Below are positions 1 through 64,000 of a stretch of 64,000 bases of DNA, piece after piece. The stretch is from Gammaproteobacteria bacterium. GTDB taxonomy: Bacteria > Pseudomonadota > Gammaproteobacteria > Eutrophobiales > Eutrophobiaceae. The position numbers were made by a program, and so were the translations under genes. The DNA is taken from the NCBI GenBank assembly GCA_965222155.1, contig CBDCTH010000012.1:1056001-1120000 (forward strand), read 5' to 3'. Position 1 is the stretch's first letter. Each line of letters begins with the position of its first letter. The notes under the pieces were generated by a model. It ran no database searches and was not told the DNA's origin. It saw only the letters and a program-made list of their open reading frames with translations.

Positions 1-890
1 TCTTTTGAGACGCCTACATGACGGGTCAGGAACTCCTCATAGGTCATGGTATCCAGCCAGTGATGCCAGTCCTCCTTTCTGTACGGCACACCCTTGTAGA
101 GTTCCATCTGCAACAGGTCGCGTTTCAGCCCGTCCGCTATCGGCGCGTCCTTGAAACCTGTATTCCAGGGGTTCATCACCATGCCGTGGTTTTCATGGTA
201 ATGGGCTAAATCCGCATGTTCCCAGGCAATGTGCATGGGGCTGTAAATATCCTTGGGGATGCGCAGATCTTTTTCCAGGCCTTTTGCGGCCTGGTATTTA
301 AACTCCTGCGGCAACCCCAGTTTATCCCAATAATGATGGTGCCAGCCTATGGGCTTGGTGCGGTTGGGCGGGAACACGCTGCCGTTGGAACCCTGCGGCC
401 CCCATAAATGGACGCCGTCTACGTCGAATTCGTTCTGTTTGGCTTCACCGCCGAAGATGGCATGGTTGTCCAGTATCAACACCGAGCCATTCGGTCTGTC
501 TTCGTGGTAGCGGTAGGCGGCGGAGAGACCGGAAAAGCCGCCGCCGACTACAACCAGGTCATAGACTTCGCCTGAATCAACAGCATCCTTGAAGGCTTTT
601 TCGTAAGCGCCGTTGCGGATGCCGTGGCCGTCGTTCAATACCTGATGGGTATTGCCGTTTGCATCCTTGTAGTCGCCGACACCGCCGGGGCCGGTCCAGT
701 CGGGACCCATGCCGGTCAGCGGAACTGGGAGTGTCTGGGCGCTTGCGTTGCGCATCAGGCCAGGCGCATTGGCGTACAACAAACCGGCGCCTGTGCCGAT
801 TATGGTGCTGCCGATAAAATCCCGGCGAGTGATATCGGTGTCGAAGCCCAGTAGTTTGTCTTCGCAGGTGTTTTTCTTCGGTGTTGTCAT
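1..890 (-). CDS. Tat-exported FAD/NAD(P)-binding oxidoreductase, spermidine dehydrogenase (SpdH)-like; runs off the window edge
   Basis: Not in ORF track. Manual translation from ATG at 890 (GGAG upstream) gives MTTPKKNTCEDKLLGFDTDITRRDFIG (twin-arginine), DWTGPGGVGDY..NGNTH, YDLVVVGGGFSGLSAAY (Rossmann) and ILDNHAIFGGEAKQNEF, motifs typical of SpdH-like proteins. Confidence 0.75.
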   Translation of the reverse strand, partial: MTTPKKNTCEDKLLGFDTDITRRDFIGSTIIGTGAGLLYANAPGLMRNASAQTLPVPLTGMGPDWTGPGGVGDYKDANGNTHQVLNDGHGIRNGAYEKAFKDAVDSGEVYDLVVVGGGFSGLSAAYRYHEDRPNGSVLILDNHAIFGGEAKQNEFDVDGVHLWGPQGSNGSVFPPNRTKPIGWHHHYWDKLGLPQEFKYQAAKGLEKDLRIPKDIYSPMHIAWEHADLAHYHENHGMVMNPWNTGFKDAPIADGLKRDLLQMELYKGVPYRKEDWHHWLDTMTYEEFLTRHVGVSK

Positions 891-926
891 GCTCTCCCCC
901 TCCGGACCCGGGTTTTCCAGGGTTGC

Positions 927-3149
927 TCAAAAACTGTATGAGATGGTTCCACCGATCCATTGCGGTGGCGCATAGACACTCTCAATCAATCCACCAAGTG
1001 CAAGGTCAAGCATGTAGAGACGGTGTTCCGCATCTGTGAAGTTCTTTACAAATGCCTCGACCTTCCAATTCTCATCTGCCGTTGTGTATGAGGCACGGAT
1101 GTTACCCAGAAAATAACCCTTCTCTTCAGATGCGGCGGAGTTGAAAACGTCAAGGTAATGATCGTCGTTGTAGTTACCGTCAATCTGTAAAGAAAATTCA
1201 CCACCACCAAATGCAGCAGCCGGCCACGTGTAACGGGCCAGGAAGTTGATGGAGACCGAGGGCGCACTGGGCACTTCAGTATTTTGAAGTTCAGGCGGCG
1301 TACCGAATGTATTCGGCACAGAAGTGATCTCCGATTCCAGCAGGGACAACCCTGCAACTAAATCCAGTTGCTCGGCGGGCGACCAGAACAATTCTATTTC
1401 ACCACCGTAGATTTCAGCATCCCGATTTACAATCACGGGAAATGCTTCCAACAGACCAAATGCCTGATAATCGTCATAGTCGTAGTAAAAACCAGAGGCA
1501 TTGAGACGCATACCCGCTTCCGGAAACGACTTCTTGAACCCGATTTCGTAGGCGTGCAACACTTCTTCATCATGACGCAGACGCTCGACCGGGGTTATAA
1601 AAAGTGTGTAGCTTCCTCCCTTGATGCCTCGATTGAAAGAGGCAAAGGCCAGGAAATCCTCATTGGGCTTCCAGTCCAGTTGCAGGCGCACCGCGAAATC
1701 GCCGTAATCTATGTCGGGCGCCAGCGTTGGATCCGCTTCCGTATCAAGAAAAATCGTTCCTGCCGGAAAGTCCAGTCCGGGAAACAGACCAAATTCAGCG
1801 CCACCACCATCAGTAAAATTGATCAGGTCTATACTCTTGTCATCCTGGCTGAAACGAAGGCCGCCAATAAAGGTTAGTTCACTGGTCAGGTCGTACTCGA
1901 CCTGGCCGAAAACTGACCAGTTTTGTGAATCCATTGTCCATTCGTTGGCTATCCTGCCATCCGGCACACCGGTGACAAAAATCCCGCCGACGAAATCCCC
2001 ACCTTCAATGTCCACATCCATGTAATAGGCGCCGAGTTGCCAGCGCAATCGGTCATAGTCACCAGACAGCCTCGCCTCCTGGGTAATCTGCTCTGTTTCA
2101 GCAACCGGATTGTAAGGAAAATCAGGGACAAAACCACCACCGGCATCTTCCAGATAGTCCTTGAAAATGTCAGTCCAGCTCGTAATGGAGACAAATTCCA
2201 GATTGTCATTTATCTGCCAGGTCATTTTTCCGATGACAGAAGTCACATCGCGAGTGATACCGCCTTCCAGGTAGTTCGCATGTTTGTGGACATCACCGGT
2301 AATCGGTGACTGTTCCGGTTCTGCACCGAAACCAGTGGCCGGGTCCGGTGAAGCCGGATAAACAACGTAACCTCCGGTGGGCGCGTCATTGTCTTCGGTT
2401 CGGGAAACCCTCAAATCGATGAGCACGTCTTCAGACGCATCCCATTGCAGAGCGCCCCTGATTGAAAAACCATCTTTACCGTTAGTATCCCGGACACCTG
2501 GACGAATGGATTCGGTATATCCGTCTGCTTTCTCCCAACGACCTGCAACTCTGGCTCGCAATGTTGGCGACAGTGCACCCCCCACCGCACCTTCAAAAGT
2601 ATAGTTATCATATTCGGCAAAACCGGCCTTGAAATAACCGTTGAATTCTTCCTCATCCGGCGCATTGGTTAAATAGTGGATCACGCCACCCGTCGCATTC
2701 CGGCCGAACAAGGTCCCCTGAGGGCCACGCAATACTTCTACCCGTTCCAGGTCATAGGCTTGCTGCCCCAAGCCGTTGGTCGAGGACATATAGGCATCAT
2801 CGATATAGACGGCGATTGGCGCTTCTACCGAATCAAGGAAGGTATTTTGCGAAACGCCGCGCAGATTAAAGTAAATGTTCCCCGGGTTGTAAGTAAACAA
2901 TTGCAGGCCGGGGACCTGGTAAACGATATCAACCGTATTGGTCACACCCATTTTTTCCAGTTGCTCTCCGGAAAACGCAGCGATTGAAATACCTACGTCC
3001 TGCAGGCTTTGTTCACGTTTCTGTGCCGTGACAGTAATTTCTTCCAGTATCTGCGCACTTGCAGCATTCGAAAAAGACAGGATGATGCTTGAACCAAGCA
3101 ACGAGATAAATATCCATCTGTAAAGTTGATTAAATATGTGCATTTTCAT
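927..3149 (-). CDS. TonB-dependent receptor
   Basis: Signal peptide, LEEITVTAQKREQSLQDV TonB-box region, plug motif ERVEVLRGPQGTLFGRNATGG, C-terminal ISYSF. Confidence 0.95.
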   Translation of the reverse strand: MKMHIFNQLYRWIFISLLGSSIILSFSNAASAQILEEITVTAQKREQSLQDVGISIAAFSGEQLEKMGVTNTVDIVYQVPGLQLFTYNPGNIYFNLRGVSQNTFLDSVEAPIAVYIDDAYMSSTNGLGQQAYDLERVEVLRGPQGTLFGRNATGGVIHYLTNAPDEEEFNGYFKAGFAEYDNYTFEGAVGGALSPTLRARVAGRWEKADGYTESIRPGVRDTNGKDGFSIRGALQWDASEDVLIDLRVSRTEDNDAPTGGYVVYPASPDPATGFGAEPEQSPITGDVHKHANYLEGGITRDVTSVIGKMTWQINDNLEFVSITSWTDIFKDYLEDAGGGFVPDFPYNPVAETEQITQEARLSGDYDRLRWQLGAYYMDVDIEGGDFVGGIFVTGVPDGRIANEWTMDSQNWSVFGQVEYDLTSELTFIGGLRFSQDDKSIDLINFTDGGGAEFGLFPGLDFPAGTIFLDTEADPTLAPDIDYGDFAVRLQLDWKPNEDFLAFASFNRGIKGGSYTLFITPVERLRHDEEVLHAYEIGFKKSFPEAGMRLNASGFYYDYDDYQAFGLLEAFPVIVNRDAEIYGGEIELFWSPAEQLDLVAGLSLLESEITSVPNTFGTPPELQNTEVPSAPSVSINFLARYTWPAAAFGGGEFSLQIDGNYNDDHYLDVFNSAASEEKGYFLGNIRASYTTADENWKVEAFVKNFTDAEHRLYMLDLALGGLIESVYAPPQWIGGTISYSF

Positions 3150-3250
3150 TGTCCCCTCGTCATCTCAGGCTGAGATTGTGTGAGTATGATAATATCTAGT
3201 TGGTCAGTTGACAAATATTATACGAGACTTAAACTTTTATCAATATCTCA

Positions 3251-3898
3251 ATGCGAGCCTCAGATCAGAATTCTCCTAAGATTACTGCAAAGTCAACAGC
3301 AGCGAGCAGTAATAAAGGCAGGAAACGTATCAAAGAAATCATGGAAGCCTGCAAGACCGTTCTGATTGACAAAGGCTATACTCAATTTTCCTTGCGTAAT
3401 ATCGCCAGGGAAGCCGGCATCCACCTCAGTAATCTCCAATACTACTTCCGTACCAGGGAAGAATTAATCAAGGCACTGATCGATTACAACAGCCAGTCCT
3501 ATTCCCAAAAATACACGGATGCGTTTGCAACACTGCCGACTACGCCTCATCTCAGGTTTCTAGCAGTCATTGACTACCTCATCGAAGATATCAGGGACCC
3601 ACTGACAAGACGTTTCTTTATTCAGTTCTGGGCCTTGCTTGATGCCTCTGGCGCGCATACCGATAGATTGCTGAATGACATGTATGCGCCGCACATACAA
3701 ACGCTCAATCAATTTATTGCGGAATTAAATCCGTTATTATCTCCCGGGGCCAGGCAGCAACGGGCCGCAATGATTGCCTCCATGATAGAAGGTATGATGT
3801 TGATGCTGGAAGAAGCCGATAATGATCTCGAGGAAAACGAAGCCGGGATTGAAACGGAGTTGCGAAAACAGATTATCCGAATTGCAATGGATACATAG
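3251..3898 (+). CDS. TetR/AcrR family transcriptional regulator
   Basis: N-terminal HTH GYTQFSLRNIAREAGIHLSNLQYYFRTREEL; divergent from the TBDR. Confidence 0.92.
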   Translation: MRASDQNSPKITAKSTAASSNKGRKRIKEIMEACKTVLIDKGYTQFSLRNIAREAGIHLSNLQYYFRTREELIKALIDYNSQSYSQKYTDAFATLPTTPHLRFLAVIDYLIEDIRDPLTRRFFIQFWALLDASGAHTDRLLNDMYAPHIQTLNQFIAELNPLLSPGARQQRAAMIASMIEGMMLMLEEADNDLEENEAGIETELRKQIIRIAMDT

Positions 3899-3973
3899 TT
3901 ATTCATTTAGCATTCAGGGTCGGACCCACATAACCATCCTAAGATAGATTACCTGTATTATCAGTAAGCTGTA

Positions 3974-4972
3974 TCAGATTAGGCTGGTCTGACCCGATTC
4001 TTCGTTCATCTTCTCGCGAAAGGCGCCGGGAGACATGGCATACTGCTGTTTGAAACGCTTGTTGAAGTGGGCGGAGTCCTGGAATCCCCAGTAAAAAGCG
4101 ATGTCGGAGATTTTTCTGTTCTTCATGTGCGGGTTCAACAGGTCGAGCGCGCAGAAATCCAGCCGTTGGCGAAAAATGTACTGTTTGACCGTATCACCAT
4201 CAGCATTGGCATTGAACAACCAGTGCAGGTAGCGGGAAGACATGCCGCCCGCTTTTGCGATCATTGCCGGTGACAGGTCCGGGTTACGAATATTGGCTTT
4301 GATGTAATCCTTGATATGGTGCAATTGGGTAACGCGTAAAGGTTTTGCGTCTTCCGCGCTTCCCACATCCAGGGCATTGACCAGCACGCCGATAGTAGCG
4401 TCGATTAACGCATAGTTGTCCTTGCAGCCTCCGCCAAATACAGACGTGGATAATGATTTAACGTGATCGGTCAACAGGAGACCGCTGTTTGATTGTCCGT
4501 CCAGCGAGTGCCGGATTGAAAACCACGAGCGAGGTAGCCACGATTGAAAGCGCGGTAAGGGCAGGACTACGGATATCTTGTGCAACCGGTCCTGGACCTG
4601 GAAAGACATGGGTTTGGTGCTGTCCCAGATCAGCAGGTCACCTTGTCTCAAGGTGATATCCTCGCCGTTGAAGTTGATGTATTCGCAGCCCTGAAGTACG
4701 GCCTGTATGGTCAGAGTCTCGAGGCCGTCGGCCCGGATGCTGGAGCGGGTACGGGTCGCGCCACAGGGGTCACAGATGCATTCAATGACCTTCAGGATTG
4801 TATCGTCATAATACTTGACGGTACTGAAGAAGTCAGACGTCACCGGTTTATCCATTTCCCAGCGACCATAGGCCTCGTTCAGTACGCTCGTCCAGGCATC
4901 GAACCGGTCACTCTTCGCCAGTTCATTTGTCGTCCAGGTATTGACGAACGATTGTGCAGTATTATCTCCCAT
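3974..4972 (-). CDS. AraC family regulator (FeaR-like N-terminal domain)
   Basis: C-terminal DLSPAMIAKAGGMSSRYLHWLF...KISDIAFYWGFQDSAHFNKRFKQQYAMSPG; divergent from the TBDR-cupin operon. Confidence 0.92.
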   Translation of the reverse strand: MGDNTAQSFVNTWTTNELAKSDRFDAWTSVLNEAYGRWEMDKPVTSDFFSTVKYYDDTILKVIECICDPCGATRTRSSIRADGLETLTIQAVLQGCEYINFNGEDITLRQGDLLIWDSTKPMSFQVQDRLHKISVVLPLPRFQSWLPRSWFSIRHSLDGQSNSGLLLTDHVKSLSTSVFGGGCKDNYALIDATIGVLVNALDVGSAEDAKPLRVTQLHHIKDYIKANIRNPDLSPAMIAKAGGMSSRYLHWLFNANADGDTVKQYIFRQRLDFCALDLLNPHMKNRKISDIAFYWGFQDSAHFNKRFKQQYAMSPGAFREKMNEESGQTSLI

Positions 4973-5403
4973 TGCCCCCTCTAGCCGTCTCCCTTACCAA
5001 TGTGCGCGATCACCACATCTAACGGTAAAGTATACGGGCTTGTGTGTTTTCAACAACACCAATCAGGTGATAATTTAACGATAAAAATGAATGTGCATCA
5101 TACCGCCAAAATTTACCGATACTCTTAAAGTTTAGCCTGTTTTCGCTTAAAACCAAGTTTATTTGCACTATTAACAAAGATATGGCTCGTAACTACCTTA
5201 AGAACCTGCTTTTCCTGCATCATTTGCACGTCCAGACAGGTTCAGTTTCACCAGGAAACAAGTTACTTTCAGCATTATCCGGTACACTTCCATTGTTAAA
5301 ATACAACAAGAAAATTAATCCACTCAAACATATCCGTACTGTTACGTGTAGAACTGAACAGCAACCGGGTAAAACCAATGTGGTTGGCAAAGGGGGAAAG
5401 TTA

Positions 5404-7764
5404 ATGAACAGATACTCGTTTAGCAATTGGCAATCGGCAGGCACTGACACTGCAGTCCGCCGAAGAATAAGCACCATTACGGGTTCCGCCCTCGGCACGG
5501 CAATGCTGGCGGTGGGGTTGTTGGCCGCGCCCGCGGGCGCGTTGTTGACGAGCCAGGCTGTCATGGCGCAAGGCGAAACACTGCTTGAGGAGATTATCGT
5601 CACCGCACGCAAACGCGAGGAAAATGTGCTGGAGATACCGGAGTCCCTCACCACATTCACGGGGGATATGGTGGAGAGGGCCAATATCAACGGCCTTGAA
5701 GATATCGGGCTGCTGGTGCCCAACCTCTGGATGAGCCGGCGCCTGGACGGTTACCCCAATGTCTCCATTCGCAGTCTGGGGGGATTCGGCAATACCCAGG
5801 GGGTCGGGTTTTACCTGGATGACGTGCAGTTGTTCGGGGATGCTTCGTCCCGCTTCGGCAATTTCGAACGGATCGAGGTGTTGAAAGGGCCGCAGGGCAT
5901 CCTCTATGGCGGCGCCAACATCGGCGGCGCGGTCAAATTTGTTACCAAACGGCCGGACCCCGAAGCCTTTTCGGGCCGGGTTAAAACGCAGGCCGGTGAA
6001 GATAATTACTATGACGGCGAGGTTCAGTTGAATGTGCCGCTGGGTAATGATTGGGCAATGGCGCTGTATGGGTTTGCCATGACCGATGATTCGTACCTGG
6101 TCAACCCCAATACCCCGCGCCTGAACGGCGGCGTTCCGGACGTTGATCCCGACGTGGGGCACACAGAGAAATACGGCGTGCGCGCGGCCCTGGCCGGCAA
6201 TATCAGCGAACAGCTTTCGCTTCACGCTACCCTACGTTACAACGAGTACGATGGCCCCAACAACATCTGGAACCGGGAGATGAATGGCGATCTCACCCAC
6301 ACCAACATCATCGACACCAGCTACAATGCGAGCCACGAGCGGGAAACCATCGCCGGCAGCATAGAACTGACCTATGATTTCGGCAACTTTGACGCCACAT
6401 ATCTTACCTCCTATACGGACACGGAGTCGGACCGGGAGACTGACCTTGATATCGACCAGGAGTTCGTGCTCGACCTGACCCGGTCATGGCCGGTCGAGGT
6501 ATGGACCCATGAATTGCGCTTTACCTCCACGGATGACAGTCCCTTGCAATGGCAGGCCGGCGCCTACTACCTGGACTGGAAGAGGCACAAGTTCGGGGAA
6601 CTTCCGGTTCCCTACGGTTACTGCTTCTTCCTGGCTAATTGCAACGATGATACAGCCCCGCCGCCTTACCCCGCAAACGCCGGGCCACCGCCGATTGCTG
6701 CCAACCCGGTCACTGGCGAACCGTCGGAGTCTGAGGTAGTCGTGGTAGTTCCTTTCGAGAACCTCCGCGAAAAGCGCGAACAGGTGGCAGGTTTTGCCAA
6801 TTTCAGTTATCGCATGAGTAACCTGGAGATTGGTGGCGGTGTGCGCGTGGACCACTGGGAATTCGACGCGAACAACCGTGACAGTGGCACTACCGGAAGT
6901 CAGTCCAATACCGAGGTATTGGGCCGTGCGTCCATCTCCATGTTCTTTGATGATGACCGGTCCATGGTGTACGCGCTCTTCTCCCAGGGTTTTGAGCCGG
7001 GGAGTTTCAATGCGTTCGACCTGGAGGGCGAGAACGCCCTGTTCGACATCAAGCCAGAAGAGGCAACACAGGTCGAAATCGGCTACAAGGGGAGGTTGCT
7101 GGATGACCGCCTGATATTGACCCTGGCGGGTTTCTATATTGATTACGAGGGCCGGCAGTTCGAACTTCAGACGAAGAACCCTCAAACCGAGACTGTACTT
7201 GAGGGCATCTTCAATATTGGCGATTCAGAGCAATGGGGACTGGAGGGCGATATGGTCCTGTCCATGCATGAGAACTGGACTCTTTCTGCCGGGTTTGGCT
7301 ATGTGGACGCGGAATGGGTCGGTGGCACTGAATTCGTGACCCCAAGCGATTATCTCTCTGACCTCTCGGGAAGGAGACCGCCCAACACCGTAAAGTGGAG
7401 CGCCACCGCGGCGCTGGATTACGACCAGCAGTTGAACGATGACATGCGCCTGTTCGGGCGCCTGCAACTACGCTACAAGGGGGGGGCTTCCACCAATGCC
7501 CAACTCTGGGATTCACCCGGGGATGATTTTCCGTTCTGGACAAACCCTGATTTTACTGTCGTGGACCTGGGCGCCGGGGTGGAGTGGAACAACTGGGAGT
7601 TCGGCATTCATATAGAGAACCTGTTCGACGAGGACTACTACATCGACGTGCAGGAATTTCCAAACTTTGCGGGTAGCAAACTGCAGGGAGCTCCAGGCTC
7701 TATCATCATCGGCACCCTGGAGCAACCGCGCCGTGTAGTCGGCTCGGTGCAGTACCATTTCTAA
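5404..7764 (+). CDS. TonB-dependent receptor (start likely ATG 5404 rather than 5182)
   Basis: LEEIIVTARKREE, ERIEVLKGPQGILYG, C-terminal VQYHF; purine-rich RBS-like GGGGGAAAG before 5404. Confidence 0.93.
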   Translation: MNRYSFSNWQSAGTDTAVRRRISTITGSALGTAMLAVGLLAAPAGALLTSQAVMAQGETLLEEIIVTARKREENVLEIPESLTTFTGDMVERANINGLEDIGLLVPNLWMSRRLDGYPNVSIRSLGGFGNTQGVGFYLDDVQLFGDASSRFGNFERIEVLKGPQGILYGGANIGGAVKFVTKRPDPEAFSGRVKTQAGEDNYYDGEVQLNVPLGNDWAMALYGFAMTDDSYLVNPNTPRLNGGVPDVDPDVGHTEKYGVRAALAGNISEQLSLHATLRYNEYDGPNNIWNREMNGDLTHTNIIDTSYNASHERETIAGSIELTYDFGNFDATYLTSYTDTESDRETDLDIDQEFVLDLTRSWPVEVWTHELRFTSTDDSPLQWQAGAYYLDWKRHKFGELPVPYGYCFFLANCNDDTAPPPYPANAGPPPIAANPVTGEPSESEVVVVVPFENLREKREQVAGFANFSYRMSNLEIGGGVRVDHWEFDANNRDSGTTGSQSNTEVLGRASISMFFDDDRSMVYALFSQGFEPGSFNAFDLEGENALFDIKPEEATQVEIGYKGRLLDDRLILTLAGFYIDYEGRQFELQTKNPQTETVLEGIFNIGDSEQWGLEGDMVLSMHENWTLSAGFGYVDAEWVGGTEFVTPSDYLSDLSGRRPPNTVKWSATAALDYDQQLNDDMRLFGRLQLRYKGGASTNAQLWDSPGDDFPFWTNPDFTVVDLGAGVEWNNWEFGIHIENLFDEDYYIDVQEFPNFAGSKLQGAPGSIIIGTLEQPRRVVGSVQYHF

Positions 7765-7803
7765 CGTATCCGATTCCTGTAAACGCAATCACTGGTTAAA
7801 ACT

Positions 7804-8346
7804 ATGGCACTACCACAAGACATCAGTCCCGTTAACAGCGAACTGATGGCTTCGCTTTGCAAAACCGGTGAGATGGATTGGATTCCCATGGAAGCGGACC
7901 CCGAGCGGGGCTTCATGAAGGTCCTGTGGACAGGACCCGAGACCGGTGCCTGGGCCGCGCTGTTTCGCTGGTATAAAGGCTACGTGGCGCCGCCCCATAA
8001 GCACCTGAGTCCGGCCCATGTGTATGTCCTGTCGGGGAAGTTACAGGTGCGCGATGGCATCCTCGAAGCCGGCGATTACGTGTATGAACCGAACGGCATG
8101 ATGCACGGCTCTACTACGGCCCTGGAGGATACCGACTACCTGTTTATCTGTAATGGCCCGGTCCTTTTCTTCGATGATAACAACTTCACCAGTTACCTGG
8201 GTTGGGAAGAACTATGTCGTATCCAGGAAGAATATACAAATACCGCCGGGTCTCGTCATTCCGGCGAAAGCCGGAATCCAGTCGATCAAATGATTCCTTC
8301 GGGTCTCGTCATTCCGGCGAAAGCCGGAATCCAGTCGATTAAATGA
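7804..8346 (+). CDS. Cupin of the 2,4'-dihydroxyacetophenone dioxygenase/ChrR-like family; C-terminal ~30 aa encoded by REP repeats
   Basis: PPHKHLSPAHVYVLSG...GDYVYEPNGMMH cupin His motif; GPVLFFD as in DAD/Dke1-type cupins. Confidence 0.8.
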   Translation: MALPQDISPVNSELMASLCKTGEMDWIPMEADPERGFMKVLWTGPETGAWAALFRWYKGYVAPPHKHLSPAHVYVLSGKLQVRDGILEAGDYVYEPNGMMHGSTTALEDTDYLFICNGPVLFFDDNNFTSYLGWEELCRIQEEYTNTAGSRHSGESRNPVDQMIPSGLVIPAKAGIQSIK

Positions 8347-8398
8347 TTCCTTATAAGGTAAAGTTTGTTCAACTGGATACCGGCATTCGCCGGTATGT
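8247..8398. repeat. REP-like palindromes: 53-bp tandem duplication carrying CGTCATTCCGGCGAAAGCCGGAATCCAGT, plus an inverted partner copy
   Basis: 8247-8299 and 8300-8352 near identical; inverse ACTGGATACCGGCATTCGCCGGTATG at ~8372. Confidence 0.9.
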
Positions 8399-8479
8399 CT
8401 GTCCTGGAATATTGTTATCCAGGGACGGGTCATGTAAGGCTCTGTGAGAGATTGAAAAGAACAGTAAGGTGTATACGCA

Positions 8480-9016
8480 ATGAGTGATACGGTTCAAGAG
8501 AGCGGCGTTACCCAGTCCCCTGAAACTGAAGGGTTTGTATTCAACCAGACCATGCTGCGCATCAAGGATCCGGAACGGTCCCTTGCGTTTTACCAGGACG
8601 TCCTGGGAATGACCCTGGTCAAGAAACTTGACTTCCCGGAGATGAAATTTTCGCTGTTTTTTATGGGATACATCCGGCCGGAAGATGGCCCCGTCCCGCA
8701 GGACCCGCTGGAGCGGACAGCATACACCTTTGAACAGAAGGCGTTGCTGGAACTGACCCATAACTGGGGCACGGAGAACGACGAGACATTTGAAGGTTAT
8801 CACAATGGTAACAACGACCCGCGTGGTTACGGCCATATCGGCCTGTCCGTTCCCGATGTTTATCGCGCTTGTAGTCGCTTCGAGGAATTAGGAGTAGAAT
8901 TTGTCAAGCGGCCGGATGACGGCAAGATGAAAGGCATCGCTTTTATTAAAGATCCGGATGGATATTGGATTGAAATTTTGGAAGCAGGAATATCGGCGGC
9001 TTTATGTAACCAGTAA
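8480..9016 (+). CDS. gloA: Lactoylglutathione lyase (glyoxalase I)
   Basis: [57 protein letters not shown]. Confidence 0.96.
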
Positions 9017-9052
9017 AAATCAAAAACCCTGAATAAATGAGGAGGAAATAGC

Positions 9053-9514
9053 ATGAATCCACAAAAGTATGAGCCCGTTATCGGCCGTTCGGTACAAATT
9101 GACGAAATCGATTGGGTGGACTTTCCGGGACCGCTGAGCCAGGGCGGCATACGCTGGAAACTGTTAAACGTGGCGCCCGAACTGGGGTCCTGGGCAGCCA
9201 TATACGATTGTCCGAAAGGTTCATCTTTTGCGAGTCACATCCACGTCGGCCCGGGAGAATATTTCCTGACCAAAGGCCACATGGAAGTCAGGGGAGGCAT
9301 GGACGAAGGCGGTATAAGTGTAAAAGCCCCCGCCTACGGCTACGAAGCCTGCCAGGCCTTTCATGGGTTGACAAACTTTCTTGAAGACAGCGAGTTTTAT
9401 ATGACATTTCTCGGACCCCTGAATTTTGTTGACGATGATGGTAATACCGTTGCCCTGGTGACCTGGCAGACCGTTCAGGAAGCCTGGGAGGCATCGCAGG
9501 CAGCAAAAAGCTGA
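9053..9514 (+). CDS. dke1: Acetylacetone-cleaving dioxygenase (Dke1)-like 3-His cupin
   Basis: 153 aa; GSSFASHIHVGPGEYFLTKGHMEVRGG and FYMTFLGPLNFVDDDG closely match my recollection of Acinetobacter johnsonii Dke1; HxH plus distal H (AFHG). Confidence 0.82.
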   Translation: MNPQKYEPVIGRSVQIDEIDWVDFPGPLSQGGIRWKLLNVAPELGSWAAIYDCPKGSSFASHIHVGPGEYFLTKGHMEVRGGMDEGGISVKAPAYGYEACQAFHGLTNFLEDSEFYMTFLGPLNFVDDDGNTVALVTWQTVQEAWEASQAAKS

Positions 9515-9617
9515 GGCAGTATCCGTTACGTTACCCCGCCATTCCCCCGCAATGGGAAATGGCGGGGAAAGTTCTGTAAGAACCACCCTTTCGCCATTTC
9601 GACGCATTCCCCTGATT

Positions 9618-9800
9618 CGTCATTCCGGCGAATGCACCCCCGTCGTCATTCCGGCGAATGCCGGAATCCAGTACAATAATGAGTCGCCAAGGGCGACACG
9701 CTATTAGACTGGATACCGGGACAAGCCCGGTATGACGACTGAGGACAAGCCCGGTATGACGACTGAGGACAAGCCCGGTATGACGACATTTCGTCATTCC
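9618..9800. repeat. REP-like palindrome cluster with a 24-bp tandem stutter (GGACAAGCCCGGTATGACGACTGA x~3)
   Basis: CGTCATTCCGGCGAATG copies at ~9618 and ~9644; tandem units 9719-9742, 9743-9766, partial 9767-9787. Confidence 0.9.
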
Positions 9801-9938
9801 CCCATCATATGGGCATCCGCTGGTGTCGGAGTATTCTGTAATGACGTAATTTGACTAATCTCAGTCGTTCCTGGGATAATTGCCCGTATCCTCCGCTGCT
9901 TAAGATGCGTGTTTAATTATCATCTCCCAGCAGGAACT

Positions 9939-10263
9939 TAACCCGGATTTCTCATCAGGTCGCTAGCTGCTATCGGAAACATCAATGTGCTGTCAATAAG
10001 TTATGGTAAAATTCTCAATATCCCGTCATTACAGACTGCGCTTGGTGCGTTCATTGCGCACATCCATGTACGCAACCCTGCGGGCGGCTGTTGCCGTGCA
10101 AATCGTCAGTCCTGACGATTTGTCCCTCAACCAGACAAATCTGCCTGGAGCAGATTTGGACATCCGCAGAGGATCCGCGGACGCCCGCAGGGTGTGCGCC
10201 ATGGAAGGCGCACATCTAAAATCCGGCGCGATCATCGCATCACCTGATGAGAAATCCGGGTTA
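9939..10263. mobile_element. MITE-like element, copy 1 (~325 bp)
   Basis: Perfect terminal inverted repeat TAACCCGGATTTCTCATCAGGT / ACCTGATGAGAAATCCGGGTTA in TTAA context; internal sequence shared with copies at 42470 and 51498. Confidence 0.85.
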
Positions 10264-10268
10264 AAACC

Positions 10269-12731
10269 ATGAAAACTCACGCGCGAGTGGTTGTCATCGG
10301 CGGCGGCGTAGTTGGTGTAAGTACCCTGTATCACTTGGCCGGGAAAGGCTGGGGAGAGGATGTCGTGCTGGTGGAAAAAGCGGAACTGACATCCGGTTCC
10401 ACCTGGCATGCCGCCGGTCTGCTGCCCCTTTTCAACATGAGTTACAGCGTCGGCCAGATTCACAAATACTCGGTGAATCTTTACCAGGAACTGGAGGCTG
10501 AAACAGGGCAACAGGTAGGCTTCAAGCAGGTCGGCAACCTGCGCCTGGCCATGAACCGGGAGCGCATGGATGAGTATTATCAATACGCGGCGACTGCCTG
10601 CACTATCGGCGTCAATGTTGAATTCCTGACACCGGGTCAGGTGGGAGAGATCTGGCCGCTGTGTAATACGGATGGGCTGGTCGGCGCGTTGTTTCATCCG
10701 GATGACGGTTATATCCAGCCGGCTGACCTGACCCAGGCCCTGGCAAAGGGCGCCCGGTCGCGTGGTGCGGTAATCTATCGCAATACCCTGGTCGAAGGGA
10801 TTGAACGGAGCGCTACGGGTGAGTGGCGGGTCAGGACCACCAGCGGCGATATCACCTGTGAACATATTGTCTCTGCGACCGGCAACTATGCCCGCCGCAC
10901 CGGGGCTATGGTCGGTCTGGACATCCCGGTGGTGCCGGTTGAACATCAATATATCGTGACGGAATCCCACCCCGACCTGGTTGCCCGGGCCGGGCAGGGC
11001 CTGCCTGAAATGGCTGTGCTGCGTGAATCCGACGGCTCCTGGTACCTGCGCGAAGAAAACCAGGGTTTCATCCTGGGACCCTATGAAAAGGGCGCACCAT
11101 GCTGTTACATCGACGGTCCTGACGAGACCGCCGAGTATGAACTGTTCCAAGAAGATATTGACCGTCTGGAACCCCATATTGAGGCAGCCATGAACCGGGT
11201 GCCGGCCTTTGCCGAATGCGGCATCAAGCAGGTATACAACGGCGCCATCGCCTACACCCCGGACGGCAACCCCATCGTCGGTCCTGCCTGGGGCCTGAGA
11301 AACTTCTGGCTCAATGAAGGGCACAGCTTCGGCATTACCGCGGCGGGCGGCGCCGGACGGCAACTGGCGGAGTGGATTGTTGAGGGTGAACCGGGTATCG
11401 ATATGCTGGGGGTAGAGCCGCGCCGTTTCGGCGATTACGCCGACAAGGATTATGTGCTCAAAAAGAATGAAGAAGCCTATTCCCACGTGTTCATCATCCA
11501 TTACCCCGATGAGGAACGGCTGGCGGCCCGCCCGCTGAAGACCGCGCCCTGTTATGGACGCCTGATGGAAATGGGGGCCATATTCGGCCAGAAATTCGGT
11601 TGGGAGCGGGCCAACTGGTTTGCTGTGGACGGCATGCTACGGCAGGATGACTGGTCGTTTCGCAGGTCGCGCTGGTTTGAAGCCATTGGAAAAGAGGCGC
11701 TGCACGTGAACCGGAGAGTAGGGCTGCTGGACATGACACCATTTGCCAAGTGCCGGCTATCCGGGCCGGGCGCCGAGGCGTTTCTGGATTTCATGGTCGC
11801 CAACCGGCTGCCCGCAAAGACGGGACGGATCCGCCTCTGCCACTCACTTAACCGGCGCGGCGGCGTACATTCGGAATTTACCATCACCCGCGAGGCTGAA
11901 GATTCGTTCTACCTGGTATCGGCTGCCGCCTGGCAAAGACTGGACCACGATTATCTCAGCAAGTTCATGCCCGCTGACGGTTCGGTAAACTACGAGCACC
12001 TGACCGACAGCATGGGCGTATTCGTCATAGCCGGACCCCTTGCCCGCAAACTGCTGCAACGTGTATCAGTCGATGATTTTTCCAATGAGGCATTCCCGTT
12101 TCTGGCCGCCCGGCAGGTTGATATGGCAGGAATACCGATGCACGCCCTGCGGGTGAATTACGTGGGAGAACTGGGCTGGGAACTGCATCACCCCATCGAC
12201 CGGCAGAACGCGTTGTTCGATGCCCTGTTTAAAGCCGGTGAAGACCTGGGTCTGCAGCCTTTCGGCATCCGCGCCATGGATTCGCTGCGCTTGGAGAAAT
12301 CCTATCGGATGGTAGGCACGGAATTATCCATCGAATACAGCGCCTATGAATCAGGAATGGATCGTTTCGTGTATCCGGACAAGGGGGAATTCCTGGGTCG
12401 GGAAGCACTGCTGGCGGGCAGGGAACGCGGTCTCAACTACAGGCTCGCCACCCTGGAAGTCCTGGATCCTGATGATGCCGATGCACTGGGAAACAATGCC
12501 TTGACCAGGGATGGCGAACTGATTGGGCGCGCCACCGGCGGCGGTTTTGGCTTCCGGGTCGATAAATCCTTGGCGCTGGGCATGGTTAAGCCGGAATACG
12601 CCGTAACGGGCACTGAAATGGAGATCGATATACTCAACAGGAACTACCGGGCCGTCGTGATACCTGACAGCCCGTTCGACCCCGATAACGAGCGCTTGCT
12701 GGACATCAATGACGCAAATGAAGTCGATTAG
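10269..12731 (+). CDS. Dimethylglycine dehydrogenase-like FAD oxidoreductase with GcvT (folate-binding) domain
   Basis: VVIGGGVVG, GSTWHAAG (covalent FAD His), YVGELGWELH, SLRLEKSYR; directly upstream of soxB. Confidence 0.9.
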   Translation: MKTHARVVVIGGGVVGVSTLYHLAGKGWGEDVVLVEKAELTSGSTWHAAGLLPLFNMSYSVGQIHKYSVNLYQELEAETGQQVGFKQVGNLRLAMNRERMDEYYQYAATACTIGVNVEFLTPGQVGEIWPLCNTDGLVGALFHPDDGYIQPADLTQALAKGARSRGAVIYRNTLVEGIERSATGEWRVRTTSGDITCEHIVSATGNYARRTGAMVGLDIPVVPVEHQYIVTESHPDLVARAGQGLPEMAVLRESDGSWYLREENQGFILGPYEKGAPCCYIDGPDETAEYELFQEDIDRLEPHIEAAMNRVPAFAECGIKQVYNGAIAYTPDGNPIVGPAWGLRNFWLNEGHSFGITAAGGAGRQLAEWIVEGEPGIDMLGVEPRRFGDYADKDYVLKKNEEAYSHVFIIHYPDEERLAARPLKTAPCYGRLMEMGAIFGQKFGWERANWFAVDGMLRQDDWSFRRSRWFEAIGKEALHVNRRVGLLDMTPFAKCRLSGPGAEAFLDFMVANRLPAKTGRIRLCHSLNRRGGVHSEFTITREAEDSFYLVSAAAWQRLDHDYLSKFMPADGSVNYEHLTDSMGVFVIAGPLARKLLQRVSVDDFSNEAFPFLAARQVDMAGIPMHALRVNYVGELGWELHHPIDRQNALFDALFKAGEDLGLQPFGIRAMDSLRLEKSYRMVGTELSIEYSAYESGMDRFVYPDKGEFLGREALLAGRERGLNYRLATLEVLDPDDADALGNNALTRDGELIGRATGGGFGFRVDKSLALGMVKPEYAVTGTEMEIDILNRNYRAVVIPDSPFDPDNERLLDINDANEVD

Positions 12732-12743
12732 GTTTCTCACGCA

Positions 12744-14000
12744 ATGAGCAGGCAGAAATATTCCATCTTCTCCCTGTTACGCAATGCCGTCTCTTATAAT
12801 GAAAACTGGCAACAGGCCTGGCGCAGCCCTGCGCCACGGAAGAAGTACGATGTGCTCATCATCGGCGCTGGCGGCCACGGCCTGGCAACCGCCTACTACC
12901 TGGCAAAAGAACACGGGATGCGCAACGTTGCCGTGCTGGAGAAAGGCTGGATCGGCGGCGGCAATACGGGACGCAATACCACCATCGTGCGCTCCAACTA
13001 CCTGTGGACGGAAGCCGCGTTGCTCTATGAGAAGTCGTTGAAGCTGTGGGAGGGGTTGAGCCAGGACCTGAATTACAATGTCATGTTCAGCCAGCGCGGT
13101 GTCTATAACCTGGGACACAGCCTGCAGGACTTGCGTGATATCGAACGCCGGGTCAGCGCCAATCGGCTGGACGGCATCGATGCCGAGGTGGTCACGCCGG
13201 CGCAGATCAAGGCCGCCATCCCCTTGATCAATATCTCTCCCGGGGTGCGTTATCCAATCCTGGGGGCCTCGCTGCAACGCCGGGGCGGGGTCGCCCGCCA
13301 TGACGCGGTGGCCTGGGGTTTTGCGCGCGCCGCCGATGCCCTGGGTGTTGATATCATTCAACAATGCGAAGTGACCGGACTGAACCGGGACGGAGGCAGG
13401 GTAGCCGGCGTTGAGACCAGCCGCGGCCGCATAGAGGCAGACCGAATCGGCGTCGTAGTCGCCGGCCATGCCAGTGTGCTGGCGGCGATGGCAGGGTTGC
13501 GCCTGCCGCTGGAGAGCCACCCGTTGCAGGCTTATGTGTCGGAACCCCTGAAGCCGGTCCTGGATAGCGTCGTCATGTCCAACGCGGTGCATGGTTATAT
13601 CAGTCAGTCGGACAAGGGCGAACTGGTCGTCGGCGCCGGTATCGACGCTTATACCGGCTACGGCCAGCGCGGCAGTTTCCGGACTATCGAACATGCCATG
13701 CAGGCGATCATCGAACTGTTCCCCGCCTTCAGCCGGGTGCGAATGTTGCGTCAATGGGGCGGTATCGTCGACGTGTCGCCGGACGCTTGCCCAATCATAG
13801 GCAAGACCCCCGTGCAGGGCCTGTATTTCAACTGTGGCTGGGGCACCGGTGGGTTCAAGGCCACCCCCGGTTCGGGCTGGGCCTTTGCCCATACAATCGC
13901 CCGGGACCGGCCCCATGAGTTGAATGGCCCGTTCGGCCTTGAACGCTTCACCACGGGAGCACTCATAGACGAACACGGCGCTGCTGCCGTAGCGCACTGA
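12744..14000 (+). CDS. soxB: Sarcosine oxidase beta subunit
   Basis: [38 protein letters not shown]-terminal [11 protein letters not shown]. Confidence 0.97.
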
Positions 14001-14013
14001 ATGGGAGCCGAAC

Positions 14014-14265
14014 ATGTTGTTGATAAAATGTCCATGGTGCGGCGCACGCGACGAGAGTGAATTCAGTTACGGGGGCGAAGCCGATATCACCCGGCCGGCC
14101 GAACCGGATGCTCTGACCGATGAGGAATGGGCGGATTACCTGTTCATGCGCAGCAATACCAAGGGCCTGCACCGGGAACAATGGGTGCATGACCAGGGTT
14201 GCCGCCGCTGGTTCGTGCTGGAAAGGGATACCGTCAGCTATCAGATAACCGAGGACGGGGGATAG
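14014..14265 (+). CDS. soxD: Sarcosine oxidase delta subunit
   Basis: MLLIKCPWCGARDESEF...HREQWVHDQGCRRWF zinc site. Confidence 0.96.
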   Translation: MLLIKCPWCGARDESEFSYGGEADITRPAEPDALTDEEWADYLFMRSNTKGLHREQWVHDQGCRRWFVLERDTVSYQITEDGG

Positions 14266-14327
14266 AGGAAAGATGACAGAAAACAGAAGACATGGAATCT
14301 ACATCCATGCGCCAGGTAGTAATACCA

Positions 14328-14483
14328 CGTCATTACTGCGTCCCCCGGCGTCATTCCTGCGCCCCCCGGCGTCATTCCTGCGCCCCCCGGCGTCATTCCT
14401 GCGCAGGCAGGAAGCCAGTGGACAACTTATTCCTTATCATATGAAGGGTTGCTTACTGGATTCCAGCTTGCGCTGGAATGACG
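14328..14483. repeat. REP pair with 21-bp tandem stutter inside the sox operon
   Basis: CGTCATTCCTGCGCCCCCCGG-type unit x3, then CGTCATTCCTGCGCAGGCAGGAAGCCAGT and inverted ACTGGATTCCAGCTTGCGCTGGAATGACG. Confidence 0.88.
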
Positions 14484-14530
14484 GCAGAGAGTGATGCACT
14501 CATTCATTATCGAGTTCAGGAAGCGGGAGT

Positions 14531-17500
14531 ATGCAGCCCTATCGACTTGCTGAAAGCGGACGTATCGACCGCTCACGACCCCTGACGTTCAGTTTTAACG
14601 GCCGTACCTTGCAGGGCTATGCCGGCGACACCCTGGCCTCCGCGTTACTGGTTAACGGGATCCGGATTATCGGCCGCAGTTTCAAATACCATCGCCCGCG
14701 GGGCATCATGGGTATAGGCGTGGAAGAACCCAACGCCATAGTCCAGCTAGGCGCCGGGGCTGATACCATACCCGGACTGCGCGCCACTGAGGTGGAGTTA
14801 TACGACGGTCTGGCCGCAGCCACGACAAGGGGTTGGCCCTGTCTCAATTTTGATTTGCTGGCGCTCAATGATTTCTGCGCACGTTTGCTGGGGGCGGGAT
14901 TTTACTACAAGACCTTCATGGCGCCGCGTTTCCTGTGGCGCCTGTATGAGCATTATCTGCGGCGCGCCTCCGGCCTGGGTATCTCACCACAGTTGCCGGA
15001 CCCTGACAGTTATGAACACGTCAACGCCCACTGTGACGTCCTGGTGGCGGGGGGCGGGCCGGCAGGACTGATGGCGGCATTGGCGGCAGCCAAATGCGGC
15101 GCCAGAGTCATCATAGCGGATGAACAGAGCGAGTTCGGCGGCAGTCTGTTATATGACACGGCCAGGCTGAACGGCAACTCTGCTGCGGAATGGCTGCACA
15201 AGGTGTTGCAGGAGCTGGCACGATGTCCCGAAGTCGTACTCCTGTCCCGCAGTACGGTGTTCGGTTATTACGACCATAATTTCCTGACTATTCTGGAACG
15301 TTGCGGCGGTCGCCTGGGAGAACCGGGCGCAGAAGGGGTGCGCCAACGCGAATGGCGGGTTCGGGCCAGGCGCGTCATCCTTGCTCAGGGCAGCCATGAG
15401 CGACCCCTGGTATTTCCCAACAATGATCGTCCGGGGGTGATGCAGGCCGCCGCGGTATCCGGCTATATTCGTCGCTACGGGGTGTGTCCGGGCCGGCGCG
15501 GCGTGATCTTCACCAATAACGACGGGGGATACCAGGCGGCCCTGGACTTGATTCGGGCAGGGGCGAGCGTCGCTGCGATTGTTGATTGCCGTGTGGAGGG
15601 CGCAGGCGCCATTGCCGAGCCCTTGCGCCAGGCCGGTATTGATATATGCCAGGGGCAGGTCATCACCGGCGTGACGGGTACGAGGAAGGTGCGTACGGTA
15701 CAGGTTTCACCCTTGGCGGCGGATGGCAAGACCTTGACCGGGCCGGCAAAAAACCTTGACTGTGATCTGGTCGCCATGTCCGGGGGCTGGAACCCGGCGC
15801 TCCACCTGCATTCGCAGGCCGGTGGCGGGATTCTCTGGGACGCAGCCCGCTATTGTTTTGTCCCCGGTGCAACCCGGCAGAAACATGTGTCAGTAGGGGC
15901 GTGCAACGGTTCCTTTTCCCTGGACGCCTGTCTGCAGGAGGGAAACCGGGCAGGACTGGATGCCGCGCGCGAATGCGGGTTTGAGGCGTCACCGTTTTCC
16001 ACTCCGGAGGTTAATCAGGACTTGACTGGAGAAGCCCGTCCTCTGCAACCATTATGGCGGATTCCTTTACCGCGATCGCCGCATCGTTACCCGAAACAGT
16101 TTATCGATTACCAGAACGATACGACCGTGGCGGACGTGCGCCAGGCGGTGAGTGAAGGTTTCCGGAACGTGGAGCACGTCAAACGTTATACCGCGCTGGG
16201 GTTTGGCACCGACCAGGGCAAGCTGGGAAATATCAACGGCATGGCCGTGTTGGCGGAGTGTCTGGGCAAACCCATAGCAGATGTCGGCACGACCACCTTC
16301 AGGCCGCCCTACACGGCCGTAACTTTTGGCGCCTGTGCCGGCGCCGACGTTGGCGCGCTCTACGAACCGGTACGCAAGACCGCGCTGCACGACTGGCACG
16401 AAGCGGCCGGCGCTGAATTTGAGGTGGTGGGTCAATGGTTGCGTCCCTGGTATTATCCCGGGGCAGAGGAGGACATGCGTAGTGCGGTAAACCGGGAGTG
16501 TCTAGCCGCCCGCGGGTCACTGGCAATCATGGATGCCTCGACCCTAGGCAAGATAGAAGTGCAGGGGCCGGACGCGCTGACCTTCCTGGAACGTATCTAT
16601 ACCCATAATGTCGCCGCGCTGAAGGTCGGCCGCTGTGCCTATGGCGTCATGCTGGGCGAAGACGGCATGGTCATGGATGACGGGGTCATGGCGCGCCTGG
16701 GCGATCAGCATTTTTACCTGACCACCACTAGCGGCGGCGCGGCGCGGGTGCTGGGCTGGCTGGAACAGTGGTTGCAGACGGAATGGCCGGATTTAAAGGT
16801 ATACTTGACATCCGTTACGGAACGCTGGTGCGCCATTGTCCTGGTCGGCCCGGACAGCAGGAAGCTGCTGCAGGGTATGGAGAGCGATATGGAGTTCAAC
16901 CAGGCCGACTTTCCCTTCATGGCGGTGCGATCCGGATCCCTGGCGGGGTTCACCGTTCGGGTATTCCGCGTCAGCTTCAGCGGTGAACTGGCCTTCGAAA
17001 TCAACGTGGAAAGCGACTTTGCCCCGTCCCTGTGGCAAACCCTGATGGAGGCCGGTGAACAGTACGGCATCACCCCTTACGGTACCGAAACCATGCACGT
17101 GCTGCGCGCCGAGAAAGGGTTTGTCATCGTCGGCCAGGATACCGACGGTTCCGTGACTCCGCTGGACCTGGGGATGCACTGGCTGCTGTCCAAAGACAAG
17201 GACTACCTGGGCAAACGGTCCCTGGCGCGGCCCGACTGCCAACGCCTGAATCGTAAACAACTGGTCGGCCTGTTGTGTGAAGACGGGACGGAAGTATTGC
17301 CGGAAGGCGCGCAACTGGTAGAGCAGCCGGGCGGCGTCCCGCCCATCCCTAAACTGGGCCATGTCAGCTCCAGTTATTACAGTGCCTGTCTCGACCGGCC
17401 CATAGCCCTGGCGCTGGTCAGTGCCGGGCGCGCCCGCAAGAGCGATGTCATCCATGCCGCGTTGCGCGACGGACGATTTACCAGGGTCAGGGTCGTCTCT

Positions 17501-17545
17501 CCCGTATTCTACGACCCGAAAGGAGAGCGGCAACATGCCTCATAG
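14531..17545 (+). CDS. soxA: Sarcosine oxidase alpha subunit
   Basis: GDTLASALL..GRSFKYHRPRG, EHVKRYTALGFGTDQGK, GcvT C-terminal domain; 1004 aa. Confidence 0.97.
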   Translation: MQPYRLAESGRIDRSRPLTFSFNGRTLQGYAGDTLASALLVNGIRIIGRSFKYHRPRGIMGIGVEEPNAIVQLGAGADTIPGLRATEVELYDGLAAATTRGWPCLNFDLLALNDFCARLLGAGFYYKTFMAPRFLWRLYEHYLRRASGLGISPQLPDPDSYEHVNAHCDVLVAGGGPAGLMAALAAAKCGARVIIADEQSEFGGSLLYDTARLNGNSAAEWLHKVLQELARCPEVVLLSRSTVFGYYDHNFLTILERCGGRLGEPGAEGVRQREWRVRARRVILAQGSHERPLVFPNNDRPGVMQAAAVSGYIRRYGVCPGRRGVIFTNNDGGYQAALDLIRAGASVAAIVDCRVEGAGAIAEPLRQAGIDICQGQVITGVTGTRKVRTVQVSPLAADGKTLTGPAKNLDCDLVAMSGGWNPALHLHSQAGGGILWDAARYCFVPGATRQKHVSVGACNGSFSLDACLQEGNRAGLDAARECGFEASPFSTPEVNQDLTGEARPLQPLWRIPLPRSPHRYPKQFIDYQNDTTVADVRQAVSEGFRNVEHVKRYTALGFGTDQGKLGNINGMAVLAECLGKPIADVGTTTFRPPYTAVTFGACAGADVGALYEPVRKTALHDWHEAAGAEFEVVGQWLRPWYYPGAEEDMRSAVNRECLAARGSLAIMDASTLGKIEVQGPDALTFLERIYTHNVAALKVGRCAYGVMLGEDGMVMDDGVMARLGDQHFYLTTTSGGAARVLGWLEQWLQTEWPDLKVYLTSVTERWCAIVLVGPDSRKLLQGMESDMEFNQADFPFMAVRSGSLAGFTVRVFRVSFSGELAFEINVESDFAPSLWQTLMEAGEQYGITPYGTETMHVLRAEKGFVIVGQDTDGSVTPLDLGMHWLLSKDKDYLGKRSLARPDCQRLNRKQLVGLLCEDGTEVLPEGAQLVEQPGGVPPIPKLGHVSSSYYSACLDRPIALALVSAGRARKSDVIHAALRDGRFTRVRVVSPVFYDPKGERQHAS

Positions 17546-18125
17546 ACCGCAAAGACGGCACGCCCTGTCCTCTTTCCTCAAAGGGAAGATTGCACCCGGT
17601 CCGGATAACGCAGGCGTGACGCTGGAAGTACGACCCGATTTCGGCTACCTGAACCTGCGCGGCAACCCCGGCGATGAACAGTTTCTGCAGGCGCTGCAGG
17701 CAACGCTTGGACAGCCCCTGCCCACCAATGCCAATACGTTTACTGTCGGAGAAGACACAACTTACTGGTTAGGTCCCGATGAGTGGTTGCTGGCCACAGG
17801 ACTTGGCAAGGAAAGCGGCATAGCGGAACACCTGGGGAAAAGCCTGTCAGGTCAATGCTACTCCCTGGTCGATGTGACCGGCGGACAGGTTTTACTTCGA
17901 CTGGGCGGCAGTCATGCCCGGGAGGTACTGGCGCAAGGCTGTACCCTGGACCTGCATCCGCGCGCATTCAAAGTAGGCCAATGCGCACAGACCACCCTGA
18001 CAAAAACGTCCATGCTGATCGCCCTGATCGATGACGCACCGACCTTCGATATCATTGTCCGCCGTAGTTTTGCCGAATATGCGGCACTGTGGCTGCACCA
18101 CAGTGGCAGTGTCATTAATGGATAA
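17535..18125 (+). CDS. soxG: Sarcosine oxidase gamma subunit (start ATG 17535, overlapping the soxA end)
   Basis: YWLGPDEWLL, VDVTGGQ, GCTLDLHPRAF..GQCAQT, VRRSFAEY; the extreme C-terminus may be clipped by the adjacent debris. Confidence 0.93.
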   Translation: MPHRPQRRHALSSFLKGKIAPGPDNAGVTLEVRPDFGYLNLRGNPGDEQFLQALQATLGQPLPTNANTFTVGEDTTYWLGPDEWLLATGLGKESGIAEHLGKSLSGQCYSLVDVTGGQVLLRLGGSHAREVLAQGCTLDLHPRAFKVGQCAQTTLTKTSMLIALIDDAPTFDIIVRRSFAEYAALWLHHSGSVING

Positions 18126-18133
18126 TGAGGAGT

Positions 18134-18201
18134 CAGATACGAGGAAGCGCTTTTTTCAGCATGTCCCGTAGATAGGCAGCATCCCTGTCTTCAAGCTGCA
18201 T
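18134..18201 (-). pseudogene. N-terminal stub of HepT/DUF86 (HEPN) toxin
   Basis: MQLEDRDAAYLRDML overlaps the MNT stop, then terminates after ~22 codons. Confidence 0.55.
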
Positions 18202-18466
18202 ATAAAAGCTCCATGTCTTTCTCTATCTCACGACGACGGTAGGGATTATTCAAGATCGCCGATGTTACGATATCCACTTTACGACCGCCAAACAATGAAC
18301 TGAAAGCATTTTTGATGACCGTTAGGCCTCCCAGAGAAGGGACCATACCCTGTTCAAATTCGACCAGTAAATCGATATCGCTTGAAGGCGTTAATTCCCC
18401 ACGAGCGGCAGAGCCGAATAATATCAGTTGCTTGATATGATAATGTTTAGCTAATTCTGCCAACAC
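18191..18466 (-). CDS. Minimal nucleotidyltransferase (MntA-type antitoxin); 5' end uncertain
   Basis: LILFGSAARGELTPSSDIDLLVEF (GS..DxD) and GRKVDIVT. Confidence 0.85.
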   Translation of the reverse strand: MLAELAKHYHIKQLILFGSAARGELTPSSDIDLLVEFEQGMVPSLGGLTVIKNAFSSLFGGRKVDIVTSAILNNPYRRREIEKDMELLYAA

Positions 18467-18472
18467 GATACG

Positions 18473-18814
18473 CTAAACGGAAGCGAGCTCTCCCGGCAAT
18501 AAAATATCCTCATTGTCAGCGGCTGTGTACGACCCTTTGGAGTCAGCAAGCGCATTCTGAGATTTCCGGTTTATCTTGTGATTAACTGGCCGAATAATCA
18601 CATCGAGTCCCAGCGCTTCCAGCGCTTTCAAAATCTTGCCGATCTCTGATGTTTCCTTACCGCGCTCAAACTCCGATAAAAATCGTATGCCGGGGCCGGC
18701 CAGCTCACTTGTTGTTTTAAGGGTTAGTCCACGGGCTTTTCTGTGTCTGCGAACAAGGCTACCCAGTTCTTGCGTATTTCGAATCCGATCGTAGTAAGCA
18801 GGTTCATCTGTCAT
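18473..18814 (-). CDS. HipB/y4mF-type XRE HTH antitoxin, with no hipA partner
   Basis: ELGSLVRRHRKARGLTL...GIRFLSEFERGKETSEIGKILKAL. Confidence 0.8.
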   Translation of the reverse strand: MTDEPAYYDRIRNTQELGSLVRRHRKARGLTLKTTSELAGPGIRFLSEFERGKETSEIGKILKALEALGLDVIIRPVNHKINRKSQNALADSKGSYTAADNEDILLPGELASV

Positions 18815-18825
18815 AATTAAATATA

Positions 18826-18852
18826 ATATTTATCCCGAGCAGGAATAAATAT
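18826..18852. promoter_or_regulatory. Probable autoregulatory operator of the HipB-like gene
   Basis: Imperfect palindrome ATATTTATCCCGAGCAGGAATAAATAT 12 bp upstream of the start codon. Confidence 0.45.
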
Positions 18853-18989
18853 AACATAGATTGACGTTATATCAATAAAAAATAATCAGTACGGGATAAT
18901 TATAAAATAACAAGAATTCGATTGCCGCTCTCAGCGGAGTTCTCGAATAGGGCAGAACGGGAGTGACTATGTTTTGTAAGCCCGCGCCA

Positions 18990-19253
18990 CTGCTGCAGTA
19001 ACGGCCGCATGCGCCCCGGTCTCAAGCAACGTGCCGTGAGCGCTCAGGAGTTTGTCGAACTGCCATTTGAGCAATCGTTCTCGGCATTCAAGCGTATCGG
19101 ATTCACAAGTATGAGTTCGTCGTTATGACGCACTATTGCCATATTGCGGCTGATGCGCATCACAGCATTCATCTTCAGGCTGCCGCGGGCCATGTAAACG
19201 TCAGGCGCAATTTCTGAAATATCGTTGTGCGGGTAGGCGGGCGCAAAGGTCAT
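18990..19253 (-). pseudogene. Internally deleted DUF4336-like (MBL-fold) gene remnant
   Basis: N-terminus MTFAPAYPHND...ELILVNPIRLN joined out of frame to the C-terminal ERLLKWQFDKLLSAHGTLLETG. Confidence 0.55.
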
Positions 19254-19567
19254 TTTTGCTTGTTCGTATTGACGATCTGAGTTATTAAAACAATGGCAAT
19301 ACCGATTACTGTTATCCCAATTGCTGACACTGTATGATTTACATCACTTTCCAAGAAATAGGTCAGGGCGAACGCATACTTTAGAATCCGGGTTATCGTC
19401 ATTCCGGCGCAGGCCGAGTAGTGGCACATAGCCTGCCCCTGCAGGCTGTAAGCAGGGGGATGTGCCGTCAACGGAGCGTAGGATGCAAATCCAGTCGAAA
19501 AAGACGGTTCCTTATGGTAGAAGGTTGGTTTGTTAACTGGATTCCGGCCTGCGCCGGAATGACGAAC
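19007..19567. repeat. Direct repeat copy A (partner 23557-24024)
   Basis: Near-identical sequence containing a DUF4336-like gene remnant, a membrane-gene tail and a REP pair. Confidence 0.92.
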
Positions 19568-19790
19568 CATGTAATTCAGGACATGTAATTCAGGACACCC
19601 ATATAATTCAGGACACCCATATAATTCAGGATACCCATGTAATTCAGGACACCCATGTAATTCAGGACACCCATGACCCATGTAATTCAGGACACCCATG
19701 TAATTCAGGACACCCATGTAATTCAGGACACCCATGTAATTCAGGACACCCATGTAATTCAGGACACCCATGTAATTCAGGACACCCATG
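19567..19790. repeat. 18-bp tandem array ATGTAATTCAGGACACCC (~12 units)
   Basis: Counted by eye: one truncated unit, 5 units, a 7-bp slip, then 6 units; a solo related copy at ~21244. Confidence 0.95.
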
Positions 19791-19879
19791 AAACATTGAT
19801 CGCCGGATTCCTGCTTGCGCAGGAATTGCTGTTTCCTTCCGCCACTCCCGAAGAAATCTGGGTCATCCTGTTCACGGTA

Positions 19880-20050
19880 TACCAGCAGGTCTACAAGGGT
19901 AAACAGATCTATGGCGCCGTGGCGTATTTGCAGGCGGAGCAGGAAGTGGAAGTCTGTGCGCAATGGCAGGGCCTGTTCGTCGTCCGCACCACCGGCAGCA
20001 GCACGAGCATTATCAATGATGCGGGGTTTGTGCCCCGGGTGTTCGGCTGA
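19880..20050 (+). pseudogene. C-terminal fragment of a DUF3782/PD-(D/E)XK-like protein
   Basis: YKGKQIYGAVAYLQAEQEVEVCAQWQGLFVVRTTGSSTSIINDAGFVPRVFG resembles the conserved tail of that family. Confidence 0.5.
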
Positions 20051-20119
20051 TTGACGCGGAACACTCATAAAATAGGGACATGTTTACCCCTGTATGTGGC
20101 AAACAGGGGTTGAAACCTG

Positions 20120-20280
20120 ACGTTGCTGAATCGTCTTCTCTTTTACCCCCGTCAATAAACTTCACATTCTCGATCACGTCGGCCAGGTGACGGAACCCGC
20201 GTAGCCAGCGCCAGTTCTTCTCCGCACACAATCCTAGCTTATAGACCATTGTCAGCAGGGTGGTGCGGCTGGGCAGGGAC
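20120..20280 (-). pseudogene. IS256-family transposase C-terminal fragment
   Basis: SRTTLLTMVYKLGLCAEKNWRWLRGFRHLADVIENVKFIDG. Confidence 0.7.
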
Positions 20281-20289
20281 TGCAATGTC

Positions 20290-20557
20290 ATCCATTTACC
20301 TATTGACATACACCCTTACCGATGTCGATGACAATACCATTGACGGCACCGGTGAAATAAACCGTAATACTGTCGGCAACCCGACCCCGGAGTTACGTGG
20401 CAGCCTGGGTTTGGACACATCACTCACCATAGGCGTGGTGAATGCGACAGACGAAGCCCCACCGTTTGTGGCCGTTTCTGGCAGCTATGACCCCCCGCAC
20501 CGGCGACCCGCGGGGAGGAGAATCTACGTAAAACTTGGAACAACGTCCGATTTTTAA
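20290..20557 (+). pseudogene. TonB-dependent receptor C-terminal remnant
   Basis: LTIGVVNATDEAPPFV...YDP...GRRIYVKL tail motif. Confidence 0.55.
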
Positions 20558-20607
20558 CCCGTATTCCTCTTTTCAGGCTCATTTCATGTTGAACAATGCT
20601 GTTTCTT

Positions 20608-20874
20608 TCAAAAAAGGTCCGCGTGTGTTCCCGTCCGGCGCAGGACCAGAGACCTGTCATCGATCTCGTAGATTAAAATCCAATCCGGGCCAACATGCGC
20701 ATCCCAGGCGTACTCATACTTCCCGGACAGTTTATAAGGCCTGGCGCTCGGCGGCATTGGCCGGCTGGTGGCCAGCACCTCGACAAATGCCTCGAGCTTT
20801 TGTAAATTCCAACCTCGTTTTTTGATCAGTCTGTAGTCTTTGAGAAAACGATTGGTATAGGAAATCTCCCGCAT
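20608..20874 (-). CDS. yafQ: YafQ-family mRNA interferase toxin
   Basis: ISYTNRFLKDY...DAHVGPDWILIY...LRRTGTHADLF. Confidence 0.92.
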   Translation of the reverse strand: MREISYTNRFLKDYRLIKKRGWNLQKLEAFVEVLATSRPMPPSARPYKLSGKYEYAWDAHVGPDWILIYEIDDRSLVLRRTGTHADLF

Positions 20875-20876
20875 AT

Positions 20877-21146
20877 CTACCCGGCGTCACTCCGTGCATC
20901 AAGATCGGCGAAGAGCTCCCTGGTGGAGCTGAATCGCTGCAGGCCATTCGCGGGCTCCTCCAAGGCTGCAACGGTGTCGACATTGGGGATACGCGCCTCG
21001 AAAGGCAACCCGTTGCGCATGACCAACTGGCGCAACGCCATGCGGATAAACTCCGTGGGTTTCAGTCCAAGTTGAGCGAGTACGGCCTCGGCTTCAGCCT
21101 TCAGTTCCGGCTCCAGTCGGATTTGCATCTGTTCGGTTTTCATCAT
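20877..21146 (-). CDS. dinJ: RelB/DinJ-family antitoxin
   Basis: IRLEPELKAEAEAVLAQLGL...GLPFEARIPN; 2 bp from the toxin. Confidence 0.9.
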   Translation of the reverse strand: MMKTEQMQIRLEPELKAEAEAVLAQLGLKPTEFIRMALRQLVMRNGLPFEARIPNVDTVAALEEPANGLQRFSSTRELFADLDARSDAG

Positions 21147-21348
21147 GAGGATACCTCGTGTACGTTCTTACAGGGAACAGTCTAGGCGATCTTGCTACCA
21201 TTTGCAATACAATATTCAGGTTCGGTGTTGCCATTCTGAGAGTGTAAATTCAGGACACCCATGTATTTTACAATGGTGCGCAAGGCGTGAATGTGACGCG
21301 GTTGATTACCGGAAAGCAGGCGGTTGTTTTACGTTACATTTAGCCGAA

Positions 21349-22060
21349 TCAATGAATATGTTCATGCACCACAGTTTTTAATTCGTCTTCAAGAAGATTA
21401 GCCGCTTGTTTTAGCTGCGCAATAAACTTTCCGCCGACTTGGGCGGCGGCCGCCATTTGGATATCACCCGGCCTCAGACCTTTTAATACCTCAAGTACGC
21501 CCGCAGCCTGTTCCATATCTTTTCGGCTTTTTGCCGCCAGCGCCGCCGGCCGCCGTTGTGAAACAACCAGTTTATGCAGTGCAAAACGGGCAGGGTCGGG
21601 TATGCGTATCAGCAAACCTGAACCGACGGGGACGCAAGCAGGCTGGTTATCTCCGATCAAATAATCCAGGAAACGTACCGGCTCGGCGGCCACGTTCAGG
21701 CCTTTTATCATGACCGGTTTGTTTGATGGCCTGCCGCGCAGGGGCGTCAGCATCGATACGGTCAGGTTCTGGTTTCTTAATCCGAACCTGGTTGACGGCT
21801 GCCTCGAATCAAGACCGGGAACGGCGAGCACTCCTTTGTCCGCTTGCTGCAGTATCTCTTTAACATCCATTTCGATTGGAGGTGATGCAATGGTAATGGT
21901 CTGATCCTGAGCAATATCGATGTCTTGTGTTTGCCCCATGCTCCGTGTCCATTGCACACACAGCATATTGCCGATATGGAGAAAGGCATGCGTACCCACA
22001 ATGACCGCACCTGCTTCAAAGAGGCCGGATTGAGCCAGGACTTCATAGATGCGCCCTTCA
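21349..22060 (-). pseudogene. GSU2403-family nucleotidyltransferase-fold gene, 5'-truncated and internally shortened
   Basis: GTHAF..IGNML, TQDIDIA, PDPARFALHKLVVS..KSRKDMEQA; no intact N-terminus. Confidence 0.65.
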
Positions 22061-22384
22061 GCAGGAGTTAATGTATGTAGTCCGGTTGCGACACATGTTG
22101 CAACGAGGCGTTCCCGTTCAATCCGATTTGGCTTGTCATCACGCTGTCTCTGGCTGGCCTTTTCTACCAGTTTACGGGTTTCCTCCGTATCCTTTCCGAT
22201 ATAGCAGGAACGTTTGTTCCTCCCTACGGTATATTGCAGGCAGCAATTCCCGCTAACGCCTGAGACGTACTGAAATCCTTATCAATACAGGGATTTTACA
22301 GGGGTTAAAAAAGTGTTCGTAAACGTTTCATGTTGATTCAGTCTAGTAGCAGGAATTAGTCAAGTCAAAGGTGACCCATCCTGT

Positions 22385-23254
22385 CCCGTCCTGCTCTGCG
22401 CAAGACCCTGAGCGCCCCCGGTTTGTCAGGATATTTGGGGTCAGAGTAAAAATACAGTCAGTTTGGCAAGTGGTAGTGGCTTGTTGTTGAGTATTTTTAC
22501 TCTGACCCCAAATATCCTTCAAGCTATCAACGATGACACGGTCGGTCGGGGTTTGACCCTGGCGGATTACCTGCTGTCGGGGTTGGCGGTGTTCGGCTTG
22601 ACGTATCCATCGTTGTTGCAGTTTGACCGGGGTCGGGAGGACGAGTTGGTGCGGTCGAATCTGCGGTCGTTATACGGGATAGGGCGGGCCCCAGAGCCTG
22701 CCCCTGTATGGCGTTGAGCAGGGGGACACGGCCTTGCGGGCACGCGTGGACGCGCTGGCCCCCGCGGGGTTACGGCGTGCCTGCCGGCGGGTGGTTCAGG
22801 TGCTACAACGGGGCAAGCTGCTGGAAGACGTTCTCTGGTGGGGCGGTCACTACCTGTTGTCGGTGGATGGGACCGGGTAGTTTCAGTCGGACACGGTGCA
22901 TTGCGAGCAGTGCTGCGAGCGGCAGCACCGGGACGGGCGGGTGAGTTGGTATCATCAGTTAATACCCTGAAGCACCCAGGCGACCACGTTGAGCATACCC
23001 TCCAACACGGCTATCAGCACCTGTCCACGGTGCTGGCCTACCTGATGAGGCTGGCGTGTCTGATTGACCCGGTGCAGCAGCATTGCTGCGGGCTGTTTCA
23101 ACAGGGGGTGGCGAAGCGGGGCTGCAAGCGTGACGTCCGGGAGACACTGCGCAGCGTCTTCTGCACCTGGCTGGTGCCGGACTGGGAGACGTTGTATCGG
23201 GCCCTGGCCTACGGTGTATCGCCTACGGTGGTGGCGCCGTATGATACCGCTTGA
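22385..23254 (+). pseudogene. Degenerate DDE transposase (ISNCY/IS4-like)
   Basis: LADYLLSGLAVFGLTYPSLLQFD, YLLSVDGTG*FQSDTVHCEQC, NTLK...EH..HGYQHLSTV; frameshifts, a stop, an internal deletion and two repeat insertions. Confidence 0.75.
22428..22518. repeat. 28-bp perfect inverted repeat with 35-bp spacer, inserted in the transposase remnant
   Basis: AGGATATTTGGGGTCAGAGTAAAAATAC ... GTATTTTTACTCTGACCCCAAATATCCT. Confidence 0.9.
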
Positions 23255-23556
23255 GGACGGGCCGGGGTCGAGTAGTTCAAGGTGGGGGACTTCAGGGGAA
23301 GCCAAGCCACATCAACATAACCGGGGATAGCCGGCGGGTCGCGTATCCCCTGAGGGTCGGGTCACGGTGAAAAAAACGAACCTGACCCGACAATATAACC
23401 AGCTGATAAAGTTAACAGGAGCTGCTGGTCAACAACTAATATACTGTACGGTATATAATTTGTTGATATAAGATTGCAGAATTTATCCTGGCTCCCGAAC
23501 GGGGCCAGAGGAGTAATTACTTTTTGTAGACCTGCTTTACTGCAGCCGTAACAGCG

Positions 23557-24024
23557 GCATGCACCCCGGTCTCAAGCAACGTGCCGTGGGCGCTCAGGAG
23601 TTCGTCGTTATGACGCACTATTGCCATATTGCGGCTGATGCGCATCACAGCATTCATCTTCAGGCTGCCGCGGGCCATGTAAACGTCAGGCGCAATTTCT
23701 GAAATATCGTTGTGCGGGTAGGCGGGCGCAAAGGTCATTTTTGCTTGTTCGTATTGACGATCTGAGTTATTAAAACAATGGCAATACCGATTACTGTTAT
23801 CCCAATTGCTGACACTGTATGATTTACATCACTTTCCAAGAAATAGGTCAGGGCGAACGCATACTTTAGAATCCGGGTTATCGTCATTCCGGCGCAGGCC
23901 GAGTAGTGGCACATGGATGTGCCGTCAACGGAGCGTAGGATGCAAATCCAGTCGAAAAAGACGGTTCCTTATGGTAAAAGGTTAGTTTGTTAACTGGATT
24001 CCGGCCTGCGCCGGAATGACGAAC
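23557..24024. repeat. Direct repeat copy B (partner 19007-19567)
   Basis: Same sequence as copy A minus ~65 bp (between GAGTT microhomologies) and minus a 28-bp hairpin. Confidence 0.92.
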
Positions 24025-24272
24025 TGAGTTATACAGCTGGTTTTCTATTCTTGACGGCCTGCGCCGGAATGACGAGATCAGGGCAACCAGGGCTTTCAAT
24101 TCAACTTTGATTTCATTACCGGTGATGACGTTCCAAGACGGGCATTCGTTGCGGGGGCAGTCAAGGGAGAGTCCCTGTATTTGATGTTCTATCAGGCAAC
24201 AAGCCTTTACTACTATGACAAATACCTGCAAGACGTGATGACCATGGCCGCTGGCATGAAATTAAATTAACA

Positions 24273-25076
24273 ATGAAAAGAGTTTTATACTTATTACTTT
24301 CGGCAGCTTTAATTTCAAACAACGTTTACGCGGAACAACGACTTAGGTTGGCCACGACCACCAGCACGGAAAATTCGGGTCTGCTGTCCCTGTTGCATCC
24401 GCCTTTTGAAGAGCGGCACAACGTCATGGTGGACGTGATCGCCGTCGGCACCGGCAAAGCCCTGCGCCTGGGCAGGAACGGTGACGTGGACCTGGTCATG
24501 GTCCATGCCCCTGCTGCGGAGCGGGAGTTCGTTAACAGTGGATTTGGCGTGGAACGCCTGACCGTCATGCACAATGATTTTATCCTGGTCGGTCCCGCTG
24601 CAGATGCGGCAGCCGTGAACGCGGCAAGTTCCCTGGCAGACGCCATGACGCGCATCGCACAATCCGCTACCGGTTTTATCTCGAGAGGGGATGATTCAGG
24701 GACCCACATGAAGGAAATGGCTCTCTGGCAGGCGGCTCGGATCAGTCCGGAGGGGGCATGGTATCTGTCTGTAGGACAGGGTATGGGCGCCGTATTGAAA
24801 ATCGCCGATGACAAGCTGGCGTACACACTGACCGACAGGGGGACGTACCTGGCATTTATCGGTAAAATAGAGTTGGCTATCGCCTATGAAGGCGCGGCGG
24901 AGTTACTGAATCCCTATCACGTTATCATCGTAAACCCCGAAAAACATCCCCATGTCCAAACGACTCTGGCGCAGAAATATGTGGACTTCATCCGGGGAGA
25001 GGAGGGCCAGCGTATTATTCGCGAATTCAGGATTTCAGGCGAGCAACTCTTCATCCCTGACGTTGTTTCTCCGTGA
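24273..25076 (+). CDS. tupA: Tungstate ABC transporter substrate-binding protein (TupA-like)
   Basis: LRLATTTSTENSGLL, AVGTGKALRLGRNGDVD, FISRGDDSGTH, LLNPYHVI. Confidence 0.88.
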   Translation: MKRVLYLLLSAALISNNVYAEQRLRLATTTSTENSGLLSLLHPPFEERHNVMVDVIAVGTGKALRLGRNGDVDLVMVHAPAAEREFVNSGFGVERLTVMHNDFILVGPAADAAAVNAASSLADAMTRIAQSATGFISRGDDSGTHMKEMALWQAARISPEGAWYLSVGQGMGAVLKIADDKLAYTLTDRGTYLAFIGKIELAIAYEGAAELLNPYHVIIVNPEKHPHVQTTLAQKYVDFIRGEEGQRIIREFRISGEQLFIPDVVSP

Positions 25077-25081
25077 GAGAA

Positions 25082-26377
25082 TCAGGCACTTTGCTCCTTT
25101 TCCGGCGCCAGCGGGTCGCCCAGGTCCGTTTCATCCATCGCCTCGGCCACGATAACCTGTGAGGTCTGCATCATGACTGTCATGCCATGGGATTGCTCCT
25201 CAGCGGTAATGGGCGCTCGCACCGACATTCGGTACAGGGTGAACAGCGCCATGAACAGATAAACCAGGGCCACGAAGTAATACAGGCTGCCCGGACCGAA
25301 GAACTTCATCATCTGGGTACTGAGTATGGGACCTGTTAACCCACCGATTCCGTTTATGAAAATAATGCAGCCGCTGGCCGACAGGATTTGTTCGTTGCGT
25401 ACGTGGTCGTTGATGTGGGACAGGCACACCGAATAAAAACACAAGACCACCCCGCCCACCAGGAACAACAGGCCGGCCAGCAGCCACAGGTTGCCCAGGC
25501 GCGCGGCAAACGGCACGAACAGGCTTGCACCGGCAGCCAGGACTGATAATAACAGCAAGGTATGACGGCGTTCCTGGCGATCAGACAACCTGCCGACCGG
25601 CAGCAATAACACCAATCCTCCGAACATCAGGATGCCTACCAGCAAGGCGCTTTCGGCAACGGAAAAACCACTCTGGTTGCCGAATACCGCGGTTAACCAC
25701 ATCACTGCGCCGAAGGTAAGTCCCTGGACAAAGACACCCATGGCTCCCAGAGGAGTCAGCCTGATCAGCCTGCTTAGCTCAAGGTGCTCCGCGTACGCGA
25801 TCGCAGGGGCGGAAATATTACTCAGCAACATGGGCACGATAGCGATGGACAGCACCACGGAGGCAAGGATAAATAACTCGAAACTCAGGGGGGAGGCCAG
25901 ATTTATCAGGAATTGTCCGCCAGTGAAGCCAAGGGTGATAGTGAACATGTAGGCAGCCAGCAGGCGTCCCCGATTGTCGTTGCCGGTGATGGCGTTCAGC
26001 CAGCTTTCCGAGACCATGAACAGGCCGGACAGACAAAAGCCGGTGAGCATTCGGAACAGGAACCACATCACCGGGTTTATAACGGCAGAGTGCAACAGGA
26101 TAGCTACGGACGCTATCGAAGCCAGCGCGGCAAACACGCGGATATGTCCCACCTGTTTCACCCACCTGGGCACAACCCGGGCGCCCAGGAGGAAACCGAC
26201 GTAATAGGCGGACATGATGAGTCCGATAGTGTCCACAGCAAAGTCTTCCAGGGATGCCCTGATCCCCAGCAGCGTGCCTTGCATGCCGCTACACACGGAA
26301 ATCAATGCAACGCCGAACAGCAGGCTCCAAACCAGTATAATCTGTGGTTTTTTCATTTGCTGACCTGTATGTTTCAA
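25082..26377 (-). CDS. MFS transporter (YcaD-like)
   Basis: About 12 hydrophobic segments; VGHIRVFAA, ESWLN, GRLSDR motifs. Confidence 0.9.
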   Translation of the reverse strand: MKHTGQQMKKPQIILVWSLLFGVALISVCSGMQGTLLGIRASLEDFAVDTIGLIMSAYYVGFLLGARVVPRWVKQVGHIRVFAALASIASVAILLHSAVINPVMWFLFRMLTGFCLSGLFMVSESWLNAITGNDNRGRLLAAYMFTITLGFTGGQFLINLASPLSFELFILASVVLSIAIVPMLLSNISAPAIAYAEHLELSRLIRLTPLGAMGVFVQGLTFGAVMWLTAVFGNQSGFSVAESALLVGILMFGGLVLLLPVGRLSDRQERRHTLLLLSVLAAGASLFVPFAARLGNLWLLAGLLFLVGGVVLCFYSVCLSHINDHVRNEQILSASGCIIFINGIGGLTGPILSTQMMKFFGPGSLYYFVALVYLFMALFTLYRMSVRAPITAEEQSHGMTVMMQTSQVIVAEAMDETDLGDPLAPEKEQSA

Positions 26378-26559
26378 GAGTGATTGCCCGATTAATCTGC
26401 TTCGATAAGTTCAAGGGTGGTTTCTGTTACCTGTTCACCGGCAAGTGGCGCGATTGTCCGCTAATTTTATAGATAGTCAAGCACAATCAATGGGTAGCTT
26501 TACGGTGTGTTCGGGGTTATAGTGTTGCGGGGGAAAAACTCACAACAATCAGATATATA

Positions 26560-28116
26560 GTGCTATCCCGCAAGCAATACGACAGCCGTTATACGGTCGG
26601 ACAGGACAACGTCCGCATCTTCAGGATGGAGTTACATAACCCGGTATTTTTTATCACTGCATTTCTCACCATCAGTTTTGTTGTAGGGACGTTGTCGTTC
26701 CCCCAGTATGCCAAAATCATACTTGAGCAGGCAAAGAACTGGTCCATTGAAAATTTCCATTGGCTGGTGATTATTTCGGGCAATTTCTTTGTCTTCTTCT
26801 GCATGATGCTGATCGTGCTACCTTGCGGCAAAATACGGCTGGGTGGAGAAGCGGCGAAACCCGAGTTTTCCAGACCATCCTGGTTTTCCATGCTGTTTGC
26901 CGCCGGGATGGGCATCGGTCTGATGTTCTGGTGCGTCGCCGAGCCGGTTGCCTACTACACGAACTGGGCCGGTACGCCGTTAAATGTACAGCCACATTCG
27001 CCTGAAGCTGCTGCCGTCGCGATGGGAGCGTCGCTGTATCATTGGGGATTGCATCCCTGGGCTATCTTTGCTGTGGTGGCACTGTCCCTGGCCTTCTTTT
27101 CTTTCAATAAAGGGTTACCATTGGCGCCCCGCTCTATCTTCTATCCGTTGTTCGGCGAACACTGCTGGCGCTGGCCGGGCCATCTCATTGATATGGTGGC
27201 TGTCTTCGCTACCATTTTCGGTCTGGCCACTTCCCTTGGACTGGGAGCAAAACAGGCCACCGGGGGACTACACTCCGTATTCGGCGTTGACAACGGCTTG
27301 ACGACACAGTTGATGCTTATCGCCGTGATCACGACAATAGCAATTATCTCGGTCATGCGCGGCCTGGATCGGGGTGTCAAGGTATTGAGCAACTTCAATA
27401 TACTGGTTGCCTTGCTGCTCCTGGTGTTCGTTATCAGCGCCGGCCCCACCTTGTCGGCTCTTTCCGGTATCGGTGAGAATCTTTCACATTATCTGACGTA
27501 CTTCATCCCCTTGAGCGACTGGGTCAGCCGGGAGGACGAGGTATGGTACAAGAGCTGGACCGTGTTCTACTGGGCCTGGTGGATATCCTGGTCGCCTTTT
27601 GTCGGCCTATTTATCGCGCGTATTTCCAGGGGCCGTACAGTCAGGGAATTTGTGACGGCTGTATTGTTATTGCCGACCCTGGTCAGTGCCATCTGGATGT
27701 CGGTTTTTGGCGGCATTGCACTGGACCAGGTCCAGCTCGGTATAGGTGAGTTGACCAACGGCATTGATGATCCCTCCCTGGCGCTCTTCCACATGCTGGG
27801 AAACCTGCCGTTTACAACCATGGCATCACTGGTTGCAGTGGTACTGGTGCTGACTTTTTTTATTACCTCAGCCGATTCCGGCTCCCTGGTCGTGGACATT
27901 ATCACCGCCGGGGGACGGCTTGATACTCCCCGTTACCAGCGCGCTTTCTGGGCGATACTGCTGGGTCTGATTGCGGCGGCCTTGCTCATCGGCGGCGGCA
28001 GCGACGCCTTGAGCGCGTTACAAGCCGGCACCATCACCATGGCCGTGCCGTTTACCGTGGTGCTACTCCTTTCCTGCCTGTGCCTGGTACTGGGCCTGTT
28101 GTCTGAGTCCTATTGA
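26560..28116 (+). CDS. BCCT-family betaine/choline/carnitine transporter
   Basis: SWFSMLFAAGMGIGLMFW, HWGLHPW, WTVFYWAWWISWSPFVGLFIARISRGRTVREF. Confidence 0.96.
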   Translation: MLSRKQYDSRYTVGQDNVRIFRMELHNPVFFITAFLTISFVVGTLSFPQYAKIILEQAKNWSIENFHWLVIISGNFFVFFCMMLIVLPCGKIRLGGEAAKPEFSRPSWFSMLFAAGMGIGLMFWCVAEPVAYYTNWAGTPLNVQPHSPEAAAVAMGASLYHWGLHPWAIFAVVALSLAFFSFNKGLPLAPRSIFYPLFGEHCWRWPGHLIDMVAVFATIFGLATSLGLGAKQATGGLHSVFGVDNGLTTQLMLIAVITTIAIISVMRGLDRGVKVLSNFNILVALLLLVFVISAGPTLSALSGIGENLSHYLTYFIPLSDWVSREDEVWYKSWTVFYWAWWISWSPFVGLFIARISRGRTVREFVTAVLLLPTLVSAIWMSVFGGIALDQVQLGIGELTNGIDDPSLALFHMLGNLPFTTMASLVAVVLVLTFFITSADSGSLVVDIITAGGRLDTPRYQRAFWAILLGLIAAALLIGGGSDALSALQAGTITMAVPFTVVLLLSCLCLVLGLLSESY

Positions 28117-28166
28117 TGGGGAGCGGTTGACGGCGTTGGCAGTTCAATTACCTTATGGAAGTACTG

Positions 28167-28379
28167 ATGAAGTACGAAATCGTCCTTCGCAAATCTGATG
28201 GAGGCAATAGCGTTTCAGTGCCTGGCCTGCCAGGTTATTGGTTGCAGGGAGAGACGGAAGATGAGGCGATTGCAAATATTGAGACGGCGATATGTGAATA
28301 TCTTGATGCCAAGGAGATTGACTTGTTCCCCATTTGTGGTACATTATCTGTTAATGAAAAAGGAGGTGTCCATGGCTAA
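28167..28379 (+). CDS. HicB-like antitoxin (short, possibly degenerate; no hicA)
   Basis: SVSVPGLPGYWLQGETEDEAIANIETAICEYL. Confidence 0.7.
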   Translation: MKYEIVLRKSDGGNSVSVPGLPGYWLQGETEDEAIANIETAICEYLDAKEIDLFPICGTLSVNEKGGVHG

Positions 28380-28629
28380 GACAGAAACAATCCGTGCCCG
28401 TGTTGAACCGCGGTTGAAGTGCCAGGCCGAAGAGGTCTTCTCGGAGATCGGGCTGTCGCCAACCGAAGCGATTACGCTGTTTTATACGCAGGTAACCCTG
28501 CACCAGGGTTTACCGTTCGTCGTGAAGGTTCCCAATGCCGAGACCATCGAAGCGCTACGTCAGGCACGCTCAAGAGAGGGGCTTACTGAATACACCGACC
28601 TGGACGACCTCAAAGTCAGGCACGGCTAA
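28372..28629 (+). CDS. RelB/DinJ-family antitoxin
   Basis: AGGAGG RBS, MAKTETIRARVEPRLK...GLPFVVKVPNAET. Confidence 0.88.
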   Translation: MAKTETIRARVEPRLKCQAEEVFSEIGLSPTEAITLFYTQVTLHQGLPFVVKVPNAETIEALRQARSREGLTEYTDLDDLKVRHG

Positions 28630-28632
28630 TTC

Positions 28633-28675
28633 ATGCGCCTGCTCACCACGAATCACTTTAAAAAGGATATCATAT
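28633..28675 (+). pseudogene. N-terminal stub of a YafQ-like toxin
   Basis: MRLLTTNHFKKDI immediately after the antitoxin, then loss of similarity. Confidence 0.5.
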
Positions 28676-29060
28676 GTGCAGAATTCAACGTTACCTTGTT
28701 CAGAAAAAGCACAGGGCAGGTAGCGTCAGACACTTAAGCTTGAGGTCACAGTCTGTGACCTCAAGTGGTCAAATTTTTCCTTGTCGAACCAGTTAGGGAT
28801 ATTTGAGTTTTTTTGAAGAATGTAGAAGCTCAATCCATGAGGCCATTATCACTTCATTTTATACGATAACAAATTTGTGCGTTGTGAGAGGATGTTCCGG
28901 GTTGGGCGGCAGGTATTGTATTTCTTCTTCCTCCGCTTTTGGCGTAGGTAATTCGTAGAGACCGCTAACTTCGATATATTGCTGGTATTGCTTTTTAACC
29001 TGTTCCAGAGTTTCCAGGTAATCGTCTAAAGCTGTTCTTTTCAGTCACTACAATCAAATC

Positions 29061-30011
29061 CTAATCAAATTTTATTTCTGTTGAAACGTCTGCAATGTTC
29101 TTGTGGTGTTCTTTACGCAGGGCCTGTTTCCACGCGCGATGCTGTGCCTGCTTATATTGCCATTCCCGGTATTGGCGATTGGCCTCGTCTGCCGCTAACA
29201 GGAGTGTTTCGCGATGATACTTCTTGACTTCATCAATGGTTGTTCCAGCCAGAATCACAGTGGCATTATTAATACTTGCGATTCCAGGACGATGCATACT
29301 AGTCCACTGGGGAGGGTGGTTCCAACTGGCGATGAACAGACTCTCCCATTCCGCAGGTGGCTGGCGAGAAAGGGCGAAGGGAATAGTGTACAGAGCACTT
29401 CCAGGGGTACCGTCGTTACGCGGTTCCGTAATATCTTCCACGATTACGTGCGTAATTTTGATGTCCTCAAAGTCTGGACTCCGATTAGTGTTGCGATGCG
29501 CTACTTTTGGTTGTTGGGTCGTGTTGGGATTGACTGTTGCCATCGGCTCTCCAATTGGCGGCGCGGTCTCGCGGCTACCTAGTAATGTACAAAGTAGGTC
29601 ATCATAATCCTGTTTACGATAGGGGTTAGTAGAAAGATCAATGTAGTATTTCCCAGCAAGCCAAGATGGTGCGGCCTCGTCCCAATCGCCGCTTCGTAAT
29701 ACTGGAATAAACTTCCGATTGTTCTGCTTGGTCATGACTTCTGCAGTCATAATGTCCCCCTCGTAGCCTACACCACCCAGGCGTTCGTCTGAGCGGCTCT
29801 TATAGCGAGGTGTGCAGATTATGACAATGAACCAGTTGTCGCGAATAGCTCGCTCCATAAAGGCGGGTAGCTGATCTCCAGGGGCCGTGTGCCATCTATC
29901 GAGAGTGACGTTGACACCGTCTTTGCGAAGACGCCCAGCAAGCGAGCGGACCCACTCTTTGTGAATCTCATTGTCCCATGAGTAAGAAATGAATGTCGGT
30001 GGAGAAGTCAT
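29061..30011 (-). CDS. SEFIR/TIR-domain protein with uncharacterised C-terminal domain
   Basis: TFISYSWDNEIHKEWVRSLAGRL..GVNVTLDRW, FMERAI, GGVGYEG, KFIPVLR. Confidence 0.88.
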   Translation of the reverse strand: MTSPPTFISYSWDNEIHKEWVRSLAGRLRKDGVNVTLDRWHTAPGDQLPAFMERAIRDNWFIVIICTPRYKSRSDERLGGVGYEGDIMTAEVMTKQNNRKFIPVLRSGDWDEAAPSWLAGKYYIDLSTNPYRKQDYDDLLCTLLGSRETAPPIGEPMATVNPNTTQQPKVAHRNTNRSPDFEDIKITHVIVEDITEPRNDGTPGSALYTIPFALSRQPPAEWESLFIASWNHPPQWTSMHRPGIASINNATVILAGTTIDEVKKYHRETLLLAADEANRQYREWQYKQAQHRAWKQALRKEHHKNIADVSTEIKFD

Positions 30012-30014
30012 AAT

Positions 30015-30989
30015 TCAATCATTCTTTATCGAGTCTTCGTTACAGTCCTCTACCGAGGTATCTGCAGAACTCTCGCAAAGTGGAGTGTCAAGCGTATTTT
30101 CTTGGCGATTATCACCCTCATGTCCGTGTATATCATTTAATGTCGTAAAATTATCTGAACCATCTGCCTGAATGGCGTATTGGAATCGGACTTCGTCCTT
30201 GTTATCACCTCGTGTATCATCCTTGATTTCAATCACATGCACGGCAGCATAGAAGCCTTTTACATTCCGCAATACGAATGTTTCCCCGCATTGGGGAGTC
30301 CGGACATGCGACGAATAGTCCAACGACTCAGCATTCGATATCTGTACGATGGACGTACATCCTTTGGCTAACGCGACACCGTTAATCAAAAGAGGGTCAT
30401 TGTAAACATGGATGCTTTTGTCACTCGCCTTACTCCATTTCGTTTCAAATTCAAGCTCTCCATGACCGATAACGTAGCGGCCATTATGATTACTGTAATC
30501 GAATACTGCCTCGCCAGATAGTGACGTCATTCGCGGGGGTGGCAGATCCGACGCCTTACCCTCAAAATGCTTGACTCCAAGCTTTTCGGCGATCATTGCT
30601 GCAAGTGTCGCAGGCTGATGATCACAGGCCCATTCGTACTTGATGGAGGTCGGCAAACCTGGGACGGACGTTTCGTCAAAGCGTACTGGCAGAATATACT
30701 CTTCTTTCTGTTGGATTGCTCGACTTAAACTTGATTGTCTTTCATGACTTGGCCAAGCCTTTTTAACGTACTCCTCGGAAATGAACATTACGACATAAGC
30801 AGCCCTGTTTTCGAATACGTCATGTAATTCTTCTACGAGGTTTTTTCCCCAGAGTTGGATGGTCTCGAATTCGTCGTAGAATACGGAGATTTTTTGGCTC
30901 TGAAGTGCCAGCGCCACATCTTCAACATATTTACGCTGTTCGCCAGCGAAGGATAGTGCTACTTCATATTTTATGTTTTCTTTCATCAA
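30015..30989 (-). CDS. TIR-domain protein with uncharacterised beta-rich C-terminal domain
   Basis: YEVALSFAGEQR..VFYDEF..LWGKNL..FISEEYVKKAWPSHER (putative catalytic Glu)..ILPVRFD. Confidence 0.9.
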   Translation of the reverse strand: MMKENIKYEVALSFAGEQRKYVEDVALALQSQKISVFYDEFETIQLWGKNLVEELHDVFENRAAYVVMFISEEYVKKAWPSHERQSSLSRAIQQKEEYILPVRFDETSVPGLPTSIKYEWACDHQPATLAAMIAEKLGVKHFEGKASDLPPPRMTSLSGEAVFDYSNHNGRYVIGHGELEFETKWSKASDKSIHVYNDPLLINGVALAKGCTSIVQISNAESLDYSSHVRTPQCGETFVLRNVKGFYAAVHVIEIKDDTRGDNKDEVRFQYAIQADGSDNFTTLNDIHGHEGDNRQENTLDTPLCESSADTSVEDCNEDSIKND

Positions 30990-31090
30990 TCAATTCTCCT
31001 TACGTTTTTTCCCTCCCGATCAATGCAGTCGTCACCCGTATTTTCTTCAGTTAATTCACGGTTAGCGGTGATGTGTGGGTATCAATCTTA

Positions 31091-32236
31091 TCAATGAGCT
31101 AAATACGGTCTGACATCTGCCTTCCTCATTGGTCTTTCCTTAACCTCAAAGTTAATTTCGAGAATGCACGGGACAGGCTCCGGTACGTTGTCGCCCCGTA
31201 GCTCTCCTTCCAGTTTTGTGATCCCACCCCTTGATCCAATGAGAAGTGCGCTGGTCGTCCAAACTTCGTCGCGAGGTCTAATATCGCCGAAGTCGATAGT
31301 AATCTTCCACCCGTCAGTAAATTCTTGGACATAGGGATCGGGATTGCTCTGAAGTTGTTGTGCAAGCGGGACGATATCTGAATACGCTCCTTCCATACTA
31401 TTACGATATGGACGCGTTGGTCGATTAGTCCGATCTAGGAGAAAAATAGTATTGTCTTTGGTAACTGAGCCGATGAAACGAATACGTTTTCCGACTACCC
31501 CGCTGTGATTATATAGCCGTAGGTGAAAAGATTTGAGGAAAGCCATATCACGGGTATACCGAATAATCTCCTTAGAGTAGTTTTCATTATCAAGAGCAAG
31601 GCGCGGAAGAAAGACAGGGGAGGGGCGAGGAGACTCAAACGTGTCATCCGGGAGTAATGGGCAGAGAATCAAGGAGTTTACGGTGTGGGGGGAAAGAAGA
31701 GCAGTATGTCTTTCTACATCCGCCCACTCAAGAACGAATTGAGGCGTGTCGTCAAAATTCTGATCCGCACCCATTCGCGCAACCTCGTCCGGGGAGGCAA
31801 TCGCTGTCGAACTACCGTCCCTTTTGTAGACAACATTATTCTCAAGCTTACCAAACCGTTTTTTGAGGTAGATAGGGCGCTCCTGTATCGGTATCACAAT
31901 CACGCCAATTTCCACATCCCCTGTACGAAATGGTTGGTACGAGAACTCAATAGGTCGTTGGGTCTTCGCGTTTACAAATTGATGTAATTTAGCGTCGTCC
32001 AAGTGCGCTTTTACTCCAACAATCTTACTGCGTCCTCCTTTGACTTCATCTACTCCTATCAGTATGTACGCAGTTGTCCCGCGCCAAGCATTAGTAAAAG
32101 CGAGGATATCCTTGAGTAATTCGCTTTTGGCTTTATCATCGGCCCCTTCAAAAAGGTATTGATCCCGCTTAAAATCCAGTGTAGCCCCTTCCTCCTCGTG
32201 GAGTAGTTGCTCAAGGAGATTCTTATCTATAGACAT
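31091..32236 (-). CDS. Schlafen/AlbA_2-domain protein
   Basis: EEGATLDFK, ELLKDILAFTNA, YILIGVDE, VYKRDGSST; unknown C-terminal half. Confidence 0.88.
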   Translation of the reverse strand: MSIDKNLLEQLLHEEEGATLDFKRDQYLFEGADDKAKSELLKDILAFTNAWRGTTAYILIGVDEVKGGRSKIVGVKAHLDDAKLHQFVNAKTQRPIEFSYQPFRTGDVEIGVIVIPIQERPIYLKKRFGKLENNVVYKRDGSSTAIASPDEVARMGADQNFDDTPQFVLEWADVERHTALLSPHTVNSLILCPLLPDDTFESPRPSPVFLPRLALDNENYSKEIIRYTRDMAFLKSFHLRLYNHSGVVGKRIRFIGSVTKDNTIFLLDRTNRPTRPYRNSMEGAYSDIVPLAQQLQSNPDPYVQEFTDGWKITIDFGDIRPRDEVWTTSALLIGSRGGITKLEGELRGDNVPEPVPCILEINFEVKERPMRKADVRPYLAH

Positions 32237-32403
32237 TACAATAGCTCCGTGTAAACATTTGATAACGCACTCTGTCGTACGTAATTACCATAGCTCGTTT
32301 GGTTACAGGTGACACGTCGAATCATCCCTATTTGTTTTCTATGCTTATTTGCACACTCCAAGCATGTGGAGATGACCCAACCCAAAGTTTTTTCTTGCAT
32401 GCG

Positions 32404-33262
32404 TCACATATCATTTCTGGTGACTTCAGCCTCGTCCCACACTCGGGCAATGGAGGCTTGAATCTTTTTTTCGAAGAGTTCGATTAGCTTCTGGTTGGCA
32501 GCGACAAATGCCTGCTCTTCCAGTTCCAGGCTGTCTACCAGGAACAGGACACGACGGGCGTTACCGGAGCGCAGTGATAATTTGATGACGGCAGCGGCGG
32601 TGAGGGTCTTGCCTGTGTCGGTGGCCATCTCGGATAAGAACCGGTCCTGGCCCTCTTTTACTGCTCTTTGTAGAGTGTGAATAGCGTCCAGTTGGTAATC
32701 GCGCAAGAAACGCAGCTTGTTGGTTTGAATGTAGGCAGGCCGTTCGTATTCAATCTTCCATCCGGCCTCGGCTGCGTAATTGGGCCGTTGCGTCAGGACG
32801 ATATAGTCTTCACCAATCGGTTCATTGATCAGACGTTGTGGGTCGGGCGTGACTTGCCCGCAGTTTGCCACCGAATCCGGCGTCGGAAACGAGGTGATGA
32901 TATGAGGATTCCCGCGTTCCAGGTACCAGAAATAGTGCAGGTTGCCGTTCGACAGTATGATGAATCGGCAGTTTTGTGAGCGGGCATACTTGCGGGTCTG
33001 TTCTTTGCCGACAAGAGGTTCTTTGTTTTCCGACTTGGCCTCCAACACGATGAAAGGGAAACCTTTATCGTCTAAGAGTAGGAAGTCGATATAGCCCTTG
33101 GATGTTTTCTCGAAGTCATTGCCTAGGGCATCAAGATATGATGTCTTGAACATAGCGCCGGATTCGAGGCAGACGTTGGCGGGTTTGCCGTCTTCGGCAA
33201 AGAAACGCCAGCCGGCTTTCAGGTAGCTTGTTAATCTTGATGCGGGCTGTGGCTTCGTTCAT
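32404..33262 (-). pseudogene. hsdR: Collapsed type I R-M locus: HsdR N-terminus fused to an HsdS-like C-terminus
   Basis: MNEATARIKINKL start with a frameshift; IDFLL..VLEAK nuclease motif; LRDYQ; Walker A degenerate (MATDTGKT); after VLFLVD..ELEEQA the frame continues as FVAANQKLIELFEKKIQASIARVW. Confidence 0.8.
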
Positions 33263-33427
33263 GGGGTTGAGTCGACCTTTTGATAGCTGGTGTTATTTTA
33301 CACATATTAACAGGGAATATTTTTTTGACTGGATTCTGGCATGCGCCAGAATAACGGATGAGCTTATACTCTCGGTTTTAATATGACTTGTGTAATGGTA
33401 TCCTGTCAGTAGCCTACTGACTGCACA

Positions 33428-35023
33428 GTGACCGTGACCGCCATCTCACCAACCCCGCAACCGACCCTGGATAAAAAGGTTTTCCTGCCTACATTTGTCC
33501 TGGTTATGATCACCGGCGCGTTGCTGGTCCTGAAACCTGAGAGTGCCCAGTTGCTTCTCGGTGACGCGTTGCAGGTAGTTACCGGCTATTTCGGCTGGTT
33601 GTATCTTCTGGTGGGCTTTGGCGCCATCGCGCTACTTACCTGGCTGGCGTTCAGTCGTTACGGGCGGGTAAAATTAGGCGCCCCTGACGACGGCCCCGAA
33701 TTCTCGACGCTAAGCTGGATTGCCATGATGTTTACCGTGGGGATAGGTATCGGCCTTACCAACTGGGCATTTGTCGAACCGATCTTTTATTTCCAATCGC
33801 CCCCGTTCGGAGTCGAGGCGGGTACGCCGGAGGCGGCCGAGTGGGCGCACATGTACGGCCAGTTCCACTGGTCGATAGTGCCCTGGGCAATCTACGCGCT
33901 GCCGGCGTTGCCGATTGCCTATTCCCTGTATGTCCGAAAACAGCCTTTCTGCAGGATCAGTAGCGCAAGCGCCGGCGTGCTCGGCCGGCAGAGCGCCGGT
34001 TGGCTTGGCATAGGAGTCGATGTGATTGTGATTATTGCCATAATCGGCGGTACCGGCACCAGTCTGGGGCTGGGCCTTCCCCTTGTCTCCGCACTTGTCG
34101 CCGAGTGTTTTTCCCTGCCGGATACGCCTATGTTGCAATTCGGCGTCCTGGTGGTGTGGACGGCCATCTTTGCAACAAGCGTTTACATGGGACTGGAGAA
34201 GGGTATCCGTATCCTCGCCGACGTGAACGCAGTGTTCGCTATTCTTTTCCTGATATTCGTGCTGGTTGTCGGTCCGACCGTATTCATCCTGAATATGTCT
34301 GTGAACAGTTTCGGTCTGATGCTGGACAACCTGTTCCGCATGAGTTTCTGGATGGATCCGGTTACAAAAAGCGGCTTCCCTGAGAATTGGACGGTGTTCT
34401 ACTGGGGCTGGTGGATTGCTTATGCACCGATGGTCGGACTGTTCGTGGCGCGCATTTCCAGGGGGCGAACGATCAGGGAGGTCATCATCGGCCAGATGAT
34501 ATGGGGGAGCCTCGGTTGCATGGCCTTTTTTGCAATTGCTGGCGGGTATTCTCTGGATATGGAGATGAGTGGCATTCTGGACATATCCTCGGTGCTGAAC
34601 GATTCAGGTATCCCCGCCGCTGTCGTTGCCATCGTCGGCAGCCTTCCGGGAGGGGCGCTCACGCTGTTCATATTTACTCTCCTGTGCATTATTTTCCTCG
34701 CCACGACGCTGGACTCTGCCGCTTACGTACTGTCCAGTATGAGCACCAGGAACCTGACCGGAGAGGGGCAGCCGGCTCGCTGGAATCGCTTTGCCTGGGC
34801 CTTTGCTCTTGCCATCATAGCGGTCGGGCTGATCGCGGCCGGCGGCTTGAAGACCGTACAGACGTCAACGGTGATTGCCGCATTGCCGTTGATCCCGGTT
34901 CTGGTGATCTTGCAGCTTTCCTTATTCAAATGGCTGCGTAAGGATTTTGGTAATACGCTCCGACCGGCAAATTATGCACTTGAACACCGTCCGGACGGCA
35001 AAACGGAAGTACGCGAGGTTTAA
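33428..35023 (+). CDS. BCCT-family transporter (carnitine/butyrobetaine, CaiT-like by context)
   Basis: SWIAMMFTVGIG, FHW, WTVFYWGWWIAYAP..FVARISRGRTIRE; adjacent to carnitine genes. Confidence 0.93.
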   Translation: MTVTAISPTPQPTLDKKVFLPTFVLVMITGALLVLKPESAQLLLGDALQVVTGYFGWLYLLVGFGAIALLTWLAFSRYGRVKLGAPDDGPEFSTLSWIAMMFTVGIGIGLTNWAFVEPIFYFQSPPFGVEAGTPEAAEWAHMYGQFHWSIVPWAIYALPALPIAYSLYVRKQPFCRISSASAGVLGRQSAGWLGIGVDVIVIIAIIGGTGTSLGLGLPLVSALVAECFSLPDTPMLQFGVLVVWTAIFATSVYMGLEKGIRILADVNAVFAILFLIFVLVVGPTVFILNMSVNSFGLMLDNLFRMSFWMDPVTKSGFPENWTVFYWGWWIAYAPMVGLFVARISRGRTIREVIIGQMIWGSLGCMAFFAIAGGYSLDMEMSGILDISSVLNDSGIPAAVVAIVGSLPGGALTLFIFTLLCIIFLATTLDSAAYVLSSMSTRNLTGEGQPARWNRFAWAFALAIIAVGLIAAGGLKTVQTSTVIAALPLIPVLVILQLSLFKWLRKDFGNTLRPANYALEHRPDGKTEVREV

Positions 35024-35094
35024 TCCGTATTTCCCGCCAGGGGGATGTGGTCAGCGCGTTTCCATGCTATTATTACAATAATTCGGAGGGATTT

Positions 35095-36060
35095 GTGTTA
35101 GCTGCTAAACAACCACTCCATTACGGGTTCCTGCTGGTACCGAATTTTACGCTGATCGCGTTTTCTTCCGCAGTCGAAGCGCTTCGTATGGCAAATTTAA
35201 CCTCGGAGCAGGAGTTGTATCGCTGGTCCGTTTTGACTTTTGATGATGCTCCCGTCTCATCAAGCGCCGCCCTGCAAATCCAGCCCACACTTCCGTTTGA
35301 TCAGGTAAGAAAACTCGACATGTTGTTCATCTGTGCCGGCGTACATGTCAAGGATGCCTGGAATCCGGCGTTAGGCAAGGCATTGCGGCGGCTTGCCTGC
35401 ACCAGTTTACCCCTGGGCGCTTTGTGTACCGGATCATACCTCCTGGCAAAATCCGGTGTGCTTAACGATCATCGTTGCACGATACACTGGGAAAACATAG
35501 GTGGCCTGCGCGAGGAATTTCCCCAGCTGAAAGTGACTGACGAACTTTTTGAGATTGATCGCCGGCGTTATACCTGCGCCGGCGGCACGGCGCCGTTGGA
35601 CCTGATGCTGTTCCTGATACGAAGGGACTACAACCGGGAAATCGCCTCGGCAATTTCCGAGCAGTTCACGGTTGATCGCGTCAGGGAACTGGGTGAGCCC
35701 CAGTATATATCGGTGCGCAGCCAGGCTCCCGGCGCGCCGGATTACCTGAATGAGGCCGTACTGCTCATGCGGAATAATATTCCCGAACCGTTGCTCGTAG
35801 AGGAAATCGCCAAATATCTTAATGTGTCGACACGGCAACTGGAACGTGTGTTTCGGCAATATTTCCACTATTCGCCAAGCCAGTATTACCTGAGGCTGCG
35901 ACTGGTTGCCGCCCGCAATCTGCTGCGCCACACCGGCACGAATGTACGTGGAATAGCAATAGAAACCGGCTTCAAATCCTTGCAGCACTTCAGCAAGTGT
36001 TACCACGAGTATTTCAAAATCAGGCCTAGCCAGGAGCGCGCCAAATATTCCGAGGTATAA
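35095..36060 (+). CDS. GlxA-family (GATase-AraC) regulator, CdhR/GbdR-like
   Basis: FSSAVEALRMAN, GALCTGSY, CTIHWEN, TCAGGTAPLDLML, AraC HTH; GTG start with GGAGG RBS. Confidence 0.92.
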   Translation: MLAAKQPLHYGFLLVPNFTLIAFSSAVEALRMANLTSEQELYRWSVLTFDDAPVSSSAALQIQPTLPFDQVRKLDMLFICAGVHVKDAWNPALGKALRRLACTSLPLGALCTGSYLLAKSGVLNDHRCTIHWENIGGLREEFPQLKVTDELFEIDRRRYTCAGGTAPLDLMLFLIRRDYNREIASAISEQFTVDRVRELGEPQYISVRSQAPGAPDYLNEAVLLMRNNIPEPLLVEEIAKYLNVSTRQLERVFRQYFHYSPSQYYLRLRLVAARNLLRHTGTNVRGIAIETGFKSLQHFSKCYHEYFKIRPSQERAKYSEV

Positions 36061-36253
36061 ACGATCTGAATTTGACTTGTCCCGGCAAAGAAGAAATACG
36101 GTTCATAATGGTAATGATACTTTACGAATGACGACAGCAGGGGTCATATTCGTATTGCGTAATTGGGTAAATTAGTGTCGCAATTTTCCCGAATTTCATA
36201 GTCATGATGTGGTTCAATAATATGAAACATGACTGGATTCAGGGGGTAAATGA

Positions 36254-37144
36254 ATGAATTTTGAAGTTGCTATCACCTGTGCCGTGACCGGCGCCGGCGA
36301 TACGGTCGGTAAACATCCCGCCATTCCGGTTACTCCGGAACAGATTGCCGCGGCCGCGCTTGATGCAGCCAAGGCCGGGGCGGCCATTGTCCATTGCCAT
36401 GTGCGCGACCCTGAGACGGGCAAGGGAGCGCGTGACGTTGCGCTCTACCGGGAAACGGTCGATCGTATTCGCTCTGCCGAAACCGACGTGGCGATCAACC
36501 TTACTGCGGGTATGGGTGGAGATCTCGTCATCGGCCCTGATCATGACCCGACGCGATTTGGAGTCGACACCGATCTTGTCGGCGCCCGCGAACGCCTGCC
36601 TCATGTGGAGGAACTGTTGCCGGAAATCTGCTCCCTGGATTGCGGTTCACTCAACTTCGGCGACGGCAGTCTTGTTTACGTATCCACACCTGACATGCTG
36701 CGCCGCGGCGCAAAGCGCATCCGGGAACTGGGCGTCAAACCGGAACTGGAAATTTTCGATACGGGCAACCTGAGTTTTGCGCTGCAAATGCTCAGGGAAG
36801 ATTTGCTGGAGCCCCCGCCGTTGTTTCAACTCTGTCACGGCATTCCCTGGGGCGCGCCGGCGGATGTGGGCGTTTTCAAATCCCTGGTCGACCAATTGCC
36901 GCCCGGCGCCAACTGGACTGCCTTTGCCCTGGGCCGCTACCAGATGGCCTTTGTCGCACAGGCCGCCATACTCGGCGGCAATGTGCGGGTTGGCCTGGAG
37001 GATAATCTCTACCTGGAGAGAGGGGTATTCGCTACTAATGCGCAACTGGTGGAGCGGGCGCGCAAGATCATTGAACTGATGGGCGCCCGCGTGCTGGGAC
37101 CCGACGAAGTGCGGGAGAGATTCGGTCTGGTCAAACGTGCCTGA
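36254..37144 (+). CDS. cdhC: Beta-keto acid cleavage enzyme (BKACE; 3-dehydrocarnitine cleavage, CdhC-like)
   Basis: [47 protein letters not shown]. Confidence 0.9.
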
Positions 37145-37189
37145 AGGAATTCCGACTAGCACCGGAATTCGGGGCGGGCATCCGCCGAT

Positions 37190-38194
37190 ATGACAAAAGG
37201 GGAAGAGCCGATGACGAGGGATATCAAAACCGTCGCTGTTATCGGTACCGGCGTTATCGGCGCCGGTTGGGCGGCGCGGGTACTGGCGCACGGACTGGAT
37301 GTGATCGCCTGGGACCCCGGTACGGACTGGCAGGACAAACTGAGCGCCGCGCTGGAGAACGCCTGGCCGGCGTTATGCAAACTTGGTCTTTACCCCGGTG
37401 CGAGTCTGGAACGGCTGCGTTATGCCGGCTCGCTGGACGAGGCCTGTACAGTTGCCGATTTCATCCAGGAAAGCGCCCCCGAGCGGCTGGATTTGAAGCG
37501 CAGACTGCATGCCCGAATAGACGCAAGTGCTCCTGTCGAGGTCATCATCGCCTCCAGCACATCGGGGTTGTTGCCTTCTGATTTCCAGGCTGACTGCCGC
37601 CGGCCAGAACGGGTCATCGTCGCACATCCCTTTAACCCGGTGTACCTGCTGCCGTTGGTGGAAGTACTGGGCGGCAGTAAGACTGCGGATAAGAATATCG
37701 ACCGCGCCATGGAGTTTTACACCGACATGGGTATGCACCCGTTGCGAGTGCGCAGCGAAATCGAAGGCTTCCTCTCGGACCGCTTGCAGGAGGCCCTATG
37801 GCGGGAAATCCTGCACCTGGTCAACGATGACGTGGCTAACACCGAGGAACTGGACGCAGCAATCACCTACGGCCCCGGTCTGCGCTGGGCCTTTATGGGG
37901 ACTTGCCTGGCTTTCCATATGGCAGGCGGCGATGCGGGCCTGCGTGATTTTATGAAACAGTTCGGCCCGGCACTGAAATTGCCCTGGACAAAACTGGAAG
38001 CCCCCGAGCTGACCGATGAATTGATCGACAAGATGACTACCGGGACCCGGCAACAGGCTGCGGGCCGGACAGTGAAGGAACTGGAACAATTACGCGATGA
38101 TTGCCTGATCGACATTATGCGGGCGCTATCCCGTTACCAGGTCGGCGCCGGTAATGTACTCACCCGGGATGAAGCACGCCGAGAACAGATGTAA
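37190..38194 (+). CDS. lcdH: L-carnitine dehydrogenase (no thioesterase fusion)
   Basis: IGTGVIGAGWAAR, IQESAPERL, ASSTSGL, HPFNPVYLLPLVE, DRLQEALWRE, GPGLRWA. Confidence 0.92.
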   Translation: MTKGEEPMTRDIKTVAVIGTGVIGAGWAARVLAHGLDVIAWDPGTDWQDKLSAALENAWPALCKLGLYPGASLERLRYAGSLDEACTVADFIQESAPERLDLKRRLHARIDASAPVEVIIASSTSGLLPSDFQADCRRPERVIVAHPFNPVYLLPLVEVLGGSKTADKNIDRAMEFYTDMGMHPLRVRSEIEGFLSDRLQEALWREILHLVNDDVANTEELDAAITYGPGLRWAFMGTCLAFHMAGGDAGLRDFMKQFGPALKLPWTKLEAPELTDELIDKMTTGTRQQAAGRTVKELEQLRDDCLIDIMRALSRYQVGAGNVLTRDEARREQM

Positions 38195-38219
38195 CTGAAA
38201 GTGTACCCATACTACCCAC

Positions 38220-38392
38220 CGTCATTCTTGCTCAGCCCGGCGCGTCATTCTGGCGAATGCCAGAATCCAGTCATATAACTTTCCTTATTGTATAAGCCTG
38301 CCCCGTGCTTACGACATGCAGGGGCAAGCTCTGGAAGGATATAATCCAGGGACGATTATTCTACTGGATTCCGGCATTCGCCGGAATGACGG
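38220..38392. repeat. REP pair with internal hairpin between convergent genes
   Basis: CGTCATTCTGGCGAATGCCAGAATCCAGT ... ACTGGATTCCGGCATTCGCCGGAATGACG. Confidence 0.88.
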
Positions 38393-38405
38393 CAGGAACA
38401 GTTGG

Positions 38406-39200
38406 TTAACGTCCTTTCCAGATCGGTTTGCGCTTTTCTGCGAAGGCGCGGGTGCCTTCCTGCAGGTCCTCGCTGTCATACAGCGCGTTAACGGATGGAA
38501 TACCCTTGTTGTTCAGTAGGTTAAGCGCTTCCTGTTGCTTGAGGTTTTCGGTCATGCGTACAGTCTCCTTGGTGGCGGCGAAGACCAGCGGCGGGCCCTC
38601 AGCGAGGAGTTGGGCGACTTCACGTACACGGTTCATCAGTTCTCCCGCCGGCACCACCACATTGACGAGTCCCCAGCGCGCGGCTTCTTCGGCCTCCATC
38701 CAGCGTCCCGTCAACAGCAGGTCCATGGCAATGTGGAAGGGTATGCGGCGCGGCAGTTTTACGCTGGCGGCATCGGCGAGCACGCCGACGTTGATCTCAG
38801 GCAACGCAAAACGGGCGTGTTCGGCCGCGTAGATTAAATCACAGGAAATGGCCAGTTCAAAACCGCCTCCAACCGCCATGCCGTTGACCGCGGCGATGAC
38901 GGGCTTGTTGAGTCCGGGCAGTTCCTGCAGTCCGCCGAATCCGCCGACGCCGTAGTCCGTGTCCGGCGGCTCGCCCGCCGCCGCAACTTTCAGATCCCAT
39001 CCTGCACAGAAAAAACGTTCACCTGCTGCCGTCAGGATCGCGACGCGCAGTTCCGGGTCATCACGAAATCCGGCAAACACGTCGCCCATGAGCTGGCTGG
39101 TGGGGCCGTCAATGGCATTCGCCTTGGGCCGGTCCAGGGTGACTTCGAGAATGGCGCCGTTGCGCCTGGTGTGAATAGGATTACCTGTTGTATTTGTCAT
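38406..39200 (-). CDS. caiD: Carnitinyl-CoA dehydratase / crotonobetainyl-CoA hydratase
   Basis: LDRPKANAID, FFCAGWDLK, DYGVGGFGG, KPVIAAVNGMAVGGGFE, FAEKRKPIWKGR. Confidence 0.9.
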   Translation of the reverse strand: MTNTTGNPIHTRRNGAILEVTLDRPKANAIDGPTSQLMGDVFAGFRDDPELRVAILTAAGERFFCAGWDLKVAAAGEPPDTDYGVGGFGGLQELPGLNKPVIAAVNGMAVGGGFELAISCDLIYAAEHARFALPEINVGVLADAASVKLPRRIPFHIAMDLLLTGRWMEAEEAARWGLVNVVVPAGELMNRVREVAQLLAEGPPLVFAATKETVRMTENLKQQEALNLLNNKGIPSVNALYDSEDLQEGTRAFAEKRKPIWKGR

Positions 39201-39230
39201 CGCTCATTTCATTCAGTTAAACTACATTAC

Positions 39231-40397
39231 TCAAACGCCCCGCGCCCGGAGCAGGTCACGGGCGATGATATGGCGCTGAATTTCGCTGGTGCCGTCCCAG
39301 ATTCGCTCAACCCGGGCGTCGCGCCAGAAACGTTCTATGGGCAGATCATCCATCAGACCCATCCCGCCGAATATCTGTACCGCCTCGTCGGTCACCCGGC
39401 CCAGCATTTCCGAGGCATAGAGTTTGGCCTGTGCGATATGGCGCCCGGCGTCGAGTTTCCTGTCAAGACGCCAGGCCGCGGCAAGCGTCAGCCAGTCCGC
39501 TGCGTCGATCCAGGTAGCCATATCGGCAAGCTTGAAGGAAACGCCCTGAAACTTGCCGATGGGCTGACCGAACTGGCGGCGGTTGGCGGCCCAGTCCGCA
39601 CAGAGATCGAAGCAACGCCGCGCCCGGCCCACGCACATGGCGGCGACGCTGAGGCGGGTTGCGGCGAGCCAGGTATTGGCCAGGTCAAAGCCGCTGCCTT
39701 CCTCGCCGAGCACCTGGGAAGCCGGCACGCGGCAGTCGTCGAAAGTCAGGATGCTATTGTGGTAGCCGCGGTGGGAGACGGAATTGTAACCGGGACGTAT
39801 CTCGAATCCGGGAGTGCCCCTATCAATAAGGAAACAGGTGATACGTTTCTTCGGGCCTTGCGGCGTGTCATCCTCTCCCGTTAGCGCAAACGTGATCACA
39901 AAATCGGCGACGTCTGCATGGCTGATAAAATGCTTTGTGCCGTTTATGATGTAATCTCCACCGTCGCGCCGGGCAAAGGTCTTCATCCCTTTCACATCGG
40001 AGCCGGCGTCGGGTTCGCTCATGGCCAGGGCGTCGATCTTCTCGCCGCGCACGCAGGGAAGCAGGTAACGCCGGCGCTGTTCGTCAGTGCCGGAACAGAG
40101 AATATTGGAGGGTCTGCCCCAGAACACCGACAGCGCCATGGAGGCGCGGCCGAGTTCACGCTCAAGCAGGGTGAAGGTCAGGGCATCCAGACCGCCGCCG
40201 CCGAATTCCTCCGGGATATTCGGCGCGTAGAAGCCGAGATCAAGGACCTTGTCCTGTATCTCGCGGCCTACTGTCCCGGGCACCAGTCCGGTGCGGTCGA
40301 CTTCGTCTTCAAGGGGATAAAACTCCCTCTCGACAAAGTGCCGTACGGTATCCACCACCAGCTGTTGTTCATGACTCAATCCGAATTCCATTGCCAC
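39231..40397 (-). CDS. Acyl-CoA dehydrogenase (candidate gamma-butyrobetainyl-CoA dehydrogenase)
   Basis: AMSEPDAGSD, NGTKHFIS, RRQFGQPIGKFQ, QIFGGMG, RIWDGTSEIQR; upstream of caiD. Confidence 0.92.
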   Translation of the reverse strand: MAMEFGLSHEQQLVVDTVRHFVEREFYPLEDEVDRTGLVPGTVGREIQDKVLDLGFYAPNIPEEFGGGGLDALTFTLLERELGRASMALSVFWGRPSNILCSGTDEQRRRYLLPCVRGEKIDALAMSEPDAGSDVKGMKTFARRDGGDYIINGTKHFISHADVADFVITFALTGEDDTPQGPKKRITCFLIDRGTPGFEIRPGYNSVSHRGYHNSILTFDDCRVPASQVLGEEGSGFDLANTWLAATRLSVAAMCVGRARRCFDLCADWAANRRQFGQPIGKFQGVSFKLADMATWIDAADWLTLAAAWRLDRKLDAGRHIAQAKLYASEMLGRVTDEAVQIFGGMGLMDDLPIERFWRDARVERIWDGTSEIQRHIIARDLLRARGV

Positions 40398-40707
40398 CTC
40401 ATAAACTTATTTCATGTCCTGCATTACAGGAACGGGTTACTCTTATTTTTATTTCTGGAAATTATTCCATTTTGAAAGTGTAATATAGAAGAATCAGAGA
40501 CAACAGTTCAGTTAGATTTAAAGAACAAACGACACGACTTTATGCGAAGGCGACACTGTCAAATCAACCCGGATCCGGCACACTCCAATTATGCTCTAAA
40601 ATTCACTCGGGGTTCGAGCAGCGCTGCCGTCCGGTTGACATTTCCTTCGATAATTTACTGGCGAGGTAATGAGATGCAGGATCAAAAAGACTGGTTAAAA
40701 TGTGATA

Positions 40708-41385
40708 GTGATAATCTCGCATAAACATCGATTTATTTTCTTCGCCGTTCCCAGGACGGCGACACATGCTATTCGCCAGGCCCTCAGGCTGCACCTGGCT
40801 GAAGACGATTGGGAGCAGCAGGCGCTGTTCGGTAAACAGGGCATACCGGTTCCGGGGATCGCCGCCATCGGGCATGGGCATGTTTCTTTTCAACAGATCA
40901 GGGCATGTTTGCCGGCGGAAATCATGTCTTCTTATTTCAAGTTCGGCTTTGTCAGGAATCCTTTTGACCGGTTTGTTTCCACCTGTTTTTTCTTGAATCG
41001 TCGCAACGACAGGTTTGCCGGAAATGAGGTCGAATTCATGCGCCGGGCCATCAGCAATGAACGGTTTCGACAGCGAGTCCTGGCAAGACCTCAATACCGC
41101 TTGCTTACGGATGAAAATGATCAGCTGATGATGGACTATGTAGGACAGTATGAGACTTTGCAAGAATCATTCGATGAGGTCTGTCGCCAAATCGGCCTTG
41201 CGCCGGCAGGATTAAGTCGCAAGAATGCGTCCCGGCACCAGCGTTACGAATGTTATTATGACGCTTTCCTTAAGGAATCGGTTGTGAAATATTACCGGAA
41301 GGATTTCCAGTTATTCGGTTATGATGCAGGAAAGATTGCCGCCGATCCGTTGATAACTCAGGAGTATACGCCGGATACGCCATGA
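40708..41385 (+). CDS. Sulfotransferase family 2 protein
   Basis: ISHKHRFIFFAVPRTAT (5'-PSB), FVRNPFDRFVS (3'-PB), YRKDFQLFGY. Confidence 0.85.
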   Translation: MIISHKHRFIFFAVPRTATHAIRQALRLHLAEDDWEQQALFGKQGIPVPGIAAIGHGHVSFQQIRACLPAEIMSSYFKFGFVRNPFDRFVSTCFFLNRRNDRFAGNEVEFMRRAISNERFRQRVLARPQYRLLTDENDQLMMDYVGQYETLQESFDEVCRQIGLAPAGLSRKNASRHQRYECYYDAFLKESVVKYYRKDFQLFGYDAGKIAADPLITQEYTPDTP

Positions 41386-42368
41386 AACTCGCAAAGCCCT
41401 TTATCCGTCTTCCCCTGGCCTTTGACGCCGAACGCCTGGCGCAGGAAGCAGCACAACTGGAACAAGCTGCCTGGAGACCGCACCCGTTGGGATTAAAGGG
41501 TAATTCGGCAATTGCCCTCATTTCCCGGGCCGGTGGGGACAACGATGAATTCGGCGGACGCATGGCGGCCACCCCCCACCTTGATCAATGTCCTTACCAC
41601 CAGCAGGTCATGGCGAGTTTCGGTGAGGTGCTGGCGCGCTCCCGGCTCATGAAACTGGATGCTGGCTGCGAGGTGCAATACCACGTCGATTTCAATTACC
41701 ACTGGTATACCCGGGTACGCATACACATACCGATCAGTACGAACCCCGGGGTCGTATTTTATTGTGGCGCCGAAAAAATCCACATGCGTGAGGGCGAATG
41801 CTGGATCTTCGATAACTGGCGCCGGCACAACGTCGTCAACGACAGTGAGTATGAGCGCACCCACCTGGTGATAGACCTGTCCGGTTCAGCGCGTTTCTGG
41901 AAGATGGTAAGGCAGGCGCTGCAAGCCGATCCCGCTGAGGACGTAGCAGGCGCCAACATGCAGTTTAAATTCGTGCCGTATGAGCCGGACAAGCAGGTGA
42001 ACATCCTTACCGAGAATTACAATATTTCACCGGTCATGGCGCCGGGGGAAATCGATGCACTGGTAGCTGATCTGGTCCGTGAATTCGAGGATCACCCTGC
42101 TAACGACCCTGAACTGGTTGAACGGTACAAACTGTTATTAACCGACTTTGCCAGCGACTGGCGGGAAATCTGGCACCGATACGGTGTAAGCAAACAGGGA
42201 TTACCCCATTACCGGCGCCTGATAGACCGGGTAAAAAGTGAATTACACCCGAATCGGCGAGCCCTGCTCATCACGTCTAACGATATCGGCGTGAATCCCG
42301 TCATCGTACAACGTATACTGCGCGCGGCCCTGGCGGTCGATCTTTATGACGAATTCGTCGGAAAATAG
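41382..42368 (+). CDS. Aspartyl/asparaginyl beta-hydroxylase-domain Fe(II)/2OG oxygenase
   Basis: RSRLMKL, HVD, RIHIPI, GECWIFDNWRRHNVVN, RTHLVID; ATGA overlap with the sulfotransferase. Confidence 0.88.
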   Translation: MKLAKPFIRLPLAFDAERLAQEAAQLEQAAWRPHPLGLKGNSAIALISRAGGDNDEFGGRMAATPHLDQCPYHQQVMASFGEVLARSRLMKLDAGCEVQYHVDFNYHWYTRVRIHIPISTNPGVVFYCGAEKIHMREGECWIFDNWRRHNVVNDSEYERTHLVIDLSGSARFWKMVRQALQADPAEDVAGANMQFKFVPYEPDKQVNILTENYNISPVMAPGEIDALVADLVREFEDHPANDPELVERYKLLLTDFASDWREIWHRYGVSKQGLPHYRRLIDRVKSELHPNRRALLITSNDIGVNPVIVQRILRAALAVDLYDEFVGK

Positions 42369-42469
42369 GGGACAGGTTACGCCGTTTCTACTCTTCCGTC
42401 ATACCGGCGAATGCCGGTATCCAGTGAAAGTATGCAATGTTTTCTACAGCAGGTGATTGAAGAAAGCGT

Positions 42470-42803
42470 TAGCCCGGATTTCTCACCAGTTGATGCGCTG
42501 ATCGCGCCGGATTTTTTGCGCCAGCGGGTGCCGGAGCCTGCCCCGTACTTGATACGGGGACCGAAAGCATAGCCGTAGCTCTGGTTGAGGGACAAATCGT
42601 CAGGACTGACGATTTGCACGGCGACAGCCGCCCGCAGGGTTGCGCCCAGAGCCTGCCCCTGTATGGAGTTGAGCAGGGGGAGGGGCGCAATGAACGCATC
42701 AAGCGCAGTCTGTTATAGCGATATAGTGAGCAGATTATCATAACGTATTGACAGCAAACAACTATCCGATGACGATAAGCGAACTGGTGAGAAATCCGGG
42801 TTA
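42470..42803. mobile_element. MITE-like element, copy 2 (inverted relative to copy 1)
   Basis: TAGCCCGGATTTCTCACCAGTT ... AACTGGTGAGAAATCCGGGTTA; shared core GAGGGACAAATCGTCAGGACTGACGATTTGCACGGC. Confidence 0.85.
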
Positions 42804-42834
42804 TCTGTCTCCTATTTTCCAGAACGAGGAGGTA

Positions 42835-43392
42835 ATGATGAATAAAGTGAATTTTACCGCTATGGATCACGGAACCCGTGAGGACTACGACCTGGTTTTT
42901 ACCCACGATGTTGAGAATGGGTCACACCAGGCAGAGCGGGTAATCGGTTGGTTGCGCGCCATGGACGGGGATTCCCCTTACCATGTCAGCCGCCTTGAAC
43001 ACTGCCTGCAGACTGCCACACGGGCGCAGCAGGATGGCGCCCATGAAGAAACCGTCGTCTGCGCCCTGTTGCATGACATCGGCGACGTGCTCAGTCCTCA
43101 CAACCACTCGCAACTTGCTGCGGCCCTGTTGCGGCCCTATGTCGGCGAAAAAAATTACTGGGTCGTCAAGTACCACGGACTGTTTCAGGGCTATTACTGG
43201 ATGGAGCATTTCAACCAGGACAAAAATGCCCGGAACCGCTATAAGGACCATCCCTACTACCAGGACTGCGTCGATTTCTGCGCCAACTGGGATCAATGCT
43301 CATTCGATCCCGCCTACCCGTCGAAACCGCTTGAACATTTTATCCCCATGGTCGAACGGCTGTTTACCCGAAAGCCGAGTACGTTTGTTTGA
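42835..43392 (+). CDS. HD-domain protein, PhnZ/TmpB-like putative diiron oxygenase
   Basis: SRLEHCLQTATRA, ALLHDIGD, HNHSQ, VKYHG, WDQCSFDP; GAGGAGG RBS before 42835. Confidence 0.8.
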   Translation: MMNKVNFTAMDHGTREDYDLVFTHDVENGSHQAERVIGWLRAMDGDSPYHVSRLEHCLQTATRAQQDGAHEETVVCALLHDIGDVLSPHNHSQLAAALLRPYVGEKNYWVVKYHGLFQGYYWMEHFNQDKNARNRYKDHPYYQDCVDFCANWDQCSFDPAYPSKPLEHFIPMVERLFTRKPSTFV

Positions 43393-43409
43393 ATCCGGAG
43401 CCCCCCGTT

Positions 43410-43534
43410 CGTCATGCCGGGCTTGACCCGGCATCCAGTAAAAAACCGTGGCCCCCGGCTTACAACATGCCGGGGCAAGCTCCGGCGACTCTTTGCTTGG
43501 TCGCATCCAGGGACGGATTTGAAATCCGTCCCCT
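43410..43534. repeat. REP, small hairpin and GGGACGGATTTGAAATCCGTCCC palindrome
   Basis: Directly visible; same palindrome at ~59908, related ones at 52854 and ~52003. Confidence 0.8.
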
Positions 43535-43576
43535 TTACTCTTATAATTACTTAAAACAGGATTACATTTTACAGCA

Positions 43577-43932
43577 ATGAAGACCATTACCCTGAAAGCT
43601 GACGATACGTTCCTGCAAAAGGTACGGAACCCGGCAAGATCCGGCCATGCCTGATCAGTCAGAGTGATCTCCTGAATGATGCCAACCACCCGAGCACAAC
43701 GGTCATCCCGCTTACCAGCAGGCTAGTCCGTAACGCTGCCCCATTGCGATTTCGGATCAGTCCCAGAGACGATCTGCAATCATATTCCGAAGTCATGCTG
43801 GACCAGGTAAGAACCATTGACAACAGGCGGATTTCCAACAAATTACTGACGGTATTGACCAAACCGGAACTGGCAGAGGTCGAGGAATACCTCAGAATTG
43901 TACTTGGATTTGATATGTTTGAGGATATTTAA
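43577..43932 (+). pseudogene. Collapsed antitoxin-PemK/MazF toxin module
   Basis: MKTITLKADDTF (RHH-like start) joined out of frame to GTEPGKIRPCLISQSDLLN..STTVIPLTS..MLDQVRTIDNRR, which lacks its N-terminus. Confidence 0.75.
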
Positions 43933-43985
43933 GCGCGGCCACTTCAAATTTCAATGAGAAACTATTTCGATATTTGTGGCAAATT

Positions 43986-44312
43986 CTAGAGGTTAATCAG
44001 CTTTGTATTACAAAACATAATAAGAGTGAAGATTGCAATAATGATCGTCATAACAATTTGTTCTTTAGCAGATTTCCAATTGGGTTTTGGAATATCAGAA
44101 GCATTATCAAGATATTTAACTATTTCATATTCAGCTTTTCTGAATCCGATCCACGATGACCAGTTTGAATAGATAATCACGAGTGAGCTAAATCCGATAT
44201 ATGAAATAAAAATAGGGACTCCGTCAATCAATATTTGTCTTAGATTTTGGTTTAATTCATGGGCAGCCAACAGGTAAATGTTACCTCCCACAATAGTTAA
44301 GGAATACATCAC
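43986..44312 (-). CDS. AT-rich hypothetical membrane protein, probably a fragment
   Basis: Two to three hydrophobic stretches; composition differs from flanks; no recognisable motif. Confidence 0.35.
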   Translation of the reverse strand: MMYSLTIVGGNIYLLAAHELNQNLRQILIDGVPIFISYIGFSSLVIIYSNWSSWIGFRKAEYEIVKYLDNASDIPKPNWKSAKEQIVMTIIIAIFTLIMFCNTKLINL

Positions 44313-44436
44313 CTATATTTCAAATAACTCCGGGTTTCCTCCGTTTATTGCACACGTACAACGGTTTTACGCCCGACCGCGCTGGGTGGGAGGGCAGATA
44401 AGCTGGCGGTGGAACTGATATTTGAGGTTTGCGGAG

Positions 44437-44574
44437 CGTAATGCCGGGCTTGACCCTGCCTTACAACATACCAGGGCAGGCCCGGCATCCAGTAATTCAA
44501 AGTGTCGCCCCCGGCATGTTGTAAGCCGGGGGCGACGTATTATTAACTGGATTCCGGCTTTCGCCGGAATGACG
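44437..44574. repeat. Nested REP/hairpin cluster
   Basis: GCCGGGCTTGACCC[insert]GGCATCCAGT, CCCCGGCATGTTGTAAGCCGGGGG, ACTGGATTCCGGCTTTCGCCGGAATGACG. Confidence 0.82.
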
Positions 44575-44650
44575 TGCGGGGGACGGTCACCGGTAGATAC
44601 TCTCGGCGGTGAAATAACGCCGCCGGTTTTCTATGAATTGCAGAAACCTT

Positions 44651-44745
44651 TTCAGCTTTTCTGAATCCGATCCACGATGACCAGTTTGAATAGATAATCA
44701 CGAGTGAGCTAAATCCGAATCAAGATATTTAACTATTTCATATTC
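44651..44745. repeat. Circularly permuted copy of 44106-44197
   Basis: 44651-44718 equals 44130-44197, followed by 44719-44745 equal to 44106-44132. Confidence 0.9.
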
Positions 44746-44820
44746 GCTGCGCCAATATCTCGTAGTCACCGGCCCGGTACAACTCGGACAATGATTTAAT
44801 TGTTGATTGCTCGATCCTGC

Positions 44821-46818
44821 TCATTCGCCCAGGATCTCAGGTCCCAGTGCTTCTTTCAGGGGGCCCAGCCAGGGTTCAAAGTTGCGCCATTGTTCCAGCC
44901 CGGTCTTGTAGATAGGCTGCCTGACCTGTTCGGAACTGGGGGTACGGATACTACGTTCAGTCTGGTGGTAGTCCACACATGCCTGCTCGAACGGCAGGCC
45001 ACAGAAATCAAGAATCCTGCGTACCTGCTCCTCCAGGTTATTCACAACGTCCTCGTGCTGAACGCGTAGAACGAAGCCGGGCAATACCCGCTCCCAATGA
45101 TCCATGAGTTTTACGTATTGCCGGTAATAATTGCCTATTTCTTTCAGGCCGTACGAAAACTCCTGCCCCTCGCCAAACAGTTGTTTGAAGCCACTGAAAC
45201 AGCAGGCCACAGGGTGGCGACGCGCATCAATAATCCTGGCATTCGGCAGGATGAGTTTTATCAGCCCGATATGGAAAAAATTGTTTGGCATCTTGTCGGT
45301 AAAAAACGGAGCGGCGCCCCGGTAGGCGTGGGTATTCTGAATGAATTGCTCACCAAATCTCCGAAAATAATCATCATCAAGCTGCGTCAGGATCTTCGGA
45401 TATCTGGGTATCCCATCCTGAGCATTGTCCCTGCCGCGCAGCCGTTTTGCCAGGTTCAGGATATTGTGCAGTTCCATGGTACCATCAACCTGGGAATGCG
45501 ACGACAGTATCTGTTCAAGCAGCGTTGACCCCGCTCGTGGCAGCCCGACAATAAAAATGGGATCGGGCACTTCCAGGCCCACCCCTTTTTTAGCAGAAAA
45601 TAATTCCTCGGTACACACCGTTATCTGACTGTCGATCCTTACCTGTAATTGCCCGGGGCTGTGATGAGTTTTCGATTGTTTCAGGGTGTTGCCTTTATCA
45701 TAATAGTCAAACGACTGTCCATATTCCCGTCTGTCTTCATAGGCATTGCCCAAGGCAAAACACAGTTGAACGCGGTCATCCTCGCCGGTCGCCGGGTCTG
45801 CCTCCAGTGCCGTCATTTGCGCCAATTCGTCTTCGGTGAACACATAGGATTTTGTGTTCGCCAGACTCCAGTAGGCATCGCCATGATCCCGCTTGATCCC
45901 GTATGCTTTCCGGTAAAGTTCTACGGCCTTGTCGATATCGCCGTCTGTTTTGTGTACATGGGCCAGGGAAACCGGGAAAAAATGATTTTCAGGATGTTGT
46001 TCCATAAGGAGCCTGTAGCTTTTGATGGCGGCTTCATTCTTGCCAACTCCGGTACAGGCGTTGGCATAGAGTGACTGAATGATGTTCGCGTCGTCAGGAT
46101 ACTTGTCGATAAGAAATTCAGCCTGTTCAAGGGCATTACTGAACTTCTGCACTCTCAGCAGTATGTTGACATATTGGATACGCGCGTCACGGTGTTCAGG
46201 GTTGAATTCGACGCAGCTCTCCAGCAGAAATTCAGCTTCATCATAAATCTTGTTGCGGGTTGCTATCTCGGCAAGCAGCCGCATTCCTTCCGCGTGTGTT
46301 TTATCCGAACGCAGAAAGTGTTTGCACAAGCGCTCCGCATCGACCAGTTTGTCGTCTGACATATAACTGATCACTCCGAGGAGCTCAGTTGGCAGCCCGC
46401 TCAGAAACTTGACCTGCTCCTGCGCGGATGCCATGCGTTCTTTATTGCCTGTGTCCTGGTAGAGTTTGGCCAGACACTTCCAACTGTTAATGAGTGAGGG
46501 GTCAGCGCTGATCGCTTTTTCAAACGCGGCGCCGGCGCGGGAGTACTCTTTCAGGGCTATATGGTTATAGCCTACCTCCTGGTACGCCCGGCCAAAACTG
46601 GGCTTATGCTTGAGTATCTTTGACAGTGTTGACAGCGCCAGCATCCACCTGTGTTGATGGCGCTGCGCCACGGCCATGGCATATTGCGCCTCGATATTGT
46701 CCGGCTCGGTGTGCAGTAACGCTTTCATCAACTGCTCGGCCCTGTCCGGCTCATTTTTCCCCAGCAGATACTGGGCTTCCTGTATCCTGGTTTGCGCTTC
46801 AGTCATGCTCTGTGTCAT
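44821..46818 (-). CDS. TPR-repeat-containing sulfotransferase
   Basis: Multiple N-terminal TPRs; PIFIVGLPRAGSTLLEQILSSH, FTDKMPNNF, RTPSSEQVRQPIY. Confidence 0.92.
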   Translation of the reverse strand: MTQSMTEAQTRIQEAQYLLGKNEPDRAEQLMKALLHTEPDNIEAQYAMAVAQRHQHRWMLALSTLSKILKHKPSFGRAYQEVGYNHIALKEYSRAGAAFEKAISADPSLINSWKCLAKLYQDTGNKERMASAQEQVKFLSGLPTELLGVISYMSDDKLVDAERLCKHFLRSDKTHAEGMRLLAEIATRNKIYDEAEFLLESCVEFNPEHRDARIQYVNILLRVQKFSNALEQAEFLIDKYPDDANIIQSLYANACTGVGKNEAAIKSYRLLMEQHPENHFFPVSLAHVHKTDGDIDKAVELYRKAYGIKRDHGDAYWSLANTKSYVFTEDELAQMTALEADPATGEDDRVQLCFALGNAYEDRREYGQSFDYYDKGNTLKQSKTHHSPGQLQVRIDSQITVCTEELFSAKKGVGLEVPDPIFIVGLPRAGSTLLEQILSSHSQVDGTMELHNILNLAKRLRGRDNAQDGIPRYPKILTQLDDDYFRRFGEQFIQNTHAYRGAAPFFTDKMPNNFFHIGLIKLILPNARIIDARRHPVACCFSGFKQLFGEGQEFSYGLKEIGNYYRQYVKLMDHWERVLPGFVLRVQHEDVVNNLEEQVRRILDFCGLPFEQACVDYHQTERSIRTPSSEQVRQPIYKTGLEQWRNFEPWLGPLKEALGPEILGE

Positions 46819-46842
46819 TGCCGGTGACCACCTTACGGAAAT

Positions 46843-46870
46843 AAAAAGGGCGAATCGAAATTCGCCCTCT
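46843..46870 (-). terminator. Rho-independent terminator between the TBDR and the TPR-sulfotransferase
   Basis: Minus strand AGGGCGAAT-TTCG-ATTCGCCCT followed by a T run. Confidence 0.75.
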
Positions 46871-47001
46871 TATATTACTACAGCAGATTGTTCAGGTAAG
46901 TTTTGAATAACTCCATCCTGGAACTGCCAAAGCGCCAAAACCAAAAATGTGGTCGGCACATCCGTGTACCATTGGAAACCCTGGATAAACTCAGGGTTTC
47001 C

Positions 47002-49839
47002 CTAGTATTTATACGATAATCTCAGACCGATGGTACGCGGCCGTTGAACGCTGACTACAGGTGTGTAATGGCCTGCAATCTGCATGACACGCCCATCTTC
47101 GTTATTCACGTTGTCAACGAAAACCTCGGCTCCCCAGTTGTCGCTCTCCAGGCCGAAAGCAACATTGAGGGTGGTAGCGCTTGGATTGACAAAGCGCGAG
47201 CTCTTGGCCAACCGACTGCCACCCGAGCCATCCGGTATCTCAACGGTACCGTAGGTTCCGCCTTCGTCCTGGAGTTTCAGGCCGGAGTAGCTGCCGGACT
47301 GCCTGAACAGGGTATCGTCCATAAACTCTGCACTGCCGACTACGCCTGATACACTTTCACCCCTGTGGTTGACGCTGGCGAGTACATATGCATTGCCTCC
47401 TATCGCATTGAACGGAAAGTCGTAACGCGCCCTCAGGTTGCCGGAAAATGTCGGTGAGAGCGGGAGCTCACTGCCTTCGGGAACCGCTATACCCGCCAAC
47501 TGCGGGTTCAGTTTGGTGATCTCCGTGTCAAGGAGGCTGAAAGCGCCGGATATGGTCAGGGCAGTGGAAGGAGCCCACTGGAAGTCAGCATCCAGACCCT
47601 TGGTTTCCGCGTCACCGACATTCTCAATGAAGAACAGGAAGGCCACGTTTGAAGGGTCAAAACGCGATACCTGCAAGCCGCTGATATCCGTTTGGTAAAG
47701 GGATGCATTCAATCTCAGGGAACCGTTAAAAAGAATGCTTTTCATGCCGATTTCATAGCTGGTCAGATTGTCGGTCTCGGCCACCGCCGGCACCACGTAG
47801 TTTTCAAAAACCCCAGTCTGGTTGGTGGATAGCTGGCCGGCGTTACGGTTCTGGGTCGCCGGGCGATAGCCCTCGGCGTAGTTCATGAATACCAACCAAT
47901 CGTCATTGGGCTGCCAACTCAGGGAGAGTTTCATAATGACGTCACTTTCTTTGATGGAACCATCGGAATTAAAGTTGCTGATATTCAGGTGTCCGTTCTT
48001 GATGGCATCAAGCGTTGCCTGATTAGTGCCGCCGCCGCGGAACATCTCCCGCGCCCCGTTCGGACTGCGAGCGTCCAGGATGATGCTGTCGTCGCCGCTG
48101 CTGTTGTATTGCCCCAGTGTCTGCAAGCGTGCGGTAACGTCATTGCTGAACGCATGACTGTTACAGCGGCCGTCGGCGGTTCTCTCGGAATTACCGAACC
48201 CTTGCGGCGCAATGCCATAGCGGCAACCGAAGGAGAAGTTGGACGCGCCCTGTAACTGTGAGGTCAGGTCATAATAACGGGCGCTGAACGAGGTTGTCAG
48301 CGTGTCGGAGAAATCAAATGCAAATTCGCCAAATATCGCCCATTCCTCTTCGGTACGGGTAAAGTCGTTGAAGAAGACGGTAGCCGAACTGCGCGGGCCG
48401 GAAGTTGCATTTACACCGGCGGTAGGAATAGTGGTGTTCCCCAGCAGGAAGCCGTCACCTGAATTATCGTTGTAGTAACTACTGATATGCTCACTGAACG
48501 CCTCATTGGTGGACGGGTATTCAAAGTCGCCCAGATGATTGGTTTCCACGTCGTTATAGTAAGCGCCACCCAGTACTCTCAGGCGATTGGCAGGATCAGT
48601 ACTGATCCGGAACTCATGGGTCATCCGGGTATTTTCCGTATCCTCGACATACTGCTTGGTGGGGTCAAAGCAATTGTTCGGATCGAGACCGGTCGAATCG
48701 TATATATTGCCGCTACAGAGGTAGTAGGTGATATAGCCGCCACCATTGTTGTAATGGGTGTAGTCGATAACACTCTCTACGTCACGATTCAAGTAACCGC
48801 CGGTGTATATGACATCCAGGTTGCCAATACGGCCATTAAGGGTCCAGGTGGTAAGTCCGAATTCATCTTCGTTGTAATCCTCGGAAAATCTGGCGGAAGA
48901 CTCCTCCCCGCCGAGGCTGGTATCGACCAGGAACACGCCATCTACGTCCAGTTCCTGGTATGTGTGCTGAACCAGGACGTCCCAATCGTCATTGATATCA
49001 AAAGCCAGGGCGGCGCGCCCGCCGCGATAGGTTGCTTCATTCCAGTTGTTCTCTACCAGGGCATCGTTTCTAGCAGTTGCAATGGAATCGGCGCCGGTCA
49101 AAGGAGGACCGAAACCCGCAACGTTGTTGCGGTCAATCACTTCGCCACTGGGCGTAAAAGTAGCGGGTATATTATCAATCCAACCCCCCTGGTCGTCGTT
49201 GTAAAGAACTATACGCGCGGCCAGTCTTTCCGTTATCGGCACGTTCAGGAAGGCATCTACGGAATAACTGTCCGAACCGCTCTTGGTGTTCCCGTACTTG
49301 GCGTTAATGCCTCCCTGCACCTCACCCTGCACCGGCTTGTTGGTGATCAGGCGCACGTTGCCGGATTGGGAACTGGCGCCAAAAAGCGTACCCTGAGGAC
49401 CGGACAGTACCTCAATACGCTCCATATCAACCGCGTACACATCCAGGTTGCGGCCACCGAAGGAAACAGGCTGCTCATCCAGGTAAAGGGCGACACCGGG
49501 TGCGGAACCCTGCGCCGAGGATATGGTCACACTGGTCTGCTCGGTGGCGCTGCCGCGAATATAGAGTTCTTTTTTACCGGGGCCATTACCTGCGCTCACA
49601 ACGTTCGGCAGGTACTCCACGTACTTGTCAAAGGTCTCGACGCGAAGTTCTCTGAGCGTGTCGCCGCTTACTGCCTGCACAGTGATAGGCACATCTTGCG
49701 CGCTCTCAGCCCGCTTGGTCGCCGTTACGATTATCTCTTCGATCTGGGCATTGACCGGGGCGTTGATGGCTGTTGCAGTGATGGCTGACAGGATTGCGCA
49801 GCTCAGTTTATTCCGTTTGAAATCAACCTTATTGGACAT
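47002..49839 (-). CDS. TonB-dependent receptor (945 aa)
   Basis: IEEIIVTATKRAES, ERIEVLSGPQGTLFG, C-terminal RPRTIGLRLSYKY. Confidence 0.95.
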   Translation of the reverse strand: MSNKVDFKRNKLSCAILSAITATAINAPVNAQIEEIIVTATKRAESAQDVPITVQAVSGDTLRELRVETFDKYVEYLPNVVSAGNGPGKKELYIRGSATEQTSVTISSAQGSAPGVALYLDEQPVSFGGRNLDVYAVDMERIEVLSGPQGTLFGASSQSGNVRLITNKPVQGEVQGGINAKYGNTKSGSDSYSVDAFLNVPITERLAARIVLYNDDQGGWIDNIPATFTPSGEVIDRNNVAGFGPPLTGADSIATARNDALVENNWNEATYRGGRAALAFDINDDWDVLVQHTYQELDVDGVFLVDTSLGGEESSARFSEDYNEDEFGLTTWTLNGRIGNLDVIYTGGYLNRDVESVIDYTHYNNGGGYITYYLCSGNIYDSTGLDPNNCFDPTKQYVEDTENTRMTHEFRISTDPANRLRVLGGAYYNDVETNHLGDFEYPSTNEAFSEHISSYYNDNSGDGFLLGNTTIPTAGVNATSGPRSSATVFFNDFTRTEEEWAIFGEFAFDFSDTLTTSFSARYYDLTSQLQGASNFSFGCRYGIAPQGFGNSERTADGRCNSHAFSNDVTARLQTLGQYNSSGDDSIILDARSPNGAREMFRGGGTNQATLDAIKNGHLNISNFNSDGSIKESDVIMKLSLSWQPNDDWLVFMNYAEGYRPATQNRNAGQLSTNQTGVFENYVVPAVAETDNLTSYEIGMKSILFNGSLRLNASLYQTDISGLQVSRFDPSNVAFLFFIENVGDAETKGLDADFQWAPSTALTISGAFSLLDTEITKLNPQLAGIAVPEGSELPLSPTFSGNLRARYDFPFNAIGGNAYVLASVNHRGESVSGVVGSAEFMDDTLFRQSGSYSGLKLQDEGGTYGTVEIPDGSGGSRLAKSSRFVNPSATTLNVAFGLESDNWGAEVFVDNVNNEDGRVMQIAGHYTPVVSVQRPRTIGLRLSYKY

Positions 49840-50104
49840 ATTATTACCTCTGAAATTGGCTTAATTCGTCATTATAGAAGAGGGGAATTTTATTACAATC
49901 AAAAAATCGACCTTTTTTATATTATATACGACATTGTTGGAATAATGATACACAGTCATTTCAGCCTCACAAGGTTGATACCTTGTTGACGATATTATAT
50001 CTATGACATTGACATGGTTGACAGTCCGACGAGTTTAATCAGTTACCCGACCTATGGGAACAGGCTGGAAAACCGGCTGTTATCCCTGTAACCTGTTGGA
50101 TATC

Positions 50105-51415
50105 ATGGAAAACAAAATCTCCACTGCGCTGGAGCGCCTGTTCAAACTGTCGGAACATGACACGAAGATCCGCACCGAGGTGCTGGCAGGTGTTACCACC
50201 TTCGTCACCATGGCCTACATTATCTTCGTCAATCCACAGATGATGGCTGCCGCCGGTATCGATCCGGGCGCCAGTTTTGTCGCAACCTGCCTGGCCTCGG
50301 CGCTGGCCTGTATTTTCATGGGTCTGTACGCGAACTGGCCGGTCGGGCTGGCGCCGGGTATGGGCATGAACGCGTTTTTCACTTATACCGTGGTCGGCAG
50401 CATGGGCTACAGTTGGCAGGTCGGGTTGGGAGCGGTGTTTCTTTCCGGAGTGCTGTTCGTGATCATCAGCGTTACCCGTCTGCGCCGCTGGATGCTGAAC
50501 AGTATCCCCATGAACCTGCGTCTCGCCATGGGATGTGGAGTGGGTCTGTTTATCGGTTTTATCGGTTTGCAGAATGGCGGTCTCGTTGTTGCCAATCCTG
50601 CCACGATCCTGACCCTGGGAGACCTGACCCGGCTGGAGCCCATGCTGGCGGCTATCGGCTTCCTGGTGATCGCCTGTCTAGGTGTACGCGCCGTCCCCGG
50701 CGCCATCATGCTGGGTATCCTGGCAATGACGGTCGTCGGCCTGCTCACCGGCCTGGTCTCCTACCAGGGGCTGGTTTCCGCGCCGCCCGATATGACTGCA
50801 ACCTTCCTGCAACTGGACCTCGCGGGTGCACTGGATATGGCCATGATCAGCGTGGTCGCGGCTTTCCTGTTCGTCAACCTGTTCGATACCACGGGTACGC
50901 TGATGGGCGTTGCCAACCGGGCTGGCCTGGTTGACGACAAGGGTAATATCCGGGATATGGACCGGGCGCTGAAGGCTGACAGTTCCTCCAGTGTTGTCGG
51001 CGCCTGTCTTGGCTGCACGCCGGTTACCAGCTATGTGGAAAGTGTAGCGGGTATCGCCAGCGGCGGCCGCACCGGGCTTACCGCAGTGACGGTCGGCGTC
51101 CTGTTCCTGCTGGCCGTATTCTTTGCGCCCCTGGCGCGCATGGTGCCTGAATTCGCCACCTCCGGCGCCCTGGTCTTTGTGGCCATGCTGATGCTGGGCG
51201 GCATGCGCGACCTGGACTGGGAAGATGCTACCGAACTGGTCCCTGCGCTGCTGACAATCGTGGCCATCCCGTTGACCTTCTCCATTGCAGACGGCATTGC
51301 CGTGGGTTTTATAACTTACGTCAGCCTCAAACTGGCAACCGGCAAATTCAGCGAGATTTCCGCCGGCGTCTGGTTTCTGGCGCTGATCTTCCTGGCCAGG
51401 TTTGTATTTATTTAA
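50105..51415 (+). CDS. NCS2/AzgA-type nucleobase (purine) permease
   Basis: EVLAGVTTFVTMAYIIFVNP, LAPGMGMNAFF, TSYVES.AG...GGRTGLTA, PLTFSIADGI. Confidence 0.93.
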   Translation: MENKISTALERLFKLSEHDTKIRTEVLAGVTTFVTMAYIIFVNPQMMAAAGIDPGASFVATCLASALACIFMGLYANWPVGLAPGMGMNAFFTYTVVGSMGYSWQVGLGAVFLSGVLFVIISVTRLRRWMLNSIPMNLRLAMGCGVGLFIGFIGLQNGGLVVANPATILTLGDLTRLEPMLAAIGFLVIACLGVRAVPGAIMLGILAMTVVGLLTGLVSYQGLVSAPPDMTATFLQLDLAGALDMAMISVVAAFLFVNLFDTTGTLMGVANRAGLVDDKGNIRDMDRALKADSSSSVVGACLGCTPVTSYVESVAGIASGGRTGLTAVTVGVLFLLAVFFAPLARMVPEFATSGALVFVAMLMLGGMRDLDWEDATELVPALLTIVAIPLTFSIADGIAVGFITYVSLKLATGKFSEISAGVWFLALIFLARFVFI

Positions 51416-51497
51416 CCCGAAAACCCCGAGGAGCGCATTTTTCCAGCCATGCCGATCAACAGGAATCTGTAGCACCAGTCCGTCGAGCCACCACCGC

Positions 51498-51760
51498 TAG
51501 CCCGGATTTCTCACCAGTTGATGCGATGATCGCGCTGGATTTTTGCCGCCAGCGGGTGCCTGCGACCGAAAGCATAGCCGTAGTTGATGTGCGCCCTCCA
51601 TGGCGCGCACCCTGCGGGCATCCTTCGGATGTCCAAATCTGCTCCAGGCAGATTTGTCTGGTTGAGGGACAAATCGTCAGGACTGACGATTTGCACGGCG
51701 ACAGCCGCCCGCAGGGTTGCGTCCAGAGCCTGCCCCTGTAGGGCGTTGAGCAGGGGGCAC
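51498..51760. mobile_element. MITE-like element, copy 3 (one end only)
   Basis: TAGCCCGGATTTCTCACCAGTTG start and shared core; similarity stops after the inserted hairpin at ~51725-51757. Confidence 0.8.
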
Positions 51761-52053
51761 CCGCTGTTGGGAGACCTGCCTCAGGGGCGGTTCCCGTACC
51801 CGTATACAGGACCGGACAGATTGCGTATTACAGATGAGGACATGCTTAGTGTTTCTGACAAGGACTATTCCATTTGTTGACAACACTTAAATGACGCTAT
51901 ATATCGCTATATGTCGCATATGCATGTAACAACGTCGTGCTGCCATATACACGAAATCACCGGCTAATCCAGACTTCCGCAAAATTGCAGTTCAGGAAAA
52001 GTGGGCAGATTTAAATCTGTACTCCCTTAAGTTACTCATGAGGCATGATAGCA

Positions 52054-52782
52054 ATGAACCAAGAAGCTGCTGCAGAAATCTGGAACGACGAGCAGGACGA
52101 TGACTTTGTTCTGTCCGAACTGGACGATACGGAGCTGGTGGAACAGATGCACGATGACCTCTACGACGGCCTTAAGGAAGAGATTATAGAGGGCACGCAA
52201 CTCCTCCTGTCCCGGGGTTGGGCCGCGGACAAGGTGCTAAACGAGGCCCTGGTGGGCGGCATGCAGATCGTGGGTATCGATTTCCGTGACGGCATTTTAT
52301 TCGTGCCGGAAGTGCTGCTGGCGGCCAATGCCATGAAGGGCGGAATGGCAATATTACGCCCGTTGCTGGCGGAAACGGGGGCCAAGCCCATCGGCAAGAT
52401 GGTGATCGGCACCGTCAAGGGCGATATCCACGATATCGGCAAGAACCTGGTAGGGATGATGATGGAAGGGGCCGGTTTTGAAGTCATCAATCTCGGCATC
52501 AATAACAGCGTTGAGAACTATTTTGCCGCGCTGGAACAACATCAACCGGATATTCTCGGGATGTCCGCCCTGCTCACCACCACCATGCCGTACATGAAAG
52601 TCGTGATCGACGAGATGGTCTCGCAACATATCCGCGATGATTATATCGTCATGGTCGGCGGTGCGCCGTTGAACGAGGAGTTCGGTATTGCTGTCGGCGC
52701 CGATGCGTATTGCCGGGATGCTGCGGAAGCATCCGATACCGGCACGCGCCTCGTACGAACGCGGGAAATCATCAGCGCCTGA
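52054..52782 (+). CDS. Corrinoid (B12-binding) protein, MtgC/MttC-like
   Basis: FVPEVLLAANAM cap domain; GTVKGDIHDIGKNLV; MSALLTTTM; VMVGGAP. Confidence 0.93.
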   Translation: MNQEAAAEIWNDEQDDDFVLSELDDTELVEQMHDDLYDGLKEEIIEGTQLLLSRGWAADKVLNEALVGGMQIVGIDFRDGILFVPEVLLAANAMKGGMAILRPLLAETGAKPIGKMVIGTVKGDIHDIGKNLVGMMMEGAGFEVINLGINNSVENYFAALEQHQPDILGMSALLTTTMPYMKVVIDEMVSQHIRDDYIVMVGGAPLNEEFGIAVGADAYCRDAAEASDTGTRLVRTREIISA

Positions 52783-52853
52783 TTCGCACATCCAGTACGC
52801 TGGCGTAGTCAGGTGCTCCCGCTAAATCGAGGTCAATACAGTTTAAGACAAGG

Positions 52854-52877
52854 GGGGACAGATTTAAATCTGTCCCC
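52854..52877. repeat. Perfect palindrome GGGGACAGATTTAAATCTGTCCCC
   Basis: Directly visible; family members at ~43510, ~52003 and ~59908. Confidence 0.85.
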
Positions 52878-53064
52878 CAGGAGTCACGAGGCCTGTTTCC
52901 CTGGGAGGGAGTCTCGCCCTCCACGAGGGCAGGAGGCCCTCGATCCCGGGAGTTAGCAGGAGCCGCTGTGGCGTAGTTTCGGGAATTGACACGTCCCGTG
53001 TCGATCTGCCGGAATTTCCCCGGCTTTGCTGAGATGGTTTAATCCAAATCTGGAGAGAACAGCG

Positions 53065-54609
53065 ATGGCAAGACAATCCGGTGGGAGAAAGGCGCGCAGG
53101 GCACTGCGTAGCGCACCGTTGGCTGATGCGCTCAAGCCCGTTCATCCGGGCGAGGTTGGCGGACAATTCCGGCCTTTGAAAGATACGGACAGCGCGGCCA
53201 TAAACGATAACGTCTTCAGGATTCTGGAAGAAGTCGGCTTCGGCGAGGCGACACCTCATTGCATAGAGACCTGTACCGGCGTCGGCGCCGTGCTCGGCAA
53301 TGACGGCCGTTTGAGAATGCCGAGAGCCGTGATCGAAAACGCCATGCGGCTTGCCAGACGCAACCTGGTGTTGCACGGCCAGGACCCCAGACACGATTTG
53401 TACCTCAACGGCAGCAAGGTCCACTTCGCGACGGCCGGCGCCGCGGTCATGGTTGCCGACCCTGAAAACAATCTATACCGCGAGTCGACGGCACAGGACC
53501 TCTACGACATGGCGCGCATCGCCGACACCTGTGAACACATTCACATGTTCCAGCGTACCTGCGTGTTGCGAGACATAGCAGACAATTACGAAATGGATCT
53601 CAATACCGCCTATTGCGTGGTCGTGGGCACCAGCAAACACGTTGCTTCAAGCTGGACCGAATCCTGGCATCTCGAAAAAACCCTGGAAATGTTGCACATC
53701 ATTGCCGGCGGTGAAGCCGAGTGGCGCGCGCGACCGTTCGTCAGCCAATCCAACTGCTTTGTCGTGCCGCCTATGAAGTTTGCCCAGGAGTCCCTGGAAT
53801 GTCTGCGGATCGCAGTCCAGGGCGGTATGCCGGTGCTGCTCCTGTCTGCAGGGCAAGCCGGCGCAACTACGCCGGCCTGTCTGGCCGGCGCCGTCTCCCA
53901 GGCCTGGGCCGAATGTCTCGGCGGCCTGGTCTATGTGAATGCAATCGAACCCGGCGCCCCGGCCATTCTCGGTGCCTGGCCGTTCGTCTCCGACCTGCGC
54001 ACCGGCGCCATGAGCGGCGGTTCGCCGGAACAGGGTCTGCTGTCCGCGGCCTGCGCGCAAATGGGCAACGTCTACGACTTGCCCTTTGGTACGGCCTGCG
54101 GGATGACGGATTCGAAATTCCCGGATTTTCAGGCCGGCGCCGACCGCGCCGCAACGACCCTGGCCGCGGCACTGTCAGGCGCCAACATTATCTACGAATC
54201 GGCAGGCATGTACGCGAGCCTGCTGGGGACCTGCCCCGAGAGCCTGCTGTTGGACAATGACGTGCTGGGCGCCGCTATGCGGGTAACGAGAGGGATTGAA
54301 GTTAATACCGAGACCTTGAGTTTTGACGAAATAAAACAGGTCTGCAGCGGCGGTGAAGGTCATTACCTGGGCTCTGACCGAACGTTGAAGGTCATGCAAA
54401 GCGAATATATTTACCCGGATTTCAGCGATCGCACGAGTCCCAACGTGTGGGAGGAAAGCGGAAAACCGATTATGTTGCAGAAAGCCATCGAGAAGAAACA
54501 AGCGATTCTCGCCAGTCATTTCCCCGGCCATGTCAGTGGCGAAACTGATGCCGAAGTGCGGGCCAGGTTCCCGATTTTCCTGTCCCGCGAGGCCGTCGGC
54601 AGGAATTAA
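53065..54609 (+). CDS. Trimethylamine methyltransferase (MttB) superfamily, non-pyrrolysine (MtgB-like)
   Basis: ILEEVGF, QAGATTPACLAG, DLRTGAMSGGSPE, TDSKFPDFQAG, GHYLG; no in-frame TAG. Confidence 0.92.
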   Translation: MARQSGGRKARRALRSAPLADALKPVHPGEVGGQFRPLKDTDSAAINDNVFRILEEVGFGEATPHCIETCTGVGAVLGNDGRLRMPRAVIENAMRLARRNLVLHGQDPRHDLYLNGSKVHFATAGAAVMVADPENNLYRESTAQDLYDMARIADTCEHIHMFQRTCVLRDIADNYEMDLNTAYCVVVGTSKHVASSWTESWHLEKTLEMLHIIAGGEAEWRARPFVSQSNCFVVPPMKFAQESLECLRIAVQGGMPVLLLSAGQAGATTPACLAGAVSQAWAECLGGLVYVNAIEPGAPAILGAWPFVSDLRTGAMSGGSPEQGLLSAACAQMGNVYDLPFGTACGMTDSKFPDFQAGADRAATTLAAALSGANIIYESAGMYASLLGTCPESLLLDNDVLGAAMRVTRGIEVNTETLSFDEIKQVCSGGEGHYLGSDRTLKVMQSEYIYPDFSDRTSPNVWEESGKPIMLQKAIEKKQAILASHFPGHVSGETDAEVRARFPIFLSREAVGRN

Positions 54610-54688
54610 CCCCCGTTCGTCATGCCGGCCAGGGAAACGTCATAGTGGACAGGGATTGCACACGCTGTAAGCAGGGGTGGGAATCCGG

Positions 54689-57145
54689 TCAGCTACGAAT
54701 TCGCTTGTTATCAGGATCGTACATGGGTCGCAGTGAGGCCTCGGCCTGGATGCGGACGCCGGCCACTTCGATTTCCAACGTGTCTCCGGCCAACTCCGCC
54801 AGGTCGCGGACCCCCGAGGTGTCGACGTAGCCCAGACCGATGCTGCCGCCCAGGGTATGGCCGTAACTGCCGGACGTCACGTGGCCGATAATCCTGTCTT
54901 GATGCCAGATCGGTTCGTTGTGGTAGAGGAGAGGTTCCGGGTCGCGCAACCTGAACTGTAACAGGCGTCTGCGTATGCCCTGCTCCTGCTGTTTCAGCAA
55001 CGCGTCGCGGCCGATGAACCCGCCCGGCTTGTCGAACTTGACCGTAAATTCCAGCCCTGCCTCGAGCGGCGTGTCCTCGTCGGTGATATCGTGACTCCAA
55101 TGTCGATAGGCTTTTTCGATACGCAGGGAGTCGAGGGCATGATAACCGGCGTGGGCCAGACCGGCTGCTTCTCCGGCAGCGACAATCGCCTCGTATACAC
55201 CGGAGACAAACTCGGTCGGTATATAGAGTTCCCAGCCCAACTCGCCAACGTAGGTAATGCGTGAAGCGCGCACCAGTGCGTAACCCAGTTCTATCTCGCG
55301 GCTGGTTGCAAAGCCGAACGCCTCGTTCGACAGGTCGTCCGGCGTCAATGGCTGCAACAGCTTGCGCGCATTCGGACCCATCACGGATATGACGCCCATG
55401 GCCGATGTCACGTTGGTCAGCACGCAGTGCGCAGCGGCGGGAATGTGCTGTTTGAGCCAGTGAAAATCGCGGATTTCCGTGGCGGCAGCCGTCACGATCA
55501 GGAAGCTGTCCTGGGCGAGACGCGTGACCGTCAGGTCCGCCTCGATTCCTCCCTTTTCGTTCAACCATTGCGTATAGACGATACGACCGGGCCGAACGTC
55601 AACGTCATTGGCGCAAACGTAGTTCAGCACCCGTGCTGCATCTCTCCCTTCCAGACGGTACTTGGCGAAGGACGACTGGTCGAACAGGCCGACGTTTTCA
55701 CGCACCGCCCGGTGTTCGGCTGCCGAGTACTCGAACCAGTTCTGGCGTCCGTAGCTGTATTCATAGCTGGCTTCCACCCCCCGGGGCGCGTACCAGTTCG
55801 GTCGTTCCCACCCGGCCGTTTCGCCGTGACAGGCGCCAATTGATTTCAGGCGGTCGTAAAGCGGCGACCTGCGCACGCCGCGTGCGGTCTCATATTGGCG
55901 AAAGGGGTAGTGCTTGGCGTAGAGCAGACCCAGGCTCTCGGACACGCGCTCGCGCAGGTATTTGCGGTTACCCTGGAAAGGCATGTTGCGCCGTACATCT
56001 ACCTCCCAGAGGTCGTCCGGCGGCTGCCCGGCGCGGATCCATTCCGCCATGACTTTCCCTATTCCTCCTGCGGATTGCAGGCCGATCGAATTCAAACCGG
56101 CGGCAACAAAGCAATTCCCGAATTCGGGCGCCCGGCCCAGGTGGTAACGCACGTCCGGGGTAAAACTCTCCGGTCCGCAAAAGAACTTCTGGATGCCTGC
56201 CGCTTCGAGGGCCGGCACGCGCGCCATGGCGTCCTGCAGGATCGGCTCAAAATGATCGAAGTTGCCGGCAATTTCATCAAAGCAGAAGTCTTCGGGAATA
56301 CCATCCATGCCCCAGGGCCGGGCGCTGGGTTCGAACGCGCCTACCAGTAATTTGCCGGCGTCGTGTTTGTAATAGGTACAGGCGTCATAGTCACGTATCA
56401 CCGGCAGGTTCTCATCCAGTCCCGCAACGGATTCAAACAACGCATAGTAGTGCTCACAGGCATGAAGCGGTACGTTGACCCCGATTGTCGCGGCCAGGTC
56501 CCGCGTCCACATGCCGGCGCAAAGCACCACGTGGCCGGCGTCCATATCGCCGTACCCGGTGCTGACGCCGGTGACCCGGCCGGCGCCGGTGCGAATTGCC
56601 GTTACCGGCACGTTCTGAAAAATCCGCGCGCCGTTGGCCCGTGCTCCCTTGGCCAGCGCCTGGGTGATATCGACCGCGTTGCCGTATCCGTCGGAAGGAA
56701 TATGTATCCCGCCGAGCACGTCATCGGTATGAAGCAGCGGAATCCGCTCCTTGATGGCCGCGGGCGTGACAACATCGACTTTCAACCCGAACACCTGCGC
56801 CATCGAGGCGTTGCGTTTCAGTTCCTCGAAGCGTTCTTCACTGGTAGCGATTGAGACCGATCCGCATTGCCGGTAGCCTGTAGCCTGCCCCGTTTCCGCC
56901 TCCAACCCATCGTAGAGTTCCCTGGTGTAACGGGCGAGCTTGGTCATGTTGATGGACCCGCGCAACTGCCCGATCAGACCGGCCGCGTGCCAGGTGGTTC
57001 CCGATGTGATCTGCTTGCGCTCCAGCAGCACAACGTCCTGTGAGTGGAATTTGGCCAGGTGATAGGCAATGGAACAACCGATCACGCCGCCACCGATGAT
57101 AATCACGTCGGCGCGCCCGGGGAGATTGGCTGGTGTATTGGACAC
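54689..57145 (-). CDS. Sarcosine dehydrogenase-like FAD/GcvT-family protein
   Basis: IIGGGVIG, GTTWHAAGL, GPESFTPD, GWERPNW, TYVGELGWEL, SLRIEKAYRHW. Confidence 0.9.
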   Translation of the reverse strand: MSNTPANLPGRADVIIIGGGVIGCSIAYHLAKFHSQDVVLLERKQITSGTTWHAAGLIGQLRGSINMTKLARYTRELYDGLEAETGQATGYRQCGSVSIATSEERFEELKRNASMAQVFGLKVDVVTPAAIKERIPLLHTDDVLGGIHIPSDGYGNAVDITQALAKGARANGARIFQNVPVTAIRTGAGRVTGVSTGYGDMDAGHVVLCAGMWTRDLAATIGVNVPLHACEHYYALFESVAGLDENLPVIRDYDACTYYKHDAGKLLVGAFEPSARPWGMDGIPEDFCFDEIAGNFDHFEPILQDAMARVPALEAAGIQKFFCGPESFTPDVRYHLGRAPEFGNCFVAAGLNSIGLQSAGGIGKVMAEWIRAGQPPDDLWEVDVRRNMPFQGNRKYLRERVSESLGLLYAKHYPFRQYETARGVRRSPLYDRLKSIGACHGETAGWERPNWYAPRGVEASYEYSYGRQNWFEYSAAEHRAVRENVGLFDQSSFAKYRLEGRDAARVLNYVCANDVDVRPGRIVYTQWLNEKGGIEADLTVTRLAQDSFLIVTAAATEIRDFHWLKQHIPAAAHCVLTNVTSAMGVISVMGPNARKLLQPLTPDDLSNEAFGFATSREIELGYALVRASRITYVGELGWELYIPTEFVSGVYEAIVAAGEAAGLAHAGYHALDSLRIEKAYRHWSHDITDEDTPLEAGLEFTVKFDKPGGFIGRDALLKQQEQGIRRRLLQFRLRDPEPLLYHNEPIWHQDRIIGHVTSGSYGHTLGGSIGLGYVDTSGVRDLAELAGDTLEIEVAGVRIQAEASLRPMYDPDNKRIRS

Positions 57146-57166
57146 TATCAGCCCACCGATAGGACT

Positions 57167-57298
57167 ATCATTCCGCGTCCCTCGTCGTCATTCCGCGTCT
57201 CTCGTTGTCATTCCGGCGGAAGCCGGAATCCAGTCCAATAACGTGCCGCCAAAGGCGGCGTTCTGTTTCACTGGATTCCGGCTTCCGCCGGAATGACG
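57167..57298. repeat. REP pair with degenerate stutter
   Basis: GTCATTCCGGCGGAAGCCGGAATCCAGT ... ACTGGATTCCGGCTTCCGCCGGAATGACG. Confidence 0.88.
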
Positions 57299-57367
57299 CA
57301 GCTGACTGATACTGTATGGTTATTTCGTCAAGATAACTCATCGAACAATACTTAAAGTTTCAGGTCG

Positions 57368-59839
57368 TTATATCCTTAGTCGTACATTAGCAGGATCATA
57401 AGCCGGTTCCTTCAGGACTCTTGCTGGACAGCGTTCCCCGAGGAGGTCAATACTCAACTCCGTGCCGGGTTTGGCCAGTTCCGGGGTCACGTAACCAAAG
57501 CCCAGGCTTTTTTGAACGTAATGGCCATAACCGCCGGACGTCGTTACTCCGACGCATTCATCGCCTCTGAACATAGATTCACTACCCCGAATATCCGAGT
57601 CAGTTGCATCGACCTCGAAATACACGAGTTGCAGAGTGGCTTCCTTGTCCACTGGATTCCGGCATTCGCCGGAATGACGGAGCCGGTCCTGTTGCTCCAG
57701 GGTGGCCTGCCGGCCCACGAAGTCGTCCTTATCGAATCGGATAAAACGCGCCATGTCGGCATCGATCATCGTAACTTCGTTGGTCAACTCCGCCCCCCAG
57801 CCCCGGTACGCCTTTTCCATCCGCAGGCTGTTGACGGCGTACAGTCCGAAATCGGCAATAGCGAACGCCTCGCCTGCTTCCCGGAGGGCATCGTACAACT
57901 CCTCCATGTATTCCATCGGCGGATGCAACTCCCAACCCAGTTCACCGACATAGTTAACCCGTAGCGCCCGGACGGTCCTTCCCGCAACGGTAATCTCCTT
58001 GCCGCTCAACCAGCGGAACGCGCCGCTGTCCAGGGGCGAGTCCGTAACACTGGCAAGGACATCTCGCGATCTCGGCCCGGCAAGCACCAGCACGCCCCGC
58101 TTATCGGTTACATTGGCAACCTGCACCTGCTCGTCTTCGCGCCTGCCCTGGATCAGATGGTCCAGGTCGCGCAGTTCGGCGCCGGCCGCGGACAACACGT
58201 AGAAATGATCGTCGGCAAGATGCGTGATCGTCATCTCGCCGCCGATACGCCCGCCTTCGGACAACACGTGCGCAAGGGCAATGCCGCCCATTTTCGGCAT
58301 CCTGTTAGCGCAAATACGATCCAGGAACCTGTGGGCGCCGGCGCCGGTCACGTCATACTTGGCGAAACCCGATAAATCCAGGATGCCGACCCGCTCGCGC
58401 ACCGCCAGGCACTCATTACGCACCACGTCGAAAACGTTGTTGCGACGGTAGTCGTATTCTTCCTCGCGAGCGTCCGGAGAAAACCATTTGGGCCGTTCCC
58501 AGCCGAATGTCTCGGTGTACACGCAACCCTGCGCTTTCAGTTTTTCATACAGCGGGCTAACGCGCCGCGGGCGGGCGGCGGGCAACTCTTCACCGGGAAG
58601 CGGGGTAAAGTAGGTCATGCTGTAATCCTGGCGGCCCTTCGCCTTCATGTAGTCCTCATCGGCAAAGACGCCGAAACGGCGAGGGTCGAATCCGGTCATA
58701 TTGATTTCCGCAGCGCCGTAGAGCATCCACTGTGCGAGATACTTGCCACACCCCGCGCCCTGCGCAATACCGAACGAGGAACCGCAACAGAGCCAGAAGT
58801 TCTTAAGCCCGGCCACAGGTCCCAGAACAGGCGGGCCATCGGCAGAATGGGGAATGGCGCCGTTAACGATACGTTTGAGGCCGGCATTTTCGATGATCGG
58901 CATACGCTCCATCGCGCGTTCGAGCCACGGCATCAGACGGTCGAGATCTTCGTCAAACAGTTCACTGTCGGACTCCCAATCCGGCAGCCCCCGTGGCGGC
59001 CACGCTTCGGCAAGGTTATCGTGTTCATATATGCCGATAAGGCCGGACTTCTGCTCCTGGCGCAGGTACGCCGAGGAGTATGGATCGCGCATCACCGGAA
59101 TCTCTTCAGCGCGCTCGATAAATTCCGGTATCGGGCCGGAGACGAGATAGTGGTGCTGAATGTTGCAGATGGGCAGGTCGGCGCCCACCATTTGCGCCAC
59201 CTGCCTTGCATAACAGCCTGCCGCGTTTACGACGGTTTCTGCAATAAAGTTGCCGTTCTCGGTCACCACTTGCCATTCCCCGGAAGGCAGCGCGTTGATA
59301 TCAACGACCCGGTTATGCCGGACGATCGTGGCGCCCATGTTGCGTGCGCCGCGAGCCATCGCGTTGGTAAGACCCGCCGGATCCGCATGGCCGTCAGCGC
59401 GCGTCCACGCGCCGGCCAGGACGCCGTCGGTGGATATAAACGGATTGAGCTTCCTGACCTGGTCGACGCCGATGATTTCCATGTGAAACCCGACGTTATC
59501 TGCGATCCCTTTGACGTATTTAAACCAGTCCAGATCGCGCTCGGTTAACGCGAATCGAACACTGCCCGACATGTGCCAACTGACAGCCTGTCCGGTGAGT
59601 TCCTCCAGCCTTTTATAGAGGGAGATGCTGTATTCATGGATCTTGGCGAGATTGTAATTGCCGACGAAGTTCGGGCATTGGCCGGCCGCATGCCAGGTCG
59701 AACCGGAGGTGAGTTCGCCTTTCTCGATCAAAACAACGTCAGTGCAACCCTCCTCAGTCAGGTGGTAGAGCAGACCAACTCCCATGATGCCGCCCCCAAC
59801 GATGACGATGCGGGCATGACTGTCGGTGCTGTTCTTCAT
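57368..59839 (-). CDS. Dimethylglycine dehydrogenase-like FAD/GcvT-family protein with an in-frame REP insertion
   Basis: IVGGGIMG, GSTWHAAG, GWERPKWF, NYVGELGWELH, SLRMEKAYR. Confidence 0.9.
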   Translation of the reverse strand: MKNSTDSHARIVIVGGGIMGVGLLYHLTEEGCTDVVLIEKGELTSGSTWHAAGQCPNFVGNYNLAKIHEYSISLYKRLEELTGQAVSWHMSGSVRFALTERDLDWFKYVKGIADNVGFHMEIIGVDQVRKLNPFISTDGVLAGAWTRADGHADPAGLTNAMARGARNMGATIVRHNRVVDINALPSGEWQVVTENGNFIAETVVNAAGCYARQVAQMVGADLPICNIQHHYLVSGPIPEFIERAEEIPVMRDPYSSAYLRQEQKSGLIGIYEHDNLAEAWPPRGLPDWESDSELFDEDLDRLMPWLERAMERMPIIENAGLKRIVNGAIPHSADGPPVLGPVAGLKNFWLCCGSSFGIAQGAGCGKYLAQWMLYGAAEINMTGFDPRRFGVFADEDYMKAKGRQDYSMTYFTPLPGEELPAARPRRVSPLYEKLKAQGCVYTETFGWERPKWFSPDAREEEYDYRRNNVFDVVRNECLAVRERVGILDLSGFAKYDVTGAGAHRFLDRICANRMPKMGGIALAHVLSEGGRIGGEMTITHLADDHFYVLSAAGAELRDLDHLIQGRREDEQVQVANVTDKRGVLVLAGPRSRDVLASVTDSPLDSGAFRWLSGKEITVAGRTVRALRVNYVGELGWELHPPMEYMEELYDALREAGEAFAIADFGLYAVNSLRMEKAYRGWGAELTNEVTMIDADMARFIRFDKDDFVGRQATLEQQDRLRHSGECRNPVDKEATLQLVYFEVDATDSDIRGSESMFRGDECVGVTTSGGYGHYVQKSLGFGYVTPELAKPGTELSIDLLGERCPARVLKEPAYDPANVRLRI
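57651..57679 (-). repeat. REP palindrome inside coding sequence (translated RHSGECRNPV)
   Basis: ACTGGATTCCGGCATTCGCCGGAATGACG is identical to the intergenic copy at ~38362. Confidence 0.92.
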
Positions 59840-59940
59840 TGTGATTCGAGTAATCTGAGTTGGTAAGAATATCCCAGGAATGGGTCTGCCCCTGCATGTT
59901 GTAATAAGGGGACGGATTTGAAATCCGTCCCCGGTGATCC

Positions 59941-62226
59941 CTAGAACTCCATGCCGAAACGTACCATGTACTGTCGGGGCGCAATCAGTTCATCACCGGT
60001 GGCGCCCACTCCGAAGACGTCGGTAAAGCGGGCATTGATCCCGTCTTCATCGCCCAGGTTCATCGCCATCAGGTCGATGTGCCAGGGGTAGGCGTCCGGC
60101 GCAATACTGAGCACCAGGTTGACGATATTATAGCTCGGCACGTCGTCAGCTCTCGGATTGTTGAAGATACGGTGCTGGAAGCCGTCGCGGTAGGTGTATT
60201 GCACGCTGCCTTCGAGGTCGGCCCAACTGCTCAGGCGTCCGCGGTAACGCAGCATCACATCTGCAGTGAACTTGGGTGTTTTGGCCAGCTTATTACCGTT
60301 GACGTCCGTGATCACGGCGGCGCGTGCCTGCTCGATCTCGGTGCCAAAGAGAAAGGCCCCCTGAGCGAGCAATGCATTGGTGGCCGCGTCGGACTGCACG
60401 TTATCCAGGGACAGGTGAGATTCGGTGATCTCCGTTTCCAGCCAGGACAAACGGGCGTCCAGGGTGAACCTGTCGGTTATGAAACTGAGGAGTTCCAGTT
60501 CTGCGCCGTAGATTTCGGAGCCCGGAAGGTTGCCGACGCCGCCGTTAAACACTTCGGGGTCCGTTGCCTGGTACTGCAGGTTCTTATAGTCGTAGTAGAA
60601 GACGGCTGCGTTCAGACGAATCCGGTTGTCTGCGAAGTCCGTCTTAATGCCCAGCTCCCAGGCCTCAATCGTTTCATCCTTAAAGGTTGGCAGCACCAGT
60701 ATGGGTGAGATGACATCCTCGATGCCGAAGGTCAGGTTGCTGCCGCCCGGTTTGAAACCGCGGGTGTATGAGCCGTATACCATGGTGTCATCACCCAGGT
60801 CGTATTCCAGCGCGCCGCGGCCGGTGACCTTTTCACTTTTTACTTCGAGTATATCCGTGCCCTCGCGGCCGTAATAGTTGGTTACCTCGGAGTAGACCTC
60901 ATCCTCCGTATAACGCAGGCCGGCTATCAGACGCATGCGGTCGGTGAAGTGATAAGTCCCCTGGCCGTAAACTGAGATCGAGTCCCGCTCCGGTTTGGAA
61001 TCAGAGATAAAACCGACCTCTCCGCCGTAGCCCAGCACCTGTTCCAGCGTGACCGGGCCAAACACACCGTCCGTATCGAAGTCCAGGTACTCACGAATGA
61101 GAATATCTATCTCTGTGTCCAGGTAGAAGACCCCGGCTACCCAGTCCAGCTTGCCCCAAAGTGGTTCGGCGGATATCAGGTTGAATTCCTGGGTGAAAGT
61201 TTTCTGTCGATTGGTCTCGGGGTCGAAAACACTGGGCAGCAGGAAGATACCCTGGTTGATAAGGGTCACAAAGTCGTTGCGGTCGTTGTCCCGCACTACG
61301 GCAATATCATCGTCCTGGTAACTGCTCAGCGATTTTACCGTGAAGGCCGATAAGTCCCATTCGGCAACAAGGCTGTACAACTGGCTTTCCAGGTCGTATT
61401 TGTTTTCCGAGTTTTGCGCCAGCCGGCGTTTACCGGGAGTGGGGTCCAGGATACCCTTCTGCGCTGCCCCGTTGGTATCTTCCTCATAGTACTGGGCGGT
61501 GAGGTTGAACCGCAGGTTTTCAGCGGGGTTCCAGAACAGGCGGACTCGGCCGGAAATATTGTCTGCCTGGTCCAATTCCTGGTCCAGTACGATATTCCTG
61601 CTGAATCCGTCGTGGTTATGGTAAGAAACAGAGGCGCGCAAGGCCAGGGTATCACTCATTGGGACATTCACTGATCCCCGGGTCCGTATCAGGCCGTAGT
61701 TACCTACGGTCAGGTCGGCGTTACCGAAAAACTCCTCGGTGTTGGGCGCCTGAGTAATCACGTTGATAGCGCCGCCCGTGGAATTTTGACCGAACAGGGT
61801 GCCCTGGGGACCGCGCAATACTTCAATGCGCTCGATATCCAGGAAATCCGTGTGCAGCGCATAGGGCGAGGCCACGTAAATGCCGTCCAGGTGATAGGAG
61901 ACGGAAGGGTTGGCGCTTGCATTCTGGTTGGTTTCATTCCCTACGCCGCGAATGGAGATGACGGTTTTGAAACCTTCATTTTTGGCGACTGTCACCCCGG
62001 GCGCGATGCTGCTCAAATCCACGAAGGAGGTGATGTTCCGGTTGTCTATGTCCTCGCCGGACAGCGCCGTGACGGCCTGGGACAAGTCCTGCAGGCTTTC
62101 GGAGCGTTTTTCCGCGGTAACTATGATTTCTTCCAGCAGTGGTCTTTCATCCTGCGCCACGGCATTCAAGGGCAACAGGACGATAATTATGCTGAACAGG
62201 TATATGTTGGGTATCAAAGTTTTCAT
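59941..62226 (-). CDS. TonB-dependent receptor
   Basis: LEEIIVTAEKRSESLQD, ERIEVLRGPQGTLFGQNSTGG, C-terminal FGMEF. Confidence 0.95.
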   Translation of the reverse strand: MKTLIPNIYLFSIIIVLLPLNAVAQDERPLLEEIIVTAEKRSESLQDLSQAVTALSGEDIDNRNITSFVDLSSIAPGVTVAKNEGFKTVISIRGVGNETNQNASANPSVSYHLDGIYVASPYALHTDFLDIERIEVLRGPQGTLFGQNSTGGAINVITQAPNTEEFFGNADLTVGNYGLIRTRGSVNVPMSDTLALRASVSYHNHDGFSRNIVLDQELDQADNISGRVRLFWNPAENLRFNLTAQYYEEDTNGAAQKGILDPTPGKRRLAQNSENKYDLESQLYSLVAEWDLSAFTVKSLSSYQDDDIAVVRDNDRNDFVTLINQGIFLLPSVFDPETNRQKTFTQEFNLISAEPLWGKLDWVAGVFYLDTEIDILIREYLDFDTDGVFGPVTLEQVLGYGGEVGFISDSKPERDSISVYGQGTYHFTDRMRLIAGLRYTEDEVYSEVTNYYGREGTDILEVKSEKVTGRGALEYDLGDDTMVYGSYTRGFKPGGSNLTFGIEDVISPILVLPTFKDETIEAWELGIKTDFADNRIRLNAAVFYYDYKNLQYQATDPEVFNGGVGNLPGSEIYGAELELLSFITDRFTLDARLSWLETEITESHLSLDNVQSDAATNALLAQGAFLFGTEIEQARAAVITDVNGNKLAKTPKFTADVMLRYRGRLSSWADLEGSVQYTYRDGFQHRIFNNPRADDVPSYNIVNLVLSIAPDAYPWHIDLMAMNLGDEDGINARFTDVFGVGATGDELIAPRQYMVRFGMEF

Positions 62227-62415
62227 GGCAAGCTCTTAATCAGGTTGTTAAATTTTCGGGGATCATATGATGCCCTATTTTATTCTTCTACGCGCATAAA
62301 AATGCATTAATGCACCATTATGGCGCAATAAACAAAATATCACTGTAATCCGGCAACTACCCATTTTATTAGCAGCAATTACTATACCAATCGCCGGAAC
62401 GATGATAGCCGGGAT

Positions 62416-63126
62416 TCACAAAGTATGTGTTTGCCTTGGGAAGGGGGCGGGGTCGATGGCATTCTTTTCCAGTTCAGCAAATACCCGGGTGCTGGTTTCC
62501 AGCGTTCTCTGGATATGAAATTCTGTTGCCGCGCAGGCTGCGTCCACGTCACGGGACAGGGTTGTTTCCATGATTTTCAGGTGTTCCAGGTGAACATCCC
62601 GATTTTCTTCATGGGCCAATATGGCAATGAAGCGGTATCTCTTGTGTTGTTCGTAGAGTAGATGATGTAAGCGTAGCAGCCAGGGGGAGGCACAGGCGGC
62701 AATCAGGGCCTCATGAAATTCTTCGTTGCGCCGCTCCCACTCGCCCAGGTTCTTGCCATAGCTTTGTTCGGCTTTTTGCAGGCGGTGATGCGCCGCAACC
62801 AGGTTTGCTTCCCATTCATCGTCGCCGTTCCTGATGCTTTCCCGCAGCGCCTCGCATTCAAGCATGATGCGCATGCGACTCAGGTCCTGGAGGTCGTTCA
62901 TGGAAATGGGTGCAACCTTGAATCCCCGTTGTTCCTCGACCGTGACAAACCCTTCACCGGCAAGCCTGTTCAATGCTTCCCGCAACGGGCTTGCCCCGAT
63001 CTGGTAATCTTCCCGCAGTTCCTCGATGCGGAGTTTGGCGCCCGGTACCAGTTTACCGGCTATGATGTCGGAGCGAAGCTGGTTGTAGGAGGATTCAACC
63101 AGCGTTCTGGCAGGTGAAGGTGGCAT
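62416..63126 (-). CDS. GntR-family (FCD domain, CsiR-like) regulator
   Basis: LRSDIIAGKLVPGAKL..GASPLREALNRL..QRGFKV; NEEFHEAL, EH FCD motifs. Confidence 0.93.
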   Translation of the reverse strand: MPPSPARTLVESSYNQLRSDIIAGKLVPGAKLRIEELREDYQIGASPLREALNRLAGEGFVTVEEQRGFKVAPISMNDLQDLSRMRIMLECEALRESIRNGDDEWEANLVAAHHRLQKAEQSYGKNLGEWERRNEEFHEALIAACASPWLLRLHHLLYEQHKRYRFIAILAHEENRDVHLEHLKIMETTLSRDVDAACAATEFHIQRTLETSTRVFAELEKNAIDPAPFPRQTHTL

Positions 63127-63165
63127 TGTCAGGAGCTATTTATGATTATATTTGCTACCATATCA

Positions 63166-63198
63166 GAATATCGATAAAATAAACAAATATCGATTTTC
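63166..63198. promoter_or_regulatory. Candidate operator: two ATATCGAT motifs between divergent gntR and GST
   Basis: GAATATCGATAAAAT and AAATATCGATTTTC, about 20 bp apart. Confidence 0.4.
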
Positions 63199-63227
63199 AT
63201 TGATTTTCTAATACTATAAATAACAAC

Positions 63228-64000
63228 ATGCTGGAATTATATACCCATCCGATGTCACCTTGCTCCCAGAAGGTGCGAATTGTGCTGGCGGAAAAGAGTC
63301 TTGACTGGGAGAAACGTCACGTGAACCTGGCGGAAAAGGAGAACCTGACTCCGGCATATCTCAGGTTGAATCCCCTCGGTGTCGTGCCGACCCTGGTAGA
63401 CGGGGGGAATCCGGTCATCGAATCATCCATTATCTGTGAGTACCTGGAAGACAAATTCCCCGGGCCGGGACTGCGACCTGATAATCCCTACCACAGGGCA
63501 CAGATGCGTTTCTGGATGAAACACGTGGACATCAAGGTTCATCCCAGTTGCGGCGCTTTGCAATGGCCGTTGTTGATGGCGGACAAACTCTTGCAAATGT
63601 CGGAGGCGCAGAGGGATGCCATGATCGACCGGGTTGTGGAAAAACCTCGGCGCGAACGCCAGCGGCGTCTGTTGAAGCAGGGTTATGACGCCCCTGATGT
63701 CGTTGACGCCGTCGCTACGTATGAGAAAACCATTGCCGATATGGAACAGTTATTGAGCGGGCAGGAGTGGCTGGCGGGTGACCGGTTTTCCCTGGCTGAC
63801 GCGGCTATGGCGCCGTATTTTCAAACCCTGTATCAATTTGGCTGGACCGACTGGTACCGGAACCGTAAAAATGTCGCGGCCTGGTATGAAAGATGTCTGA
63901 ATCGTCCATCCTATCAAACAGGAGTTGCGGCCGATTTCCCCGCGCAAAAACTGGCTGAACTGAAAAGCAAGGGCGCAACGCCCTGGCAAAAAATACAAGA
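63228..64000 (+). CDS. Glutathione S-transferase family protein (partial, runs off the edge)
   Basis: Not in ORF track. MLELYTHPMSPCSQKVRIVLAEK..LNPLGVVPTL..IESSIICEYLED..WLAGDRFSLAD. Confidence 0.9.
   Translation, partial: MLELYTHPMSPCSQKVRIVLAEKSLDWEKRHVNLAEKENLTPAYLRLNPLGVVPTLVDGGNPVIESSIICEYLEDKFPGPGLRPDNPYHRAQMRFWMKHVDIKVHPSCGALQWPLLMADKLLQMSEAQRDAMIDRVVEKPRRERQRRLLKQGYDAPDVVDAVATYEKTIADMEQLLSGQEWLAGDRFSLADAAMAPYFQTLYQFGWTDWYRNRKNVAAWYERCLNRPSYQTGVAADFPAQKLAELKSKGATPWQKIQ

Follow-up and report, generated by a model that had tools for sequence, protein, structure and literature searches.

A Schlafen, TIR and SEFIR gene trio in a small defence islet is probably a stack of three independent single-gene defences rather than a three-gene system

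The three genes of Schlafen, TIR and SEFIR type (genes A, B and C) in the 64,000-nt stretch of DNA analysed here (the window) are probably three independent single-gene defences stacked in a small, horizontally acquired islet, and not a three-gene system. We regard them as independent because each has a large family of its own, conserved at full length, and because no conserved co-occurrence of these families was found in the loci examined. An earlier sequence-only reading had offered two interpretations; the stack of single-gene sensor–effectors is favoured by the separate families and by their modularity, whereas the lack of co-occurrence speaks against the three-gene cassette or pathway. 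Its suggestion of an undescribed system found no support either; two of the genes also match named single-gene systems (bSEFIR and the pSlfn5 type). The 3-nt gap between B and C, together with the lack of any terminator-like site between the genes, indicates that the trio may share one transcript and that some cooperation is possible. The locus is of modest value, and B's C-terminal domain is its sole mildly novel piece; it is rather a compact defence islet with clear borders in which the manner of assembly can be seen, the Schlafen gene being left after the deletion of its restriction–modification (R-M) partner and the TIR and SEFIR genes being welded at a joint.

Table 1. Features of the islet, with positions in the window
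Feature	Position	Strand	Description
AT-richer insertion (defence islet)	28099-33375	.	5.28 kb, between two BCCT transporter genes
Toxin-antitoxin remnants	28155-28737	+	HicB-like ORF, RelB/DinJ antitoxin, 34-aa ORF
HicB-like ORF	28155-28379	+	open; Pfam HicB_lk_antitox 1.7e-5, below family cut-off
RelB/DinJ antitoxin ORF	28372-28629	+	open; Pfam RelB 7.6e-13
34-aa ORF after RelB	28633-28737	+	no Pfam match
Start-less small-ORF remnant	28880-29044	-	55 aa; kin accompany RelB homologues elsewhere in genus; no Pfam match
Gene C, bSEFIR-family by profile match	29061-30011	-	316 aa
Gene B	30015-30989	-	TIR head, residues ~1-140; unnamed ~130-aa domain, residues ~155-288; extra acidic tail, residues 289-324
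Probable recombination joint	30015-30123	-	encodes B's extra tail, yet accompanies C elsewhere
Gene A, most likely pSlfn5-type Schlafen	31091-32236	-	381 aa; AlbA_2 nuclease head, residues ~1-150; predicted Ig-like beta-sandwich, residues ~160-381
Remnant of a dead type I R-M locus (hsdR'-'hsdMS chimera)	32404-33153	-	249-aa ORF

The two BCCT transporter genes that border the insertion are 116, 57 and 70 nt apart in three same-genus genomes, against 5277 nt between the matching ends here, and the trio DNA was absent from the 40 relatives compared. GC content is 0.44–0.51 inside (bins 28500–32499) and 0.49–0.60 in the flanking transporter genes. Scans of positions 20000–40000 gave no tRNA or Rfam match, and a search for flanking direct or inverted repeats, as might mark integration, gave short, chance-like matches only. 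The three intact, co-oriented and AT-richer genes described by the sequence-only reading were recovered as minus-strand ORFs within 29061–32236. That they are inert cargo of a decaying island, conferring nothing now, seems hardly credible: the surrounding R-M and toxin–antitoxin (TA) modules are broken and B carries an abnormal 36-aa tail, but all three genes are full-length with every family-invariant position kept, and an identical copy of the islet (0 differences) was present in run X3 of a second study. The spacer between A and B is 101 nt, and on the minus strand no terminator-like site was detected from one gene of the trio to the next, in a scan whose promoter and terminator counts were close to the shuffle expectation. 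PADLOC at E ≤ 1e-8 yielded 0 matches in 34 further large ORFs of the window and a ThsA-type SIR2_2 domain was not found genome-wide, consistent with the earlier statement that a ThsA-type effector is missing. The three C-terminal parts, which the same reading could not name, had no match in Pfam even at E ≤ 10. Profile–profile comparison detected no relation among the tails of the three families; the family alignments reached a probability of 0.7% (A1 vs A2) and 2.7% (A1 vs A3), aligning head against head only.

The dead type I R-M locus upstream of the trio, which had also been recognised from the sequence, consists of the 249-aa chimera alone, with no complete hsdR, hsdM and hsdS set. Pfam HSDR_N/ResIII and the NCBIfam EcoAI-type HsdR model cover only its N-terminal part; residues 1 to ~215 correspond to the start of HsdR, with 64% identity to a complete protein of 853 aa, and residues 213–242 match residues 855–884 of an 887-residue HsdM/S fusion. 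Since an HsdR start and an HsdMS end are found in one ORF, it is a deletion remnant.

Gene A most likely encodes a pSlfn5-type Schlafen nuclease with an Ig-like sensor, an architecture that, judged from the structure model, would match a published one. Pfam SLFN_AlbA_2 covers residues 16–145 (2.8e-13), and the residues E16, D21 and K23 of the catalytic motif Ex4DxK are invariant across the family, so the acidic residues singled out earlier in EEGATLDFK are genuine. The family counts 1669 database matches and is conserved over its full length. In the predicted structure, the tail forms an Ig-like beta-sandwich similar to integrin ectodomains, and in locus L008 a tail of this type follows a TIR head. 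The PADLOC model PDC-S50 matches the head (4.2e-18; residues 5–143 on profile positions 6–146 of 387), agreeing in head position and total length, with the tail unaligned. Gene A appears to have come in at the end of a type I R-M block (hsdR-hsdMS-slfn), because a co-oriented R-M gene (type I or type IIG) lies directly upstream in five of six loci of close relatives of A or its tail and because the chimera lies upstream here; the R-M part of the acquired block was later lost by in-frame deletion, leaving A.

In the PrrC-EcoprrI pair, an anticodon nuclease stands guard over a type I R-M system. By analogy, A could likewise be the gene of a tRNA-directed nuclease set within or after such an operon, although the two nucleases are unrelated in family and architecture. 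Instead of sensing phage proteins on its own, A might be a guard of its R-M system in the manner of PrrC, silenced by the R-M complex, freed when a phage blocks restriction and orphaned or re-tuned in this islet, which we consider unlikely. The five linked loci are compatible with such a guard, as is locus L005 of a second genome, where A likewise stands behind a truncated hsdR remnant; however, A is intact with all its invariant residues in both places where R-M is gone, indicating that it works or is tolerated alone, and none of the five loci of distant A relatives (31–45% identity) has an R-M neighbour. The accessible part of PMC13462974 describes a large, R-M-linked cluster of Schlafen homologues with unknown C-terminal domains, which would also suit a guard; its 'Cluster 4' Schlafens resemble A by description (Schlafen head, unnamed tail, R-M neighbour), while at A's locus the R-M genes are deleted. 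On the other side, according to the accessible text of PMC13056530, the pSlfn5 protein that was assayed needs no partner gene and responds to a phage tail assembly chaperone. In the same text, RorSlfn5 combines an Ex4(E/D)xK Schlafen nuclease with an integrin-like Ig tail, and A carries both features of the type, the AlbA_2 head with this motif and, in the model, the Ig-like C-terminal sandwich with its integrin-ectodomain resemblance; the likeness is drawn from motif and model, and the acidic residues are E15/D20 there and E16/D21 in A. The R-M linkage belongs to A's clade, 'restriction-modification' having 0 occurrences in the accessible text of PMC13056530. An independently working, pSlfn5-like A is our preferred reading.

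Gene B is 324 aa long from a TTG start, but an ATG at 30986 with AAGGAG upstream is the likelier start and gives 323 aa. Its head matches Pfam TIR_2 (residues 10–117, 2.6e-15), and the glutamate noted earlier within WPSHE proved genuine, corresponding to the family-invariant E83. In profile comparison, this TIR comes closest to the BtTIR/AbTIR type of bacterial TIRs, which make cyclic ADPR isomers. The family comprises 2104 matches, mostly of 282–290 aa and covering 85–91% of the query. Known systems match the head only: the TIR weakly matches the ThsB model of Thoeris (1.4e-5), whereas B has a C-terminal domain of its own and the ThsA partner (SIR2/SLOG or Macro) that defines Thoeris was found neither by PADLOC in the window nor as SIR2_2 in the genome; PDC-S66 matches the TIR as well (9.5e-15; residues 3–102 on profile positions 144–240 of 282), but in this ~282-aa architecture the TIR lies in the C-terminal half, whereas it is N-terminal in B, and B's tail is unmatched.

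The ~130-aa C-terminal domain of B was found in 720 representative matches, behind many different heads. Among 101 scanned representatives, the heads were TIR in 38 (6 of them also with SEFIR), AbiH, HNH and deaminase in 3 each, kinase in 2 and caspase in 1, and altogether the domain is paired with at least 10 kinds of head, including cytidine deaminase, protein kinase, matrixin, pentapeptide and FGE-sulfatase. Its core has the rough consensus FDYSN..G.Y.IG....FET.WSKAS..SIH.YND...I.GVA ... SSR.RTP..G..VVL.N..G.YAA..I..IKD..RGD..DEL.F.Y.I. It had no match in Pfam, PADLOC or PDB sequences; the ESM Atlas, queried with B or its tail, returned only own or TIR/SEFIR clusters, with nameless tail matches of at most 0.84, and general-word literature searches found nothing on the architecture or the domain. 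The promiscuity among heads, and this solely, suggests that the domain acts as a sensor. Some proteins that carry it look secreted or membrane-bound (matrixin, cadherin, PKD, CsgG), an occurrence that suits a general binding domain no less than a phage sensor. We tentatively propose, as a possibility rather than an expectation, that the module is a hitherto undescribed domain in wide use for trigger sensing or assembly and that the family combining it with TIR is a single-gene anti-phage system. With a name and a cue for the domain, hundreds of protein clusters could be annotated.

Gene C is, by its profile match, a bSEFIR-family protein. It comprises a SEFIR head (residues 1–145), a disordered linker (147–178), a small alpha/beta domain (180–258) and a long C-terminal helix (259–312), with D38 and E84 among the invariant acidic residues of the head, and its fold is nearest to a prokaryotic SEFIR crystal structure; for the tail no named fold was obtained in two fold searches, both of which were filled by the SEFIR head. 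The match to PADLOC bSEFIR (PDLC03957) reaches 4.7e-65, with residues 1–213 on profile positions 35–251 of 412, and a family member 71% identical to C matches positions 38–295 of 412. The family has 2164 matches, mostly of ~313 aa and from metagenomes of other phyla. According to the accessible parts of the two reports, bSEFIR has been validated as a one-gene defence and causes NAD+ depletion (10.1101/2022.05.11.491447; 10.1101/2024.02.11.579819). The system of Bacillus sp. NIO-1130 (Millman et al. 2022) has, like C, an N-terminal SEFIR head and is a single gene, as C probably is too, and the last ~100 residues of C (alpha/beta domain and long helix) fall outside the profile alignment. The accessible text of the former report requires an N-terminal SEFIR match stronger than the TIR match (10.1101/2022.05.11.491447), and C was assigned to the family in this respect, but the Pfam values at residues 6–139 run opposite, with TIR_2 at 3.8e-21 (76 bits) above SEFIR at 2.6e-14 (54 bits).

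None of the loci examined pairs any two of the three families, so the neighbourhood conservation expected of a trio did not materialise. A metagenome scan with the B sequence alone found no relative; with the family alignment as query instead, 532 loci were obtained, of which the best 80 were taken (48 full-length, 28 of these with at least 1 kb downstream). No C or A relative was found near B in these best 80 of 532 (tblastn, 1e-3), nor any C relative beside the 28 full-length B genes with at least 1 kb downstream, at a threshold that could miss very divergent TIR/SEFIR partners and on metagenome contigs many of which are short. The 115 flanking ORFs at 38 B loci were mixed (rpsK/rpsD, fmt, MFS, HsdM, HsdR, PIN, AbiJ, ThsB_TIR, IS). 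A 251-aa ORF that came up repeatedly behind B relatives, on their downstream side, was rejected as a partner, being one organism seen three times. Starting from A, neither B nor C relatives were found near A relatives in six genome loci, and C was absent from the five genomes holding A. Starting from SEFIR/C relatives, 0 of 18 loci had A or a separate B gene nearby, while the SEFIR gene itself contained the B-domain in 3 of the 18 (3 of the 15 own-phylum ones). SEFIR heads occurred in 15 of 400 own-phylum genomes and full-length C in none of them; a further 401 genomes, from the phylum to which G441 belongs, gave no match to C either. Viral contigs held three C loci (one full-length) and three A loci, without co-occurrence. 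Full-length C relatives (40% identity) were present on 45 plasmid records; at an Enterococcus plasmid locus (plasmid H1) the neighbours were AbiGi/AbiGii, Fic and a recombinase, with no TIR-B or Schlafen gene, and in locus L117 no B or A relative stood beside the C relative. The sample of full-length C neighbourhoods is small, comprising one viral contig and one plasmid locus in detail plus the B- and A-centred loci. The head and tail swaps between the families, with TIR on A's tail and SEFIR on B's tail, support a modular sensor–effector view of bacterial immunity.

These results bear directly on the pathway proposed from the sequence, taken here as one in which a nucleotide signal made by the TIR and/or SEFIR protein switches on the Schlafen nuclease with Thoeris-like logic. 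Co-orientation, the lack of predicted terminators and the AbTIR/BtTIR type of B's head would suit such a pathway, but no two families share any locus examined, the A–B spacer is 101 nt, close relatives of A follow R-M genes and not TIR genes, and the modelled Ig-like sandwich of A's tail is not a known nucleotide-sensing fold; we give this pathway almost no credence. For three separate defences, published relatives suggest that each protein would be kept off until a cue from the phage reaches its C-terminal part and would then oligomerise. Activated A would cut tRNA anticodon arms, activated B and C would hydrolyse NAD+, and with translation or metabolism stalled fewer phages would be produced.

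The 3-bp distance between the TIR and SEFIR genes reported earlier was confirmed (30012–30014, from the B stop to the C ATG), and probably reflects a recombination joint; the tight spacing would then follow from the way the modules came together. In runs X5 and X7, two short contigs on which the position of the joint rests, ~97%-identical copies of C match the window up to 30123 and are followed by 27–28 unlike letters. Positions 30123–30125 are codon 289 of B, just beyond the usual end of B-family proteins, and the extra 36-aa tail is missing from B's family. Because the similarity upstream of C ends exactly at the end of conserved B, the junction is taken to be recent, which argues against B and C being a two-gene TIR plus SEFIR unit, translationally coupled, whose heads would build a joint NADase or signalling filament that either tail could trigger. 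Such a unit could explain the 3-nt gap and why no ribosome-binding site is obvious for C itself; the TIR and SEFIR folds are related and work by head-to-tail assembly, the fold matches include filament structures, and a second TIR gene adjoins some B-family loci (L045, L058/59, L061). With no C relative in any of the 28 informative B loci and with the C relative standing alone at the plasmid locus read in detail, we nevertheless hold this unit to be very improbable. Complex prediction for B and C (score 0.00 against a mark of 0.32) is evidence neither way.

The earlier view that all R-M and TA neighbours are decayed applies to the R-M genes but only in part to the TA genes, of which the HicB-like and RelB ORFs are open and the toxin is missing. 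Judged from its position alone, the 34-aa ORF is, at a guess, a truncated toxin. The start-less remnant next to C has DNA matches of 76–85% in genomes G013 and G018, and in locus L003 a 74-aa ORF of its family adjoins an 85-aa RelB homologue.

The three open reading frames (ORFs) that the sequence-only reading had placed at 29061..32236 were all found there on the minus strand, encoding a Schlafen/AlbA_2 protein (gene A), a TIR protein (gene B) and a SEFIR protein (gene C). Judging from the sequence, the more likely start of gene B is an ATG one codon inward of the TTG, with AAGGAG upstream, which would give 323 aa. The B stop and the C start lie 3 nt apart, as had been claimed, and A and B are separated by 101 nt; the trio may be co-transcribed, and a scan for terminator-like sites between the genes, uninformative in itself, returned none. 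Their AT-richer composition was confirmed (GC 0.44–0.51 over 28500–32499 versus 0.49–0.60 in flanking genes), and their C-terminal parts (tails) indeed resist naming, with no Pfam match at E ≤ 10 and no PADLOC match at E ≤ 0.01.

Features of the trio, the islet that carries it and the genes at its borders (positions in the window)
Feature	Position	Strand	Description
BCCT transporter gene	26560–28116	+	flanks trio
Islet	28099–33375		5277 nt between matching ends of the BCCT pair
RelB antitoxin ORF	28372–28629		intact; in islet
Small-ORF remnant	28880–29044	−	start-less; in islet
Gene C	29061–30011	−	316 aa; Pfam TIR_2 and SEFIR, residues 6–139
Gene B	30015–30989	−	324 aa from TTG; Pfam TIR_2, residues 10–117
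Gene A	31091–32236	−	381 aa; Pfam SLFN_AlbA_2, residues 16–145
R-M remnant	32404–33153	−	249-aa ORF; in islet
BCCT transporter gene	33428–35023	+	flanks trio; paralogue of the first
HicB-like ORF			in islet
34-aa ORF			in islet, at the place expected for a toxin

The trio had been proposed as an undescribed three-gene anti-phage system, which was not borne out: no two of the families stood together at the loci examined, the neighbourhood did not recur in 80 B loci or six A loci, and we found no evidence that the trio belongs together as one system. Neither a C nor an A relative occurred near a B relative in the best 80 of 532 confirmed metagenome loci (48 full-length matches, with at least 1 kb downstream in 28 and at least 1 kb upstream in 25). 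The 115 nearest ORFs at 38 B loci comprised ribosomal protein genes, fmt, MFS transporters, HsdM, HsdR, PIN, AbiJ, ThsB_TIR+TPR-S and IS, without a recurrent partner gene. The six A loci contained no B and no C, and their five genomes no C anywhere; one own-phylum genome (G260) had A-like and SEFIR-head genes on separate contigs. In a crude comparison by eye, the top-120 match lists of A, B and C shared no contig of at least 100 kb except the window's own. The families do exchange parts: a TIR head occurs on the A tail, and SEFIR heads occur on the B tail at three of 15 SEFIR loci (L103, L105, L108) and in six representatives from the Pfam scan of B-tail proteins. Such a pattern would be expected of self-contained sensor-effector proteins, and together with the heterogeneous neighbours these swapped heads and tails support the fallback of the sequence-only reading, a stack of single-gene sensor-effectors. 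A and C are members of described single-gene defences, and B is an uncharacterised TIR family.

The A family (1669 matches, ~380 aa, 50–80% identity over 99% of length) holds E16, D21 and K23 invariant. In A these residues form Ex4(E/D)xK, which one study gives as the Schlafen catalytic motif, with E15A/D20A as the nuclease-dead mutant of RorSlfn5 (PMC13056530). Another describes a large, R-M-linked cluster of Schlafen homologues with unknown C-terminal domains (PMC13462974), and with the motif match this places A in an already described kind. Close A relatives were located at six genome loci (L005–L010), and at four of them a full-length relative stands directly behind a co-oriented restriction-modification (R-M) gene, namely a 205-aa hsdR remnant (L005), a type I gene (L006) or an Eco57I-like type IIG gene (L007, L010). 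At L008, hsdR-hsdMS is followed by a protein that joins a TIR head to the tail of A (A residues 111–379, 54% identity); L009 has A's head only, with another tail and without R-M. Distant relatives (31–45% identity) were adjacent to R-M at none of five loci. The L008 product (9659–10849, 396 aa), downstream of the type I R-M, combines a ThsB-like TIR head (PADLOC ThsB1, 1.2e-40) with the Ig-like tail of gene A, and AAA_15/AAA_21 and DUF3226 genes come next (10997–12912). One distant relative, possibly a broken gene, lies on a prophage-like contig (L129, 7713–9183) beside terminase and portal genes, where it is divided between two ORFs of 225 and 296 aa.

The dead type I R-M locus reported beside the trio is real. 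Only up to about residue 215 does its 249-aa ORF align, at 64% identity, with the N-terminal part of a full-length HsdR (853 aa) encoded at a foreign locus (L006); residues 213–242 instead match the extreme end (855–884 of 887) of an HsdM/S fusion that L006 also encodes. This identifies the ORF as an in-frame deletion chimera, hsdR'-'hsdMS. The order in L006 is hsdR, a PD-(D/E)XK gene and a group II intron reverse transcriptase, hsdMS and the A homologue; the reverse transcriptase/maturase and PD-(D/E)XK genes occupy 5069–6439 (minus strand). The similar but shorter remnant in front of the A homologue of L005 (4664–5281), an unrelated genome, lacks residues 138–212 relative to that of the window, so the deletions were either repeated or successive. 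As R-M directly precedes close A relatives and a chimera persists here, A must have entered at the end of an R-M block that subsequently lost its R-M genes. By analogy with PrrC, A could instead be a guard of its R-M; we consider this unlikely, since A is intact after R-M loss both here and in L005, while the striking association of A's clade with R-M leaves it some small chance.

The B family (2104 matches, mostly 282–290 aa, 62–77% identity, 85–91% of B covered) is conserved in its TIR head as well as in a tail of ~130 aa. The TIR glutamate predicted in WPSHE is E83, invariant across the family, and the structures closest to the TIR profile are those of bacterial TIRs (7uxr, 7uwg and 8g83). 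B exceeds most of its family by 36 residues, most relatives ending at the alignment column of I288. Contigs from two sequencing runs (X5, X7), ~97% identical to C, match from inside C to 30123, a position 112 nt before the ATG of C and at B codon 289, and then continue with 27–28 unlike letters (the orientation of minus-strand run records was taken from records running past the end of the stretch). These two short contigs are suggestive of DNA for the extra tail belonging to C's module elsewhere, of B's usual end being a junction of two modules, and of the 3-nt B–C spacing having arisen by chance, from where a first stop happened to fall in the leader of C.

The B tail, the sole item worth follow-up, had no match in Pfam, PADLOC or PDB sequences. 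Alone (30120–30572, minus strand), it matched 720 proteins at E ≤ 1e-3 among 1.84 billion representatives. Pfam was scanned on 101 of the best 150; the 49 set aside were shorter proteins made up mostly of this domain. TIR_2 was present in 38 of the 101, six of these with SEFIR; AbiH, HNH and cytidine deaminase occurred in three each, protein kinase, matrixin and pentapeptide in two each, and caspase, FGE-sulfatase, cadherin, PKD and CsgG in one each, while 43 had no Pfam family. Given so many partners, the tail is a promiscuous unnamed module. Some proteins (among P0361–P0510) carry three to five tandem copies, and some short ones have a hydrophobic N-terminal stretch. The company it keeps suggests a sensor or assembly role; a general binding domain fits the apparently extracellular proteins equally well. 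One metagenomic organism, seen four times (L026, L027, L044, L052), has a B-family TIR gene directly downstream of rpsK-rpsD, housekeeping surroundings that are unusual for a gene of defence type.

For gene C, two reports describe bSEFIR as a validated single-gene defence, the Bacillus sp. NIO-1130 SEFIR protein protecting against phi29 (10.1101/2022.05.11.491447), with NAD+ depletion via the N-terminal SEFIR domain (10.1101/2024.02.11.579819). The C family (2164 matches, typically ~313 aa, 62–73% identity over 98–100% of length) includes longer forms with an unnamed N-terminal extension. The predicted model of C has a SEFIR head (1–145), a disordered linker (147–178), a small alpha/beta domain (180–258) and a long helix (259–312). 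Full-length relatives (40% identity) were found on 45 plasmid records, mostly of Enterococcus; one such locus, read in detail, had AbiGi/AbiGii, Fic and recombinase genes as neighbours. Each protein of the trio would probably rest in an inactive state and assemble once its tail encounters a phage cue. If the analogy with RorSlfn5 holds, A would cleave tRNAs in the anticodon arm; C would hydrolyse NAD+ as bSEFIR does, and B would either do likewise or generate a product derived from ADPR, for which there is no known receiver here. The reported lack of a ThsA-type effector holds for SIR2_2, which was not found in the genome, and only B and C matched TIR_2 above the Pfam cut-off there.

The BCCT paralogues stand in tandem in the genus, separated by 116, 57 and 70 nt in three informative same-genus genomes (G014, G015 and G013; a fourth relative, G002, was uninformative), and the islet interrupts their short spacer in this strain alone. 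Trio DNA was found in none of the 40 relatives, three of which gave only 47–100-nt matches; run X3, from a second study, contained the whole island with 0 differences. The borders showed no tRNA, no Rfam family and no convincing flanking repeat, and 34 further large ORFs in the rest of the 64-kb window had no other PADLOC match (E ≤ 1e-8). The 5.3-kb islet thus stands isolated amid housekeeping genes. Farther off, 22000–24270 has no ORF of at least 150 aa and no Rfam or tRNA match; its GC fluctuates from 0.48 to 0.63, many short ORFs overlap on both strands, and the region possibly consists of decayed genes. The neighbouring R-M and toxin-antitoxin (TA) genes had all been called decayed, which is right for the R-M remnant and wrong for the RelB antitoxin ORF. 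The start-less small ORF (…LDDYLETLEQVKKQYQQY…) has relatives at other places in the genus (L003, 1469–1693; L002, 1274–1582), and this family looks like a wandering TA-type module; in G018 a RelB homologue lies next to an intact member of 74 aa, and in G013 the N-terminal part forms a fusion with a HicB-like body.
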